Assembly: GCA_965247635.1 (NCBI GenBank)
Contig: CBDFHJ010000008.1
Location: 394,734 to 458,733, forward strand
Source: Dehalococcoidia bacterium
GTDB lineage: Bacteria; Chloroflexota; Dehalococcoidia; Lucifugimonadales; Australimonadaceae
Direction: 5' to 3'
Length of the DNA: 64,000 bases
Part shown: one piece after another, positions 1-64,000 of the stretch
Numbering within the stretch: the stretch's first letter is position 1
Layout: the number at the start of each line of letters is the position of its first letter
The notes under the pieces: model-generated
The model's database searches: none
The model's input: only the letters and a program-made list of their open reading frames with translations
Told to the model about the DNA's origin: nothing
Position numbers and translations under genes: made by a program

Positions 1-756
1 CGGCCGCTCCTGCCGGCTTTCGTAGCGGACCAGGATGACGGTGAAGACCACCGCCGTGGCGATCAGAGCGATGGGCAGCAGCACCGACACGCCACCTCGT
101 GTCATCTGGACGCCGACCAGAAACGTGGCGGCGCAGAGCATCAGCAGCATGCTTCCCGGCAGGTCGAAGGCTTTGAACTGCGGGCGCTCCCGCTTGACGG
201 TCTCCTCGCCGCGGCTGTTCAGGAGGGAGAGCGACGTAATGAGCAAGATGCCCGCAGCGGAGATTAGGAAGACCCACCGCCAACCCCACACATCGGTGAT
301 GGTCCCCGCGATGGCGGGGATAAAGAGCGTGGCGGTGCTGATGGTACCGAAGATGATCCCCAGGGGTTTGCCGCGCTCCTGCTGCGAGAAGGCGGCGATG
401 GCGGCGGTCTGCCAGTTGGGCACCGCCATGCCCCGAACGATGCCCTCGAAAAAGCGTAGGGCGACCAAAGTCGCGATGTTGGGGGAAAAGGCGATGACCA
501 CCAAGATGACCACTTCAATGAGGCTGCCCACCGTGGCCACGCGCCGGTGGCCCAGCATGTTCCCGACGTGGGATGCAGGCACGAAGGTGCCCGCCAAGGC
601 AAGGGTAAAGACCAGGAAGACCCAGGACGCCGCGTTGGTCGACGTGTTGAGGTCCTCCGCGATGCCGGGCACCATGACGGGGATGCCCATCAGCGGCAGC
701 GTGGTGATCGTCATCCAAGCAGCGACCAGGGCGGTCGCTCGCCATCGACGGGTCAT
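1..756 (-). CDS. MFS transporter, N-terminal part only (C-terminus lies beyond the window start)
   Basis: Own translation of the minus strand from ATG at 756..754: MTRRWRATALVAAWMTITTLPLMGIPVMVPGIAEDLN...GNMLGHRRVATVGSLIEVVILVVIAF...FFEGIVRGMAVPN... It stays open to position 1. It has several hydrophobic helices and an MFS motif-A-like loop. It is absent from the ORF track because no stop falls in the window. The + ORF 35..790 is its antisense shadow. Confidence 0.7.
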   Translation of the reverse strand, partial: MTRRWRATALVAAWMTITTLPLMGIPVMVPGIAEDLNTSTNAASWVFLVFTLALAGTFVPASHVGNMLGHRRVATVGSLIEVVILVVIAFSPNIATLVALRFFEGIVRGMAVPNWQTAAIAAFSQQERGKPLGIIFGTISTATLFIPAIAGTITDVWGWRWVFLISAAGILLITSLSLLNSRGEETVKRERPQFKAFDLPGSMLLMLCAATFLVGVQMTRGGVSVLLPIALIATAVVFTVILVRYESRQERP

Positions 757-942
757 AGGCCTACCTTCCGCGAGATGTGCGAGGCCGTGACCTAAGCTAA
801 GGGCCGCGGAGCGTTCGACTCCCGCTGGCCGGGGCCATTCTACCCACTGACGCCTGTCCTATGCCAGGGTGACATAAACGCAGGGAATGTCAAAACAGCG
901 GCGCTCGGCCTTGGAGTAGGCGCGGCCGTTCCCCCACCCTAA

Positions 943-965
943 CCCTCCCCCGTCGAGGGGGAGGG
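943..965. repeat. GC hairpin CCCTCCCCC-N5-GGGGGAGGG (family 3 repeat)
   Basis: Perfect 9-bp stem read directly. The same motif recurs at 5289..5311. Confidence 0.5.
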
Positions 966-1062
966 AATAGCTGCCCGCAATCCCTCGTCATACAGACATA
1001 CGGAAAAGAACGGAGGCCGCTCAATGAGCGGCCCCCAAAGTCGTCCTGTTGAGCGGCGCAGT

Positions 1063-2445
1063 CTACCAGTCGGGTCTAGCTTGGATCTCATCCCACTCGA
1101 GGTCCATGAGCTTGGCCCACATACCGTGCATGTGGAGCTGGTTCTGCTCGGTGACGCCCCAAGTGACCAGCCCATTCTTCATGAGCCCCAGGCTGTTCAG
1201 GAAGGGGTCGCCTCGTTGCTTGCGTGCCAAGCCCATGGCGTAGTGGTACGGGTAGCGGTGGGCGATGGTGCCCTTGCTGGCCTTGTGGGCGTAGTTCCAG
1301 TTCTCCATGTCGTCCTCTTCGGTCAGGCCCGCGGGCCCGCCGTAGCGCATCATGAAGTGCCTTATGAGGTCCTTGACCTCCTGAGGGGCGTCCCGCTGGA
1401 CGAAGTACCAACGCCACTGCTCCGTGGAGTCGGGACCGTTGGGTTGCCACACGCACATGGTGTGTTGCGCGGTGCCGGTGGTCCCGTTGGGGAAGAAGGT
1501 GCCAACCATGCCGGGGTTCACTCGTGCCCTGTCGCCAAGCAGCTTCCTGCGCTTGGTGTCCGCTTCCTTGAAGTACTGCTCCGCGACGGCGGAGCCCGGG
1601 TAGCCGGACATGTATTCGTAGTTTTCGGGAAGGACGAAGGAGAGCCGCCCGTGGCCGTGGTGCGAGATGTTCAGCACCTGGTTGACGAGCTGCTCGTTGG
1701 CGCCGATTTTCCCTCGGGCGCTGTGCTGGAGGTGCCTACCCTGGCCTCCGGTCGGGCTGATGCCGACCAGGTCCACCGAGCGGTGGCTGGGGTTGTGGTA
1801 GGCGTCGCCGACGAAGTTCTCGGCCCCCCACTTCCAGTTGCAAGGGATGGTCCACTTGTACACGCCAGGAATGAACTCCAGGTCGGCGTCGGAGCCGTCC
1901 GGCTTGTCCAAGAACCCTTCCAGGAAGGGCTTCATGTCGCCGATGTACTCTTCGAAGGCGGGCGCCTTGGAGTCCCACGTCGCCCAGATCAGTCCCTTGA
2001 AGTTGGCCAGCTGCGCGACTTCGACGAGACCCCATTGCGACTTGTCTAGCTCCTCCCGATACGCGTCCTTGTACCGCGGTACGCCCACCAACGACCCATC
2101 ACCTCCGTAGCTCCACCCGTGGTACGGACACGTGAACACCGGCGTGTTCCCCTCGTCGTACCGGCACACCTTCATCCCCCGGTGTCGGCACGAGTTCAGG
2201 AACACGTGAATCGTGTTGTCTCGGTCCCGGCTGAGGATGACCGACTCCTCCCCCATGCGCGAGACGAAGTAGTCGCCCGGCTTCTTCACCTGGTCCTCGA
2301 ACCCTATGAAGAGCCAGGCCCGGGCGAACACGCGCTCCTGTTCCAGCTTGTACAGCTCTTCGTCCACGAAGATGTCGCGGCTTACGACGCCGGTCTCCGT
2401 GTTTACTAGGCGGCTGCCTACTCCCTGTCCAATGTCTAGTGTCAT
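1063..2445 (-). CDS. Rieske non-heme iron aromatic ring-hydroxylating oxygenase, alpha subunit
   Basis: 460 aa. Rieske [2Fe-2S] motif CRHRGMKVC...CPYHGWSY. Mononuclear iron motif NWKWGAENFVGDAYHNPSH. Confidence 0.9.
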   Translation of the reverse strand: MTLDIGQGVGSRLVNTETGVVSRDIFVDEELYKLEQERVFARAWLFIGFEDQVKKPGDYFVSRMGEESVILSRDRDNTIHVFLNSCRHRGMKVCRYDEGNTPVFTCPYHGWSYGGDGSLVGVPRYKDAYREELDKSQWGLVEVAQLANFKGLIWATWDSKAPAFEEYIGDMKPFLEGFLDKPDGSDADLEFIPGVYKWTIPCNWKWGAENFVGDAYHNPSHRSVDLVGISPTGGQGRHLQHSARGKIGANEQLVNQVLNISHHGHGRLSFVLPENYEYMSGYPGSAVAEQYFKEADTKRRKLLGDRARVNPGMVGTFFPNGTTGTAQHTMCVWQPNGPDSTEQWRWYFVQRDAPQEVKDLIRHFMMRYGGPAGLTEEDDMENWNYAHKASKGTIAHRYPYHYAMGLARKQRGDPFLNSLGLMKNGLVTWGVTEQNQLHMHGMWAKLMDLEWDEIQARPDW

Positions 2446-2499
2446 GTACCCTACCTCCTTGATGCGTCCGTACGACGCCTCTTCACAATTGTGGGGATG

Positions 2500-3858
2500 T
2501 TACCACAACTCGTCGGCGCTTAGATTGTCCCAGCTCGTGCCGGACATCAGGTCGGCCCAGAACTTGTAGGTCCGGCGTTGGTTCATCTCGGTGGTCATCT
2601 GCTCGGCGATGAGGCCACGGTCAACGAGCCACGGCACCTTGCTCTCGCGCTGGTCGTGCCCGAGACCGATGGAGTAGTTATAGGGATAGCGCTTGGCGAT
2701 GGTGCCCTTGCTGGCCCTATGAGCGTAGTTCCAGTTCTCCATGTCGTCCTCTTCGGTCAACCCTGCGGGCCCGCCGTAGCGAATGAGGTAGTGGCGCATC
2801 ATGTCCTTCACCTCTTGCGGGGCGTCCCGCTGAACGAAGAACCAGCGCCACTGCTCGGTGTGGTCCGGGCCGTTGGGCTGCCACACGCACATGGAGTCCC
2901 CGGTGCCGGTGGTGCCATTGGGGAAGATGGTCCCGCCGCCGGCGTTCCGCAGCTTGGATCGGTCTCCCAAGAGCTTCTTGCGGCGCTCGTACGCCTCCCT
3001 GAAGTACTCCTCGGCAACCGGGTTGTTGGGGTACGTTGGAGCGTAGGGCTGGTCTTCAAAGTTATATCCAAGGGCGATACGGCCGTGGCCGTGGTGGGCG
3101 AGGTTGAACATCATGCCGGGACGGCTAACGTTGTCGGTGGTGTGCCGACCCTGCTGGCCGCTGGGGCTGATGCGCAGCAAGTCCACCGACCGGTGGGTCG
3201 GACGCCCATGGTACATATCACCGTTGAAGTTCTCGGCGCCGAACTTCCAGTTGCAGGGTAGCGTCCACTTGTAGACGCCGCCGATCACCTCCAGGTCGGC
3301 CTCGGAGCCGTCCGGCTTGTCGAACCACATCCCTAAGTATGGCTTGATATCGCCGAGGTACTCCTCGAAGGAGGGCGCCTTGGGGTCCCACGTGGCCCAG
3401 ATGGTCCCGCGGAAGCTAGCCATATGCGCCACCTCCACGAGGCCCCATTGCGACTTGTCCAGCTCCTCCCGGTACGCGTCCTTGTACTGGGGCACGCCCA
3501 CCAGGCTTCCATCGCCCGCGTAGCTCCACCCGTGGTACGGACACGTGAATACCGGCGTGTTCCCCTCGTCGTACCGGCACACCTTCATCCCCCGGTGCCG
3601 GCACGAGTTCAGGAACACGTGGATCGTGTTGTCCCGGTCCCGGCTCAGGATCACCGACTCCTCCCCCATGCGCGAGACGAAGTAGTCGCCTGGCTTCTTC
3701 ACCTGGTCCTCGAATCCCACGAACAGCCAGCAACGGGCGAACACCTGCTCCTTCTCGATCTCGTACAGGTCCGGGTCCACGAAGATCTCACGGCTGATGG
3801 TGCCGTTCTTCATGTCGACCAGTCCGGTTGCCAACCGCTGTCTGATGTTCAATGCCAT
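2500..3858 (-). CDS. Rieske non-heme iron ring-hydroxylating oxygenase, alpha subunit (tandem paralogue)
   Basis: Same Rieske motif plus NWKFGAENFNGDMYHGRPTH. Start moved to ATG 3858..3856 (MALNIRQRLATG...) by alignment with the N-terminus of the neighbouring paralogue. The ORF track extends to 3930. Confidence 0.88.
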   Translation of the reverse strand: MALNIRQRLATGLVDMKNGTISREIFVDPDLYEIEKEQVFARCWLFVGFEDQVKKPGDYFVSRMGEESVILSRDRDNTIHVFLNSCRHRGMKVCRYDEGNTPVFTCPYHGWSYAGDGSLVGVPQYKDAYREELDKSQWGLVEVAHMASFRGTIWATWDPKAPSFEEYLGDIKPYLGMWFDKPDGSEADLEVIGGVYKWTLPCNWKFGAENFNGDMYHGRPTHRSVDLLRISPSGQQGRHTTDNVSRPGMMFNLAHHGHGRIALGYNFEDQPYAPTYPNNPVAEEYFREAYERRKKLLGDRSKLRNAGGGTIFPNGTTGTGDSMCVWQPNGPDHTEQWRWFFVQRDAPQEVKDMMRHYLIRYGGPAGLTEEDDMENWNYAHRASKGTIAKRYPYNYSIGLGHDQRESKVPWLVDRGLIAEQMTTEMNQRRTYKFWADLMSGTSWDNLSADELW

Positions 3859-4054
3859 GGCACCCCCCACTTGCTTACCTAACGCTCCAAAATTGGCCCT
3901 TGGGACCACGGGAATCATACTGCCGTCCAAGAAGGGTGACCAGCATGGCAGGCACTAGGTGTTGGCGGTCCAACACCTACGAAAGACCACTGAGTAGGAA
4001 AGCAGGGTTGCCCTCGGCGTAAGATAGAGGGGGTCCCTAACCAGGAGGTGTCCC

Positions 4055-5275
4055 TTGGACGCACCGCGCGAGGTCCTCATCCGGTTCCACGAAGTGGCGT
4101 TGAAGGGCCGAAACCGGCCCCTGTTCATCAACGCCCTGGTGGACGGCGTGCGTCGTGCCACTGACGGCCTGGGCGTGCGTCGGGTGTGGGCGGTCCATCT
4201 GATGGTCCGCATGACCCTGGAGCCTGAGGCCAGCTGGGAGGCGGTGCGCGGGCGGCTTGCCGCCGTCTCGGGGGTGGCGAAGTTCAGCCTGGCCCACCGG
4301 GTGCGGTCGAGTTACGAAGCCATCGAGCCGTTGATACTGGCGCTCGCCGACGAGTCGCAGCCCGCCTCGTTCCGCATCAGCGCGCACCGGGCGGACAAGC
4401 GCTTTCCTCTTACTTCGCGAGAGCTGAACATACGCCTTGGCGCCGCGGTCCAAGCCCGGAGCGATATACCCGTGGACCTGACCAGTCCGGCCCTGGATGT
4501 CCACGTGGAGGTCCTGCCGCGGGAGGTCTTCGTATACACCCATGAGGAGCGGGGGGCCGGAGGCCTGCCCGTAGGGACCGGCGGGCGGACCGTGTGCCTC
4601 ATGTCCGGCGGAATCGACTCGCCCGTGGCGGCGTGGCGGATGGTCCACCGCGGCTGTGTGGCCACGCTGGTCCACTTCCATAGCTTCCCACTGGTCGAGG
4701 GCCGCTCGCGGGAAAAGGCCAAGGAGCTGGCGGAGATCCTGACCCGCTACCAGTACGACTCCAGGCTCTACCTGGTGCCCTTCGCGGACCTTCAGAAGCG
4801 GGTGATCCTCAGCGTTCCGGGACCATTGCGCGTGGTGGCCTACCGGCGCTTCATGCTGCGTATCGCCGAGGCCATCGCCAAGCAAGAGGGCGCCATGGCG
4901 TTGGTAACGGGCGAGAGTCTGGGCCAGGTCAGCTCGCAGACGCTTCAGAACATGGCGACCATCGAGCAGGCGGTGGCGATGCCGGTGCTGCGCCCCCTGG
5001 TCGGCATGGACAAGCAGGAGATCATCGACCAGGCCCAACGGCTGGGGACCTACGAGACCTCCATCCTGCCGGACGAAGACTGCTGCACGTTGTTTGTGCC
5101 GCGGTCGCCGGCCACCCGGGTACACGTGGCCCAGATGGAGCGGCTGGAGGCGGAGCTGGACGTGGCGGGGTTGGTCAGCCAGGCGGTGGCAGGGGCCGAT
5201 CTGGTGGAATACCACCAGGGCAGCCTGGAACACCCCGCCCAGCCGGCGGTGGCCCCGGCACACCGGAGCGTGTAG
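4055..5275 (+). CDS. thiI: tRNA 4-thiouridine(8) synthase / sulfurtransferase ThiI
   Basis: 406 aa. THUMP-like N-terminal part, PP-loop SGGIDSPVAAW, GESLGQVSSQT, and DCCTLFVP near the C-terminus. Confidence 0.9.
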   Translation: MDAPREVLIRFHEVALKGRNRPLFINALVDGVRRATDGLGVRRVWAVHLMVRMTLEPEASWEAVRGRLAAVSGVAKFSLAHRVRSSYEAIEPLILALADESQPASFRISAHRADKRFPLTSRELNIRLGAAVQARSDIPVDLTSPALDVHVEVLPREVFVYTHEERGAGGLPVGTGGRTVCLMSGGIDSPVAAWRMVHRGCVATLVHFHSFPLVEGRSREKAKELAEILTRYQYDSRLYLVPFADLQKRVILSVPGPLRVVAYRRFMLRIAEAIAKQEGAMALVTGESLGQVSSQTLQNMATIEQAVAMPVLRPLVGMDKQEIIDQAQRLGTYETSILPDEDCCTLFVPRSPATRVHVAQMERLEAELDVAGLVSQAVAGADLVEYHQGSLEHPAQPAVAPAHRSV

Positions 5276-5288
5276 CACTTATGGGTTG

Positions 5289-5311
5289 TCCTCCCCCTTG
5301 ACGGGGGAGGA
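5289..5311 (+). terminator. Hairpin TCCTCCCCC-TTGAC-GGGGGAGGA just after the thiI stop (family 3 repeat, possible terminator)
   Basis: 9-bp GC stem 14 nt after the stop codon. There is no clear T-tract, so terminator function is inferred only. Confidence 0.4.
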
Positions 5312-5498
5312 CTGAGGTGGGGGTGAAGGAACAAAAACCCCACACGCTTAGCTTCGCGCGTCCCCAAGCTACAGAAACCCTCGGCCGGTCCAATGCCTAG
5401 GCAGCCGGAGTCCCCGGTGCTATGCTCACCACGTCTGGCGCGAGGCCCGCCGGAGCAGGCCAGGCGGAATCCCGTGTGCCCGTGTAAAGGAGGAGACC

Positions 5499-6335
5499 AT
5501 GACGACTGCTACACAGCTAACGGAAGAGGCGACCAGCAGGTACGCGCAGGCCGGCGGCCACCGGGTTCATTACAACGAAGCGGGGACCGGCTCAGTGGTA
5601 ATCATGCTGCACGGCAGTGGCCCCAGCGCCAGCAGCTGGAGCAACTTCGCGCCAAGGAACCTGGCCCCCCTGTCCGCCAAACACCGAGTGCTGCTGGTGG
5701 ACCAGCTCAGCTACGGCAAGACGGACTCGGTGGTCCTAACGGAGCCTGGGGAACGGGCCCGGTCGGTCCGGGACCTGATGGACGCGCTGAGTATCGAAAA
5801 GGCTTCGCTGGTGGGCAACTCCATGGGCGGGGGCACGGCCCTCAACTTCACCGTCGAGTATCCCGAGCGTGTCGAGAAGCTGATCCTCATGGGTTCCGGA
5901 GGCGGGGGTGGCGGTAGCCTCTTTGGCCACACGCCCAGCGAGGGTATAAAGGTCGTGAACGAAACGCACGAAAACCCCACACCGGAAAACTTCCGGCGGA
6001 TGTTCGACGTCATGCTCTACGACGCTTCCTCCATCGGCGATGACGTGCTAAAGGCGAGGTCCGAGGCCGCGCAGGCCAACCCCGCTCACCAGGAGGCGCG
6101 ACGGAAGTCATCGGCCCCGTTCCGCGACCTAGGCCCTAGCCTGCCAAACATTACCGCCCCTACCCTCATCCTGCACGGACGCGACGACCGGGTCGTGCCC
6201 ATGGAGGGCTCCGTCCGGCTGGTGGGGATCATCCCCAACTCCCGGCTGGTCGTCTTCAACCACTGCGGCCACTGGATTCAGTACGAGCACGCCGACGAGT
6301 TCAACCGCCTGGTGCTGGACTTCCTGGCCCACTAG
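5499..6335 (+). CDS. alpha/beta hydrolase, meta-cleavage-product (C-C bond) hydrolase-like
   Basis: 278 aa. HGSGP oxyanion region, nucleophile elbow GNSMGG, C-terminal GHW...EH. Confidence 0.85.
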   Translation: MTTATQLTEEATSRYAQAGGHRVHYNEAGTGSVVIMLHGSGPSASSWSNFAPRNLAPLSAKHRVLLVDQLSYGKTDSVVLTEPGERARSVRDLMDALSIEKASLVGNSMGGGTALNFTVEYPERVEKLILMGSGGGGGGSLFGHTPSEGIKVVNETHENPTPENFRRMFDVMLYDASSIGDDVLKARSEAAQANPAHQEARRKSSAPFRDLGPSLPNITAPTLILHGRDDRVVPMEGSVRLVGIIPNSRLVVFNHCGHWIQYEHADEFNRLVLDFLAH

Positions 6336-6600
6336 CAGGGTTTCCCCTGCACCCACTCGCTGGGTCCCTATCGACGTGGTCAACGTAGTGCGGCTAAGCC
6401 CTCGCCGGATCGCCGGAAAGGTGCCTGTCGCTGGTTTTGAGGGTGGGGCGCACGCGGACGCAGTCCGGGCAGGGTTTCCCCTGCACCCACTCGCTGGGTC
6501 CCTATCGACGTGGTCAACGTAGTGCGGCTAAGCCCTCGCCGGATCGCTGGAAAGGTGCCAGTCGCTGGTTTTGAGGGTGGGGCGCACGCGGACGCAGTCC
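6335..6600. repeat. Tandem direct duplication, 2 x ~134 bp, intergenic
   Basis: Unit GCAGGGTTTCCCCTGCACCCACTCGCTGGGTCCCTATCGACGTGGTCAACG...GCGGACGCAGTCC begins at 6335 and again at 6469. Only a few mismatches were seen, e.g. GCCGGA/GCTGGA and GCCTGTC/GCCAGTC. Each unit starts with the hairpin GCAGGG-TTTC-CCCTGC. Confidence 0.9.
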
Positions 6601-6627
6601 AGATGCGATGTCCCCGTGCCGAAACCC

Positions 6628-6660
6628 ATGAACGGCGCTGGCTTGGCCAGCGCCGTTCAT
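6628..6660. terminator. Perfect 15-bp-stem hairpin between convergent genes (putative bidirectional terminator)
   Basis: ATGAACGGCGCTGGC-TTG-GCCAGCGCCGTTCAT. It lies between the 3' ends of 5499..6335 (+) and 6698..7687 (-). Confidence 0.6.
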
Positions 6661-6697
6661 GCTACACGATCAGGGTGATCGTCGAGAGCCAGGCCCG

Positions 6698-7687
6698 TTA
6701 AACCCTAACTGTCGCGACCTGTTCCACCAGGTCCGGGTTCTCCGCCCGGTGCGTAGAGACGCCCGCCCAGTCGGCGGTCTTGCGGCTCACCTTGCCGTCC
6801 CGGAAGAACTCCAGGAACACTTGATTGAACATGTCCGGCTGGTCGGTCTGGCCCTGGTGGCCAGCATCCGGGTAGAAGAACTGCCAGTTGGGCAGCGCCT
6901 CCTCCTGCATGTACGCATTCTCCACCGGGATGAGCGCGTCGTGCAGGCCGTACAGCATGATGGCCGGGATGTTGAGCTTGTCGAGCCGGTCCTTGGTGGT
7001 GAGCTTCTGCCGCTCTTCCGGGCTGGCCGTGCCATCCATCTGCGGCTGAAGGCTGTCCCAGTACACCTGGTACGACTCCCGATGGCGGTTGGCCGCCTGG
7101 ACGCGCATCTCCAACAAGTCATCGGTGATGCGGCTTGGGTCGTTGATGATTATGGCCATGATCTTGCGCATGGACTCGTGAGTGCCATCGAAGGTGTTGA
7201 CGTTGATGGGGCCGCCCGGCGGCGAAACCCGCCTGGAGGGGTCCACAAGGTCGCCGACGGTGCCGGCGATGGGAGCCATGCTGATCACGCGCTCGGGGTA
7301 CGTTACGACGAAATGCACCGTGTTGATACAGCCCATGGAGTTGCCCGATAGGTGAAACCGGTCGAGGCACAGCGCGTCGGCGAAATCGCGAACGAACTCC
7401 ATGTGGCTGATGATCCCCTGGCTGGGCCAGTACGCTTCCCGCGCGTCCGACAACCCAAAGGCCGGTTGGTCGGGGCAGAACACCCGGAAGCCGTTGGCTC
7501 CGAGGAACGGCGCCATGAACCTCCAACCGGCGGTCGCGGAAGACCCGGCGGCTCCGCCATGCAGCAGGATTACAGCGGGACCCGTATCGCCTGAAGTCAT
7601 GTAGTGGGCTCGGGCGCCGTTCGCCAGCCTGACCCATCGGCTGGCCATCCCAGGGACATGAATAATACCTTCCTCGGTCAGTGCCAT
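6698..7687 (-). CDS. alpha/beta hydrolase (C-C hydrolase-like)
   Basis: 329 aa. LLHGGAAGSS, nucleophile elbow GNSMGC, C-terminal GH motif (PDAGHQGQ). Confidence 0.85.
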   Translation of the reverse strand: MALTEEGIIHVPGMASRWVRLANGARAHYMTSGDTGPAVILLHGGAAGSSATAGWRFMAPFLGANGFRVFCPDQPAFGLSDAREAYWPSQGIISHMEFVRDFADALCLDRFHLSGNSMGCINTVHFVVTYPERVISMAPIAGTVGDLVDPSRRVSPPGGPINVNTFDGTHESMRKIMAIIINDPSRITDDLLEMRVQAANRHRESYQVYWDSLQPQMDGTASPEERQKLTTKDRLDKLNIPAIMLYGLHDALIPVENAYMQEEALPNWQFFYPDAGHQGQTDQPDMFNQVFLEFFRDGKVSRKTADWAGVSTHRAENPDLVEQVATVRV

Positions 7688-7867
7688 CGTTCCCTCCTTA
7701 TTATCGGTCTGCCTTACGTAAATACAGGGGCATTCGCGCTATCGGGCTAGGTTGGCGGGAGCGTAGCATGGCTTCAAGATACCGTCAATCATCGGCGCTG
7801 GACTTCCTAGCACGTCAAGCGCGGACCCCAGCGAGGGAGGAAGGATAGCCCACCCGCTGAGGGCGAA

Positions 7868-8341
7868 TCACCCTTTGAGACGCTGACCACCCGTAATCAT
7901 GAGCAGGGCCCTTTCGATGCGTCCCGCCCTGGTCTCGGCCCGCTTGGCCGACTCGATCCAGTCCACGTACTCCTTCTGGTGGGAGTACGGCATAGCCTCG
8001 AATCGGGCTTGCGCAGCCGCGTCGGCGGCCAGGGCATCGCTCAGGTCCGGCGGCACTTCCACGCGCCGGGGTGCGGTGTCCAGATCGAGGACCACTTCCA
8101 CCGTGTCGCCGGGCTCCGCGTGGGCCGCCTGCTGTAACGATTTGTTCACCACCGTGAAATGGCCGCCCTCGCCGTCGGGCATGAGGGAGCTTCGGAATGC
8201 GACGCCGTTGACCGTGCCCTGCACCGGTACCCTGGCCTTGCTCCCGTATGCCTCTTCGGCGTTAAAGGGCACCCTGAGGAACGTCCAGGCACCGACGACG
8301 TCGGGGTGAACGAGGGCCGCTTTGAAGACCTGGTGCGTCAC
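7868..8341 (-). CDS. DUF1905 / YdeI-OmpD-associated family protein
   Basis: 157 aa. GAWTFLRVPF...VPVQGTVNGVAFRSSLMP N-terminal domain plus a YdeI-like C-terminal helix region. Recognised from family memory. Confidence 0.75.
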   Translation of the reverse strand: MTHQVFKAALVHPDVVGAWTFLRVPFNAEEAYGSKARVPVQGTVNGVAFRSSLMPDGEGGHFTVVNKSLQQAAHAEPGDTVEVVLDLDTAPRRVEVPPDLSDALAADAAAQARFEAMPYSHQKEYVDWIESAKRAETRAGRIERALLMITGGQRLKG

Positions 8342-8350
8342 CGGTCGGCC

Positions 8351-9154
8351 TTACCCCAAGAACTCCGTGACCACCTGGGCGAACTCCTTGGGCTTGCGGG
8401 CCAGCGGGATGTGCGCGCCCTCCTTTATAAGCACAAGGTTGCCGTTGGGAAGCAGGTCAGCCGCCTGGCGGCCGTACTCGGGTGTGATGACGGGGTCGTC
8501 GTCGCCCCAAACGACCAAGGTGGGTGTCGTCATGGCGGGCAGACGGGTTGCCAGCCCCCATTCCGCCCGGATGTCGAGGTCGGCGACGTAGCGAACGATG
8601 GCGGCGTAGGCTTCGGCCGTGCCCGGCTGCTCCTGACGGCTGAACTCGTCGTCCACCATGGCATCAGTGACCGCGTAGGAGCCCTCGAAGGTACGCTCCA
8701 AGCTCCGCTGCACGGCGTCGCGGTCCGGCAGCCGAAACTCCCCGGGTGAAGTGGGGGCCGTCGGGTTGAGGCCGGCGTTGTTCACCAGCACCAGCTTGTC
8801 GACCCGCTCGGGGTGCTGATGCGCCACCAGCGCGCAGACCCAACCCCCAAGGGTGTGGCCGACCAGGCTGGCCCGTTCGATGCCCAAATCGTCGAGAAGG
8901 CCGACCAATGTATCGACCCAGAGTGGGAACGAATAGTCCGTTACCGGGCGATCCGAGTGGCCCCAGCCCAGGTTGTCCACGGCGATGGTGCGGTACCGCT
9001 CCGAGAGCAGCTCCATGGCCGGGGCGAACTGGTCGGCGGATGCGTTGAAGCCCAGTCCGTGCAGCATGACCATCGGCGCGCCAGTGCCCGCCTCGACGTA
9101 TCGGATGCGATGGCCGCCAACCTTGGCGTACCGGTTCTCAGAGATCGCTACCAT
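8351..9154 (-). CDS. alpha/beta hydrolase with atypical G-H-T-L-G nucleophile elbow
   Basis: 267 aa. MLHGLGFNAS, LVGHTLGG (codon ACC = Thr at the usual Ser position, verified on the DNA), WGDDDPV, GAHIP. Confidence 0.8.
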   Translation of the reverse strand: MVAISENRYAKVGGHRIRYVEAGTGAPMVMLHGLGFNASADQFAPAMELLSERYRTIAVDNLGWGHSDRPVTDYSFPLWVDTLVGLLDDLGIERASLVGHTLGGWVCALVAHQHPERVDKLVLVNNAGLNPTAPTSPGEFRLPDRDAVQRSLERTFEGSYAVTDAMVDDEFSRQEQPGTAEAYAAIVRYVADLDIRAEWGLATRLPAMTTPTLVVWGDDDPVITPEYGRQAADLLPNGNLVLIKEGAHIPLARKPKEFAQVVTEFLG

Positions 9155-9343
9155 GGGTCACCTCCTCGTTCGTCGTGACTGAAATCGCCTCACACCCAGC
9201 TACCTTGCCTCATGCCCACTACCCTGCGGCGTGAAGGTACCAGGAAGCGCGCCAGGGTGTACAGGCCTTGCGGGACGTGGAGGGCGTCGGCATACTAGGG
9301 TCTCGTCCGCCTCGAAGGATCATCCAGCGTTGGCTGGCGGTCA

Positions 9344-10582
9344 GTGGTGAAGAGAGGTGCGTTGAGAACTCAGGAGACACGCTACCGCCTGGTTATCGTG
9401 GGCCTGCTAGTGCTCCTCAACTTCACGCTGGGGTTGAACTTCGGCGGCGTGGCGCCGGTCCTATCCGTGATGATGGAGAGCCTAGACGTAGGCCGGGGGG
9501 CTGGGGGCGTACTCGCAGGCGGCGGGCTAGCCGTTATGGCAGTCGCCAGTCTCCCCGCAGGATACTTGGCCGTCCGGCTGGGGCTAAAGCGGACCATCGC
9601 CGCAGGATGGCTGCTCAGCGGGGTCACGGCGCTGACCCCTTTGGCGGACTCTTACGGCTCCGTGCTGACGCTGCGGCTCCTCTTGGGCGTGGGGGCTGCC
9701 ATAGCCTTCCCTGCGACCGGTCCTCTGGTGATGCAATGGTTCCGTCGAAGTCAGGTTGCGCTCATTAGTGGCGTGATGATTGCCGCCATGTCCGCTGGTC
9801 TGGCCGTCTCCCTATTTACTACCGCTCCCGTGGCGGAGGTGTTGGGATGGCAGGAAGCATTGGCGCTCCAGGGCTTGCTCTCGTTGGGTGGCGGAGTCCT
9901 CTGGCTTTTGCTGGGCAGGACAACGGGAACAGCTATAGGCCTAGATGCACAGGCTACATGGCAGCAGGTGCGGCGCGCCCTCACCACTAAGATCACTTGG
10001 CTGGTGGCGCTGGCCGACGCCGGACCCTTTGCCTTATACATAGCCCTGACCTCGTGGCTGCCGACCTTCTACGGCGAGGAGTTGGGCATGTCGGCCTCCA
10101 GAGCAGGCATCCTTACCGGCCTTCTGCCCCTGGTGGGCATATTCGCGGTACTCGTCGGCGGAGCGATAGCGTCAGTACCCAGCCGCACACGCCCTCTATT
10201 CGTGACCCTAGGGCTTCTGGCATCCCTCTCCGGGTTCGGAGTGTTCCTGCTGGGAGAGGGGCCGCTCCTATACCTGGCCCTCCTCGGGCTGGGCATCGCG
10301 TCCTGGGCCTACCTACCCGCGCTAATGACGCTGCCTATGCAGCTCTCTGAAACGACCCCTGAACAGGTGGCCATAATCTGGGCGTTGCTCCTGACCACTG
10401 GGGGCCTCGTCAGCTTTATTTCGCCGCTTGCCGTAGGGGCCATGGCCGACGCATTGGGCACCTACACCCCCGGCTTTACGGTGTGGGCCGTCCTTGCCTT
10501 GAGCCTCGCGGCGGCTGGGCTGGCGTTACCAAGGATGGGGGCAAAGCGTGCCGCCGGCGACGAGGCTAGGGAAGCGGCATAG
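9344..10582 (+). CDS. MFS transporter
   Basis: 412 aa with about 12 hydrophobic segments. GTG start as in the ORF track; the start is uncertain. Confidence 0.8.
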   Translation: MVKRGALRTQETRYRLVIVGLLVLLNFTLGLNFGGVAPVLSVMMESLDVGRGAGGVLAGGGLAVMAVASLPAGYLAVRLGLKRTIAAGWLLSGVTALTPLADSYGSVLTLRLLLGVGAAIAFPATGPLVMQWFRRSQVALISGVMIAAMSAGLAVSLFTTAPVAEVLGWQEALALQGLLSLGGGVLWLLLGRTTGTAIGLDAQATWQQVRRALTTKITWLVALADAGPFALYIALTSWLPTFYGEELGMSASRAGILTGLLPLVGIFAVLVGGAIASVPSRTRPLFVTLGLLASLSGFGVFLLGEGPLLYLALLGLGIASWAYLPALMTLPMQLSETTPEQVAIIWALLLTTGGLVSFISPLAVGAMADALGTYTPGFTVWAVLALSLAAAGLALPRMGAKRAAGDEAREAA

Positions 10583-10644
10583 GTAGGCCTCCAAGGTGTA
10601 GTAAAGTACGCCCGCAACTTCGAGGAGGGGTACAGGAGCCAGCG

Positions 10645-11733
10645 ATGAGAAGCAGCGGCCTGCGAGTAGGAGTCATCGGCGTGGGATTCGGCGCGACGGT
10701 CCAGGTCCCGGGCTTTCAGTCCGAAGGCGTGGATGTAGTGGCCCTGTGCAGCCAACGCGAGGAGCGGGCCCAGCAAGCCGCCGCTACCCTCGGTGTCCCC
10801 CACGTCTATACCGACTACCGGAAGCTGATCGAGCGCGACGATCTGGACGTGGTGAGTATCGTCACACCGCCGGCCCTGCACCACGAGATGACCATGGCGG
10901 CGCTGCGGGCGGGCAAGCACGTGCTGTGCGAGAAGCCGTTCGCCATGGACGTGGCCCAGGCTCGCGAGATGCGCGACGCCGCCCGAGAGCGCGGGCTCAC
11001 GGCCATGATCGCCCACGAGTTCCGCTTTTCGCCTCAGCGCGCCTACGTCCGGGACCTCCTCGGCGAAGGGTACGTGGGCACGGTACAGATGGTGAACATG
11101 GAGGTGCTCTTCGGTTTTCCCAGGGGGCGCGGGCCGCGTCCCATGGCATGGGGATCGCGGGCCAGCATGGGCGGCGGACTACTGGGGGCGCTGGGCTCTC
11201 ACTACATCGACGCCCTTCGTCACTGGTGCGGCGAGCTCACGGGCGTCGGCGGTAGGCTGGCCACCCTCTTGCCTGAGCGCACCGACGAGGCCACGGGCAA
11301 GCCTGCGCTGAGCGACGCCGACGATGCCTTCTCGTTCACCGCCTCCCTGGCCAGCGGAGGTATGGCCACGCTGACTGCCTCGATGGCGTTGGCGGTGCCA
11401 CAGGGGGTGCGGGTCTCCGTGCACGGAGACCAGGGTGCACTCCTCACTCCCCAACCAGGCCCGAACCCTCCCCCCGAGGGGGTCGTGTACGGCGCCAAGG
11501 CCGGCGAAGAGTTTGCCGAGCTGCCCATGCCGGACCGCTACTTGCCCTTCGACGACGCCAGGGACCATCGGCTCTTGCCCTTCCGCTTGCTGGTGCGGGA
11601 GTTTGTCAGAGGAGTCCAAGCGGGGACATCACCCTCGCCCAACTTTGACGACGGCTACCGGTGCCAGCAGGTGCTGGACGCGGTCCGGGAGTCGTCGGCC
11701 ACGGGCCGCTGGGTGGAGGTCCCGCGGGAGTAA
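10645..11733 (+). CDS. Gfo/Idh/MocA family NAD(P)-dependent oxidoreductase
   Basis: 362 aa. N-terminal Rossmann LRVGVIGVGFGA, and the EKPFA motif (CEKPFAMD). Confidence 0.85.
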   Translation: MRSSGLRVGVIGVGFGATVQVPGFQSEGVDVVALCSQREERAQQAAATLGVPHVYTDYRKLIERDDLDVVSIVTPPALHHEMTMAALRAGKHVLCEKPFAMDVAQAREMRDAARERGLTAMIAHEFRFSPQRAYVRDLLGEGYVGTVQMVNMEVLFGFPRGRGPRPMAWGSRASMGGGLLGALGSHYIDALRHWCGELTGVGGRLATLLPERTDEATGKPALSDADDAFSFTASLASGGMATLTASMALAVPQGVRVSVHGDQGALLTPQPGPNPPPEGVVYGAKAGEEFAELPMPDRYLPFDDARDHRLLPFRLLVREFVRGVQAGTSPSPNFDDGYRCQQVLDAVRESSATGRWVEVPRE

Positions 11734-11782
11734 CACACCGGGAGGCGGCTTACTAGATGGCGCCTGGTCCTTCGCGGCGGGG

Positions 11783-11912
11783 AGGTGGTGGGGGCCCTAT
11801 GCAGCCAACGCGAGGAGCGGGTCCAGCAAGCAGCAGCAGCCCTCGGTGTCCCCCCGTCTATGCCGACTACCGGAAGCTGATCGAGCGCGACGACTTGGAC
11901 GCGGTGAGCATC
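11783..11912 (+). pseudogene. Degenerate fragment of a second Gfo/Idh/MocA oxidoreductase gene (N-terminal region only)
   Basis: About 115-130 nt align to 10727..10860 of the upstream gene (TGCAGCCAACGCGAGGAGCGGG...CCGACTACCGGAAGCTGATCGAGCGCGACGA...GTGAG.ATC). The alignment shows substitutions and a 1-nt deletion. Similarity stops abruptly at 11912. Confidence 0.6.
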
Positions 11913-12006
11913 TAGAAGAGACGCGGAGCCTTCGGCTTGTGGTTACTGAATCACGACCACGACTGTTAGCAACCAGCAAAAGTGGGACACATTGGGAGCC
12001 GAGAGA

Positions 12007-12993
12007 TCAGGGGCTGGATGGAGGTCTGGCGAGCTCCCTGAGGGCCCTGTTGTAGCGTCGTCGCCGTTCGGTGGTTTGAGCCTTCACCTCCTTCCTGCGT
12101 TGTAGGATCTCTTGCCGTCTTCCCTTGAGCACGTCTGATGGTGTCACGTTGCCCAGAGCCTTGTGATAGCGCCGGTAGTTGTAGTAGCTGACGAAGGCCG
12201 CGATAGCAGCCTCAAGGTCGGCGGGCAACTCATAAGGCACCTGGTTGACGTCCCGTTTGATGGTCTGGTGGTAGCGCTCCAGCTTCCCGTTGGTCTGAGG
12301 GTGGAAAGGAGTTGCTAGGATGTGCTTGATGCCAACCATCCCCAGGTAGTCCCTGAATGCTCTTGAGACATAGCCTGGACCGTTGTCACTCAGCAGCCTG
12401 GTGCGGTCTGTGACTGGAACTTGGTCCATGCTGGTCGTGTCCACAGCATCCTGGACCACCTCGATGAAGGAGTCGGCCGTCATATCTTGCTGAAGCCTGT
12501 GAGCCAGGATGAAGCGGGAGTAGTCGTCCATAACGGTGACCAGGTAGTAGTAGCCCCACCCAACCACCCTGAAGTATGAGGCATCGGTGGCCCACATCTG
12601 GTGAGGTCCTGTGGTCTTGAGGTGGTACTCCTTCCCCGCGGCCAACCGCATCTCAGGCCTCTTCACTAGGCCCTCCCTGCCCAGGATACGGTAGACGCTG
12701 GACTCTGAGACTGAGAAGCCCTGGTTGTCGGTGATCCCCGCGGCCAGCTGACGGCAGCTCAGCTCTGGCATCTCCCTGGCTGATAACAGGACTGAGCGTT
12801 CTTCCTGAATAGTAAGACGGTTCCATGGTGGCTGATCGCCTCCTGGTCGGTCCTCAAGTCCTTGTTGGTCTTGGCGTCTGAGCCACCGGTAGTAGGTGCT
12901 CTTAGGGATGCCCAGCTCTCTGAGGACCTTTCGCTTGGGGAGGGGAGACGAGGATACTTTGGTAACTACCTCTGCCTTCTCCGGGGCGCTCAT
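12007..12993 (-). CDS. IS3-family transposase OrfB (DDE integrase core)
   Basis: 328 aa. WATDASYF...LLSDNGPGYVS...NGKLERYHQTIK (D,D,E region). It is in the -1 frame relative to orfA. Confidence 0.9.
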   Translation of the reverse strand: MSAPEKAEVVTKVSSSPLPKRKVLRELGIPKSTYYRWLRRQDQQGLEDRPGGDQPPWNRLTIQEERSVLLSAREMPELSCRQLAAGITDNQGFSVSESSVYRILGREGLVKRPEMRLAAGKEYHLKTTGPHQMWATDASYFRVVGWGYYYLVTVMDDYSRFILAHRLQQDMTADSFIEVVQDAVDTTSMDQVPVTDRTRLLSDNGPGYVSRAFRDYLGMVGIKHILATPFHPQTNGKLERYHQTIKRDVNQVPYELPADLEAAIAAFVSYYNYRRYHKALGNVTPSDVLKGRRQEILQRRKEVKAQTTERRRRYNRALRELARPPSSP

Positions 12994-13397
12994 CCGCTGG
13001 TACCGGTGGCGTCCTGGGGCATGGGGATGGCCGTTTTTTTGAGACGGTACGCCTCCAGCGACAGATCGGCCACTAGCTCCTTGAGTTCCCCGTTCTCTCG
13101 CTTGAGTTGCCCTACCTCATGCTGAGTGGCGTCCCGAACCGAGTCACGGGTCAACCTCTCCTTGCCCGCCTCCATGAACTCTTTGGTCCACGAGTAGTAG
13201 GAGTGGGGCTTGATCCCCTCCCGCCGGCACAGGTCGTTGACTGTGACCTCGCGGCGGAAGCCCTCCAGAACAATTCGGATCTTCTCTTCGGGGGTGTACT
13301 TACGTCGGGCAGCCGCCTTCACTGTGCGGACGAAAGACCTGGTCTGCTCGCTTCGTTCCTCGGCGGCCTCTGCTTTGCTTACTTCTAGTTGGGACAC
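12990..13397 (-). CDS. IS3-family transposase OrfA (HTH)
   Basis: 135 aa. RRKYTPEEKIRIVLE...NDLCRREGI HTH, then a leucine-zipper-like C-terminus. Confidence 0.9.
   Translation of the reverse strand: MSQLEVSKAEAAEERSEQTRSFVRTVKAAARRKYTPEEKIRIVLEGFRREVTVNDLCRREGIKPHSYYSWTKEFMEAGKERLTRDSVRDATQHEVGQLKRENGELKELVADLSLEAYRLKKTAIPMPQDATGTSG
13034..13040 (-). promoter_or_regulatory. Putative -1 programmed ribosomal frameshift site A-AAA-AAA in the IS3 orfA/orfB overlap
   Basis: Seven consecutive A on the coding strand, inside the codons for KKT of OrfA. The -1 frame is open from here into OrfB (own translation KKNGHPHAPGRHRYQRMSAPEK...). The identical site in copy 2 is at 21288..21294. Confidence 0.6.
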
Positions 13398-13508
13398 ATC
13401 TGCTCCTTTCTGTGGGTAGCTCTACCCTCATTTCAGGAGCTCACACCACCCTCCGACTCTCGGGTTTTCCTACCCTTATATGTGTCCCATTATCGCTGAC
13501 GGTCTACA

Positions 13509-13604
13509 CACCGTAACCAGGTGTACCCCCAGCTCATCCGCGATGGCCGCGTCGGTCCACTTCCTCTCTCGTAGCTGTGCCAGAAGCTCTTGAATGTCGT
13601 TCAT
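13509..13604 (-). pseudogene. Small HTH regulator gene truncated by IS3 copy 1
   Basis: Own translation from ATG 13604..13602: MNDIQELLAQLRERKWTDAAIADELGVHLVTV, then the sequence runs straight into the IS end at 13508. Confidence 0.5.
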
Positions 13605-13663
13605 AGTCCTAGAATACAGTGTTCAACTGTGGTTGTCAACAGCTTTCAACTATGCTATACCCC

Positions 13664-13692
13664 TTGACATACTGCCCGCTATAGCGTACAAT
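13664..13692 (+). promoter_or_regulatory. Sigma-70-like promoter TTGACA-N17-TACAAT, leaderless for the ORF at 13699
   Basis: -35 at 13664..13669 and -10 at 13687..13692. The ATG starts 7 nt after the -10. Three TCAAC boxes lie just upstream (13623..13650). Confidence 0.55.
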
Positions 13693-13698
13693 TAGAGC

Positions 13699-13953
13699 AT
13701 GTTAAGGAGACGGCATCAGAGGACGTTAGAGCGGGTACAGGCAATGCCTACGCCAGCGGATATTCGGTGGGACGAGATCGCGGCTCTCGTGGCAGCGTTA
13801 GGGGTTGAGATTGTGGAGCGTAGAGGATCGCGTGTACTGTTCCGCAAAGGCAATGCGTCTATCGTAGTGCATCGGCCACACCCGCAACCGGAAGCGCCGA
13901 GAGGCTCTGTTCGCAGGATCGCCGAATTCATCGAAAGTATTAGGGAGGGCTAG
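13699..13953 (+). CDS. HicA-family-like toxin (divergent)
   Basis: 84 aa. ...ADIRWDEIAALVAALGVEIVERRGSRVLFRKGNASIVVHRPHP... resembles the HicA/YcfA mRNA-interferase pattern. Recognised from memory, with no search. Confidence 0.55.
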   Translation: MLRRRHQRTLERVQAMPTPADIRWDEIAALVAALGVEIVERRGSRVLFRKGNASIVVHRPHPQPEAPRGSVRRIAEFIESIREG

Positions 13954-13955
13954 AC

Positions 13956-14189
13956 ATGCTGGAATATAAAGGCTATGTGGCGGGCATAGAGTATGACGAC
14001 TCAGTAGACGAGTTGTGTGCATCGGTTATCAACAGCGGTTCCTACTCTGTGGCCAACGCCTACGCGAGAGACGTTGACGGCCTGAAGCGTGAGTTTGCTC
14101 TGTCTATCGACGTATATCTTGAATCGTGCGCAGAGCATGGCATTCCACCTGCTGCCCCGACGCCAGTTTCTGTTGCGGTGGAGGAATAG
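13956..14189 (+). CDS. HicB-like antitoxin, N-terminal fold only (no DNA-binding domain)
   Basis: 77 aa, MLEYKGYVAGIEYDDSVDELCASV...DVYLESCAEHG. Starts 2 nt after the upstream stop. Confidence 0.55.
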   Translation: MLEYKGYVAGIEYDDSVDELCASVINSGSYSVANAYARDVDGLKREFALSIDVYLESCAEHGIPPAAPTPVSVAVEE

Positions 14190-14192
14190 GGC

Positions 14193-14531
14193 ATGACTGA
14201 GACTTATACAGTCTGGAAACTGGAAGACTATATCGACTCTGAGGAACGAGCTCGTGGAGTCCTAGAGGCCGCGGCTGAAGAGGACCCTGGGGATGGCACT
14301 GTCATCTGCTCGGTTCTCAGCGCGATTGCCAAGAGCAAAGGGATGAGCGCCCTGGCCCGCGATACAGGGCTCAATCGGGGCCATCTCTACGAAGCGCTGT
14401 CCGAGGACGGCAACCCATCTCTCGCCACGGTGATGAAGATAGCCCATGCCCTGGGTCTACGGCTGCGCCTGGAACCCATCGAGAAGATGACAGAAAAGGC
14501 TGCGACCCCTACTCCCCTAAGAGCCGACTGA
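14193..14531 (+). CDS. HTH 'addiction module antidote' protein (HigA/XRE-like)
   Basis: 112 aa. ...SVLSAIAKSKGMSALARDTGLNRGHLYEALSEDGNPSLATVMKIAHALGLRL... matches the antidote family pattern. Starts 3 nt after the upstream stop. Confidence 0.75.
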   Translation: MTETYTVWKLEDYIDSEERARGVLEAAAEEDPGDGTVICSVLSAIAKSKGMSALARDTGLNRGHLYEALSEDGNPSLATVMKIAHALGLRLRLEPIEKMTEKAATPTPLRAD

Positions 14532-14885
14532 TCCTACTCCCCGCCCTCTCCACTTAGCCCTAGCGGGCCGCGCAGACTAGCGTCGCCCGCTTACCCCCTC
14601 TCGGCGACCCACAAGGTCGCCGTTCGCTCCTCCTCAAACCAAACCTGTCCTCCGCTAATGCCCCCGTGACCGTCGGGCCGCGCCACGCCCGCTTAGGGTA
14701 GTGGTCGGCGACGCCGCTCGTAGACCTCACCGCGATCTCTACCACATCTCGTGTTATGCTGAAAGGAGAGTACAAGATGATGTTTAAACAGAAACCCCCC
14801 GGAGGCTACCAAGCACGTCGCTGGCTGCTTGGCAGATCTGAAGGAGACGTGGTGATCTGGCGCTTTGTGGAGGCGTCGCGGCAAG

Positions 14886-15137
14886 ATGGCCTACCGTGAA
14901 TCTGCTGGCCGGGACAGCGGTGGTCTGACGCAGCCCGCGAATTCCTTTGCCCGCTGGCAAAGGAACGGTGCTCATGACAACGGCGTTGGCATTGGTCACC
15001 CCAAGGGCTGGCGGCTGGCAGCCGAGGCCATGGGCATTGACTGGATGAAGCGCGACGAGCTCACCCAGGCCATCCCGCCAGCCTTCACGGAATTCATCGG
15101 GCGGCAGTTGTTGGCAGTGCAACAGGTGCAACAATGA
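14886..15137 (+). CDS. Hypothetical phage-region protein
   Basis: ORF whose stop overlaps the small terminase start (ATGA). The C-terminal ELTQAIPPAFTEFIG faintly recalls the C-terminal motif of DNA methyltransferases, but the ORF is too short to call. Confidence 0.3.
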   Translation: MAYRESAGRDSGGLTQPANSFARWQRNGAHDNGVGIGHPKGWRLAAEAMGIDWMKRDELTQAIPPAFTEFIGRQLLAVQQVQQ

Positions 15138-15574
15138 CACGCGCGAGACGTGGCACCAAAGCACGGAAGTGGGAGGACGACTTCCTGGCAGCCTTCTCTG
15201 CCCATGCCAACGTATCGGCGGCTTGCCGCGAGGCGGAGGTTGACCGCTCGACGGTCTACAGGCGCCGGGACGGGAACCCTGAGTTCGCGGCCCTGTGGAC
15301 TGAGGCCGAAGAACAGGCCCTGGACGCCATCGAGTTGGCCGTCACCAACGCTGCCTTGCAGGGCGACATGCAGACGGCGCGCTGGTTCCTGAGCCGCCGC
15401 CGCCCGGAGAAGTACCGAGAGCGTTACGACGTGGAGCACAGCGGCAAGGACGGCGGGCCTATACAGACGGACATGAAGGTGATACTGGATGCTCTCAACG
15501 ACCCAGAGGCAAGAGACACGCTTGATGCTCTTAGCCAACGCCTGGAGAGCCAGCCCAGCGGCGACGGCGGCTAG
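15134..15574 (+). CDS. Phage terminase small subunit
   Basis: 146 aa. HTH region NVSAACREAEVDRSTVYRRR, then WFLSRRRPEKY. It lies immediately upstream of the large terminase. Confidence 0.75.
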   Translation: MTRARRGTKARKWEDDFLAAFSAHANVSAACREAEVDRSTVYRRRDGNPEFAALWTEAEEQALDAIELAVTNAALQGDMQTARWFLSRRRPEKYRERYDVEHSGKDGGPIQTDMKVILDALNDPEARDTLDALSQRLESQPSGDGG

Positions 15575-16877
15575 GTGGTCAGGGGGGCGCTGGGTGCGCC
15601 AACCTCACCTGGACCTGATCTCCCGAAGGGTGGCATCCCTGGTTGAGAGGCCGTTGCGCCTCATCGTCTCCATGCCTCCGAGACACGGAAAGAGTGAACT
15701 GCTCTCTCACTGGACGCCGGTATGGTTTCTGGCAAACTGGCCGTGGAAGAGCGTGGGCCTGGCCAGCTACGCCGCCGACTTCGCTGGGACCTGGGGCCGT
15801 AAGGCTAGGGACTCGGTGATAGAGAACCAGTTGCAAATGGGCCTTCGGGTTCGGGACGACCTGAACAGGGCGTCGCAGTGGCAGCTATCAGCGGGAGGCG
15901 GAATGATGACCGCCGGCGTCGGCGGCCCCTTCACGGGGTACGGCTTCGATCTGCTGATTCTGGATGACCCTATCAAGAACCGGCAGGAAGCGGACAGCAT
16001 CACGATGCGCAACCATCTGTGGGAGTGGTGGCGTTCGACGGCTCGCACGAGGCTGGAGCCGGGGGACTCCGTCATCATCGTCGCGACGCGTTGGCATGAA
16101 GACGACCTCATAGGCCGACTGCTGAGCGACGACTTCCTGGAGGGAGAGGAAGCGAGTGACCGATGGCAGCACTTACGGCTTCCAGCACTGGCCGAGCCAG
16201 GTGACCCCCTGGGGCGAGAGGAGGACGCGCCACTGTGGCCTGAGCGGTACGACACGGCTTCCCTGGCCGCGGCCAGGGTGGACATCGGTCCCCAGGAATG
16301 GCCGGGGCTCTACCAGCAGCGCCCGTCCCGACAGGGGGGCAGCGTGTTCCGGGACCAGTGGTGGGCCTTCGAGGAAAAGGTGGAGCCGGGAGAGCGGGTG
16401 TTCCAGTTCTGGGACACGGCCTTCAAGACCGGACAGCAGAACGACTACTCTGCGTGCTGCACCATGACGACGACTCCCAACGGCTACGCGGTGCTGGATG
16501 TGTGGAGAGATCGGGTTGAGTATCCAGACCTGCTGAAGGCTATGCAGGCTCAGGCCAAGGAGCACAACCCCTCGGCTATCTTCGTCGAGGACGCGGCCAG
16601 CGGGCAGTCGGTGGTGCAGAGTCTACGGCGCGAGACCAGGCTGCCGGTGCTGCCAGTCAAGCCCGTGGGAGATAAGGTTCTGAGGGCGAACAAGGTGACG
16701 GGCACAGTGGAGGCCAAGAAGGTCATGCTGCCGAAGACGGCCCCGTGGCTTCAGGCTTTCCGCGAGGAGCTCGCGGCCTTCCCCAACGGCGTACACGACG
16801 ACCAGGTGGACGCCTTCGTCGGCTGTCTCACGCAGTTCATGGGCAGGGCCGGAGGCATCGGCGGATTCTATGTATAG
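15489..16877 (+). CDS. Phage terminase large subunit
   Basis: Walker A-like PPRHGKSE, ILDDP, ATRWHEDD, and a C-terminal nuclease region DDQVDA. The true start is uncertain because the ORF overlaps the small-subunit gene. Confidence 0.85.
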   Translation: MLSTTQRQETRLMLLANAWRASPAATAARWSGGRWVRQPHLDLISRRVASLVERPLRLIVSMPPRHGKSELLSHWTPVWFLANWPWKSVGLASYAADFAGTWGRKARDSVIENQLQMGLRVRDDLNRASQWQLSAGGGMMTAGVGGPFTGYGFDLLILDDPIKNRQEADSITMRNHLWEWWRSTARTRLEPGDSVIIVATRWHEDDLIGRLLSDDFLEGEEASDRWQHLRLPALAEPGDPLGREEDAPLWPERYDTASLAAARVDIGPQEWPGLYQQRPSRQGGSVFRDQWWAFEEKVEPGERVFQFWDTAFKTGQQNDYSACCTMTTTPNGYAVLDVWRDRVEYPDLLKAMQAQAKEHNPSAIFVEDAASGQSVVQSLRRETRLPVLPVKPVGDKVLRANKVTGTVEAKKVMLPKTAPWLQAFREELAAFPNGVHDDQVDAFVGCLTQFMGRAGGIGGFYV

Positions 16878-16940
16878 GTGGAGGGCACAGGATACATTTG
16901 CAGTAAGGAGGCTTCCGGTGCCTGAGAAAGAGGGATAGGG

Positions 16941-17147
16941 ATGCCGCTCAGTGAGCACGAGGAGAGGGCGTCAGAGTCGCTTTTGAAGTTCCAAGAGATT
17001 GTAACCAGTGATTGGGGACTGTGTGCGAATAGTGCGGAATTCTACGGAGCTATACACACTCTTCAGTCATTTATCGTCCAGCACATGCTCCAGCGCCAGG
17101 AGCCAGAGTATTGGGCATCATGGTATCAGAAGGCGCCCGATGCCTAA
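16941..17147 (+). CDS. Hypothetical small phage protein
   Basis: 68-aa ORF filling the gap between the terminase and portal genes. No recognisable motif. Confidence 0.35.
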   Translation: MPLSEHEERASESLLKFQEIVTSDWGLCANSAEFYGAIHTLQSFIVQHMLQRQEPEYWASWYQKAPDA

Positions 17148-17162
17148 GAAGGAGGACACACG

Positions 17163-18464
17163 ATGATACTTGAACGACAGATGCTGGCGATGCGGGGCAT
17201 GTTGGGCTTGGTGAGACGGCCCAGAGGCGGCGTCCAGCGCGCCAACGAACCCTACGCCGCCATGTCCCAGGTGAGCAGTGGAGTGGGGCTTGCCACGAAG
17301 CAGATCGAGGAGTGGCTGAACAACCTCGGTAAGAGACAGTCGGGTGGTGTGGAGGGCTACTACCGCACCTCTGTCCCGGTCTACAGGGCGATAAAGCTCA
17401 GGTCTGACGCCGTTGCCCGCGCCCGGCTCAAGGTCTACCGCCAGGACTCTGACGATGAGTTGGAGTGGGTGGGTGAGGCCGACCCTGTGCAGGGACTCCT
17501 TGACCGGGTGAATCAGGACTGGACCCGTAGCCGCATGTGGCGTGCGGTAGAGACGTATCTGTGCCTCTGGGGGCAATCGTTCAGGTGGATTAACAAGGGC
17601 GGCTCCCCCGACCCTGCGGCATGGGAGATATGGCCTCTCAGACCCGACAAGGTGAAGGTCGTAGTGGCCAAGGACGGGACGATAGAAGGATACATAAACG
17701 ACCCGCACGGCTCGCGGTTTGCCATGCTGCCCGACGAGGTGATCTGGGACCGCTACTTCAACCCGCAGGACCACTTCAAGGGGCAGTCTCCACTGGAGGC
17801 GGTGCGCGGCTGGGTGCAGATGCAGCTTGACATGGTGGAGTTCAACCACCAGCTATTCAAGCACGGCCTCCTAGTCAGCAATCTGGCCTTCTTCCTCGAA
17901 AGTCCGGAGCAAGGCGACATTGAGCTGTTCCAGGAACGGTTGGCAGACCGTTACAGCGGGATGGAGAACGCACAGCGCCCCATCATCGCTCCAGGTCAGG
18001 GCAGCGTCCAGAACCTCGGCCTTAGCAACCGGGACATGGAGTTCATCCAGGGCATCCAGCTTGCCAAGGAGCAGGTTGCCGATAGCTTAGGGGTGCCGGA
18101 GGAGCTGATGGCCGGCGCACAGCACCCCACGTTCAGCAATCGTGAGGCGGCCATCAAGGACTTCTACGCCAACACGGTAACGCAGGAGTGGGACCTGCTG
18201 GCCTCAGAGATGCAGGAGCAGTTCGTCCCCACGTTGCCCAGGGGTTATCAGGATGTGGTGCTGAGGTTCGACACCGCTGAGATAGCGGAGATGCAGGAGT
18301 CGCTCACCGACCGCTCGAATCGGGAGGTCGCTCAGGCGACGGCGGCCAAGCTGCGGGCCGAGGCGGTGAATGTTGCGGTTCAGGGGGGCATCATCGACGA
18401 GAACGAGGGACGCATCATTCTGAGCGGTGACCCGATCTTTGGCGAGCTTGAGGAGATGGAATAG
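17163..18464 (+). CDS. Phage portal protein
   Basis: 433 aa in the position after the terminase. Sequence pattern is portal-like (HK97-type). Confidence 0.8.
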   Translation: MILERQMLAMRGMLGLVRRPRGGVQRANEPYAAMSQVSSGVGLATKQIEEWLNNLGKRQSGGVEGYYRTSVPVYRAIKLRSDAVARARLKVYRQDSDDELEWVGEADPVQGLLDRVNQDWTRSRMWRAVETYLCLWGQSFRWINKGGSPDPAAWEIWPLRPDKVKVVVAKDGTIEGYINDPHGSRFAMLPDEVIWDRYFNPQDHFKGQSPLEAVRGWVQMQLDMVEFNHQLFKHGLLVSNLAFFLESPEQGDIELFQERLADRYSGMENAQRPIIAPGQGSVQNLGLSNRDMEFIQGIQLAKEQVADSLGVPEELMAGAQHPTFSNREAAIKDFYANTVTQEWDLLASEMQEQFVPTLPRGYQDVVLRFDTAEIAEMQESLTDRSNREVAQATAAKLRAEAVNVAVQGGIIDENEGRIILSGDPIFGELEEME

Positions 18465-18467
18465 TCG

Positions 18468-19199
18468 ATGGCACGGAAGGTCAACGGCGTAGGACCCAGA
18501 CGGCTGGACGAGCGGGTGTATGACAGGACTCTGCGAAGACTTGTCCTTGCTCCGCTCATGGCCCAGCTTCGCTCTGGCCTGTCCGAGGCTTCAGCCGCGT
18601 CGTTGGCACTAGAAATTATTGACGGGGTGTTTCGTCGCTGGCGCATGGCGGGGTTGGTCCAGGAGGAGGTGGCGGCCCACTCTGCCAGGGTGTCGGGCTA
18701 CCATAAACGAAGGCTCATTCAGACCTTCAGGACGGCGTTGGGTATAGACATACGGCCCAGGCTCTTGGACTCGGCTATCGAGCCGCTGATGTCGGCGTGG
18801 CGTCAGGAGAACATCTCCCTCATTCGGACGATTCCTGAGCGGTTCCACGGAGCGCTGTACCAGCGGGTGAGCGAGACGTTTGCGCAGCAGCCCTTTGACC
18901 AGCAGGCGCTATCGAAGGTGCTGAGCCGAGAGTTCAAGGTATCGGGCAGCAACCTGCGCCGCCTGACCAGGGACCAGACCAGCAAGGCCGTTGGTCAGTT
19001 TACCCATGCGAGACACCGGCAGCTAGGGATACAGGAGTACACCTGGCGGACCGCTGAGGACGAGCGGGTCAGGGCTACTCATGTTGCCCTCAACGGCACC
19101 CGTCAAAGCTGGGACTCCGCGCCCGGAGTGGGTCACCCTGGATCGGACATACTCTGCCGCTGTGTCGCCATCCCGGTCATCGAGGAAGCCGATGGCTGA
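18468..19199 (+). CDS. Phage head morphogenesis protein (Mu F / SPP1 gp7 family)
   Basis: 243 aa. Characteristic W.T..DERVR..H..LNG......PG....CRC C-terminal motif (WRTAEDERVRATHVALNG...HPGSDILCRCVAIP). Confidence 0.85.
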   Translation: MARKVNGVGPRRLDERVYDRTLRRLVLAPLMAQLRSGLSEASAASLALEIIDGVFRRWRMAGLVQEEVAAHSARVSGYHKRRLIQTFRTALGIDIRPRLLDSAIEPLMSAWRQENISLIRTIPERFHGALYQRVSETFAQQPFDQQALSKVLSREFKVSGSNLRRLTRDQTSKAVGQFTHARHRQLGIQEYTWRTAEDERVRATHVALNGTRQSWDSAPGVGHPGSDILCRCVAIPVIEEADG

Positions 19200-19356
19200 G
19201 CGAATAGCGGTACCCAAGCCCGACCAGCGCTCTCGGTGCTGGCACCCGGATTGCCGCAAGGTGCTGGCCGAGAGGTTGCCGTCCATAGGGTGGCCCCCCG
19301 GACTGGTGATCCGATGCCCCCGATGCCGCCGTATCAACCCTAAACTGTCAAGCTGA
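19192..19356 (+). CDS. Small zinc-ribbon protein, Mu Com-like
   Basis: Own translation MAERIAVPKPDQRSRCWHPDCRKVLAERLPSIGWPPGLVIRCPRCRRINPKLSS. Two Cys pairs are present. The ATG overlaps the end of the MuF gene. Confidence 0.45.
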   Translation: MAERIAVPKPDQRSRCWHPDCRKVLAERLPSIGWPPGLVIRCPRCRRINPKLSS

Positions 19357-19395
19357 GAGAGCCGCCTCGAGTGCGAAATTGGGCCCCTGAAACCC

Positions 19396-19424
19396 TTGAC
19401 AAGCTTACGCTAGCGTAATATAAT
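19396..19424 (+). promoter_or_regulatory. Consensus sigma-70 promoter TTGACA-N17-TATAAT, leaderless for hicA at 19431
   Basis: -35 at 19396..19401 and -10 at 19419..19424. The ATG is 7 nt downstream of the -10. Confidence 0.6.
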
Positions 19425-19430
19425 ATCTGC

Positions 19431-19616
19431 ATGATAGAATTGAACCAGCGTAAGGTAGTCCAGAGACTTGAGCGTGAGGGATGGGTGCTAATACCAGGCG
19501 GGAAGCACTCAAAGTACGCCCACCCAGATCGGAAGGGCCGCATAAGCGTTCCTCGGCATACCACCCTCAGCAAGAGAGTCGCCCGCGATATCGCTAAGGC
19601 AGCCGGATGGATTTAG
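19431..19616 (+). CDS. hicA: HicA toxin (mRNA interferase)
   Basis: 61 aa. KVVQRLEREGWVLIPGGKHSKYAHPDRKGRISVPRH is the classical YcfA/HicA pattern. Confidence 0.9.
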   Translation: MIELNQRKVVQRLEREGWVLIPGGKHSKYAHPDRKGRISVPRHTTLSKRVARDIAKAAGWI

Positions 19617-19628
19617 GAGATGAGAGAG

Positions 19629-19898
19629 ATGACGAAATATCCAGCAGTCATAGATGGTGAAAAGGGGGCCTATGGCGTGGTCATTCCCGATATACCGGGC
19701 GCCTGCGTTGCCATGGGCAGAACAGTGGATGAGGCTCTGGCCGGGGCCGAAGAGGTGCTCGCCGAGTTTGTGGAGTTGATTTTGGCAGATGGTGATCAGA
19801 TCCCCAAACCCAGCTCAGCAGAAGATCTGGAGCTCGAACCTGGAGAGATGGTGGCCTACGTGACTCTGAAGATTCCCTCGGGAGCTACTCCTGCCTAG
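19629..19898 (+). CDS. hicB: HicB antitoxin (UPF0150 fold)
   Basis: MTKYPAVIDGEKGAYGVVIPDIPGACVAMGRTVDEAL... Start placed at ATG 19629, 9 nt after AGGAG. The ORF track starts at 19620. Confidence 0.85.
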   Translation: MTKYPAVIDGEKGAYGVVIPDIPGACVAMGRTVDEALAGAEEVLAEFVELILADGDQIPKPSSAEDLELEPGEMVAYVTLKIPSGATPA

Positions 19899-19900
19899 CC

Positions 19901-20119
19901 ATGACCTCTACGAACCAATCCCCCGCGAATCTTGTCACCTCGGCTGGAGCTGCAAAGGAGCTGGGTGTTTCAGACACTCGCGTCCGGCAGCTTTGTATAG
20001 CTGGTCGTATCAAGGGGGCCTACAAGCAGGGCCGGGATTGGGTGATACCGAGGCCCATCGTTCGATTAGACCCTCTTGGAAGAATCATGGCCTTGACACC
20101 AACTGATGAGGGAGACTAG
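19901..20119 (+). CDS. HTH DNA-binding protein (excisionase/MerR-like)
   Basis: 72 aa. AAKELGVSDTRVRQLCIAGRIKGAYKQGRDWVIP. Confidence 0.55.
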   Translation: MTSTNQSPANLVTSAGAAKELGVSDTRVRQLCIAGRIKGAYKQGRDWVIPRPIVRLDPLGRIMALTPTDEGD

Positions 20120-20164
20120 AATTAACCTAGTGCCCTAGTGGCCCGCACAATAGTGCCCTCGTGG

Positions 20165-20195
20165 CCCCGTGCAGCAGATTTGCACGGGGCTTTTT
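20165..20195 (+). terminator. Rho-independent terminator
   Basis: CCCCGTGCA-GCAGATT-TGCACGGGG followed by CTTTTT. Confidence 0.7.
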
Positions 20196-20311
20196 GCGTT
20201 CAGCGCAAGGAGGTGATTGTTAGCAACCAGCAAAAGTGGGACACATTGGGAGCCGAGAGATCAGGGGCTGGATGGAGGTCTGGCGAGCTCCCTGAGGGCC
20301 CTGTTGTAGCG

Positions 20312-21247
20312 TCATCGCCGTTCGGTGGTTTGAGCCTTCACCTCCTTCCTGCGTTGTAGGATCTCTTGCCGTCTTCCCTTGAGCACGTCTGATGGTGTCA
20401 CGTTGCCCAGAGCCTTGTGATAGCGCCGGTAGTTGTAGTAGCTGACGAAGGCCGCGATAGCAGCCTCAAGGTCGGCGGGCAACTCATAAGGCACCTGGTT
20501 GACGTCCCGTTTGATGGTCTGGTGGTAGCGCTCCAGCTTCCCGTTGGTCTGAGGGTGGAAAGGAGTTGCTAGGATGTGCTTGATGCCAACCATCCCCAGG
20601 TAGTCCCTGAATGCTCTTGAGACATAGCCTGGACCGTTGTCACTCAGCAGCCTGGTGCGGTCTGTGACTGGAACTTGGTCCATGCTGGTCGTGTCCACAG
20701 CATCCTGGACCACCTCGATGAAGGAGTCGGCCGTCATACCTTGCTGAAGCCTGTGAGCCAGGATGAAGCGGGAGTAGTCGTCCATAACGGTGACCAGGTA
20801 GTAGTAGCCCCACCCAACCACCCTGAAGTATGAGGCATCGGTGGCCCACATCTGGTGAGGTCCTGTGGTCTTGCGGTGGTACTCCTTCCCCGCGGCCAAC
20901 CGCATCTCAGGCCTCTTCACTAGGCCCTCCCTGCCCAGGATACGGTAGACGCTGGACTCTGAGACTGAGAAGCCCTGGTTGTCGGTGATCCCCGCGGCCA
21001 GCTGACGGCAGCTCAGCTCTGGCATCTCCCTGGCTGATAACAGGACTGAGCGTTCTTCCTGAATAGTAAGACGGTTCCATGGTGGCTGATCGCCTCCTGG
21101 TCGGTCCTCAAGTCCTTGTTGGTCTTGGCGTCTGAGCCACCGGTAGTAGGTGCTCTTAGGGATGCCCAGCTCTCTGAGGACCTTTCGCTTGGGGAGGGGA
21201 GACGAGGATACTTTGGTAACTACCTCTGCCTTCTCCGGGGCGCTCAT
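20312..21247 (-). CDS. IS3-family transposase OrfB (copy 2, 17 aa shorter at the C-terminus)
   Basis: 311 aa versus 328 aa. Also carries H->R (KEYHRKTT) and D->G (QQGMTADS) changes. Confidence 0.85.
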   Translation of the reverse strand: MSAPEKAEVVTKVSSSPLPKRKVLRELGIPKSTYYRWLRRQDQQGLEDRPGGDQPPWNRLTIQEERSVLLSAREMPELSCRQLAAGITDNQGFSVSESSVYRILGREGLVKRPEMRLAAGKEYHRKTTGPHQMWATDASYFRVVGWGYYYLVTVMDDYSRFILAHRLQQGMTADSFIEVVQDAVDTTSMDQVPVTDRTRLLSDNGPGYVSRAFRDYLGMVGIKHILATPFHPQTNGKLERYHQTIKRDVNQVPYELPADLEAAIAAFVSYYNYRRYHKALGNVTPSDVLKGRRQEILQRRKEVKAQTTERR

Positions 21248-21651
21248 CCGCTGGTACCGGTGGCGTCCTGGGGCATGGGGATGGCCGTTTTTTTGAGACG
21301 GTACGCCTCCAGCGACAGATCGGCCACTAGCTCCTTGAGTTCCCCGTTCTCTCGCTTGAGTTGCCCTACCTCATGCTGAGTGGCGTCCCGAACCGAGTCA
21401 CGGGTCAACCTCTCCTTGCCCGCCTCCATGAACTCTTTGGTCCACGAGTAGTAGGAGTGGGGCTTGATCCCCTCCCGCCGGCACAGGTCGTTGACTGTGA
21501 CCTCGCGGCGGAAGCCCTCCAGAACAATTCGGATCTTCTCTTCGGGGGTGTACTTACGTCGGGCAGCCGCCTTCACTGTGCGGACGAAAGACCTGGTCTG
21601 CTCGCTTCGTTCCTCGGCGGCCTCTGCTTTGCTTACTTCTAATTGGGACAC
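21244..21651 (-). CDS. IS3-family transposase OrfA (copy 2)
   Basis: Protein identical to the copy 1 OrfA. Confidence 0.9.
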   Translation of the reverse strand: MSQLEVSKAEAAEERSEQTRSFVRTVKAAARRKYTPEEKIRIVLEGFRREVTVNDLCRREGIKPHSYYSWTKEFMEAGKERLTRDSVRDATQHEVGQLKRENGELKELVADLSLEAYRLKKTAIPMPQDATGTSG

Positions 21652-21932
21652 ATCTGCTCCTTTCTGTGGGTAGCTCTACCCTCATTTCAGGAGCTCACAC
21701 CACCCTCCGACTCTCGGGTTTTCCTACCCTTATATGTGTCCCATTATCGCTGACGGTCTACAGTCAGAGAACAAGGGAAGTAGCTTCTGAAAGATTCTCG
21801 GGTTGTTCACGGACCAGCCTTCTACGCCCGCCCATATTGGGCCCTAGAGAACATGAAGCGCAAGTTCCAAACTTTAAGTTCAAGAGCAACGAAAAGCTTA
21901 TAAAAGTGTATTACGTGAGGCCCTGCGGGCTA

Positions 21933-22820
21933 TCAAAGCCCAGCAATGAGCTCGGCGCAGGCGATTGACTCCTCCCTTACGCGGCCGTGGTCCTCGTAGT
22001 TCCACCACGCCGAGAGGACCGTTTGGGCAAGGCCCCAACCCACCACGCGCGCTCGGTCAAACCCCAGCCGCTCGACGAGTTGGTCAACCCGCCGGCTCAG
22101 GGCCACCGCTGGCTTGGGTTGCTTGAAGAGTCGGTTGCGCAGCAGCGCGCCTACCTCGTACTCAGCCTCGCCAACCACGCCCTTGGGGTCGATGGCGAGC
22201 CACGGTTCACGCTCAGCCGAGAGGATGTTATCGTGGTGCAGGTCGCCGTGGAGGAGCACGGGCTCACCCATGGTAGCGGTAAGCTCCGCGAAGAGCGCCT
22301 CGGCCCTCTCCACCAGCGGGGCCGGCAGCGGGCCCGTCCCGCCGTCGAACCAGCTTCGCAGCGTGCCCAGCCCTGCCGCCCACTCCGCGACTGTCGGGAA
22401 CGGATGGTCGTCCGGCGCGGGCCGGCGCAGCCGTTCGATAACCTCCGCCGCGATGGAGGTCGCCTGCGCATCGTCCGGCAGGTCCGCTAGGGGCGCGCCC
22501 GGTTTTAGCCGCTCCAGGACCAAGGCGCCGAGGTCAGGGTCCGCGTCCAGCAGCTTGACAATCCCGCGGCCGTCGAAGAGGCGGAGCGCCTCAATCTCCG
22601 CCGTGAGCATATGGTGCGGCACTCCCAGCTTCAAGACCACTTCCGTGCCGTCGGCGCGGACCGCCAGGGCCACATACGACACGGGAGCGAACGGTGGCAT
22701 GGCCTTCAGCGATCACCGCCACTCACACTGCGCAACGATGTCCGGAAGCCGGCCGAGCCACTCGGCCCCTGCCGCGCCGTAGACGTCCGAAATCCTTTGG
22801 GTGAACTCATTGGCGAGCAT
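21933..22820 (-). pseudogene. Aminoglycoside/streptomycin 6-kinase-like phosphotransferase (APH family) with an in-frame TGA
   Basis: Downstream part (255 aa) has LHGDLHHDNIL. Own translation upstream from ATG 22820: MLANEFTQRISDVYGAAGAEWLGRLPDIVAQCEWR-TGA-SLKAMPPF... The TGA at 22715..22713 is in frame. Confidence 0.65.
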
Positions 22821-22881
22821 GTACGTTGGCGGCTCCCAGTCACTACCTGGTGAAGGTCCTTGGGGTGGTCCTACCTTTGCC

Positions 22882-23328
22882 CTACGGCTTCGTCGGGACC
22901 GAGCGCGATTTTATCAGCCATAGCTTTGCTGCCCTTTCGTTCGGCAAGCCGATGGCTGAGCGGAGCAGCTTCTTGATTTCCGCGGCCGGTAACGCGTCGC
23001 CTTCCCGGAGCGTCACGTACCTCACCTGCTTTCCGGAACCCGTCAGCAGCCCGCTCGGGTCGGGGAGCAGGACGCCAAACTCGAAGCCGAGCTTGACGCC
23101 ATCGGCCTGGGGGAAGACAGCGCAGAAGTAGCCACTGTCTGGATGATGGTAGCCAACTCCGTGCCAGACGGGATAGGCCACCTCGCGGGCGTTTGGGACA
23201 GCTTCGAGGACAAGCTTGCGGAGCGCCTCGGCCAGGGCGCGGACGTCCGGGGTGTGCGCCGCGAGGATGTCGGCGGGCGTGGCCGGCCGATCAGTCTTGC
23301 GTCTGCCGCGGTCCTTCCGCGTCGGCAT
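22882..23328 (-). CDS. DUF1801 (YdhG-like) domain protein
   Basis: 148 aa. DVRALAEALRKLVLEAVPNAREVAYPVWHGVGYHH pattern. Confidence 0.7.
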   Translation of the reverse strand: MPTRKDRGRRKTDRPATPADILAAHTPDVRALAEALRKLVLEAVPNAREVAYPVWHGVGYHHPDSGYFCAVFPQADGVKLGFEFGVLLPDPSGLLTGSGKQVRYVTLREGDALPAAEIKKLLRSAIGLPNERAAKLWLIKSRSVPTKP

Positions 23329-23347
23329 GGCGGCTCCCTATCTGGTT

Positions 23348-23624
23348 TGGTGAGTCAGTCCCGACCTGTCCCGACCGCTCGGGACCTGGCGGGACTAATC
23401 CGCTCGTCCCTCGACAAGCTCTCCGACTTTGTCGAGAGTCTCGATGAGCCCCGACTCGTCGGGACATCATCGGACAGGACGAGCGGATTTTCCCCGTTCG
23501 TGATGAGCCCTTCGACTTCGCTCAGGACAGGCCTGTCGAACCATGAACGGTCCGAAGGACTCCGGACTCCTTCGGAGGGCTCTGCAACGCTCCTCACTTT
23601 TATTGAGCGGATTAGCGACTCAGG
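23348..23624. repeat. Family 2 composite intergenic repeat (MITE/REP-like)
   Basis: Termini GGTGAGTCAGTCCCGACCTGTC... and ...ATTGAGCGGATTAGCGACTCAGG match 59059..59230. An internal module matches 53075..53125. Confidence 0.75.
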
Positions 23625-23771
23625 ATGCTGAGCGATGACGGCTGGAGTGGACGCCCCTCGAACTTTCTACGCTCTACTTGGCACCCAGGCTCAGGCGGTC
23701 CAGGCCATCCTAGCGTACCCGACGATAGTCTTCGCGGGCGGCAAGCCCCTCAACGTCAGCTGCCGAGAAGT

Positions 23772-26111
23772 CTAGCCGTCAGCACCGAAGACGAAGATCC
23801 CCAGTGTATAGGTGCCGGTGCGGCCGGAGCCTTGGACCGCGATGTAGAGCGTCCCAGACGTGGTGGCGGTATACGTCTGGCTAGCCCCCGAGCTCGGTTG
23901 TGGCTGCGCCAAGCCCGTGGAGCCGGTAGGCAGACTGATATAAGCGCTCCCTAACGTGCCCAGCGTGGCCGCGATGACGTAGGTGGTGCCTGCCTGGGTC
24001 TGGAACGAGAAGTAGTCGCGGTCGCCCTGGTACTCGATGCCCCCGTCCGTGGAGGACGGCGCCTCCACCGCGGTGGCGCTGGAGTTGGCGTTGCCGTGGT
24101 CGTCTTCCGGTATGGACAGCGATAGCTCATAGGTCCCGGTGTAGTTGCTGATCCCCTGCACTTGGACGTAGAGGGTCCCCGACGACGTGGCGGTATAGGC
24201 GAGGGGCGCCTGCCCTTTCCCGATGGTAGCCGAAGCCAGCTGCTGGCCGGAAGCGTTATGCACGTAGAGGTAGGAGAACCCCAACGTGCCAGGGGTGGCC
24301 TCGATGAGGTAGGCGGTGCCGGACACGGCCGAAAATGAGAGGTAGTCCCGGTCGCCGACATACTCAACGCTCCCATCCGTGGACGACGGCACGCCTACCG
24401 CGGTGGCGCTGGAGATAGAGTTGCCGTGGTCGTCCTCTGGTTCGGAAAGCGACAGCACGTAGGAGCCAGTATTGTTGCTGTAACTCCCCATCTGGACGTA
24501 GAGGGTCCCCGAAACGGTGGCGGTATAGGCGATAGGCTGCTGTCCCAGATTCCCCGAAGCCAGCTGCTGACCGGAGGCGTTATGCAAGTAGAAGTAGGAG
24601 AACCCCAAAGTGCCAGCCGTAGCCGTGATGGCGTAGGTGGTGCCAGCCTCGGCCGAGAACGAAAAGTAGTCATCGTCACCTTGGTAGTCGATACTCCCGT
24701 CCGTGGACGACGGCACCGCCACCGCGGTGGCGCCGGAGATGGAGTTGCCGTAGTCGTCTTGCGGTACCGAGAGCGCCAGCGTATAGGAGCCGGTCTCGTT
24801 GCTGTAGCTCTCCATCTGGACGTAGAGGGTCCCCGACGACGTGGGGGTATAGACGATGGGCTCCTGGCCCAGATTCCCCGAAGCCAATGACTGGCCGGAT
24901 GAGTTATACAGGTAGAAGTAGGAGAACCCCAACGTACCGGGCGTACCCGTGATGGCGTAGGTGGTGCCGGCCTCAGCCGGGAACGAGAAGTAGTCCCGGT
25001 CGCCTTGGTACTCGATGCTCCCTTCCGTGGAGGACGGCGCCGCTATCGCGGTGGCGCTGGAGATGGCGTTGCCGTAGTCGTCCTCCGGTACGGAGATCGA
25101 CAGCGTGTAGGGGCCGGTCTCGCCGCCGTACACCTGCACCAGAACGTAGAGGGGCCCCGAGGACGTGGCGGTGTAGCCGATACTGCCCTGCCCTGAATTC
25201 AAGTGCTGGCTTTGGGAGTTGTAGAGGTTGACATAAAAGCCCCCCGACGTACCTCCTGTAGTATCTATTGAGTAGGGGGTGCCAGCCTCGGCCTGGAACG
25301 CGAAGTAGTCCAGGTCGCCTGTGTTGCCGATGACGCCGGCGATAGCGCAGGGCACCTCCGCCTGAGTGGCCTCGGAGATCGAGTCGCCGTGGTCGTCAGC
25401 GTCGGTTGTAAGGCTGGACGAGGGCGTGGGGTCCTCCTTTAGCAAGGTCGCCTGTCCTATGAGGATTTCGAGCTCCGCTATGGCTTCGCTGAACTTACTG
25501 CTTAGCTCGGGAGTACTCTCTTCGGCTTCGCTGAGTATGGCTATCCCCGCCTGATGGTGCGCGATCGCTTCATCAAGCTGGGAGGTCCACTCGCTCACCA
25601 GGTCATCTGTAACCACAACGCAAGAGAAGTAAGCATTCAAGGCCTCACTTGCGATGGCACGCTGGGAAGAAGTGCCCTCCACGAGCTCCTTGAGGGACCG
25701 TGCTTCTTGGGTTTTGGCCTCGTAGAGCTCCGCCGACTTTTCATACACCGAACGGGTGTCAGCGGGCACCTGTTTGCTCAGCACGAGTATCTTTGCCTTC
25801 AGCTCCTGAGCGTCCTCGATGAACTCTTCTAGGCGTCCCGTTGCTGTTGCTACCAGGCCGGGACCGCGAACCGGGTCCCAGTCTGCCTGCCTAGACCGTC
25901 CTACCGCGGCGAAGGCCAGCGCGAACTTGATATCCGCGGAACTGCGGAGGTCACGGATTTCCACATCGAGCTCGCGTATCCCCGCAACCGCGGCGTAGTC
26001 CGTTTCCAGGACAGCCAGGGTGGTCAGGCCCGCTTGTGCCGCAGCGTAGTCGTCTTGCAAGGCGGTCAGGTCAGCTTGTAGGGCAGCGTAGTCGTCTTGC
26101 AGGGCCGTCAC
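23772..26111 (-). pseudogene. 3' portion (779 codons) of a PPC-repeat lipoprotein gene interrupted by IS256
   Basis: N-terminal LQDDYAAxQAxLT repeats, a helical region, then 5 repeats of ~108 aa (DDHGNSISSATAV...GDRDYFSF...GTLYVQ...TGSYxLSLS). The repeats match the bacterial pre-peptidase C-terminal (PPC) domain pattern. The apparent GTG start is part of the IS target duplication. Confidence 0.85.
23775..25400 (-). repeat. Five tandem ~320-bp coding repeats (PPC domains)
   Basis: Recurring strings such as CCGCGGTGGCGCTGGAG and GAGAACCCCAA(C/A)GT(G/A)CC at ~320-330-bp spacing. Confidence 0.8.
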
Positions 26112-27479
26112 GAGGTTACGTCAATAGGTGTGTAAACGACATCAGGCGGCGACCTTCTCAGCCGTTGATTCAATGGCGATTCCATCCGCATACTGTGCAC
26201 CGAGATAGACGTCTTCGATCAACTCAGGGGCCTTCAGACGCCTGAAGCGCTGTTCGGCGACCATCAACATTTTCCAGATCACCGCTATCGCCCGATCGAC
26301 CCTCTTGTAGCGCTTGGCGGCATCGGTCCGAAGCCTGAGGGCCGCGAAGGGTGATTCTACCGGGTTCGTCGTGCGAAGGTGCCCCCAGTGCTCCTTTGGG
26401 AAGTCATAGAAGGTGACCATGCGGTCCCAGTCCCGCTCCAAGGCCTCTGAGGCCGCCTCGTAGGAATGGTCGCCGCACCACCTGGTGAACACCGTCCTGA
26501 GCCGCTCAGCCTCTGTCCGAGTCGGCGCGTAGGGGATAGTACGCAGCATGAGCTTGGCCTGGTCCTGTTGTCGCTTTGGAAGCTTGGCGAGCACGTTTAC
26601 GATCTTGTGGTTCCAGTAGCGTTGCTCTGCCGCCTGCGGATAGACGTTGCGCAGAGCTCCCCAGATGCCCAGGTGTCCGTCCCCAACCACCAGCCTCGGG
26701 CACTCCAGCCCGCGGCGCCTCATGTCCCTGAGCACATCGGACCAGTTCTCTGTGGACTCCCTGTATCCGGGAACAGCGCTCACCACCACCTTGCTCCCGT
26801 CGCTCAGGGCCGCCACCACCACCAGTACTGCCGCCTTCTCCTTCTCAAGACCAGCCTTGACGTAGACTCCATCCACCCACATGTAGACCACTTCCAGGTC
26901 ATCTAGGGGCCGGCTGCGCCATTGGGCAAGCTCATCGTTCCACTTGGACTTCAACCGGGCCACCGTGCTCGCCGATACCGGTGCGTCCTCTCCCAGCAGC
27001 CCCCGCAAAGCCAGATCGAAGTCGCCTTCGGATAGACCGTGCAGGTACAGCTCGGGGATCAACTCAGCAACCTTCCTGGTCCTGTTGACGAACAGCGGCA
27101 GCAGCCGGCTCTCGAACTGCTCCTCGGTATCGCGGACTCGCGGCCGCCTCAGCTGTATCGTTCCCGAACTCAGCGTAAGCCTCCGGGCTCTGCCGTATCC
27201 GTTCCGATAGCCGGTATCGTTGTCCGAGTCGGATCTGAGCGCCGACTTCGCCCTTCCCAGAAACGCCGTCACCTCCTCCTCCAGCAACTCCTGGATCAGC
27301 CTCTGGACCTGGCTTCGCACCCAATCCTCCAACTGCTCCCACTCCGGCCTTGACTCCGACCTACTCTCAGTGCTTTCCTTCCTCATGGGCGGTCTATCTC
27401 CTCTCTTGGGCCTCGAGCCCGTGTTGTTCAGAGAGAGGGTACACCGCCTGACTGTTTACACACTTTTTGAAGATACCTC
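26112..27479 (-). mobile_element. IS256-family insertion sequence, copy A (1368 bp)
   Basis: Boundaries set by comparison with copy B. IRs are GAGGTATCTTCAAAAAGTGTGTAAAC and rc GAGGTTACGTCAATAGGTGTGTAAAC. Confidence 0.9.
26142..27386 (-). CDS. IS256-family (Mutator-type) transposase
   Basis: 414 aa, typical IS256 transposase layout. Differs from copy B at RD/GG, P/S and Y/C (QRYWNHK versus QRCWNHK). Confidence 0.9.
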   Translation of the reverse strand: MRKESTESRSESRPEWEQLEDWVRSQVQRLIQELLEEEVTAFLGRAKSALRSDSDNDTGYRNGYGRARRLTLSSGTIQLRRPRVRDTEEQFESRLLPLFVNRTRKVAELIPELYLHGLSEGDFDLALRGLLGEDAPVSASTVARLKSKWNDELAQWRSRPLDDLEVVYMWVDGVYVKAGLEKEKAAVLVVVAALSDGSKVVVSAVPGYRESTENWSDVLRDMRRRGLECPRLVVGDGHLGIWGALRNVYPQAAEQRYWNHKIVNVLAKLPKRQQDQAKLMLRTIPYAPTRTEAERLRTVFTRWCGDHSYEAASEALERDWDRMVTFYDFPKEHWGHLRTTNPVESPFAALRLRTDAAKRYKRVDRAIAVIWKMLMVAEQRFRRLKAPELIEDVYLGAQYADGIAIESTAEKVAA

Positions 27480-27480
27480 T

Positions 27481-27563
27481 GTCATTCTGAGTCCCGATGC
27501 AATCGAGACGAAGAATCTCTCGGAAGGCAAGGGTGAGGGATTCTTCGCTGCGCTCAGAATGAC
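27481..27563. repeat. Family 1 palindromic repeat (GTCATTCTGAG...CTCAGAATGAC)
   Basis: Outer IR GTCATTCTGAG/CTCAGAATGAC and inner IR GAAGAATCTCTC/GAGGGATTCTTC. It abuts the end of IS256 copy A. Confidence 0.8.
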
Positions 27564-28059
27564 ACAGGCAGTTTTCTCCCATGCTTCGTTCGGGGTTGCC
27601 GCTAGCCTGACAGGCGCCTGGCCTGCTTTCCCACCCGCCCCGACCCAGCCGCATCTCCCTCGGTAGGGCCTACGCGTGTCGAACGGAAATAGGCTATCTT
27701 CAGGAGCGTGTTACTCCCGTTCATCCTGCGCGCATCGAAGGACGAACGAAGCTAAGAGAGCAGGTGCGGCGTGAACCCAGGCGACCGCAGGCGGGGTGGA
27801 CGGAGGCGACGGCAGCCCGTCGTTAGGCGGCCCATGCCGTGGCTGGTCCTGGGGCTTCTGCTACTCGTGGCGCTGGTAATAGGGCTGGCCCGGGTGCTGC
27901 CATCTGGCTGAAGAGGCCTTCCTCGTATGCGCTCCTGAGCTTTTCACTGCCCGTCATTGCCATGAAAACAGGCGTATCAGACAACTTCCTCCCCCCTTAG
28001 CGGGGAAGGGATTTTCGTGGAGCCCCATTTTCATCCTCTCCGGTGCCCTGTTCAGAGCA

Positions 28060-28200
28060 TGGAAGATTCTGAAGGAGTCCGCCTAAGGCGGATGGCTGAA
28101 GGGTCTCGTTTGGGGTAGGCCGTGAAGAGTCTAGGACCAGGGGCAGGAAACGAGATTCCGAGCGGAGCGAGGAATGACAGTGCGTCGCTCGGAATGACCG
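28060..28200. repeat. Family 1-related repeat modules
   Basis: GAGTCCGCCTAAGGCGGATGG... and GATTCCGAGCG...CGCTCGGAATGAC resemble the modules at 63092..63184 and 45095..45245. Confidence 0.55.
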
Positions 28201-28236
28201 CGGATGAGGCTTGCAAGAGAGCGTTACAGAGGACCC

Positions 28237-28461
28237 CTATAGCTCGCCGCGGAGCCGTTTCAGGTCGGTCTCCAGGGCCTCCATCCGTTCCTCTATGGGC
28301 CAGCGGCTGAACGCGACATACATCACTACCACCGCGCCGCCGATGGGGATGGGCATGAGCAAGGCCAGGTACGGAGACCAGCCGATGCGAGTGTAGATGC
28401 GCCACCAGCTCACGATGATCATAGCGGCGATAGCCAGGCCCAGCAGGATGATGACCGGCAT
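28237..28461 (-). CDS. Small two-helix membrane protein
   Basis: 74 aa. AAGGAG lies 6 nt upstream of the ATG. Two hydrophobic helices and a charged C-terminal helix. Located directly downstream of the peptidase gene. Confidence 0.55.
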   Translation of the reverse strand: MPVIILLGLAIAAMIIVSWWRIYTRIGWSPYLALLMPIPIGGAVVVMYVAFSRWPIEERMEALETDLKRLRGEL

Positions 28462-28494
28462 GTGTCACTCCTTGTGGTTGGTGCGTGTCTGGGG

Positions 28495-29859
28495 CTAGCG
28501 AGGGTGGCGGCGCCCCAGCTCCTCCAGTAGCTCCGCCGTGTGCAAGACCCCCAGCCGAAAGTAGTCGCGGCGGATATTCTCGTTGGGTGCGTGGATCCGG
28601 TTGCCCGGATAGTCGATGCCGCAGGAGGCCACCGGAACGCCCAGGATGTGCTGAGTGGGGTACTGGGGGCCGGTGCCCGCCATGTTGGGCTGCAGGTACG
28701 GCTCGCCGCCGTACACCGTACGCGCCGACTCGGCTACGGCGCCCACGAAGGGGTCGTTCAGCGGCGTGCGTGCGGGGTGCTCCGCGCTGAGCACGCTCAC
28801 CTTGACGTCGCTGAACCCGTGCTCGTTCAGGTGCGCTCGAAGGCTGGCGAGTACCTCCTGCGGGTCCTGGTTGGGCACCAGCCGGAAGTCCACCTTCACC
28901 TTGGCTGTGGCGGGCAAGATCGTCTTCACGCCCTGGCCCGTGTACCCAGCCACCATTCCCGCCACGTTGCAGGTGGGGTCCATGATGAGCCGGCGGCGAG
29001 ACTCGAACCCGGTGGCCTCGCCCAGGAACAGTTCCACGCCGAACACCTGCCGGTAACGGGCCGTTTCGTCCGGCAACGACCGAAGGGCTTCGAGTTCCTC
29101 CTCCAGGGCGGGGCGGACTCGCTCGTAAAACCCCCGAAGCAGGACCTGCTCTTTGGCGTCCTTCAGCGTCTGCAGGGCCCAGATGAGCCGCCACGCGGGG
29201 TTGGGCACTACCGGCGCGTAGGAGGAGTGAGCGTCCGTCGCCGCGGTCTCGCACCACAGTTCCACGTAGAGCATGCCCTTCACCCCCAGCGTCAGCAGGG
29301 GCCGGCCGTCCCAGTTCACGCCGCCGCCCTCCCAGATGCACGCGTCGGACTTGAGCAGGCCCTGGTGCTGGTCCACGAAGTCGTGGAAGCCGGGGCTGCC
29401 GATCTCCTCCGCCCCCTCCAGGCAGAACTTGACTCGCACGGGGAGTCGGCCCCTTGTGCTGAGGATGGCCTTGATGGCAGCCAGGCGGGCGATGAACGGG
29501 CCTTTGTCGTCCGAGATGCCCCGGCCGAAGAGGTAGTCGTTCCGCTCGGTGGGCTCGAAGGGTGGAGAGTCCCACAGGTCGAGCGGGTCGGGCGGCTGCA
29601 CGTCGTAGTGGTTGTAGAAGAGCAGCGTGTAGTCGGAGGCGCCCTCGAGCTCGCCGTAGACCACTGGATAGTCGGAGTCGGCGGTGGGCATGATCTCGGC
29701 CTTGAGTCCGACCTTGGTCAGCTCCTCGGCCACCATCTCCGAGCAATCGCGCACGCCCAGCCGCTGGGCACTGACGCTGGGCTGCGATGCCAGCCGCTTC
29801 AGGTCTGCTATCGTCGTCTCGAGGTTCTTATCGACGTGCTCTTGAGTTGCGTTGTCCAT
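28495..29859 (-). CDS. M20-family metallopeptidase (dipeptidase/ArgE-DapE-CPG2-like)
   Basis: 454 aa. FYNHYDVQP, GRGISDDKGP, CLEGAEEIGS. Confidence 0.85.
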   Translation of the reverse strand: MDNATQEHVDKNLETTIADLKRLASQPSVSAQRLGVRDCSEMVAEELTKVGLKAEIMPTADSDYPVVYGELEGASDYTLLFYNHYDVQPPDPLDLWDSPPFEPTERNDYLFGRGISDDKGPFIARLAAIKAILSTRGRLPVRVKFCLEGAEEIGSPGFHDFVDQHQGLLKSDACIWEGGGVNWDGRPLLTLGVKGMLYVELWCETAATDAHSSYAPVVPNPAWRLIWALQTLKDAKEQVLLRGFYERVRPALEEELEALRSLPDETARYRQVFGVELFLGEATGFESRRRLIMDPTCNVAGMVAGYTGQGVKTILPATAKVKVDFRLVPNQDPQEVLASLRAHLNEHGFSDVKVSVLSAEHPARTPLNDPFVGAVAESARTVYGGEPYLQPNMAGTGPQYPTQHILGVPVASCGIDYPGNRIHAPNENIRRDYFRLGVLHTAELLEELGRRHPR

Positions 29860-29945
29860 AAAGACGCCTCCTTACATGGGGCACCTGGGGCGTGGGCATC
29901 TGAGTTTGCCCAGCGGGCCCTCACTTTCCCTGCCGCCGTGCGTTG

Positions 29946-31367
29946 TTAACCGCCGGCGCCTCCGGTGCCCTCAACAATGCCAGGCTCCGTCATCCGCGCC
30001 GGGTCCAGCAGCATGTCCAGCTGCGCGTCCGTCAGCCCCGCTTTCTCCTTAGCCAACTCCCGGATGGTCTTGCCCGTGGCGGCGGCCTCCTTGGCGATGG
30101 CCGTCGCGGCGTCGTAGCCGATGGCCGGGGTCAGCCCCGTGGCGAGCATCAGGCCCTGCGTCACCATCTCGGGGCCGGTGGCGGTAGCCTTCAGCCCCCG
30201 CAGGCACTGGGCCTCGAAGTTGGCGGTGGCCGAGGCCAGCAAGGTAATGGCCTGGTGCAGGTTGTACCCAGCCACGGGCCAATAGGTGTTCAGCTCCAGG
30301 TAGCCCCCCTGGGCCGCCGCGCTTACCGACGCGTCGTTGCCGACCACCTGGCACACTACCTGCAGCAACGACTCGGCGATCACCGGGTTGATCTTGCCCG
30401 GCATGATGGAGGAGCCGGGCTGCACCGCGGGCAGCTCCAGCTCGCCCAGGCCGGCCCGCGGGCCCGACGAGAGCCAGCGGATGTCGTTGGCGATTTTCTG
30501 CAACGAGACGGCCGCGCTCCGTACCGCACCGCTGGCGGCGAGAAGAGTGTCCTGCGCGCCCTGGGCCTGGAAGTGGTAGGGCGTCTCTTTGACGGGCAGG
30601 CCCATCTCCTGACTGAGCAGGCCGCAGACCCGCCCGGCGAACTCGGGGTGCGCGTTCACGCCGGTACCAACGGCCGTGCCTCCAAGGGCTACTTCGCCGA
30701 GCGCCTCCACGTGGGCCTGGAGCCGTTCCCGGGCCTGCAATAGCTGGTCGGCGTAACCCTGGAACTCCTGGCCCAGCCGGATAGGCGTGGCGTCTTGGAG
30801 GTGGGTGCGGCCGGTCTTGATCACGCCCCACAGTGTCTTGGCCTGGGCTTGCAGCGTCTCTCGTGTCCGCTCCAGCGCCGGCAGAAGCAGCGATTGGAGC
30901 GCCTCGGCGGCGGCTAGGTGGGTAGCCGTGGGGATCACATCGTTGGACGACTGGCCCATGTTCACGTGGTCGTTGGGGTGGACCTTTTTTTCGGACCCCT
31001 GGCCTGAGAGCTCGCTTGCCCTTCGAGCGATAACCTCGTTGGCGTTTGTGTTGGTGGACGTCCCAGAGCCCGTCTGAAATAGGTCCACCGGGAATTGGCC
31101 GTCCAGCTTCCCCTCGGCGACCTCGCCCGCGGCTGCGACGATGGCCTCTCCGATGCCGGGGTCCAGTAGCCCCAGCGCAACGTTGGTCCTGGCCGCCGCC
31201 CGCTTGATGCGGCCGAGAATGTGGATAAAGTCGGGGGGATATCGAAGGTCGCTGATGGGAAAGCTGAGCACCGCGCGCTGGGTGGAGGCCCCGTAGTAGG
31301 CGTCGGCGGGCACCTGCATTTCCCCCATGGTATCGCGTTCGGTACGGGTGGCCTTGTGCTGCGTCAT
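29946..31367 (-). CDS. Class II fumarase / aspartate ammonia-lyase family enzyme (aspartase-like)
   Basis: Signature GSSIMPGKINPV and TGSGTSTNTNANEVI. Start set at MTQHKATRTERDTMGEMQVP (ATG 31367..31365). The ORF track extends to 31523. Confidence 0.85.
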   Translation of the reverse strand: MTQHKATRTERDTMGEMQVPADAYYGASTQRAVLSFPISDLRYPPDFIHILGRIKRAAARTNVALGLLDPGIGEAIVAAAGEVAEGKLDGQFPVDLFQTGSGTSTNTNANEVIARRASELSGQGSEKKVHPNDHVNMGQSSNDVIPTATHLAAAEALQSLLLPALERTRETLQAQAKTLWGVIKTGRTHLQDATPIRLGQEFQGYADQLLQARERLQAHVEALGEVALGGTAVGTGVNAHPEFAGRVCGLLSQEMGLPVKETPYHFQAQGAQDTLLAASGAVRSAAVSLQKIANDIRWLSSGPRAGLGELELPAVQPGSSIMPGKINPVIAESLLQVVCQVVGNDASVSAAAQGGYLELNTYWPVAGYNLHQAITLLASATANFEAQCLRGLKATATGPEMVTQGLMLATGLTPAIGYDAATAIAKEAAATGKTIRELAKEKAGLTDAQLDMLLDPARMTEPGIVEGTGGAGG

Positions 31368-31549
31368 CGGCGCCTCGCTGCGGGTGAGGTTGTCCGGCTG
31401 GAACCGTAATGTTACCCGTCGCTGGCTGGTTATGCCAGGGTAGCGGGCTGGCCTCCTTCGGGTAGCTTCGCGTGCCAGGCGATGAGAGTGCGCACGCCTA
31501 TCGGGTTCAGCCAGCGGCAGCACTATGGTAAGATGCCGCCTGCGTTTGT

Positions 31550-32572
31550 ATGCGGCGCGCTCCGGAGCGCCGAGGAGAAGTGGAGCGGCAAATGGACCGA
31601 ACGGCTTGGCGCCAACTGCTCATCGCCGTGGGAATCTCCGCGGTGGTCATCGTAGTGTTCCTGGTGGTCGCCTACTACGCGTACCGCGCCGACAGCGTCT
31701 TGGGCCACGGGCCGTTGTCCAGCAGCGCCTCGGGCGGCGGCGCCTACGCGATTAGCCTCTTGGTGGCGCTCCTGGCCATGCTGAGCGCCGGCATCGCCTA
31801 CGTCGGCATCACGCAGACACGCGAGTCTACGGGCCGCTTCTTCTGGGTACCCTACCTCCTCGTCGAGGGCGCCTTGCTCCTGCTCCTTCTGGTCCCACTG
31901 CGCCGGTTTGGCGTCGACCCGTGGGGAGGGTTGCCTACCTTCATGGTCAGCATACCGGCACAGCTCATGGCCGGAGTTACCCTTGGCTTCCTGTGGATCC
32001 CCACCCTGAGCGTGCGGCTCATCCCTCCGGCGTGGCGGGGCCAGGCGGCGACCGGCGCTGGCGGAGCAAGTGCCCCTCGGCCGTCGACGCGTGCCGCCAT
32101 TCGAGGCCTTCCAGGACGGTTCACTCCCAGCGCGTGGCGGGTGCTATCCCATATGCAGGAAGCGGCGAGGCGGTTCGAGCACGGGTTCATGGGGACGGAG
32201 CACCTGCTGCTGGGCATCCTGCAGGAGCGGCAGGCGCTAGCGGCCAGGACGATGGTTAACGTAGGGGTTGACCTGGACGAGGCTCGGTCGCAGGTGGAGG
32301 GGGTCATCGGACGCCGGGGGTCGCTGTACACGGGCTCTGGCGGTCTGACCCGCCGCTGCCGACGGGTGATCGAGCACTCGGCGCGGCTGGCCCGGGAGAC
32401 CGGCCGGCGCACCGTGGGAACAGGCCACCTGCTCCAGGGCCTCATGGCCGACCCGGAAGACGCCGCCGGGCAGATCCTGGAGAGCATGGGCGTGACCGGC
32501 CAACGGCTGGCGCAGGAGCTGCGGCACCTGGGCTACGAGACCGAGGAGACGGACCAGCCCGCCGACTCCTAA
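31550..32572 (+). CDS. Membrane protein with C-terminal double Clp_N (Clp R) repeat domain
   Basis: About 4 hydrophobic helices, then ...FMGTEHLLLGILQE... and ...TVGTGHLLQGLMADPEDAAGQIL..., which are two Clp N-terminal repeats. The start could also be ATG 31592. Confidence 0.7.
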   Translation: MRRAPERRGEVERQMDRTAWRQLLIAVGISAVVIVVFLVVAYYAYRADSVLGHGPLSSSASGGGAYAISLLVALLAMLSAGIAYVGITQTRESTGRFFWVPYLLVEGALLLLLLVPLRRFGVDPWGGLPTFMVSIPAQLMAGVTLGFLWIPTLSVRLIPPAWRGQAATGAGGASAPRPSTRAAIRGLPGRFTPSAWRVLSHMQEAARRFEHGFMGTEHLLLGILQERQALAARTMVNVGVDLDEARSQVEGVIGRRGSLYTGSGGLTRRCRRVIEHSARLARETGRRTVGTGHLLQGLMADPEDAAGQILESMGVTGQRLAQELRHLGYETEETDQPADS

Positions 32573-32719
32573 GCAGGACACCGCCCCGAGCTCGGTCTTT
32601 TCAGCCTCGCGATTACCTTTCTTCTCGGTACGAGCTGCACGCTTTCCGCATCCGCTTGGCTTCCCATTCTCAGCGGCTATCCTTTACGCTATACCCAGGC
32701 TGCGTAGCGGCAGCGCCGT

Positions 32720-32795
32720 GGGCCCGTAGCTCAGGGGTTAGAGCGGCCGGCTCATAACCGGTTGGTCCCAGGTTCAAATCCTGGCGGGCCCACCA
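32720..32795 (+). tRNA. tRNA-Met (anticodon CAT); a lysidine-modified tRNA-Ile2 cannot be excluded
   Basis: Cloverleaf read by eye: acceptor GGGCCCG/CGGGCCC, D-arm GCTC..GAGC, anticodon stem GCCGG/CCGGT with loop CTCATAA, T-arm CCAGG-TTCAAAT-CCTGG, and encoded CCA. Confidence 0.9.
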
Positions 32796-32807
32796 CTGCG
32801 AGCATTT

Positions 32808-33923
32808 GTGAAAGGGATGGGAGCAACACCTAGGGTATCCAGCGTAGTAAGGCGCAGCCTGTTTGTGTTAAGTGGCGCTGCTCTCTTCGCTTTAGTCGCC
32901 GCTTGCGGCAGCCCCGAACCGACTGCAACGCCGACACCAACGTCAACCCCCACGCCCACGGCTACAGCCACACCCCAGCAGACATCTACCCCAACGCCTA
33001 CCGCGTCACCGACTGCTTCCCCGACACCGACACTCACTCCAACACCTACACTCACGCCGACGCCGACCAACACACCGACGGTCACGCCTTCCCCGACTGC
33101 GGCCACTAGCCCTGCAATCCGGTGGGACACACCCACCGTTTCTTTGGAGGCTGACGGTCTTGAAATCGTCATCACACCGGGCGGCGTTGCCGGCAAGTCT
33201 TTCTTAGCCGAAATGGTGGAGATTGAGCTCAGCTCCGACCCCGGGGGCGCGGAGTACACGACGCTCGAAGTGACACGGCGGGAACACGGAGTTGAGATGA
33301 GGCGCACCATCTACTTTCAAGCCGATGAAAGCCGGTGGTGGTCCGACGAAATTCGGACATATAACGGCGAGGTCGATGGCGATTGGATTGAATACTTTGG
33401 CCGGTTTTTTGACCAACCCCTCGGCTCGACCTTTGAAGGAGATTTCGAGCTAGTCTACATCGCGGGGGGCGACTCGGCGTCTTTAATGCTGACCGCGTTG
33501 CGTCTCAAAGCGTTCACGCAGTACGAAGAGGGCGCTGAGCTCGAAGACGCACTTAGAGCTAAGCTATCGAGCATTGGCAACACGCTGGGGCGCTTAGCGC
33601 CGTACGGTAACCTGGATCTCAGCCTCGTTGGCAGTATCCTCTACGGGGACCTCTCCCCCCGGGCTCAGCAGTACTGCTCGATGCAGGCGCTCGTGCAGGC
33701 CCTTGAAGACTCGCCTCTGGGTACCATCTCTTCCTCCACGGAAGACTTTGACCGATTGAGGGCAGCCATCGAGGGTCTATCGTCCGTCCAAGTCGAGGTC
33801 ACGGACGGCCGTGGAAGCGTTGTGGACGACCTAGCGCCTGGGCTGGAACTCTTGGAGCAGCCTTTCCTACTCATTGAGAACCGCTGGCGGCTCGAACCCG
33901 AGCTCCCTGGATGCGGCCCATAA
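32808..33923 (+). CDS. Putative lipoprotein with a long Pro/Thr-rich linker
   Basis: Signal peptide ...[14 protein letters not shown], ~70-aa PT linker, then a globular domain with no recognised family. The start (GTG 32808 or ATG 32817) is uncertain. Confidence 0.6.
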
Positions 33924-34021
33924 AGCCAACGCCCGCAACTCCCGCCCCGGCCACAGCACCGTCGAGCTAGCGCGGAATGCCGATGCGGTAGCATGCCAAC
34001 CTGGTCGGATCAGGGGGCCAT

Positions 34022-34525
34022 TTACTGAGGCGTCCCGTCCTTCCCGGCCTGACCAATGAAGTTTTCGATCTCGTCTTCCCCGTCGACGTGGTTCTTGAGT
34101 ATTTCAAGGACTTCGAAGTACGTGATCACGTCCTTGTCCTTTATCGCTTCGAGGAAGTCACTGTAGAAGCGAATCGCCATACGTTCCTGTTCGAGCGCAT
34201 ACCCCAAGAATGGCCCCATGTTGTTGGGGTCTGGCAATGTATAACTTTCAATGGGCGACACGTCCACAAAGCGGGTGGGATCGGCGGGGATAGCCCCTCC
34301 CAAGCGGGCAATGCGGTTTGCGAGCCTTGCTGCATTTCTCTCAGCGTCTTCAATCTTTTCAGTCAGGGGCGGCTTCAGGAAAATCTCCGCCTGCCCTCCC
34401 AACCGATTGATGGCCGCCTTGGCGAATTCGGCAGTCAGTTCTTCGTATGCGTAAAAGCTTTCAAGCTTACCGCTCACTTCTTTGGGAGGTATCCCTTTAA
34501 TCAAAGAGTTTCCAACAGTGCCCAT
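34022..34525 (-). CDS. Ferritin-like superfamily protein
   Basis: 167 aa. Helical, with EDAERNAARLANRI and ALEQERMAIRFYSDFL patterns typical of ferritin-like four-helix bundles. The family assignment is tentative. Confidence 0.5.
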   Translation of the reverse strand: MGTVGNSLIKGIPPKEVSGKLESFYAYEELTAEFAKAAINRLGGQAEIFLKPPLTEKIEDAERNAARLANRIARLGGAIPADPTRFVDVSPIESYTLPDPNNMGPFLGYALEQERMAIRFYSDFLEAIKDKDVITYFEVLEILKNHVDGEDEIENFIGQAGKDGTPQ

Positions 34526-34842
34526 GAAAGGTCCTCCTAGAGTATGGCTTAGAGATTAGTTTGCGGGTCGTTTTCTGTATACCATCCCTTAAGCCCAGCA
34601 ACAAGAGCCGTTCCATATCGCACGGAGATCAAGTGGTTCAGCGTATCAAGGAACTAACGGCAGCAAACAAATGCGTGGGGTATTCTGTAGGCCGGGATCG
34701 GACACTAGCACCCGATCAAAGTCCTTGCAACTGTCAACGGACTCCATTTTTGGAACGTTAAGGGACTGATAAGGCCCTCGTAAGGTCTCGCTAAGGGACC
34801 TCGAATACAGTGGGCCCAGCACCTGACGGAGGAGGCCCGTTG

Positions 34843-35006
34843 ATGAAAAACCGAAACCTGCTGACCGCGATAGCGTCGTTGCTCCTGGTATCCATCGCGC
34901 TCGCTGGCTGCGCCGGGGGCGTTTCGCAGGATGAACACGACGCGTTACAGGCCGAGCTAACGGACCTGCAAGGCGACTACGCTGCGTCGCAAGCTGGCGT
35001 GACGGC
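34843..35006 (+). pseudogene. 5' portion of the PPC-repeat lipoprotein gene, separated from its 3' part by IS256 insertion plus inversion
   Basis: GGAGGAGG RBS, then MKNRNLLTAIASLLLVSIALAGCAGGVSQDEHDALQAELTDLQGDYAASQAGVTA. It runs into the IS256 copy B end at 35007. Confidence 0.8.
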
Positions 35007-36374
35007 GAGGTATCTTCAAAAAGTGTGTAACCAGTCAGGCGGTGTACCCTCTCTCTGAACAACACGGGCTCGAGGCCCAAGAGAGGAGATAGACCGCCCA
35101 TGAGGAAGGAAAGCACTGAGAGTAGGTCGGAGTCAAGGCCGGAGTGGGAGCAGTTGGAGGATTGGGTGCGAAGCCAGGTCCAGAGGCTGATCCAGGAGTT
35201 GCTGGAGGAGGAGGTGACGGCGTTTCTGGGAAGGGCGAAGTCGGCGCTCAGATCCGACTCGGACAACGATACCGGCTATCGGAACGGATACGGCAGAGCC
35301 CGGAGGCTTACGCTGAGTTCGGGAACGATACAGCTGAGGCGGCCGCGAGTCCGCGATACCGAGGAGCAGTTCGAGAGCCGGCTGCTGCCGCTGTTCGTCA
35401 ACAGGACCAGGAAGGTTGCTGAGTTGATCCCCGAGCTGTACCTGCACGGTCTATCCGAAGGCGACTTCGATCTGGCTTTGCGGGGGCTGCTGGGAGAGGA
35501 CGCACCGGTATCGGCGAGCACGGTGGCCCGGTTGAAGTCCAAGTGGAACGATGAGCTTGCCCAATGGCGCAGCCGGCCCCTAGATGACCTGGAAGTGGTC
35601 TACATGTGGGTGGATGGAGTCTACGTCAAGGCTGGTCTTGAGAAGGAGAAGGCGGCAGTACTGGTGGTGGTGGCGGCCCTGAGCGACGGGAGCAAGGTGG
35701 TGGTGAGCGCTGTTCCCGGATACAGGGAGTCCACAGAGAACTGGTCCGATGTGCTCGGGGGCATGAGGCGCCGCGGGCTGGAGTGCTCGAGGCTGGTGGT
35801 TGGGGACGGACACCTGGGCATCTGGGGAGCTCTGCGCAACGTCTATCCGCAGGCGGCAGAGCAACGCTGCTGGAACCACAAGATCGTAAACGTGCTCGCC
35901 AAGCTTCCAAAGCGACAACAGGACCAGGCCAAGCTCATGCTGCGTACTATCCCCTACGCGCCGACTCGGACAGAGGCTGAGCGGCTCAGGACGGTGTTCA
36001 CCAGGTGGTGCGGCGACCATTCCTACGAGGCGGCCTCAGAGGCCTTGGAGCGGGACTGGGACCGCATGGTCACCTTCTATGACTTCCCAAAGGAGCACTG
36101 GGGGCACCTTCGCACGACGAACCCGGTAGAATCACCCTTCGCGGCCCTCAGGCTTCGGACCGATGCCGCCAAGCGCTACAAGAGGGTCGATCGGGCGATA
36201 GCGGTGATCTGGAAAATGTTGATGGTCGCCGAACAGCGCTTCAGGCGTCTGAAGGCCCCTGAGTTGATCGAAGACGTCTACCTCGGTGCACAGTATGCGG
36301 ATGGAATCGCCATTGAATCAACGGCTGAGAAGGTCGCTGCCTGATGTCGTTTACACACCTATTGACGTAACCTC
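35007..36374 (+). mobile_element. IS256-family insertion sequence, copy B (1368 bp)
   Basis: Reverse complement of copy A, with a few substitutions. Confidence 0.9.
35100..36344 (+). CDS. IS256-family (Mutator-type) transposase
   Basis: 414 aa. Retains QRCWNHK. Confidence 0.9.
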   Translation: MRKESTESRSESRPEWEQLEDWVRSQVQRLIQELLEEEVTAFLGRAKSALRSDSDNDTGYRNGYGRARRLTLSSGTIQLRRPRVRDTEEQFESRLLPLFVNRTRKVAELIPELYLHGLSEGDFDLALRGLLGEDAPVSASTVARLKSKWNDELAQWRSRPLDDLEVVYMWVDGVYVKAGLEKEKAAVLVVVAALSDGSKVVVSAVPGYRESTENWSDVLGGMRRRGLECSRLVVGDGHLGIWGALRNVYPQAAEQRCWNHKIVNVLAKLPKRQQDQAKLMLRTIPYAPTRTEAERLRTVFTRWCGDHSYEAASEALERDWDRMVTFYDFPKEHWGHLRTTNPVESPFAALRLRTDAAKRYKRVDRAIAVIWKMLMVAEQRFRRLKAPELIEDVYLGAQYADGIAIESTAEKVAA

Positions 36375-36536
36375 GAGTGACAGCGATAGAACTCCAGGGC
36401 CAGTCGCTGCGACTACCCTACCCCATGTAGTATCATGGAGTTGCAATGCCCCGGCATTTTGTCTGAATCTGCCCAGTTCACCTCTTGACATACCAGGAAG
36501 CGGCGCGCAGAATACCCCCCACCTTCTGAAGCTAGC

Positions 36537-36581
36537 CCACCATATTGTGGTCGGCGCACCTTAAAATACTATATATTGGCA
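36537..36581 (+). promoter_or_regulatory. Putative tandem NrdR boxes upstream of nrdR-nrdJ
   Basis: CCACCATATTGTGG (36537..36550) and ATACTATATATTGG (36567..36580), centres ~30 bp apart. The second fits the core CwAtATaTwG of the NrdR box consensus. A TTGACA-N17-CAGAAT promoter candidate is at 36485..36513. Confidence 0.4.
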
Positions 36582-36721
36582 TCTCACCCGGTGAAACTCG
36601 CCGGGTCTGGTGCCGCGATAGCCGGTGGCTTGCGGTGTGTCCTTCCCTACCGCAGGCTACCGCTCGATCCCATCACGCCAGGCCCACAGCGCCGGGTAGC
36701 TCAACGGGAGGCAGAGAGTCC

Positions 36722-37318
36722 ATGCGCTGTCCCTACTGCGGCGGCACCGACTCCCGGGTAACCGACTCCCGGGACGCAGGCGAGGGTATCCGCCGCCGCC
36801 GGGAGTGCCTGAGTTGCGGGGTCCGGTTCACCACCTACGAGCGCATCCAGAGCACAGCGCTGGTGGTGGCCAAGCGCGACGGCCGCCGGGAGGAGTTCGA
36901 CCGCGACAAGCTGAGTCGAAGCATCCGGCTAGCGTGCGTGAAACGCCCGCTCCCCACCGGTACGCTGGAGAAGGCGGTGGACGAGATCGAGGCCAGCCTG
37001 CAACGGCTGGGCCGAGCGGAGGTGCCGACGGCGATCATCGGCGAGCTGACCATCGCCAAGCTGCGAGAGCTGGACCGGGTAGCCTACATCCGCTACGCCA
37101 GCGTCTACCGCGACTTCGACGACGTAGCGGAGTTCGAACGCGAGATCGCAGCGCTCCAGGAGGCCATGCAGGAGGCGCCGAGAGCGTCGACGGAGGGCCA
37201 GCTACCCTTGATTCCTGACCAGCCGACGGTGCCGCCAAGGCCCCGAGCGCGCCGGGGACGAAGGCCCCGCATCAGCGCGCCAAGGGAGCAGCGAGGGGCG
37301 GCAGAACCAGAAGGGTGA
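36722..37318 (+). CDS. nrdR: Transcriptional repressor NrdR (with C-terminal extension)
   Basis: MRCPYCGGTDSRVTDSRDAGEGIRRRRECLSCGVRFTTYE zinc ribbon plus ATP-cone. Start at internal ATG 36722. About 45 extra Pro/Arg-rich residues at the C-terminus. Confidence 0.9.
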   Translation: MRCPYCGGTDSRVTDSRDAGEGIRRRRECLSCGVRFTTYERIQSTALVVAKRDGRREEFDRDKLSRSIRLACVKRPLPTGTLEKAVDEIEASLQRLGRAEVPTAIIGELTIAKLRELDRVAYIRYASVYRDFDDVAEFEREIAALQEAMQEAPRASTEGQLPLIPDQPTVPPRPRARRGRRPRISAPREQRGAAEPEG

Positions 37319-37451
37319 GACAAGCGGTTGTTGACGGAAACGCCGATAGAAAGTAAATGGACACTACTTGAAGCAAAGGACTCGTAGCGCTACCTGAGAC
37401 TAGAAGTTTGCATGCACCCGCGCGGTGCGACTTTACGCAGGAGACCCACCC

Positions 37452-39728
37452 ATGGTCACGACACCACAGCTGACTGAAAACGCGATCACCATCCTCCAGA
37501 CGCGGTACCTGCTGAAGGGCGAGACGCCCCAGGACCTGTTCTGGCGGGTGGCGCGCGCCGTCGCCGAGCCGGAGGGCTCGGCGACGGCGGCGTGGGCCCA
37601 GCGCTTCTACGACCTGATGGCCGAGTGCGTGTTCATGCCCAACTCCCCTACCCTGTTCAACGCCGGCACCGGCGCTGGCACCCTGTCCGCGTGCTTCGTG
37701 ATCCCGGTCGAGGACACCATGGACTCCATCATGCACGCGGCCACCGTCTCCGCCATGATCCAGAAGTACGGCGGGGGCCTCGGTTACTCCTTCGGCCGGC
37801 TGCGCAGCAGGGGCTCCGGCATATCCACCACCCAGGGCAAGGCGTGCGGCGCGGTGGCCGTGCTCAAGATGCTCTCCAGCCTCTCGGACATGATCACCCA
37901 GGGTGGCAAGCGTCACGGCGCCAACATGGGCATCCTGCCGGTGTCCCACCCGGAGGTCCACGACTTCATCCACATGAAGGACGACTACGTGACCGCCCAG
38001 AACTTCAACGTCTCGGTGGCGGTGACCGACGACTTCATGCGGGCGGTGGAGCGCGACGAGGAGTGGCAGCTGGTGGACCCCGCCTCGCACGAGGTGATGG
38101 AGACCGTCTCCGCGCGGGGGCTCTGGAAAGAGATCGTCGACAGCGCCTGGCGCACTGGCGACCCGGGCCTCTACTTCATCGACGAGGCCAACCGGAACAA
38201 TCCGACGCCGCACCTGGGGATGCTGGAAAGCACCAACCCGTGCGGCGAGGTGCCCCTGCTGGCATACGAGGCGTGCAACCTGGGCTCCATCCACCTGGCC
38301 AAGTTCGTCATACCCGCCAGCGAGTCGCAGGCCGCGAGCTTCGGCTTCGACGCGCTGCGGGAGGTGGTGCGCACCTGCGCCCGCTTCCTGGACAACGTAG
38401 TGACGGTGAACACCTTCCCGGCCCAAGAGGTGTACGACGCGGTCCAGGCCACCCGTAAGACGGGGCTCGGGGTGATGGGGTGGCACGACGCGCTAATCCT
38501 CATGGGCATTCCGTACGAGGACAGCGAAGCGCTGAAGCTGGCCGACCAGGTGATGGGCGCCATCAACGACACGGCCCGAGAGGTGTCCGTGGAGCTGGCC
38601 AAGGAGCGCGGCGCTTACCCAGGGTTCAAGGCTTCCATCAAGGGCAGCGAGCCCATCCGCAACGCCACCCGAACGTGCATCGCGCCCACGGGCAGCATCT
38701 CGGCCATCGCCGGCGCCTCGTCGGGCATCGAGCCGGTCTTCGCCCTGGCCTTCGTCAAGAACGTGCTGGACGGCAAGCAGCTCAGGGAGGTCAACCCCCA
38801 CCTGGAGGACGTGGCCAAACAGCGGGGCTTCTGGAGCGAGGAGCTGATGGACGAGGTGGTCCGGACCGGCTCCGTCCAGGGCATCGACACGGTGCCGGCC
38901 GACGTGAAGCGGCTCTTCGCCACGGCCATGGAGGTCCCCTACGAGGCCCACGTGCGGATGCAGTCGGTCTTCCAGTCCCACACCGACCTGGCCGTGTCGA
39001 AGACCATCAACATGGTCAGCGACGCCACCCGGGAGGACGTGGAGAACGCCTACCTGATGGCGTACGGGACCAACTGCACGGGCATCACCATCTACCGGGA
39101 CGGCAGCAAGCCCACCCAGGTGCTGGAGGTGCCGGGCAGCAAGGAACGGGAGCAGCAGGCGGAGCCCACGGTCCGGGTGCCCCGGGAGCGGCCCAAGTCC
39201 ATCCGGGGCGTGACCGAGCGGGTCCGGACCGCCCACGGCAACGCCTTCGTGACCATCAACTTCGACGACGAGGGGCATCCCTTCGAGCTATTCACCCAGA
39301 TCGGCAAGGCGGGAAGCACCGATGCTGCGTACCTGGAGGCCATCTCACGCCTGGTCTCTCAAGCCCTGCGCTCCGGCATACCGGCGGTGGAGGTGGTCGA
39401 CCAGCTACGGGGTATCACCAGCGAACCGGCGTGGGACGAAGGCAAGCTGATTCTATCGGCGCCCGACGCGGTAGCCCAGGTGATGATTCGACACGCCCTG
39501 GGCGGCAGCGAGACAGAGGAGCGGTTGAAAGCGGCCTACGCTGTTCAGCCGGGGCTGACCCCGGCGGGCCAGGAGCAGTCCAAGTCCGCCAACGGCCACA
39601 ACGGCAACGGCGTGCAGGTGCCACAGCTTCTCATGGGCCTACAGCGGTGCCCGGACTGCAACGGGCCGGTGCTGATGCAGGAGGGGTGCATCGCGTGCCC
39701 GTCCTGCGGATGGAACAAGTGCGGGTAG
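37452..39728 (+). CDS. nrdJ: Adenosylcobalamin-dependent (class II) ribonucleotide reductase
   Basis: 758 aa from ATG 37452, with AGGAG upstream. STNPCGE active-site loop and C-terminal CPDC...CPSCG zinc-ribbon tail. Confidence 0.9.
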   Translation: MVTTPQLTENAITILQTRYLLKGETPQDLFWRVARAVAEPEGSATAAWAQRFYDLMAECVFMPNSPTLFNAGTGAGTLSACFVIPVEDTMDSIMHAATVSAMIQKYGGGLGYSFGRLRSRGSGISTTQGKACGAVAVLKMLSSLSDMITQGGKRHGANMGILPVSHPEVHDFIHMKDDYVTAQNFNVSVAVTDDFMRAVERDEEWQLVDPASHEVMETVSARGLWKEIVDSAWRTGDPGLYFIDEANRNNPTPHLGMLESTNPCGEVPLLAYEACNLGSIHLAKFVIPASESQAASFGFDALREVVRTCARFLDNVVTVNTFPAQEVYDAVQATRKTGLGVMGWHDALILMGIPYEDSEALKLADQVMGAINDTAREVSVELAKERGAYPGFKASIKGSEPIRNATRTCIAPTGSISAIAGASSGIEPVFALAFVKNVLDGKQLREVNPHLEDVAKQRGFWSEELMDEVVRTGSVQGIDTVPADVKRLFATAMEVPYEAHVRMQSVFQSHTDLAVSKTINMVSDATREDVENAYLMAYGTNCTGITIYRDGSKPTQVLEVPGSKEREQQAEPTVRVPRERPKSIRGVTERVRTAHGNAFVTINFDDEGHPFELFTQIGKAGSTDAAYLEAISRLVSQALRSGIPAVEVVDQLRGITSEPAWDEGKLILSAPDAVAQVMIRHALGGSETEERLKAAYAVQPGLTPAGQEQSKSANGHNGNGVQVPQLLMGLQRCPDCNGPVLMQEGCIACPSCGWNKCG

Positions 39729-39752
39729 GACGTAGACCTTAGCTGCTAGGAG

Positions 39753-40199
39753 GTGAGCATGCTACAGGCCCGGTCCCACTGGCTACTGGACGTCGGACTC
39801 CCGAGGGTACCCCATGGCGTGCTGGACGCCGTTCACGCGGCGGACATGCCACGATTGCCAGGGCACGTGGGCCTGCGTGAGTCCATCGCCCTGGGCCGGA
39901 CACTGGTCACGGGTAACCAGGAGTTCCTCGGCCCCTGGAGCGTAGCGCTAGCGCATCCGGGCGTCGTGGTGTTCGAAGACGCGCCGGGCGACTGGGCCGA
40001 GGTGGCCCGGAGCCTGTTGCACCTGGAGTTTCGCGTGCAACAGCTCGGGCACGAGAGCCCGCTGGCAGAGAACCGGTACGTACTCAGGTCCAACTGTGCC
40101 CTCTTCCTGGTCCAAGCCGACGGCATGGAACGGGACCTGGAAGCGTGGCGAACGGTGCGGGTGCAGAAAGTGCCGCAGCTGGCGGCCATGCCAACGTAA
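39753..40199 (+). CDS. Hypothetical protein (possibly DUF5615/PIN-like)
   Basis: 148 aa. The LLDVGLP...LVTGNQEF...HPGVVVFE pattern weakly resembles DUF5615. Low certainty. Confidence 0.35.
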   Translation: MSMLQARSHWLLDVGLPRVPHGVLDAVHAADMPRLPGHVGLRESIALGRTLVTGNQEFLGPWSVALAHPGVVVFEDAPGDWAEVARSLLHLEFRVQQLGHESPLAENRYVLRSNCALFLVQADGMERDLEAWRTVRVQKVPQLAAMPT

Positions 40200-40307
40200 A
40201 AACAATCTCCGCTTAGCGCGGAGACCCTGGGGGCACTACTTCCCTGTGTGCTCCCTCGCTTCCCTCCTCTGCGGCCCCTCTCGACGCGCCACGGGAGTGG
40301 GCCAACC

Positions 40308-40345
40308 GGGCCCCGTAGAATCTACGGGGCCCAAACCTTTTATTG
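40308..40345 (+). terminator. Strong hairpin GGGCCCCGTAG-AAT-CTACGGGGCCC followed by a T-rich tract
   Basis: 11-bp perfect stem, then AAACCTTTTATT. Confidence 0.6.
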
Positions 40346-40405
40346 AGGGTGGGGTAACGCGCCTCAGCCGCGTACCGGGAGGACGGGTGGGTAAACTAAC
40401 CGCAG

Positions 40406-42196
40406 CTAGCGGTCGAGCCACGCTCGATGGAGCGACAGCGTGGCGTCCCACATGGGCTCGACTCCCCGCACGTCGTCGCGCACGCCGAGCAGCACGGGCC
40501 GGAACACCGGGATGATGCGCGGGACTTCTTCCACCACCAAACACTGGAGCTTCCCGTAAACATCCTGCTGGCTCGACTCGTCCGTCACCCACAGTGCCTT
40601 GTCGAGCGCCGCGTCCGCCTCGGCGTTGTTCCAGAATGACTCGTTCCACACGGCGTCCGAACGGTACACCACGCTGAACGCTTCGTACGGTGGCTGGCCA
40701 CCCCACCAGGAGGTGTAGAACGGTTTCACCATCCACCCTTCGGACCAATACGTATCCTCACTCATCACCACGATCTCTATGTTGATGCCCGCGGGCGCGG
40801 CCCGCTCCTTCATCACCACGGCCATCTCAACCATGGCCGCCCCGGCGGGGGCGGTGTACAGCGTCAGGTCGATGCCATCCGGGTACCCCGCTTCCGCCAG
40901 CAGCGCTTTCGCCAGCTCAATATCGTACGCTGGAGGGTTGCAGCTCACTTCAAAGACCGGGTCGCCTGGCAAGACCGGGTGGTCGTAGGCGATACCGCCA
41001 AGCCCAAGCTGCGCGGTCTGGAGGATAGCCTCGCGGTCCGTCGCCGCCTGTATCGCCCTCCGGACCCGGACGTCATCGAAGGGCGCCTCCCTCATGTCCA
41101 TGGCCAGGTTCATGTAGCTCCCGCTGGGCGCCTGCAAGACCAGCGTCTGCGGATTGTTCTCGATGATAGGCACGCTGCCAATGGCCATATCGTGGATGAT
41201 GTCTATTCTACCCGTCAGCAGCAGCGCGGCCCGGACTAACGCGTCGGAGATGAAGACGAAGACCAACTCGTCCACGGAGGGATGGCCCTCCCACCAGTAG
41301 TCGGGGTTCTTGGTGAACGTCGCGGCCTCCCCTGCCACATACTCGGTCAGCCTAAAGGGCCCTGTCCCGTAAGTCTCCGTAGCAAACCGGCCCGGGTTCA
41401 AGTCCGACGGCGTGATGTAGGCGTGGTACTTGACGAGCGCCTCCAGCAGGACGCCGTTGGGTGAGTCGAACTCGAAGCGGACCGTGTAGTCGTCTACCGC
41501 GACGATGTCCGAGGGCCTGGCCATCACGCTGGCCAGGGGCGAACCCACCTCGAACAGCCGGTTGAACGTGTAGATCACGTCCTCCGCCTTGAACTCCTTG
41601 CCGTGGCTGAACTTCACGCCCTCCCGGAGTTTGAACGTCCACTGAGTGGCATCGTCGGTGGCCGACCAGGACTCCGCCAGCATCGGCTGGAGGGTCAGGT
41701 CAGGATTGCGCATCACCAGCGGGTCGTACGTGTGCTGGACGATGGCGATGTCCGGAAGGCTGCGCAATAGAGGTGGGTCGAACGTGACGTGGTCCGATAC
41801 CATGCCCACGCGCAGGGTGCCACCTCGTGGCGGTAGGCGCCGGGGTAGCGACCAGTACCGGTGCAAAGACGGCCCGTATCACCATGGAGCCATTCATCAC
41901 GATGGTCTCCTCCGCATGGGCGCCACCCAGGTCGCGCTCCCAGCGGGCAAATTCCCAGCCCGTGTCGTTGGACTTGGCGACGACGTTTACCAGCTTCCCT
42001 CCCGGAAATGGCACGGCAACGCCTGAGGTGATAATGGCGCCGTCAATTTCCACGTACCCTTTGTCGGGAGGGCTGATGAGGACGCTAAGCTCCAGGTTGT
42101 CTGGGACAGTGGGGGTATTCTCACCCCTACGTCGCAGGCAACGGAGGCGAGGAGCAGTACCAGCAGAGAAGCTACCCATTTCATCATGCGGTCCAT
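40406..42196 (-). pseudogene. ABC-transporter substrate-binding protein (family 5, peptide/nickel type) with an N-terminal signal peptide and B-repeat-like domain, split over three reading frames
   Basis: 42196.. encodes MDRMMKWVASLLVLLLASVAC (frame 1). ~42125..41830 encodes ENTPTVPDNLELSVLISPPDKGYVEIDG...WEFARWERDL...VIRAVF (frame 2). 41866..40406 encodes the SBP_bac_5-like body starting GGTLRVGMV (frame 1). The intact ORF 40406..41866 alone lacks a signal peptide. Confidence 0.55.
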
Positions 42197-42419
42197 CGGC
42201 TGCCCCTTCCGTCAGGTGATGGACACACCTTAAGGAAGGTTCCTTAGCGCTGCTTTAGCGAAACCTTACCGGTTCCTTAATCATTCTGCCCGCTACTTCA
42301 CGCGTTCATAAACTGGGGTGTTCCCCACGGTCCACGCCGAGGGAGCGCCCGCGTCCTTTTTAGGGGTAATCCCCCTGGGCCCGGGGCCGTAGCTGCTATA
42401 CTACCCGGCGAGGTGACTC

Positions 42420-43430
42420 ATGGCCGAGCTCCCTATCATCGCCATCACGCTGGGCGACCCGTGCGGCATCGGCCCAGAGGTGGTGGCCAAGGCCCTGACC
42501 ACGCCAACGGTGAGCCAGGTGTGCCGGCCGCTGGTCGTCGGCAGCCCGGCGGTGCTCGACCGCGCCTTCGCGCTCATTGACTCCGCTTTGCAGGCCAAGG
42601 AAGTGGCGTCGGCGGGCGAGGCCGGACTGGACGGCGCGGTAGCGGTGCTGGACCAGGGCCCACCCGTGCGTTTGGAGGAGCTGGAGCCGGGCACTCTGTC
42701 CGCCGAGGCGGGTAAGGCTAGTGTCGAGTGGGTGCTAACTGCCGGGCGCTTGGCCATTGACAAACAAGTGGACGCCATGGCCACCGCCCCCATCAACAAG
42801 TCGGCCGCCGACCTGGCGGGCTATCACGACATAGGGCACATGGAGCTTCTCCAGCGTCTTGCGGAGGCGCCCCAGGTGGTGACCATGCTCATGACCTCCG
42901 GGTTGCGGGTGGTCCACCTGACCACTCACCGCTCGTTGCGGGCCGCCTGCGACTACGTCACCAAGGAGAACGTGCTGGCCGTGCTTCGGCTGACCCACGA
43001 TTTCTTCGCCGGCATGGGCACACCCCAGGTCCGCGTCGGCGTGGCGGCCCTGAACCCTCACGGCGGCGAGAGTGGCCTGCTGGGGAGCGAGGAGCTGGAG
43101 GCTATCGGACCGGCGGTTGAGGCCGCGGTGGCCGAAGGGATCAACGCCATCGGCCCAGTACCCGCGGATTCCGTATTCCATCAGGCGATAGACGGCAGGT
43201 ACGACGTGGTGCTGGCCATGTACCACGACCAGGGCCACATCGCCATCAAAGTCCACGGCTGGGCCCAGAGCATCACCATGAACCTGGGGCTGCCGTTCAT
43301 TCGCACTTCGGTGGACCACGGCACCGCCTTCGACATCGCCGGCAAGGGAATCGCCGACGCCACGGGCATGGTGACAGCCATCCGCGCGGCCGCCGACTTA
43401 GCGGGCGGCAACGGCCTCACGGCCCTATAG
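42420..43430 (+). CDS. pdxA: 4-hydroxythreonine-4-phosphate dehydrogenase family (PdxA)
   Basis: 336 aa. IAITLGDPCGIGPEV, ALNPHGGE, YHDQGHI. Confidence 0.85.
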   Translation: MAELPIIAITLGDPCGIGPEVVAKALTTPTVSQVCRPLVVGSPAVLDRAFALIDSALQAKEVASAGEAGLDGAVAVLDQGPPVRLEELEPGTLSAEAGKASVEWVLTAGRLAIDKQVDAMATAPINKSAADLAGYHDIGHMELLQRLAEAPQVVTMLMTSGLRVVHLTTHRSLRAACDYVTKENVLAVLRLTHDFFAGMGTPQVRVGVAALNPHGGESGLLGSEELEAIGPAVEAAVAEGINAIGPVPADSVFHQAIDGRYDVVLAMYHDQGHIAIKVHGWAQSITMNLGLPFIRTSVDHGTAFDIAGKGIADATGMVTAIRAAADLAGGNGLTAL

Positions 43431-43538
43431 CCGTGCTATACTGGCCCCGATGTTCCCAAGGCCACGCCCGCCTATCTCCCGGACAACGGGCGGGAGTATC
43501 GGTCACGTAGCGCCACCGTAATCATCGCTGGAGCCCCC

Positions 43539-44360
43539 ATGAAGACCGCATTTATCGGCGGCGGCGTCATGGCTGAGGCCATCATCAGCCGCGCCACCAC
43601 CCAAGGAGTCTTGCATGCCGCGGACGTCTGCGTCGCGGAGCCGGTGGCCGAGCGCCGCACGCTCCTGGCAGACCGGTACGGCGTCTCCACGTCCGAGGAC
43701 AACCTGGCGGCTGTGGGTGGCGCCCGCTTGGTCGTACTCGCGGTGAAGCCTCAGCACCTGCCGGAGGTGTTCGACGGCCTGGCGGGCAAGCTGTCGCCGG
43801 AACAGACGGTGCTTTCCATCGTGGCGGGGGCGACGCTGACTGGCCTCACCTCCGGCCTTGGGCACCGGCGGGTGGTCCGGGTCATGCCGAACACCCCCGC
43901 GCGGGTCGGCGAAGGCGTTTCGGTATGGATCGCCACACCCGACGTCGACGCGGAGGCCCGGCAAGCCGCCACCGAACTGCTGGCGGCCATGGGCACCCAG
44001 CTATACGTGGACGACGAGGCGGTCCTGGACATGGCAACCGCCGTCTCCGGAAGCGGGCCGGCGTACGTCTTCGGGTTCATGGAGGCCCTGGCCGACGCCG
44101 CGGTAGACTTGGGCATCCCGCGGGAGATGGCCCAGGCGCTGGTCCTGCAGACGGTGCTGGGGAGCGCCGTTTTGGCCAAGGAGGCGGCGGAGGCTCCCGC
44201 CCTACTCCGGGAGAAGGTCACCTCGCCTGGTGGTACGACGGCCGAAGCGCTCAAGACGTTGGAGCACGCCGGGTTTCGCGACATCATCAGGGACGCGGTG
44301 AAGGCGGCGTACGCCAAGGCTCAGGCCCTGGGCCGCGAGGGAGAGCGAGGCGTTAGGTGA
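43539..44360 (+). CDS. proC: Pyrroline-5-carboxylate reductase
   Basis: 273 aa. FIGGGVMAEAI Rossmann, RVMPNTPA, SPGGTT. Confidence 0.9.
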   Translation: MKTAFIGGGVMAEAIISRATTQGVLHAADVCVAEPVAERRTLLADRYGVSTSEDNLAAVGGARLVVLAVKPQHLPEVFDGLAGKLSPEQTVLSIVAGATLTGLTSGLGHRRVVRVMPNTPARVGEGVSVWIATPDVDAEARQAATELLAAMGTQLYVDDEAVLDMATAVSGSGPAYVFGFMEALADAAVDLGIPREMAQALVLQTVLGSAVLAKEAAEAPALLREKVTSPGGTTAEALKTLEHAGFRDIIRDAVKAAYAKAQALGREGERGVR

Positions 44361-44611
44361 GGGACCTGCTTCTGGCGCTCATCAACGTCCTGTGGTTTGC
44401 CATTTTGGGCCGCGTCATCCTCTCCTGGCTGCTGACGGCGGGGATGCGCAACGACCTCATCTTCCGATTGGACTACGTACTCGGCATACTCACCGAGCCG
44501 CTGATGCGCCCGCTCCGGCGCGTCGTTCCCACGCTAGGAATGATCGATATTACCCCCATCGTGGCTATTATTCTGCTGAGCGTGGTCCGTCAGGCCATCG
44601 TTTCACTGTAG
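44357..44611 (+). CDS. YggT family membrane protein
   Basis: 84 aa, GTG start overlapping the proC stop. Typical YGGT pattern (...ILSW...DITPIVAI...). Confidence 0.8.
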   Translation: MRDLLLALINVLWFAILGRVILSWLLTAGMRNDLIFRLDYVLGILTEPLMRPLRRVVPTLGMIDITPIVAIILLSVVRQAIVSL

Positions 44612-44891
44612 GTCCCGCGCCCCACGAAGCCAGCCGAGCCTCCACCGCGTCGAGGGACAGCGGGACTTCGACCACCTTCCGGCGCGAGCTCCGTCCCATG
44701 ACCAAACGGACGTCCCTGCGCCCGACGTCAAGAGCCCTGGCGAGAAGCTCCACCAGGGCGGCGTTGGCTTTCCCGGATTCAGCGGGCGCGGTCACACGCA
44801 CACGGAGCTCTCCGTCGCCGCGCCACTCCAACGCCTCGTGCCGGGCCCCGGGTTGCACCCGCACCACCAGTCTCGACGTGGGTGCGTCCAT
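44568..44891 (-). CDS. DUF167 (YggU) family protein
   Basis: 107 aa. VRVQPGAR...LRVRVTAPAESGKANAALVELLA...V.LV.G..SR.K. Confidence 0.8.
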   Translation of the reverse strand: MDAPTSRLVVRVQPGARHEALEWRGDGELRVRVTAPAESGKANAALVELLARALDVGRRDVRLVMGRSSRRKVVEVPLSLDAVEARLASWGAGPTVKRWPDGPRSAE

Positions 44892-45065
44892 TTCGGCTCC
44901 TACGTGGTCACGGGCATATCAATCGAAGTTGTGCTTACACAAAAAAGCCCGGGTTCGCACCGGCGTGCGTCCAGCATTTCTTCTGCTCCTTGGCGGGCGT
45001 GAATGACCCAAGCACTAGACCTGCTTGGGCCAAAATTCAGCTTAAGCTAGGAGAGTTGATTTCCT

Positions 45066-45284
45066 CCGTTCGTCCTGAGCTTGTCGAAGGGTTTGGCGCC
45101 AGATTCCTCGTTCCGCCTGCCACGGACTCGGGATGACAAACGAAGCGCTGTCACCCTGAGTCCGCCTGAGGCGGGCGAAGGGTCTCTCGGCAAGGGCTAG
45201 TGAGAGATGCTGAGTCCTTCCCAGGAAGGACTCAGCATGACAGAGGGCACAACGTATCCGTTCGTCCTCAGCTTGTCGAAAGGC
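45066..45284. repeat. Cluster of family 1/1b repeat modules
   Basis: CCGTTCGTCCTGAGCTTGTCGAAGGG (45066) and CCGTTCGTCCTCAGCTTGTCGAAAGG (45258) flank GTCACCCTGAGTCCGCCTGAGGCGGGCGAAGGGTCTCTC and GCTGAGTCCTTCCCAGGAAGGACTCAGCATGACA palindromes. Confidence 0.8.
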
Positions 45285-45460
45285 CCACCGTGAGCAGTCA
45301 TCGTAGCGCTCTGTTACGAAACCAAGCCTAGAAGTATGGAGTCCACGTATGTAAGTTGAAGGATGGAGTCGAGCAACGCGGGCTGGGGACTCCTTGACGC
45401 AGTAAGGTAGCAATCCAATAATACAGTTAGCGTGAGGAGCGGCCCACGACCGGAGGATGC

Positions 45461-45793
45461 GTGATGTACCCCAAAGAGCTTTTGAAGGGCAACACCGAGC
45501 CGCTGTTGCTGGCGCTTTTAGCCACAGAGCCGATGTACGGCTATCAGATCGTCAAGGAGATCCAGCACCGGAGCGGTGGCTATTTCCAGTTTAAAGAGGG
45601 CACCCTGTACCCCGCGCTTCATCGCCTGGAGCGCGCGGGGCTTATCAAGGGCGCCTGGCAGGCCTCACGCGCTGGCCAGCAGCGGCGGTACTACGCTGTT
45701 ACCGAAAAGGGACACCACGAGCTTCAGCGCAAGACCGCTGAGTGGCGTCACTTCTCCAAAGCGGTGGACCAGGTGATACTACCCGCGCCCTAG
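45461..45793 (+). CDS. PadR family transcriptional regulator
   Basis: 110 aa. MYGYQIVKEI...GTLYPALHRLERAGLI. Confidence 0.9.
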   Translation: MMYPKELLKGNTEPLLLALLATEPMYGYQIVKEIQHRSGGYFQFKEGTLYPALHRLERAGLIKGAWQASRAGQQRRYYAVTEKGHHELQRKTAEWRHFSKAVDQVILPAP

Positions 45794-45803
45794 GCGTACA
45801 CGG

Positions 45804-46856
45804 GTGTTCATGGAGCTACGAGCGTACTTGAGCGAGTTGGACCAGGCCCTGCACCTGGACCCTCGAGAGCGGGCCGAGATCATCGCCGAAATCCACGGCC
45901 ATGTGGACGAGCGTGCCTTGGAGCTTGAGGACCAGGGCCTTGGCCGTGCATCGGCCACCACGCAGGCGCTGTGGGAGCTCGGCGAACCTCACGACTTGGC
46001 CAAGGAGTACTACTCCTCCCACTCCGCCTCGTCGTGGCGGGACATCCTGTTGGCGGCGCTACCGCATCTAGCCCTGGCCGTCATCTTCGCGTTCCACCTG
46101 TGGACGGACCTCTTGTGGGTGGTCGTGGCCCTGAGCGGCGCGGCCATCATAGCCGTGCTGGCTTGGCGCGGGGGGAGGCCCACGTGGACCTACCCGTGGC
46201 TTGGGTACGCCCTCGCGGCTCCCGCGTTAAGCTGGGCGTTGGCCATGGCAGCCGTTGGTTACGGCGCCTGGTCCTTCGCCACCCAGGGAACTCTACCCTT
46301 TGCCCTGCCGCTCTACCTGGGCATCGTCTTGTGGGTCCCCATATCCCTATCCCTCGTTCTCCGAGTGGCCCGTAGGGTGGTCCTTCACGACTGGCTGGTG
46401 GTCTCGCTGGCGGCCCTGCCGATGCCCTTCATCGCGACGTGGTTCTTCCTGCTGCACTGGCACGGCGGCCAGCTTGTTCCGGATAAGATACGGGCCATGG
46501 ACGCCGGCACCGATACCGCCATGGTCTTCGTGGCGTTGGCGCTGACCACGGCCCTCTACATGAAGGTGGGCAAGCGAAGCTTCCGAATCCTTTTGGTGCT
46601 GGTTACAGTGCCGTCCTTGGCGGCGCTGGTCGCCTCCACGTACCTGACCTACCCGGTGTCGTCCCCGCAGCTCCATTTGGAAGGCGCGCTTCGCATGCTC
46701 CACCAAGCACCCCAGGGAGAGGCCGGGAGCGCCTTCATCATCATCACCACTTCGGTCCTGACCATGGTCTTTTTGAGCAGCCCCATCCTGCTCAACCCCA
46801 ACGCCGCGGTGACCCGCTGGCTCCGTCGTTTGGGCCGGCACCACGGCGTCTCCTGA
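45804..46856 (+). CDS. PadR-associated integral membrane protein
   Basis: 350 aa. The N-terminal soluble helix region (YLSELDQAL...ERAEIIAEIHGHVDE) is typical of proteins encoded after padR. It is followed by about 8 hydrophobic segments. Confidence 0.65.
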   Translation: MFMELRAYLSELDQALHLDPRERAEIIAEIHGHVDERALELEDQGLGRASATTQALWELGEPHDLAKEYYSSHSASSWRDILLAALPHLALAVIFAFHLWTDLLWVVVALSGAAIIAVLAWRGGRPTWTYPWLGYALAAPALSWALAMAAVGYGAWSFATQGTLPFALPLYLGIVLWVPISLSLVLRVARRVVLHDWLVVSLAALPMPFIATWFFLLHWHGGQLVPDKIRAMDAGTDTAMVFVALALTTALYMKVGKRSFRILLVLVTVPSLAALVASTYLTYPVSSPQLHLEGALRMLHQAPQGEAGSAFIIITTSVLTMVFLSSPILLNPNAAVTRWLRRLGRHHGVS

Positions 46857-46865
46857 TAGCGCGCT

Positions 46866-47738
46866 GTGTCCAGCCGCCCCCCGGCCGTCGTGGCCGACAG
46901 CACAATCTCCCTCCCTCCCAACATGGTCCACGGGCTGCCGCTGTTTGTCGTCCCCTTCGAGGTGCACCACGACGGTCAGGTATACGCCGATGGCGAAGGG
47001 CTATCGCGCGACGAGTTCTACCGGCTGATGCGCACTTCCTCCTCTTTGCCCACGACGTCGGCCCCGACTCCAGCGGCGTTCCTGAAGGCCTTCCAAGCGG
47101 CCGCCCAGCACAGCGACGAGATCATCTGTCTGACCCTCTCCAGCGACTTGAGTGCCGCCTTCCGCGCCGCGCTGCTCGCCAAGGAGGAGGCCAGCCAAGC
47201 CCTCCCCGGGGTAACTATCCAGCTGGTGGACACGCGAACGGCAGGCCCGGCTGAAGGGCTGGTGGCGTTGGAGGCAGCGCGACGTGCGGCGGGAGGCGCT
47301 TCGACCGCGGAGGTCCTGGCCACGGTGGATGGTCTGCTGAAAGGCGTCTACCTCATGGCGTACATGGACACCCTCTACTACGTGTGGCGGAGCGGCCGGG
47401 TGCCTCGGGTGGCCATGTGGCTGGGCCGGTTGTTGAACGTGAAGCCGGTCCTAGAGCTTACGGGCGGACGCATCAGCATGCTGGAGCGCCCCAGGACGCG
47501 GTCCCGGGCCATGGACCGTATCGTGGCGCTGGTCCGGCAGCGCGTTCGAGGCCAGCCCTGCCGTGTAGCGGTCATGCACGCCGACGCGCCTGCGGAGGCC
47601 GCCGATTTGGCGGACAGAGTCCGCCGGGAGGTCGCGCCCGTGGAGATGTTCACCACCGAGTTCACGCCGGTCATCGGCGCGCACACCGGCCCCGGCCTGG
47701 TGGGTTGCGCCTTCCATACCGTGGAGCCGGACGCGTAA
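46866..47738 (+). CDS. DegV family fatty-acid-binding protein
   Basis: 290 aa. VVADSTISLPP..., LSSDLSAAF, and a C-terminal ...IGAHTGPG motif. Confidence 0.85.
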   Translation: MSSRPPAVVADSTISLPPNMVHGLPLFVVPFEVHHDGQVYADGEGLSRDEFYRLMRTSSSLPTTSAPTPAAFLKAFQAAAQHSDEIICLTLSSDLSAAFRAALLAKEEASQALPGVTIQLVDTRTAGPAEGLVALEAARRAAGGASTAEVLATVDGLLKGVYLMAYMDTLYYVWRSGRVPRVAMWLGRLLNVKPVLELTGGRISMLERPRTRSRAMDRIVALVRQRVRGQPCRVAVMHADAPAEAADLADRVRREVAPVEMFTTEFTPVIGAHTGPGLVGCAFHTVEPDA

Positions 47739-47824
47739 CGCGGCGATTGGACGCTAAAAAGGGCGTGCACGGTTGCGCCGTGCCATGCTAGCATGAAGCC
47801 AAGACTCCTCCGCCTGAGCACGGT

Positions 47825-49504
47825 ATGCGAGAGACTCACACCGCGTCACAAACCCCGGCGTCACATAGGGTCGCTACCAGCGGCGACGTTGAGGTCTCCA
47901 CGTACCTGGAGATAGCCCGCGAGAAGGAGGGCCAACGCCCTACCCCCGAGCCCGCCGGACGCGCCACTGCCGAGGCCATTGCCATTGTGGACTTCGGCTC
48001 GCAGTACAGCCAGCTCATCGCCCGCCGTATCCGGGAGCTGAACGTCTACTGCGAGCTGCTACCCCACGATGCTCCTCGTGAGGCGGTGGCGGCGCTGGAC
48101 CTGCGGGGCATCATTCTCTCCGGTGGCCCGAGCAGCGTGTACGAGCCGAATGCGCCGTTGGCCCCAGCGTGGGTCTTCGACGCGGGGGTGCCTGTGCTGG
48201 GCATCTGCTATGGGATGCAGCTCATCGCCCACCAGCTCGGCGGGACCGTCGGGCCAGCCCGGGAGCGCGAGTACGGGTCCGCGGTCATCCACCGAGACGG
48301 CGACCGGTCCCTCCTTTTCGATGGCCTGGAGGACGACCTGCCGGTCTGGATGAGCCACGGCGACCGGATCGACGTGCTGCCGCCTGGCTTCCGCTCCCTG
48401 GCGTACAGCGACAACTCGCCGATCTCCGCGCTGGCGAACGACGCCGACGTCCTCGGCATCCAGTTCCATCCTGAGGTGGCCCACACGCCCCAGGGGAAGG
48501 AAATCCTCCGAAACTTCGCCATGCGGGTGTGCGGGTGCACCGGCAGCTGGACCCCCAGCCACTTCGTTACGGACACCATAGAGCACATCCGAGGTCAGGT
48601 AGGCGACGGCAAGGTGATCTGCGCGCTCTCGGGAGGCGTGGACTCTTCCGTGACGGCGCTCCTCATTCACCAGGCCATCGGCGACCAGCTAACGTGCATC
48701 TTCGTGAACAACGGCCTGCTGCGCCGCGAGGAGCCCGAGCGCGTCCGCGCGGTCTTTCAGGAGCACCTGGGGCTCAAGCTGGTGTACGTGGAAGGCACCG
48801 AGCGGTTCCTGACGGCCCTCAAGGGCGTGACGGACCCGGAGGAGAAGCGGAAGCGTATCGGTGAAGAGTTTATCCACGTCTTCGAGGAGCAGGCTGGTGA
48901 GCTTGGCGAGGTGGACTTCTTAGCCCAGGGAACCCTCTATCCAGACGTTATCGAGAGCGCGACCCCGGAGAATAGGGCGTCGGCCAAGATAAAGACCCAC
49001 CACAACGTGGGAGGGCTGCCGGAGCGGATGAAGCTGAAGCTGGTGGAGCCGTTGCGCTACCTGTTCAAGGACGAGGTCCGCCAGGTAGGTCAGGAGCTGG
49101 GGCTGCCTCCCGAGGTCCTGAACCGGCAGCCGTTTCCTGGCCCTGGCCTGGCCATTCGGATCGTGGGAGAGGTGACCTTCGAGAAGTTGGAGGTCCTGCG
49201 CGCCGCCGACTGGGTGGTCATGGACGAGATCAAGCGCGACGACCTGTACGATAAGCTGTGGCAGAGCTTCGCGGTACTCACCGACACGCGCACCGTCGGT
49301 GTCATGGGCGACCTGCGGACGTACGAGTACGTGGTGGCGGTCCGCGCGGTGTCCAGCGAGGACGCCATGACCGCCGACTGGGCCCGCCTCCCCTACGAGA
49401 CGCTTGGCCGTATCTCCAGCCGCATCGTCAACGAGGTGCCCGAAGTGAACCGGGTGGTGTACGATATAACCAGCAAGCCGCCCGGCACCATAGAGTGGGA
49501 ATAA
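47825..49504 (+). CDS. guaA: GMP synthase (glutamine-hydrolysing)
   Basis: [34 protein letters not shown]-terminal ...KPPGTIEWE. The ~45-aa N-terminal extension suggests the true start may lie downstream at a non-ATG codon. Confidence 0.9.
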
Positions 49505-49576
49505 GGACTTGCCCGTGACCGGCCTCCCCTCCCCCACTCGACGGAGGCGTACCATGCCAAGCGAGAGGCTCCAACC

Positions 49577-49786
49577 ATGCTGATATGGGCCCAACGCACC
49601 ACCGTAACCTTCCTCATTGCCTCGGGTATCCTCTCGGCCCTCGTCGCCTTCTTTGGCGGCCTCCTCCCGGCCGAGTGGCCGAGGATGGGTGTCTTTGCCT
49701 TCGCGTCGGTCGGGTTCTTCGCCGGCGCACAGGAGCTACGGCCACGGCGGCGTACGCGCCCCCCTAACTTCGACCTTGGCACCTAA
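49577..49786 (+). CDS. Possible small membrane protein
   Basis: 69-aa ORF with two hydrophobic segments. No other support. Confidence 0.3.
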   Translation: MLIWAQRTTVTFLIASGILSALVAFFGGLLPAEWPRMGVFAFASVGFFAGAQELRPRRRTRPPNFDLGT

Positions 49787-49807
49787 TGCTCAGTGTATAA
49801 AGTTCCT

Positions 49808-49880
49808 GTCATTCTGAGACCGCCGCAGGCGGACGAAGAATCTCTCACCCGAGAGACCCTTCGCTGCGCTCAGGGTGACA
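49808..49880. repeat. Family 1 palindromic repeat
   Basis: GTCATTCTGAGACCGCCGCAGGCGGACGAAGAATCTCTC...CCTTCGCTGCGCTCAGGGTGACA. Confidence 0.8.
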
Positions 49881-49927
49881 AAGCGATGAAACGTATTTTC
49901 CGGACTGACACCTAAGGACAAGTAAAG

Positions 49928-50620
49928 GTGTGGCCCATGGACGGGACGTTGGTGGACCTGACCTTGATGCTGGGCGGGGAGCGGCTGACTCCCGTACCGG
50001 GTAATCCCGGGGTGACGTTGGAGCCTGTCCGGACCCACGCTAAGGACAATCGCTCCAGCCAGAAGATGATGCTGGGGGTGCACCTGGCCACCCACGTGGA
50101 TGCCCCATACCACTTCGACCCCGCTGGCGTGACGGTGGAGCGGATGCCGCTGGAGCGGTACGCCGGCGAAGGCGTGTGCCTGGACCTCCGTGCCGTGGCG
50201 AAGGAGCGCACGCCCATGCACGTGGCCGACCTTGAGGCGGCAGGCCTGGCCGGGATGGATGTGCGTGGCAAGATCGTGGTGCTCTACACCGGGTGGGCTG
50301 AGCGCATCTTCGGCGAGCCCCGCTTCTACTCGGACGGCCCTTACCTGGGCTTGGACGGCGCGGAGCACCTGGTCGCCCTGGGCGTAAACGCCATCGCCGT
50401 GGATTTCCCCATCGACCACCATCAGGATGTCCCTGACATCCACGCCGACGACTTCTTTCCGGTCCACCGCTTCGTGCTCACGCGCGGCGTCCCGCTTATC
50501 GAAAACCTCGTCAACCTGGACCGGCTGGTGGGCAGGCGGTTTGAGCTATGGGCGCTGCCGCTGAAGATCCTAGGCGCGGATGGCAGCGCCACCAGGGCCG
50601 TCGCCAGGGTGTACGAGTAG
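49928..50620 (+). CDS. Cyclase family protein (kynurenine formamidase-like)
   Basis: 230 aa. LATHVDAPYHF motif. Confidence 0.8.
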   Translation: MWPMDGTLVDLTLMLGGERLTPVPGNPGVTLEPVRTHAKDNRSSQKMMLGVHLATHVDAPYHFDPAGVTVERMPLERYAGEGVCLDLRAVAKERTPMHVADLEAAGLAGMDVRGKIVVLYTGWAERIFGEPRFYSDGPYLGLDGAEHLVALGVNAIAVDFPIDHHQDVPDIHADDFFPVHRFVLTRGVPLIENLVNLDRLVGRRFELWALPLKILGADGSATRAVARVYE

Positions 50621-50713
50621 CGGGGACATGTGCGCTCCCAGGGTGGCGCTCCTGCCTGGTGAACGTGGAGGTCCCTTGAGAGAACAATCCGTACGTTCGC
50701 GGAAACCCCACTC

Positions 50714-51973
50714 ATGAAAGTCCTCGTCATCGGCAATGGAGCGCGGGAACACGCTCTCCTCTGGAAGCTGGCCCAAAGCCCACAGCATCCGGAGCTGCTG
50801 GCTGCGCCCGGAAACGCGGGCACGGCGTCCCTCGCGGCCAACCTGCCCATCGACGCCACCGACGTGGACGGCCTGCTACGGGCCGTCCGTGAGCAGCGGG
50901 TGGACCTGACCATCGTGGGGCCGGAGGCGCCGCTGGCAGCCGGCGTGGTCGACCGGTTCCAGGCAGAAGGGTTGGGCATTTTCGGCGCAACCCAGGCGGC
51001 GGCGCGTATCGAAACGAGCAAGGCCTTCGCCAAGCAGCTTATGGCCGCGGCGGGGGTGCCCACGGCGCCCTTCCGCGTCTTCGACGATCACGCCGAGGCG
51101 GCACGCTACATCCGGTCCCACGGCGCGCCCATCGTGGTCAAGGCCGACGGCCTGGCCGCCGGCAAGGGTGCGGTGGTGGCGGAGACGACCGAGGAAGCCC
51201 TGGAAGCGCTTGATGCCATGATGGTCCGTGGTGTCTTCGGTGAAGCGGGGGCACGAGTGGTGGTGGAGGAGTGTCTGCGGGGCCAGGAGGTGAGCGTCTT
51301 TGGCTTCACCGATGGCCATTACGTCACACCGCTGGTAGCCGCCTACGACTATAAGCGCGTGGGCGACGGCGATACGGGGCCAAACACGGGGGGTATCGGC
51401 GGCTACAGCCCTCCGCCCTTCTGGACGCCTGAGCTGGAGCGGCGGGTCCGCGAAGAGGTGGTGATGCCCATGGTCAGGGCCCTGGCGGAGCGCGGGACCC
51501 CGTACATAGGCGTGCTCTACGGGGGGCTGATGCTCACGGAAGCGGGCGTCATGGTTATAGAGTTCAACGCCCGTCTTGGCGACCCGGAGGCCCAGCTGGT
51601 GCTGCCCCGGCTGGAGACCGACCTGCTGGACGTGGTACACGCGGTGCTGAACGGTGGGCTTGAGCAGCTGGACCTTCGTTGGAGCAGCGATGCGACGGTC
51701 GGCGTGGTGGTGGCATCGGCGGGCTATCCCGGCCCCTACGAAACGGGGAGGGCAATCAGCGGGCTTGACGCGCTGCCCGACGGCGTTCTGGCCTTCCAGG
51801 CGGGCACGTCTACCAAGGACGGCGCCCTGGTAACCAGCGGTGGCCGCGTGGTCACGTTGGTTGGCCGCGCACCGGACATGGCCACGGCGCGGGCCCGTGC
51901 GTACGCGGGGGCGGAGGCGGTGAGTTTCGACGGCGCGTTTCACCGCAGCGACATCGCCGCCTTCGCACGGTAG
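50714..51973 (+). CDS. purD: Phosphoribosylamine-glycine ligase
   Basis: 419 aa. MKVLVIGNGAREHAL, ATP-grasp core. Confidence 0.9.
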   Translation: MKVLVIGNGAREHALLWKLAQSPQHPELLAAPGNAGTASLAANLPIDATDVDGLLRAVREQRVDLTIVGPEAPLAAGVVDRFQAEGLGIFGATQAAARIETSKAFAKQLMAAAGVPTAPFRVFDDHAEAARYIRSHGAPIVVKADGLAAGKGAVVAETTEEALEALDAMMVRGVFGEAGARVVVEECLRGQEVSVFGFTDGHYVTPLVAAYDYKRVGDGDTGPNTGGIGGYSPPPFWTPELERRVREEVVMPMVRALAERGTPYIGVLYGGLMLTEAGVMVIEFNARLGDPEAQLVLPRLETDLLDVVHAVLNGGLEQLDLRWSSDATVGVVVASAGYPGPYETGRAISGLDALPDGVLAFQAGTSTKDGALVTSGGRVVTLVGRAPDMATARARAYAGAEAVSFDGAFHRSDIAAFAR

Positions 51974-52085
51974 GCCAAGCTGCGGGAGGCGCTACTGGCC
52001 TGACTCCCCTTGCGCCCGTCGTTGCCCAGGATGAACCCAACGTGTAATAATCGCTACAGCCGTAGCGGAAGCCAACGGAGGGACC

Positions 52086-52909
52086 ATGGCACAGAGCACG
52101 GAGCCCCAGCTCTTGACACACTTCGAAAACGAGGTCATCCATATCGAGCAGAGCCCCAAGTGGGTGCGCGTCGTCTTCGGCGGGCAGACCATCGCCGCGA
52201 TAGCAAGCGTGTGCTCACGCTCCGCGAGAAGGGGCACACCCCCGTGTACTACTTCCCCAAAGAAGACGTCCGGATGGAGTTCACGGCGCCGACCGACTAC
52301 ACCACCCACTGCCCTCGTAAGGGCGATGCCATCTACTGGAGCCTGACGGTGGGAGGCCGGACGGAGGAGAACGCCCTGTGGAGCTACCCTGAGCCGTACG
52401 CCAGCGACCCGGACCTCACCGATTCGCCCGACATGCGGGCCTACGTGGCGTTCTACTGGCACAAGATGGACGCGTGGTTCGAGGAGGACGCGGAGGTGTT
52501 CGTCCACGCCAGGGACCCCTACAAGCGGATCGACGTCATCCCCAGCTCTCGGCACGTGCGCGTTGTGATCTGCGGGGAAACGGTGGCGGAGACACGCCGT
52601 CCCGTGCTGCTGTTTGAGACGGGCATGCCCACCCGGTACTACATTCCCAAGGCGGACGTCCGCATAGACCTGCTGGTGCCCAGCGACAGGGTAACCCGGT
52701 GCCCCTACAAGGGGGAGGCCCGCTACTACAGCGTGGCTGCCGGCGATACCGAGGCCACGGACATCGTTTGGTACTACCGTTACCCCACCGCGGAGGCGAC
52801 CGGGATGGCCAATCACCTGGCCTTCTTCAACGAGCGGGTGGATGCCCTCATAGTGGACGGCGAGGAGCAGCCCAAGCCCAAATCGCGTTGGTCGGTTGGC
52901 GGGCGCTAA
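52086..52909 (+). pseudogene. Tandem-DUF427 protein gene with a frameshift near 52196..52200
   Basis: Frame A from 52086 gives MAQSTEPQLLTHFENEVIHIEQSPKWVRVVFGGQTIAA. The expected continuation DSKRVLTLREKGHTPVYYFPKEDV... is in the frame of ORF 52010..52909. A second DUF427 unit (RHVRVVICGETVAETRRPVLLFETGMPTRYYIP) follows. Confidence 0.65.
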
Positions 52910-52924
52910 GCGCGCTAGCCAATG

Positions 52925-53130
52925 CCGTTCGTGCTTCGACAAGCTCGGCACGAGCTCCCTTCTGTCACCCTGAACGAAGTGAAGGGTCTGGTACCAGATT
53001 CCTTGTCCTTCCCCGGAAGGACTCGGAATGACAGGCGCTACGGGTATTGCCGCGCTTGTCCTTCGACAGGCGCTACGGCCCTGTCGAGAGTCTCGATGAG
53101 CAAAGCATCATCGGACAGGACGAACTGTTA
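52925..53130. repeat. Cluster of family 1/1b/2 repeat modules
   Basis: CCGTTCGTGCTTCGACAAGCTCGGCACGAGC, GTCACCCTGAACGAAGTGAAGGGTCTG, CCTTCCCCGGAAGGACTCGGAATGACA, and CTGTCGAGAGTCTCGATGAGC...CATCGGACAGGACGA. Confidence 0.75.
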
Positions 53131-53146
53131 CTAGTTTTTGTGCCTT

Positions 53147-54127
53147 TTATGTCGTAGTACTGAAGGGCGCGCCCTGCTGAAGTTGTAGCACCTCCGCCAA
53201 CGCGTCCATGGTTCGCCACGCCGTCGCGGCACCGCCGGGAAGCATGCAGGCAATGTGCTTCACGCCCTGGGCTTCCAGCCGTTGGAGCAGCTCGGCGCAG
53301 GCCTCCGGTGTGCCGGCCACGAAGAGCAGGTCGCATAGCCGCGCCAGCAGGTCGTCCGGGATATCCCCGGGGCCTTCGAACGGCGGGACATCAACGCCCA
53401 CGGCCCGCAGCGCGGCGCTGAACTGTCCCTGCCGCAGCCACAAGTGCAGCCACTCCCTGGCCCGCTCCCTGGCCTGGGCCGCGTCGGAAGCCATGGCAAC
53501 AAGGGTGTAGTGCGTCACCCGGAAGCCGTCCAGCGACCTGCCGGAACGTCGGGCACCGGACTTCAGGTGATGGTCGGCCAGCTCCAACATGCGGTCCTCC
53601 AGGCCAGCCATGAGTGTCGCCTCGTCGCCTACCTCTCCCGCCAGCTCGGTCATGCGCGGCCTGCTAGCCACCACAGCCACCGGCGGCGGCTCGCTGGTGT
53701 GAGTGCGGTGAGTAGACGGCCCGGCCCCTTCATGCACTGACTCCCCACGCAGCAATCGCCGGATGGCCAGCACCGCGTCGCGAACCTCGGCCACGGTGGC
53801 GGGACGCCTGCCGGACGGACGTACGCCGCCGTCTCCGGGCGCCAGCGCCAGCTTTACCCGGCCCGGCGCCAGCTCGTTGAGCGTGGTGACCAGGTCCGTC
53901 AGCACGTAGGGGTGCCGGGTCACCGGGTTAGTAGCGGAGGGGTAGAGGGTGATGCGAGAGGTCTGGGCCGCAATCAACGTAAGCGCCGCAAAGGCGTCGC
54001 GCCCATGCCCTAGGTGGTCCGCCACGCCGACGCCGTGGAAGCCCAAGACCTCGGCCCGCTGGGCGAACCGAACGGTCTCGGCCAAGGACAGGCCCAGGGG
54101 AATGCCAACGTCAACCGTCAGCGGCAC
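53147..54127 (-). CDS. LLM-class (luciferase-like) flavin/F420-dependent oxidoreductase
   Basis: 326 aa. AQRAEVLGFHGVGVADHL N-terminal pattern. Confidence 0.85.
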   Translation of the reverse strand: MPLTVDVGIPLGLSLAETVRFAQRAEVLGFHGVGVADHLGHGRDAFAALTLIAAQTSRITLYPSATNPVTRHPYVLTDLVTTLNELAPGRVKLALAPGDGGVRPSGRRPATVAEVRDAVLAIRRLLRGESVHEGAGPSTHRTHTSEPPPVAVVASRPRMTELAGEVGDEATLMAGLEDRMLELADHHLKSGARRSGRSLDGFRVTHYTLVAMASDAAQARERAREWLHLWLRQGQFSAALRAVGVDVPPFEGPGDIPDDLLARLCDLLFVAGTPEACAELLQRLEAQGVKHIACMLPGGAATAWRTMDALAEVLQLQQGAPFSTTT

Positions 54128-54224
54128 GGTGTCCTCCTGGGCAGCACCCTACCGGCGGCGCCCTGGGAGTGTCAACGGCGGCGCGGGTGGGACCAACCCG
54201 TAAGCTTGTCATTGCCTCAAACCC

Positions 54225-54490
54225 CGCTCGCCCTGAGCCTGTCGAAGGGCAAACGGGTGTCGCTCTGCCCCCTGTCATGCTGAGTGAAGCGAAGCATCTC
54301 TCACTAGCCCTTGCTGAGAGACCCTTCGTCCGCCTGGGGCGGACTCAGGGTGACAGCGTCTCGTTTGTCATGCTGAGTGAAGCGAAGCATCTCTCACCAG
54401 CCCTTACCGAGAGACCCTTCGCTCCGCTCAGGGTGACAGCGATTCGCCTGTCATTCCGAGTCCGCCACGGATGGAACGAGGGATCTAGCA
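54225..54490. repeat. Cluster of family 1 repeats, including a 93-bp-spaced duplicate
   Basis: GTCATGCTGAGTGAAGCGAAGCATCTCTCAC.AGCCCTT.C.GAGAGACCCTTCG occurs at ~54274 and ~54367. It is followed by CTCAGGGTGACAGCG in both cases. Confidence 0.8.
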
Positions 54491-54734
54491 GTCACATTCA
54501 GGAGCACGGCCATCGCTAACGTTGATTGTCCCGCCCACCCCGTTGTACTACGTCTGCTGGGCGAAGCGCCCCGGCGAGGGCTTCACGGCGCTATGTCGTA
54601 ATGAGCGATGGGGACTCCGCATAAGGGTGCAGGGCAAGCCCTGCTTGACGGTGGCCTGCCGCACCCCTACCCTACGTGTCGCCTTGCTGGACATAGCGGT
54701 GCGAGAACTCGTGCCGCGACGGAGGTATCAGGCC

Positions 54735-55193
54735 ATGCCCATCGTTGGAGTCGTTGTCGGCAGCCGAAGCGACGAGCCGGTCATGCAGGAGGCCATGAAG
54801 CTGCTGGAGGAGCTGGGCGTCGACGCCGAGCTGGTGGTGGCGTCGGCCCATCGAACGCCGGCGCGCTTGCGAGAGTACGTGGAATCGGCGCCCGGCCGGG
54901 GTGTGGAGGTGTTCATCGCCGCGGCAGGCGGGGCGGCTGCCTTGCCCGGCGCCGTCGCCGCGCTGACCACGCTGCCCGTCATCGGCGTGCCCCTAGCCTC
55001 CAGCGCGCTTGGGGGCACGGACGCGCTGTACTCCATCGCCCAGATGCCGCCCGGCGTCCCGGTCGCGTGTGTGGCCGTGGGTTCCTGGGGAGCGCGGAAT
55101 TCGGCGGTACTGACGGCTCAGATTCTGGGCCTGAAATATGATAGGATTAAAGAGGCCCACGACGCTTACCGCAAGCGCCTGGGCGAGGCGTAG
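54735..55193 (+). CDS. purE: 5-(carboxyamino)imidazole ribonucleotide mutase
   Basis: Start at internal ATG 54735 with GGAGG upstream. MPIVGVVVGSRSD...SAHRTP...GGAAALPG. Confidence 0.9.
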   Translation: MPIVGVVVGSRSDEPVMQEAMKLLEELGVDAELVVASAHRTPARLREYVESAPGRGVEVFIAAAGGAAALPGAVAALTTLPVIGVPLASSALGGTDALYSIAQMPPGVPVACVAVGSWGARNSAVLTAQILGLKYDRIKEAHDAYRKRLGEA

Positions 55194-55321
55194 TGGCCTG
55201 CTTCCACCGTTCGAGCCAAGACATCCCAGCATCCGGTGAGACTGGGTGCGCGCCCGCCTCGCGTTCGGACACGCGCAGGAGCTTGGAGCGGTCCGTAAGC
55301 AGCTAGGGATAGAGGTCAGTC

Positions 55322-56667
<1,346 letters not shown>

Positions 56668-56671
<4 letters not shown>

Positions 56672-57573
56672 CGATACCGCTACTCGAAACCCCCCTGCCC
56701 AACGTGCTGTACCGCGGCAAGGTCCGCGATACCTTCGACCTGGGCGACGGCCTGCTGCTGATGGTGGCCACCGACCGCATCTCGGCCTTCGACGTGGTGC
56801 TGCCCAACGGCATCCCGGACAAGGGGTATGTGCTGGCCCGGCTCTCCCGCTTTTGGTTCCACCAGACGCAGCACATCGTGCCCAACCACCTGATTGGCAT
56901 GGCCGACGACCCGGAGGCGCTCGGCGCCTTGGCGAACCATCCAAGGGTGCGATCGCTCCCCGCGGAAATCGCACGGCGAGGGATGGTGATCCGTCGCGCC
57001 CAGCGCATCGACGTAGAGTGTGTGGTGCGCGGGTATTTGGCCGGGTCCGCCTGGGCTGAGTACCGGGAGCAAGGCACCATCGGCGGAGGGCCGGCGACGG
57101 CGGGCCTGCGAGAAGGCGACCAGCTCCCCGAGCTGCTGTTCACTCCTACCACCAAGGCCGAGGCAGGCCATGACCTGCCCATGAGCATGGATGAGGTGGT
57201 GGGGATGGCAGGCGCGGAAATGGCGGAACGGCTCAAGGAAACGAGCTTTGCCCTGTTCCGCTTCGCCCACGACCACGCCGCGAAGCAGGGCATCATCATC
57301 GCCGACACCAAGATGGAGTTCGGGACCATCGACGGGCAGCTCACGCTGATTGACGAGCTGCTGACGCCGGACTCCAGCCGCTTCTGGGATGCGGCGGGGT
57401 ACTCGCCCGGCCAAGCGCAGCCCAACTACGACAAGCAGTTCGTCCGGGACTGGTTGCTGGCCTCTGGATGGAACAGAGAGCCGCCTGCGCCGGCCCTGCC
57501 GAAGGACGTGGTGCGGAAGACCCGCGATCGCTACCTGACGGCGCTACGCCGGCTCACCGGCGAGGCGGCCTGA
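56668..57573 (+). CDS. purC: Phosphoribosylaminoimidazole-succinocarboxamide synthase
   Basis: Start at ATG 56668, overlapping the purB stop (ATGA). LYRGKVRDTF, ATDRISAFD, IIADTKMEFG. Confidence 0.9.
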
Positions 57574-57600
57574 CCAGCAGAGAACCTCACGCGCGGATGG

Positions 57601-58338
57601 GTGCATCCCTACCGCCCGCCCACGCGGCGCACGGAGTGGAAAGTGACTGACGAAGAAAGACAGCAGCGGCGGCTAGGCTCGCGCCGGACGCAAGCCCGGA
57701 CCGAGCGTCGCCATCGCGCACAGCATCGTCGAACACGACGTAACCTTTATATCGGGTTCGGCGGCGGCGCCATCGCCTTGGCGTTGATCGCCGGGCTCTT
57801 CCTGCCCTCCGTCCAGCTGTTCAGTGGCAGCAGTCCGAATCCAGACCAGACTGGCACGCCAACTCCAACCAGCGACTTCCCAACCCCCGAGCCGGTGGGC
57901 ACCCTCTTTACCAGCCTGGGCCAGGTGCACGTTCTGGAGGGCACCAGCGTGGAGTACAACTCCACGCCACCAACCTCCGGCCCCCACTACGTCACTCCCG
58001 TGGACTGGGGCGTGTACGAGTCCCAGCAGCCCGATAGAGCGGTGGTTCACAACCTGGAGCACGGCGGCATCAACGTCAACTACAACCTGACGGACGAAGC
58101 GGAGATAGCCGCGCTGCGGACATTCTTGGAGGGCCAGATAACCTTCCCCGGCTGCTTCGTGATGCACCCGTACGCTGAGGTCGCCGAGGGCACGGTCGCG
58201 CTGACCTCGTGGCAGTGGCTTGAGGAGTTCGACGGAGTTGCTACGGCAGGGATGCAGGAGTTCATCAACACCCACATAAACCGTGCGCCTGAGCACTTTG
58301 GCCCCGACTGCGGCTTGGCGCTTCAAATGGACCGGTGA
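57601..58338 (+). CDS. DUF3105 domain membrane-anchored protein
   Basis: Basic N-terminus, one TM helix, then PPTSGPHY...VVHNLEHGGINVNY. Confidence 0.7.
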   Translation: MHPYRPPTRRTEWKVTDEERQQRRLGSRRTQARTERRHRAQHRRTRRNLYIGFGGGAIALALIAGLFLPSVQLFSGSSPNPDQTGTPTPTSDFPTPEPVGTLFTSLGQVHVLEGTSVEYNSTPPTSGPHYVTPVDWGVYESQQPDRAVVHNLEHGGINVNYNLTDEAEIAALRTFLEGQITFPGCFVMHPYAEVAEGTVALTSWQWLEEFDGVATAGMQEFINTHINRAPEHFGPDCGLALQMDR

Positions 58339-58373
58339 CCCTCTCACGAGTGCAGGTCGATGGGAGCGAACGT

Positions 58374-58628
58374 ATGCTGTACACGGCTCGGGTTTACGTG
58401 AGCTTCAAGCCGACGGTCAACGACCCTCAGGGGATGACCATCATGGGCGGATTGCAGTCGCTGGGGTTCAGCGGCGTCCAGGACGTGCGGGCTGGAAAGT
58501 TCCTAACGCTCCAGGTGGAGGCCCCTACGAGGAAGGCCGCCGCGGGCCAGGTTGAGGAGATGTGCCGGAAGCTCCTGGCCAATCCCGTGATCGAGACCTA
58601 CCAATTTGACGTTACGAAGACGGTGTAG
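58374..58628 (+). CDS. purS: Phosphoribosylformylglycinamidine synthase subunit PurS
   Basis: Start at internal ATG 58374. VYVSFKPTVNDPQGMTIMGGLQSLGF...ANPVIETYQFDV. Confidence 0.85.
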   Translation: MLYTARVYVSFKPTVNDPQGMTIMGGLQSLGFSGVQDVRAGKFLTLQVEAPTRKAAAGQVEEMCRKLLANPVIETYQFDVTKTV

Positions 58629-58688
58629 GGTAGCGCCAGAGGCTGCCTATCTCCGTTAGAATACGACGCTGGAGGACCAAAGAACGCG

Positions 58689-59045
58689 ATGGTCGCTATG
58701 GGAGTGGTAGTAGCGGTAACGGCTGGCGGGGTACTACTGAGCGCCGGGATGTTGCTCGAGCAGGGCTGGCTTACCGTCGTGGGGATGCTCGCGATGGCCG
58801 CGATGGTTGTCGGCGGCTTCATCAAGGTCAGCAACCGAAGCTACCAGCCGCCACCGCCTGCATACCGACACCGGCAGGTCCCTAAGCCCGATAACGTGGC
58901 GCTTGTAGGCGTGGTCGGCGTAAGCGCGGCCGCGGTGGTCCTGACGTTCGGCATCTGGCAGGAGCTGGGGTGGGTGACCGTGGCTGGGATGCTGCTGGTA
59001 GGCGCCACCATGGTAGGGGGCCTGGTCAAGGCGAGCAGCCGCTGA
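58689..59045 (+). CDS. Small membrane protein with internal duplication
   Basis: 118 aa. Two similar halves (..LLEQGWLTVVGMLAMAAMVVGGFIKVSNR / ..IWQELGWVTVAGMLLVGATMVGGLVKASSR). Confidence 0.5.
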   Translation: MVAMGVVVAVTAGGVLLSAGMLLEQGWLTVVGMLAMAAMVVGGFIKVSNRSYQPPPPAYRHRQVPKPDNVALVGVVGVSAAAVVLTFGIWQELGWVTVAGMLLVGATMVGGLVKASSR

Positions 59046-59058
59046 CGCCCTCCTAGCG

Positions 59059-59230
59059 TGGTGAGCCAGTCCCGACCTGTCGGGACCCCTCGGGACCTGT
59101 CGGGACATAATCCGCTCATCCTTCGACGAGCTCAGGACGAGCGGATTTTCCCCGTTCGTGGTGAGCCTGTCGAACCATGAACGGGCTCTGCAACTCTCCA
59201 CACATTCATTGAACGGATTAGTGACTCAGG
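59059..59230. repeat. Family 2 intergenic repeat
   Basis: GGTGAGCCAGTCCCGACCTGTCGGGAC...CATTGAACGGATTAGTGACTCAGG. Collinear with 23348..23624 minus one internal module. Confidence 0.75.
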
Positions 59231-59233
59231 TTA

Positions 59234-59836
59234 CTAGCCCGAGATGGTGCCCTTGGTGCTGGGCACTTGCTTTGCCGCGCGAGGGTCCGGCTCCACCGCT
59301 TGCCGGATAGCCTTGGCCAGCGCCTTGAAGGCTGCCTCCGCCATATGATGGGGGTTGACCCCGCTCAGCACCCTGACGTGCAGCGTGATGCGGGCCTCCA
59401 CGGCGAAGGAGTGGAGGAAGTGCCGCACCAGCTCGCCCGACAGGTCGCCGACACTTTCGCCGCTGATGCCGAGCTCCAGGACCGCGTAGCCTCGGCCGCT
59501 GACGTCTACCGCCACCTGGGCCAGCGCCTCGTCCAGCGGCACCAGCGCCCAGCCCATGCGGCGAATGCCCGTCCCGTCGCCCACCGCCTCCTGAAAGGCG
59601 CGGCCCAGGAGGATGGCCGTGTCCTCCACCGTGTGGTGCCAGCCGGTGAGGAGGTGGTCGCCCTTGGCGGAGACCTCCAGATCAATCAGGCCGTGGCGGC
59701 AGAGCTGGGCCAGCAGGTGGTCCAGGCCCCCGTTACCGGTGTCCACCTTGGCCTGGCCAGTGCCGTCCAGGTTGAGGGTGACGGAGACTTGGGTCTCGCC
59801 GGTCTGTCGCTTAAGGGTTGCGGTGCGGTCGGTCAT
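59234..59836 (-). CDS. hisB: Imidazoleglycerol-phosphate dehydratase
   Basis: 200 aa. RQTGETQVSVTLNLDG, HHTVEDTAI, HHMAEAAFKA. Confidence 0.9.
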   Translation of the reverse strand: MTDRTATLKRQTGETQVSVTLNLDGTGQAKVDTGNGGLDHLLAQLCRHGLIDLEVSAKGDHLLTGWHHTVEDTAILLGRAFQEAVGDGTGIRRMGWALVPLDEALAQVAVDVSGRGYAVLELGISGESVGDLSGELVRHFLHSFAVEARITLHVRVLSGVNPHHMAEAAFKALAKAIRQAVEPDPRAAKQVPSTKGTISG

Positions 59837-59911
59837 AATGGCTATCCCTGAGGGTTGATCCTACTGGTTCTTAAGCTTAGCACTCGTTTTCAAGTGGCGA
59901 AGAGCTCACTC

Positions 59912-60568
59912 CTAATCTAGTCTGAAGGAGTTGATTATCGTATCGCAGGTATCTACGTGCGCATCGTACTGTTCCGCTAGCGCTGAGCAGGTCAACTGAT
60001 ACCAGCCTCCCTTTGCATTAAGCACAACAAGCCGCTGCTTCTGGCCGGCAAAGCTGAACCCGCTCCCTGATGGCCAGCTAAGAACCCACTCGTGTCCGTC
60101 CTCCCCATTCACCGTCGTGTCCGTGTCACTCACCAGCGCCCCTAACGCCTGGTAAGGTCCGTTCACCAGGTCTGTCAAAGACGCCAGGCTCATATCACCG
60201 TACGGTGGGACCATCACCACGATGTTCTCTTGAAAAGCATCCACAATGGAGTCCCTAAACCCAGTGTAAAACTCCACTTCCTCATCTATGCCTTCAGGGG
60301 AGTACTGCACCCACCCCTCGGGGTGCCAGAAGCGAAACCCGTACTCCTCGTTTCGATAAACAGCCCATCCTTCCAGAGGTTCGTCCCGAGAAAAGCCGCC
60401 AGGTGAGGGCGTCGGTGTAGCGGTGGGTGAAGATGTCGGTGTAGCGGTGGGTGAAAGCGTCGGCGTCGCGGTGGGCGAAGGTGTCGGTGTTGCTGCCTCG
60501 CCACAAGCAACTACAAGGAATAGGGTTAGTCCCAAGGTAATCGCCATGCCGGCTACTCTCTTTAGCAT
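59912..60568 (-). CDS. Putative lipoprotein with Pro/Thr-rich linker, embedded in the his operon
   Basis: MLKRVAGMAITLGLTLFLVVAC-GEAATPTPSPTATPTLSPTATPTSSPTATPTPSP, then a ~150-aa domain. Confidence 0.65.
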   Translation of the reverse strand: MLKRVAGMAITLGLTLFLVVACGEAATPTPSPTATPTLSPTATPTSSPTATPTPSPGGFSRDEPLEGWAVYRNEEYGFRFWHPEGWVQYSPEGIDEEVEFYTGFRDSIVDAFQENIVVMVPPYGDMSLASLTDLVNGPYQALGALVSDTDTTVNGEDGHEWVLSWPSGSGFSFAGQKQRLVVLNAKGGWYQLTCSALAEQYDAHVDTCDTIINSFRLD

Positions 60569-60608
60569 CTAAGTAACCTTTCTGGGAACGGGATGAAATG
60601 CAGGCCAC

Positions 60609-61706
60609 TTAGCGCGCTAGGACCGCCCCCAATGCTTCCAGCAACCTGTCGGTGTGCTCTGGCTTGCCCACGCTGACGCGGATGAAGTCGCTGAGCCGAG
60701 GGTCGCTAAAGTATCGCACAAAGACGCCGCGCCCGGCCAGGCCCTCGTACACGGCGGCGCCCTTGCCCTCCGGGGTCTGGCACAAGATGAAGTTGGCGTC
60801 CGACGGCCACGGGGTGACTCCAGGCAGGCTACCGAGCAGGCCACGAATGCGCTCGCGCTCACCCACCAACCACCCGACGCGCTCCTGGAGCACGGCCATG
60901 TCATCGAGGGATGCCAGTACCGCGGCCTCGGCCGCCTGGCTCACGCTGTACGGCGGCTTCGTGCGAAGCAGCAGCCCGGCGAGCTCAGACGCCATGAGGC
61001 CGTAGCCCACCCGCAGCCCGGCCAGTCCGGCCCACTTGCTGAAGGTGCGAAGGACGATGAGGTTGGCGTAGTCGGGCACGAGGGTGGCCGCCGATTCGCC
61101 GCCGAACTCGTGGTACGCCTCGTCTACGATGACGACCAGCCCGGTCTCCACCAAGCGCCGGATATCGGCCAGCGGCGTGGCGTTGCCCGTGGGGTTGTTC
61201 GGCGAGGCGAGGAACACGGCCTTGGCGTGTTGGGCGGCCTCCAGCACCGCCGGCACGTCCACGCGGAACCGGTCGTCCCGGGGCACGTTCAGCACGGTGC
61301 CCCCACGTACCTGGGCGGTGAATCGATACATATCGAAGGTGGGTGTGCAGTCGATGATAGCGTCACCGGGGGCCAGCAAGGCGACCAGGAGCAGGTCGAT
61401 GAGCTCGTCGCTGCCGTTGCCCGCCACGATGTGTTCTGGGCTCAGGCCGACGTAGCCACCGATGGCCTCTCGCAGCGTCACCTGGCGGGGGTCGGGGTAG
61501 ATGTGCACGCGGTCCAGGCCGGCCAGCGCCTCTCGGACCTTGGCCGACGGGCCGTACGGGTTTTCGTTGCCGTTGAGCTTGACGACCTCGGACTCCGGGA
61601 CGCCGGCGCGCTGGGCCAGCACCTCGGGCGGGTCCACCGCCGTGTAGGCGTCCAACGCCAACAGGTGCGGCCGCACCAGCGACATGGCGTCTCGTATCCT
61701 AGCCAC
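60609..61706 (-). CDS. hisC: Histidinol-phosphate aminotransferase
   Basis: 365 aa. LNGNENPYGP, and TFSKWAGLAGLRVGY (PLP lysine). Confidence 0.9.
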   Translation of the reverse strand: MARIRDAMSLVRPHLLALDAYTAVDPPEVLAQRAGVPESEVVKLNGNENPYGPSAKVREALAGLDRVHIYPDPRQVTLREAIGGYVGLSPEHIVAGNGSDELIDLLLVALLAPGDAIIDCTPTFDMYRFTAQVRGGTVLNVPRDDRFRVDVPAVLEAAQHAKAVFLASPNNPTGNATPLADIRRLVETGLVVIVDEAYHEFGGESAATLVPDYANLIVLRTFSKWAGLAGLRVGYGLMASELAGLLLRTKPPYSVSQAAEAAVLASLDDMAVLQERVGWLVGERERIRGLLGSLPGVTPWPSDANFILCQTPEGKGAAVYEGLAGRGVFVRYFSDPRLSDFIRVSVGKPEHTDRLLEALGAVLAR

Positions 61707-63021
61707 CAGACCCCTCCTTGGGCGCGGCCTGACCCTCCAGGCGCAGCTCCATGGCTCGGGCGTGGGCCGTCAGTCCTTCGGCCATGCCCAACGCCATGGC
61801 GGAAGGCCCCAGCTCTCGCATCTGCTCAGGGCTCAGCGACACCACCGGCACGTGCTTTAGGAAGTGGTGGACGCCCAGGTAAGAGGCGAAGCGCGCGGAG
61901 CCGCCCGTGGGCATGGTGTGGCTGGGCCCAGCCACGTAGTCGCCGATGACCTCCGGCGAGCTTTCCCCCACGAAGATGCCGGCGGCGTGTTGGATGAGCC
62001 GGACGTACTTGGCAGGCTCGCGCACCAGTAGGCAGACGTGCTCTGGCGCAAAGGCGTTGGCCAGGGCGATCGCTTGCTCCGGCGTGTCCACCACCACCGC
62101 GACGCCCTGGCCGTCTATCGCGGCGCGAGCAATCGCCTTCCGGTCGAGGGTGGTGAGCTGACGCTCGACCTCCGTGGTCACCCGCTCGGCCATCGCCGCG
62201 CTGGTGGCGAGGAGCACCGGCGACGCCATCTCGTCGTGCTCCGCCTGCGCCAGCAGGTCCGCGGCGCACAACGCCGGGTCCGCCGAATCGTCGGCTATCA
62301 ACACCGTCTCGGTGGGGCCGTACAGCCCATCGATGTCCACCACGCCGTACACCTCGCGCTTGGCCAAGGCCACGAAGATGTTGCCGGCACCGCAGACCTT
62401 GTCCACCTTTGGCACCGATTCTGTGCCGAAGGCCATGGCGCCGATGGCCTGGGCGCCGCCGATCTGAAACAGCCGGTCCACTCCGGCGATACGGGCCGCG
62501 GCCAGGGTCGCGGGGCTGGGGTCTGGCGTACACACCACCAACTCGCGCACCCCGGCTACTTTTGCTGGAATGGCGTCCATCAGGACGGCGCTGGTGAGAT
62601 CACGGGGTATGTACACTCCTACCCTCTCGAGCGGTACGATGGTCTCGCCGTAGCCCTGCGCGTCGTCTCGCCACGCCTTGGGCATGGCGGCCTGGTGGAA
62701 GTCGCGGATGCGGCGGGCGGCGGTGTGCAGAGCGGCGGTCAGGTCGCTCGGCAGCCCCTGCTCGGCGGCAGTCCAGCGCTCGCGGGGCACCTCCAGAGAC
62801 GCCAGGTCCTGACCGTCGATACGTCGGGCGTAGTCGCGGACGGCGGTGTCGCCGCGCTCACGGACGTCGGCCAGGATGCGGCGGACCCCTTCCACGGCGG
62901 ACAGCGGCGCGCCGAACAGCTCGGCGTTGCGGCGCTCCACCGACGGCGGGACGTTGGCTTCAAAGCCGGGCCGGCGCTCCAGTAGCGCCCTGCCCTGCTC
63001 GTATCCGTGCACGATGCGCAT
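61699..63021 (-). CDS. hisD: Histidinol dehydrogenase
   Basis: Start set at ATG 63021 (MRIVHGYEQG...). Contains AGPSHTMPT and AEGLTAHA motifs. Confidence 0.9.
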   Translation of the reverse strand: MRIVHGYEQGRALLERRPGFEANVPPSVERRNAELFGAPLSAVEGVRRILADVRERGDTAVRDYARRIDGQDLASLEVPRERWTAAEQGLPSDLTAALHTAARRIRDFHQAAMPKAWRDDAQGYGETIVPLERVGVYIPRDLTSAVLMDAIPAKVAGVRELVVCTPDPSPATLAAARIAGVDRLFQIGGAQAIGAMAFGTESVPKVDKVCGAGNIFVALAKREVYGVVDIDGLYGPTETVLIADDSADPALCAADLLAQAEHDEMASPVLLATSAAMAERVTTEVERQLTTLDRKAIARAAIDGQGVAVVVDTPEQAIALANAFAPEHVCLLVREPAKYVRLIQHAAGIFVGESSPEVIGDYVAGPSHTMPTGGSARFASYLGVHHFLKHVPVVSLSPEQMRELGPSAMALGMAEGLTAHARAMELRLEGQAAPKEGSGG

Positions 63022-63091
63022 GTGGTTGCGTCCTAGTTTCTTTCGGCTAACGCTACTCGTCCCACCCACTCCGCCCACGGCCCGTCCCCCT

Positions 63092-63184
63092 GTCACCCTG
63101 AGTCCGCCTAAGGCGGGCGAAGGGCCTCTCGCTCGTTAGCCCTGAGAGATTCTTCGTCCCGATTTATCGGGGCTCAGAATGACA
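63092..63184. repeat. Family 1 palindromic repeat
   Basis: GTCACCCTGAGTCCGCCTAAGGCGGGCGAAGGGCCTCTC...GAGAGATTCTTCGTCCCGATTTATCGGGGCTCAGAATGACA, between hisG and hisD. Confidence 0.8.
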
Positions 63185-63190
63185 GAAGGA

Positions 63191-64000
63191 TCACCCTAGC
63201 CCCAGGGCGGTCAGCAGGTCGTGGTAGGCGCGGCTCTCCTGTCCGAAGACGTAGTCGGCCTGAGAGACAGTGACGGAGACGCCGCCGATGGCCCGGAAGT
63301 GGTCCACCACGGCGCCCAGATCGGCCTTGCTGACGAAGACGGTGACGGCGTGCCACGGGCGACCATCTGGCGCGAAGACGCGGGCCACCGTCGGCCCTTG
63401 GAGTCCCGCGGTCTCCGGCCGTTCCAGCACCTTGGCGGCCACGGCCTCCTCCGATTCGCCCTGGACGTTGGCGGTGATGCGGTAGTAGCCGCCAGCGTTC
63501 TGGTGGGCCTCGATGCGCTCGACCACCTCGCGGGTCGCCTCTAGCTTCTCAGGGTGCGCCTTCAGCAGACGCCGGTTGCCGATGAGGCACCCCTCGGAAG
63601 CGAGGATGGTGCCGTCGTCCAGGCGCTTCAGCCGGTTCTCTCGGAGGGTCACGCCGCTGGCCGTGATATCCGCGATGAGGTCGGCGTAGCCCATGGCGGG
63701 GGCGGCCTCCAGGGTACCGGTGACCAGCACCAGCGTGAAGAAGTTCACGCCGTGGCGGAACAGGAAGCGCTGGACCAGGCGCGGGTACTTGGTGGCGATC
63801 CGCAGCTCTCGGCCGCTCTCGCGGAACTCCACCGCCAGGTCCGCCAGGTCCGCCATGGCGGAGACGTCGACCCACGCGTCGGGCACGGCCGTGACCAACT
63901 CGCACTGTCCGAACCCGAGGCCTTCCATGATGAGCAACGAATCGCCGTCTTCCAGCCGGTGCTCGCGGTACCGGTCGAGGCCCACGATGGCCAGGTCGGT
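63191..64000 (-). CDS. hisG: ATP phosphoribosyltransferase, long form (N-terminus beyond the window end)
   Basis: The frame stays open to position 64000. Catalytic-domain C-terminal part plus a HisG_C regulatory domain (...GLQGPTVARVF...VTVFV...). Confidence 0.85.
   Translation of the reverse strand, partial: TDLAIVGLDRYREHRLEDGDSLLIMEGLGFGQCELVTAVPDAWVDVSAMADLADLAVEFRESGRELRIATKYPRLVQRFLFRHGVNFFTLVLVTGTLEAAPAMGYADLIADITASGVTLRENRLKRLDDGTILASEGCLIGNRRLLKAHPEKLEATREVVERIEAHQNAGGYYRITANVQGESEEAVAAKVLERPETAGLQGPTVARVFAPDGRPWHAVTVFVSKADLGAVVDHFRAIGGVSVTVSQADYVFGQESRAYHDLLTALGLG

What the first reader, a model, noticed from the sequence alone, without database searches (positions are those of the whole stretch)
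23772..36382. 7.5-kb inversion between two inverted IS256 copies that split a large lipoprotein gene; 8-bp target duplications sit in inverted configuration
IS-A (26112..27479, transposase on -) and IS-B (35007..36374, transposase on +) are both 1368 bp and near-identical. The low-coordinate flank of IS-A ends GCCGTCAC (26104..26111). The low-coordinate flank of IS-B ends GTGACGGC (34999..35006), its exact reverse complement. The other two flanks are TGTCATTC (27480..27487) and GAGTGACA (36375..36382), which match 7/8 as reverse complements. This is the pattern expected after two ordinary 8-bp-duplication insertions followed by IS-IS recombination. A single intramolecular transposition would give the same pattern. 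Either way, 27480..35006 is inverted. Re-inverting it joins 34843..35006 (MKNRNLLTAIASLLLVSIALAGC...LQGDYAASQAGVTA) in frame to 26111..23772 (VTALQDDYAALQADLTALQDDYAAAQAGL...). The join continues the same 11-residue repeat. The inverted block carries the M20 peptidase, aspartase-like lyase, Clp_N membrane protein, tRNA-Met, a lipoprotein and a ferritin-like gene.
Basis: partly seen in the sequence, partly recalled or inferred. Interest (0 to 1): 0.7.

Follow-up and report, generated by a model that had tools for sequence, protein, structure and literature searches.

The report
IS256-flanked 7.5-kb inversion splitting a lipoprotein gene
Two copies of a very abundant IS256-family element inserted into an uncultured bacterium's chromosome, one of them inside a large lipoprotein gene, and recombination between them then flipped the 7.5 kb in between; this is a clean but ordinary case of a well-known rearrangement.

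Summary
Two 1368-bp IS256-family copies (26112-27479 on -, 35007-36374 on +) differ at 7 positions. Their 8-bp flanks are swapped: GAATGACA|IS-A|GTGACGGC and GTGACGGC|IS-B|GAGTGACA. Undoing the inversion and removing the IS plus one duplication gives an in-frame 831-aa lipoprotein gene.

Three independent lines show the re-inverted, IS-free order is ancestral:
- A 1510-bp contig from a run of the same sample joins 26103 to 35006, with a single GCCGTCAC.
- A 555-bp contig from another run of that sample joins 36383 to 27480, with a single TGTCATTC.
- A 92-93% identical relative (L002) has the re-inverted order and no IS at either site.

A 97.5% identical IS copy elsewhere has an ordinary direct 8-bp duplication.

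[quoted passage not shown] This is what has been described for IS256 in S. aureus.

The IS insertion broke the gene; the inversion only separated the halves.

One caveat remains. All four IS junctions are identical in either orientation, so k=31 contigs cannot prove the assembled orientation. Long reads spanning an IS are needed. Interest is low.

The parts
23772..26111 (-). 3' fragment of the split lipoprotein gene. It is a 779-codon ORF whose apparent GTG start is just the target duplication. It carries five ~108-aa PPC-like repeats and has no promoter, start codon or signal peptide of its own.
   Evidence: ORF list. Pfam PF04151 PPC, E=1.2e-17. 324-330-nt direct repeats D1-D3.
26104..26111 (.). 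Target-site duplication 1, copy a (GCCGTCAC, which is rc GTGACGGC).
   Evidence: The empty-site contig carries a single copy.
26112..27479 (-). IS-A, an IS256-family element of 1368 bp. IRR lies at 26112 and IRL at 27479. The transposase ORF is 26142-27386 (414 aa).
   Evidence: The 414-aa transposase family is Pfam PF00872, scanned on the IS-B copy, which differs at 4 residues. The element ends are confirmed by copy L084.
27480..27487 (.). Target-site duplication 2, copy a (TGTCATTC, which is rc GAATGACA). This is the ancestral version.
   Evidence: The X4 empty-site contig carries exactly this version once.
27481..27565 (.). An ~85-nt palindromic repeat element (TGTCATTCTGAG...CTCAGAATGACA). 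IS copy 2 inserted at its foot. Its arms are high-copy in the sample and it is absent from relative L002.
   Evidence: DNA fold -24.7 kcal/mol, z=-4.5. Depth 80-1200x against ~4x for the flanks. Absent in L002.
27480..35006 (.). The inverted unique segment, 7527 bp. It holds M20 peptidase (28495-29859 -), class-II lyase/aspartase-like (29946-31367 -), Clp_N membrane protein (31550-32572 +), tRNA-Met (32720-32795 +), a lipoprotein (32808-33923 +), ferritin-like (34022-34525 -) and the 5' end of the split lipoprotein gene.
   Evidence: Its orientation relative to both flanks is reversed in L002 and in both empty-site contigs.
34843..35006 (+). 5' fragment of the split lipoprotein gene: start codon, signal peptide, lipobox LAGC and the first 14-aa repeat unit. 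It now reads on into IS-B and stops at 35058, leaving a 71-aa remnant.
34999..35006 (.). Target-site duplication 1, copy b (GTGACGGC).
35007..36374 (+). IS-B, an IS256-family element of 1368 bp. IRL lies at 35007 and IRR at 36374. The transposase ORF is 35100-36344 (414 aa, 4 aa different from IS-A's).
   Evidence: Pfam PF00872, E=1.5e-56.
36375..36382 (.). Target-site duplication 2, copy b (GAGTGACA). The G at 36377 is a derived change from A.
   Evidence: The empty-site contig reads GAATGACA.

Best explanation
The ancestral locus read: lipoprotein gene (-), ferritin-like (+), lipoprotein 2 (-), tRNA-Met (-), Clp_N (-), aspartase-like lyase (+), M20 peptidase (+), hairpin repeat, nrdR (+), class II RNR (+).

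Two copies of a high-copy 1368-bp IS256-family element then inserted independently, each duplicating 8 bp. One went into GAATGACA at the foot of the hairpin repeat upstream of nrdR. The other went into GTGACGGC at codons 53-55 of the lipoprotein gene, in the opposite orientation. These two steps are shown.

Homologous (RecA-type) recombination between the two inverted copies then flipped the 7527 bp between them. Each IS now carries one flank from each original site. This step is inferred.

The lipoprotein gene had already been knocked out by the insertion. The inversion makes that loss permanent: its 5' 164 nt now sit 9 kb from the 3' 2.3 kb, on the opposite strand. Excision of either IS can no longer restore the gene.
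For: - Swapped 8-bp flanks, 8/8 and 7/8.
- In-frame 831-aa reconstruction with the 14-aa repeat register kept. It is collinear, with no gap at the join, with the relative's sequence.
- Empty site 1: a 1510-bp X2 contig equals 25162-26103 + rc(34439-35006), at depth 5.2.
- Empty site 2: a 555-bp X4 contig equals rc(36383-36406) + 27480-28009, at depth 6.2.
- Relative L002 (92-93% nt identity) has the re-inverted order and no IS at either site.
- An independent copy of the same IS (L084, 97.5% identity) has a normal direct 8-bp duplication, ACACCACC, and the same element ends.
- The two copies differ at 7/1368 positions, while the empty and occupied alleles differ at only 2/1510 (Poisson P~0.003). 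This argues that the copies came from different donor copies.
- The mutated TSD2 copy suggests the nrdR-side insertion is the older one.
- Precedent: IS256 copies in inverted orientation with heterogeneous flanking repeats bound a 1-Mb inversion in S. aureus OC8, attributed to homologous recombination (PMC5065196).
- The window's protein sits on a 559-kb contig. That contig contains IS copies whose k-mer depth in runs X1-X4 is 1e3-1e4 times that of their flanks. Only long reads could achieve this, and they would span a 1.37-kb repeat.
Against: - The four IS-flank junctions are identical in the inverted and non-inverted two-IS arrangements.
- The available data (Logan k=31 contigs) break inside the IS.
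- No read was seen to span a whole IS with unique sequence on both sides, so the assembled orientation rests on the unseen assembly.
- The sequencing technology of the source assembly is inferred, not known.
- The argument from 7 differences between the copies assumes similar substitution rates and no gene conversion from the many other IS copies.
Confidence: 0.72

Rival explanations
1. Assembly artefact. The genome really has two simple IS insertions, each with a direct 8-bp duplication, in the ancestral gene order. The assembler crossed from one IS copy to the other and so flipped the segment in silico.
For: - Both arrangements give the same four junction sequences, so the contig evidence is equally compatible with either.
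- The sample is a strain mixture with IS-free alleles.
- The IS is 1e3-1e4 times deeper than the host flanks. That is a hard case for any assembler.
Against: - A 559-kb contig running through three IS elements, at ~16x summed depth in runs X1-X4, implies long reads.
- Relatives from ENA carry contig names such as ctg245216_6x_l. From my own recollection, not tested here, that is the naming style of HiFi metagenome assemblers.
- Reads of several kb span a 1.37-kb repeat, and assemblers normally break rather than guess at an unresolved repeat.
- The IRL-proximal variant (IS position 25) is linked to its own flank in independent contigs.
Confidence: 0.15
2. One-step intramolecular (replicative) transposition. 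A resident IS at one site attacked the second site on the same molecule in inverted orientation. This created the second copy and the inversion together.
For: Such inversions are documented for IS26/IS6-family elements (titles: PMC10501869, PMC7986276).
Against: - From my own knowledge of the literature, IS256 transposes by copy-out/paste-in through a circular intermediate. IS256 circles are also mentioned in PMC5065196. That route gives simple insertions, not inversions.
- The two copies should be identical at birth, yet they differ at 7 positions, 4 of them amino-acid changes. The event is young enough that IS-free alleles differing by ~0.13% still coexist.
Confidence: 0.1
3. The IS-block-IS unit is a Tn4001-like composite transposon that inserted here as a whole, bringing the six genes and the tRNA with it.
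For: The architecture fits: two inverted IS256-family copies flanking 7.5 kb of cargo, as in Tn4001.
Against: - The outer flanks, GCCGTCAC and GAGTGACA, are not a direct repeat.
- Each outer flank pairs with an inner flank instead.
- The block genes lie at the same locus, next to the same neighbours, in the IS-free relative L002 and in the empty-site contigs.
Confidence: 0.01

Closest known systems
IS256-bounded chromosomal inversions in Staphylococcus aureus (for example the 1.04-Mb MbIN of strain OC8; PMC5065196)
   Same: - IS256-family copies in inverted orientation sit at both breakpoints.
- Each copy is flanked by non-matching 8-bp repeats that pair across the two copies.
- An IS-free comparator carries single copies of the targets.
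- The inferred mechanism is homologous recombination between the copies.
   Different: - The segment is 7.5 kb instead of 1 Mb.
- The host is an uncultured, probably Dehalococcoidia-like bacterium from a metagenome.
- One breakpoint lies inside a gene, so a coding sequence is split.
- The IS-free alleles coexist in the same sample.
- The orientation has not been validated by PCR or long reads here.
IS256 (ISfinder IS256 family; Pfam Transposase_mut PF00872)
   Same: - A single 414-aa Mutator-type transposase.
- A 1368-bp element.
- Imperfect ~26-bp terminal inverted repeats (20/26 matching).
- 8-bp target duplications.
   Different: It is a different element from staphylococcal IS256 (1324 bp). 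In public metagenome assemblies the nearest transposase clusters to the query are 97-99% identical. I did not check whether ISfinder has named it.
Tn4001-type composite transposons (IS256 copies in inverted orientation around cargo)
   Same: The present architecture is formally the same: inverted IS256-family copies bracketing a 7.5-kb segment.
   Different: It arose in place by two insertions and an inversion, not by insertion of a composite. The cargo is native chromosomal genes. No evidence of mobility was found.
IS26/IS6-family intramolecular replicative inversions
   Same: The end product has the same flank pattern.
   Different: The transposition chemistry is different (cointegrate-forming). 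The two copies would be expected to be identical at birth, which is not the case here.

Membership tests
IS256 family insertion sequence | Mutator-type DDE transposase (Pfam PF00872 Transposase_mut) as the single ORF | tested here: met
   PF00872, E=1.5e-56, covering residues 14-362 of 414. There is one long ORF per copy.
IS256 family insertion sequence | Length about 1.2-1.5 kb with imperfect terminal inverted repeats of about 20-40 bp | tested here: met
   1368 bp. The terminal 26 nt match at 20/26. The same ends are seen in independent copies L083 and L084.
IS256 family insertion sequence | 8-9-bp direct target-site duplication on insertion | tested here: met
   L084 has the direct repeat ACACCACC. 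Both sites in this window have empty-site contigs with one copy of the 8 bp that is found twice in the window.
IS256 family insertion sequence | Copy-out/paste-in transposition through a circular intermediate with abutted ends | not testable with these tools
   No IRL-IRR circle junction was looked for. Only k=31 contigs were available.
Inversion by homologous recombination between inverted IS copies | Two near-identical copies in inverted orientation at the two breakpoints | tested here: met
   (99.5% identity, inverted).
Inversion by homologous recombination between inverted IS copies | Target duplications exchanged between the copies (each IS flanked by one half of each pair) | tested here: met
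   GAATGACA|IS-A|GTGACGGC and GTGACGGC|IS-B|GAGTGACA.
Inversion by homologous recombination between inverted IS copies | Collinear, IS-free ancestral arrangement in relatives or in the population | tested here: met
   L002. Empty-site contigs in X2 and X4.
Inversion by homologous recombination between inverted IS copies | Physical proof of the inverted orientation (reads or PCR products spanning a whole IS into unique DNA on both sides) | not testable with these tools
   Runs X1-X4 are held only as k=31 contigs that end within ~30 nt of the IS ends.
Bacterial lipoprotein (reconstructed gene) | N-terminal signal peptide ending in a lipobox L-[AS]-[GA]-C | tested here: met
   By inspection: MKNRNLLTAIASLLLVSIALAGC, with LAGC at residues 20-23. 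No dedicated predictor was run.

The most novel reading that the evidence does not exclude
The IS-block-IS unit may be a live structure rather than a frozen scar. The 7.5-kb segment could keep flipping by recombination between the 99.5% identical arms, so that both orientations coexist in the population. It could also act as a newly formed Tn4001-like composite transposon, able to move native genes (aspartase-like lyase, M20 peptidase, tRNA-Met and others) among members of a community in which this IS is extraordinarily abundant.
Probability: 0.12. Interest if true: 0.4.

Novelty: new member of a known kind. Interest (0 to 1): 0.22.

Why it matters
The mechanism is textbook: IS insertions followed by IS-IS recombination. 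The case adds no new principle.

Its value is as an unusually complete natural example. Both empty sites, both occupied sites and a syntenic relative can all be recovered from public data. It therefore documents recent, strain-level genome rearrangement and gene loss in an uncultured bacterium.

It also warns annotators of two things. The 779-aa 'gene' at 23772-26111 and the small ORF at 34843-35058 are two halves of one pseudogene. The local gene order also differs from the species' ancestral order.

Tried and rejected
- **GC and AT skew** across the window. The profile is too noisy to show a local strand-bias reversal, so it was not used.
- **Exact 32-nt pattern from the lipoprotein 5' flank**, searched in genome contigs and metagenome contigs. 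No hit, so no independent assembly of the same strain was found there.
- **Exact-product look-ups** of four window proteins: ferritin-like, the 779-aa fragment, the IS-B transposase and M20. None is on record, so no second assembly could be used to check orientation.
- **GTDB species representatives, queried with the aspartase-like protein**. The best hit is a Dehalococcoidia MAG at 64% aa identity. None of the four GTDB loci tested shares any neighbouring gene with the window, so they are useless for synteny.
- **The full-length 827-aa homologue P0003** (48% identity, L001). It lies in an unrelated context and gives no synteny information. It only shows that the reconstructed length and architecture are natural.
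- **Composite-transposon insertion.** Rejected: the outer flanks are not direct repeats, and the cargo is native at this locus in L002.
- **Phasing the 7 IS-internal differences to decide orientation.** Impossible with k=31 contigs. The nearest differences to the ends are 25 and 36 nt in, and the interior is shared with thousands of other copies.
- **A search for newer runs kept as raw reads**. Only the four 2025 runs of sample S1 hold the sequence at a high share of its words; one search also listed six runs of other samples holding at most a tenth.
Full report
**1. The observation**

IS-A is 26112-27479 and IS-B is 35007-36374. Both are 1368 bp, they are reverse complements of each other, and they differ at 7 positions. 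The window holds no further copy.

Each copy carries one 414-aa ORF. The IS-B ORF matches Pfam Transposase_mut (PF00872, E=1.5e-56), which is the IS256-family transposase; the IS-A ORF differs from it at 4 residues. The terminal 26 nt match at 20/26.

Read in the orientation of each IS, the flanks are GAATGACA|IS-A|GTGACGGC and GTGACGGC|IS-B|GAGTGACA. One pair is therefore 8/8 and the other 7/8, each split between the two copies. This is far beyond chance, about 1e-5 and 4e-4 respectively.

**2. The reconstruction**

Joining 34843..35006 to the reverse complement of 23775..26103 removes the IS and one duplication. The result is an uninterrupted 831-codon ORF. Its features are:
- a signal peptide and lipobox (LAGC);
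- a short array of 14-residue repeats, LTDLQGDYAASQAG / VTALQDDYAALQAD / LTALQDDYAAAQAG;
- a helical region;
- five ~108-aa repeats that hit the PPC domain.

The join falls exactly between two units and keeps their register. A full-length homologue of 827 aa exists elsewhere (P0003, 48% identity, 99% coverage), so the reconstructed length is natural.

**3. Independent evidence that the re-inverted, IS-free order is ancestral**

(a) Four public runs of one sample (X1-X4, held as k=31 contigs) contain this organism at a depth of about 3-8x. In X2, a 1510-bp contig is exactly window 25162-26103 followed by the reverse complement of 34439-35006. It carries a single GCCGTCAC and only two substitutions. 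The strings were checked. This is the intact lipoprotein gene.

(b) In X4, a 555-bp contig is exactly the reverse complement of 36383-36406 followed by 27480-28009, with a single TGTCATTC. This is the empty second site. It shows that GAATGACA is the original target and that the G at 36377 is a later change.

(c) L002 is a 610-kb ENA contig holding the closest homologue (P0002). It is 92-93% identical in DNA over the whole neighbourhood. It maps as rc(41008-36417), then 27733-27957, 28188-28540, 29933-33976 and 34749-35001 in forward order, then rc(26103-24372). That is the predicted ancestral order, with no IS at either site and no gap at the lipoprotein join.

(d) An independent copy of the same IS (L084, 97.5% identity) has the same ends and an ordinary direct 8-bp duplication, ACACCACC. 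The element does behave as assumed.

**4. Mechanism**

Two insertions are shown. The flip is inferred.

- The two copies differ at 7/1368 positions, 4 of them amino-acid changes. The IS-free and IS-occupied alleles of the host differ by only 2/1510 (Poisson P~0.003). The copies are therefore unlikely to be mother and daughter of a very recent single event.
- From my own knowledge, IS256 elements move by copy-out/paste-in through circles, which gives simple insertions. IS256 circles are also mentioned in PMC5065196.
- The same pattern in S. aureus OC8, inverted IS256 copies with heterogeneous flanking repeats bounding a 1-Mb inversion, was explained the same way (PMC5065196).

A Tn4001-like composite insertion is excluded. 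The outer flanks are not a direct repeat, and the cargo is native to this locus in L002.

**5. Consequences**

The IS insertion interrupted the lipoprotein gene. The inversion only moved the halves apart.
- The 5' 164 nt now run into IS-B and stop at 35058, leaving a 71-aa remnant that still has the signal peptide and lipobox.
- The 3' 2.3 kb has no start codon of its own. The 'GTG' at 26111 is simply part of the duplication.
- The junction sequences are the same in both orientations, so the local effects of the IS on nrdR or the M20 gene do not change with the flip.
- What does change is the orientation of six genes and a tRNA. In addition, excision of an IS can no longer restore the gene.

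**6. The remaining weakness**

Recombination inside the IS leaves all four junctions unchanged. The contigs that support each junction (X1: 23559-26135, 27454-28627, 34439-35035, 36352-37111) therefore cannot tell an inverted genome from a non-inverted genome with two simple insertions. No read spanning a whole IS was available.

I rate a mis-join as unlikely, at about 0.15. The window's protein sits on a 559-kb contig, and the window holds three IS elements. The k-mer depth of the IS256 copies in runs X1-X4 is 1e3-1e4 times that of their flanks. Only long reads can achieve this, and such reads span 1.37 kb. This remains an inference.

**7. Comparison and novelty**

The element passes every IS256-family feature that could be tested: transposase family, length, inverted repeats and 8-bp duplication. 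The rearrangement meets every testable feature of an IS-IS recombinational inversion except physical proof of orientation.

It is a new instance of a well-known kind. It is notable only because both empty sites and a syntenic relative could be recovered from public data. Interest is low.

Noticed in passing
window 26112-27479 and 35007-36374; runs X1-X4: In the runs that hold this genome at ~3-8x, k-mers of this IS are at ~7,000-35,000x in the interior and ~60,000x at the IRR end, which is 1e3-1e4 times the host depth. The transposase has thousands of near-identical relatives in ENA metagenome assemblies; one 97%-identical cluster alone has 3234 members, and many distinct copies lie on single 2.6-3.6-Mb contigs. 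This looks like a massive IS expansion shared across a community.
   Followed up: partly
L002 9564-11503 and 11556-12751: In the 92%-identical relative, the orthologous lipoprotein gene also looks dead. It changes reading frame several times, although at 6x coverage some of these shifts may be assembly indels. It ends at the position matching window ~24372, next to a different, fragmented IS256-family element. This would be independent loss of the same gene.
   Followed up: partly
window 28541-29932 and 33977-34748 vs L002: The M20 peptidase gene and the ferritin-like gene are cleanly absent from relative L002. Window 28540 and 29933 abut there with a few bases of overlap, and 773 bp are replaced by 66 bp. 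These are gene-sized indels between close relatives inside the inverted block.
   Followed up: no
window 27481-27565 and 23370-23560: Palindromic repeat elements occur at elevated depth, tens to ~1200x against ~4x for their flanks. One IS copy sits exactly at the foot of the 27481-27565 hairpin. Contigs from the sample show other IS copies abutting similar elements elsewhere (joints 23533>26112 and 27479>27540). This may indicate a target preference, or it may be chance given the copy numbers.
   Followed up: no
window 20215-21776: An IS3-family element lies 2 kb from the lipoprotein 3' end: orfA 21244-21651 (HTH_Tnp_1) and orfB 20312-21247 (rve). L002 has two tandem ~77-82% identical copies near its truncated lipoprotein gene. 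This flank is an IS-rich spot in both genomes.
   Followed up: no
L083 2908-4275: A 98.8%-identical IS copy on an 830-kb contig has no target duplication (…GGAGACAGG|IS|CTACCGAC…) and lies next to an IS66-family transposase gene. It may be another product of IS-IS recombination.
   Followed up: no
window 36378-37660 (run X4): A second strain with 15 substitutions in 1283 bp (~1.2%) over nrdR and its upstream region is present in X4. The X4 contig that carries the IS-free second site ends just short of the first of these substitutions, so the two may belong to one strain. The runs of this one sample differ in which allele their contigs show.
   Followed up: partly
runs X2 (joints 27479>35005 and 27479>35006): Low-depth (~2x) contigs join two IRL ends head to head with 0-2 nt between them. 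This could be IS copies inserted end to end somewhere in the community, or a fold-back sequencing artefact.
   Followed up: no
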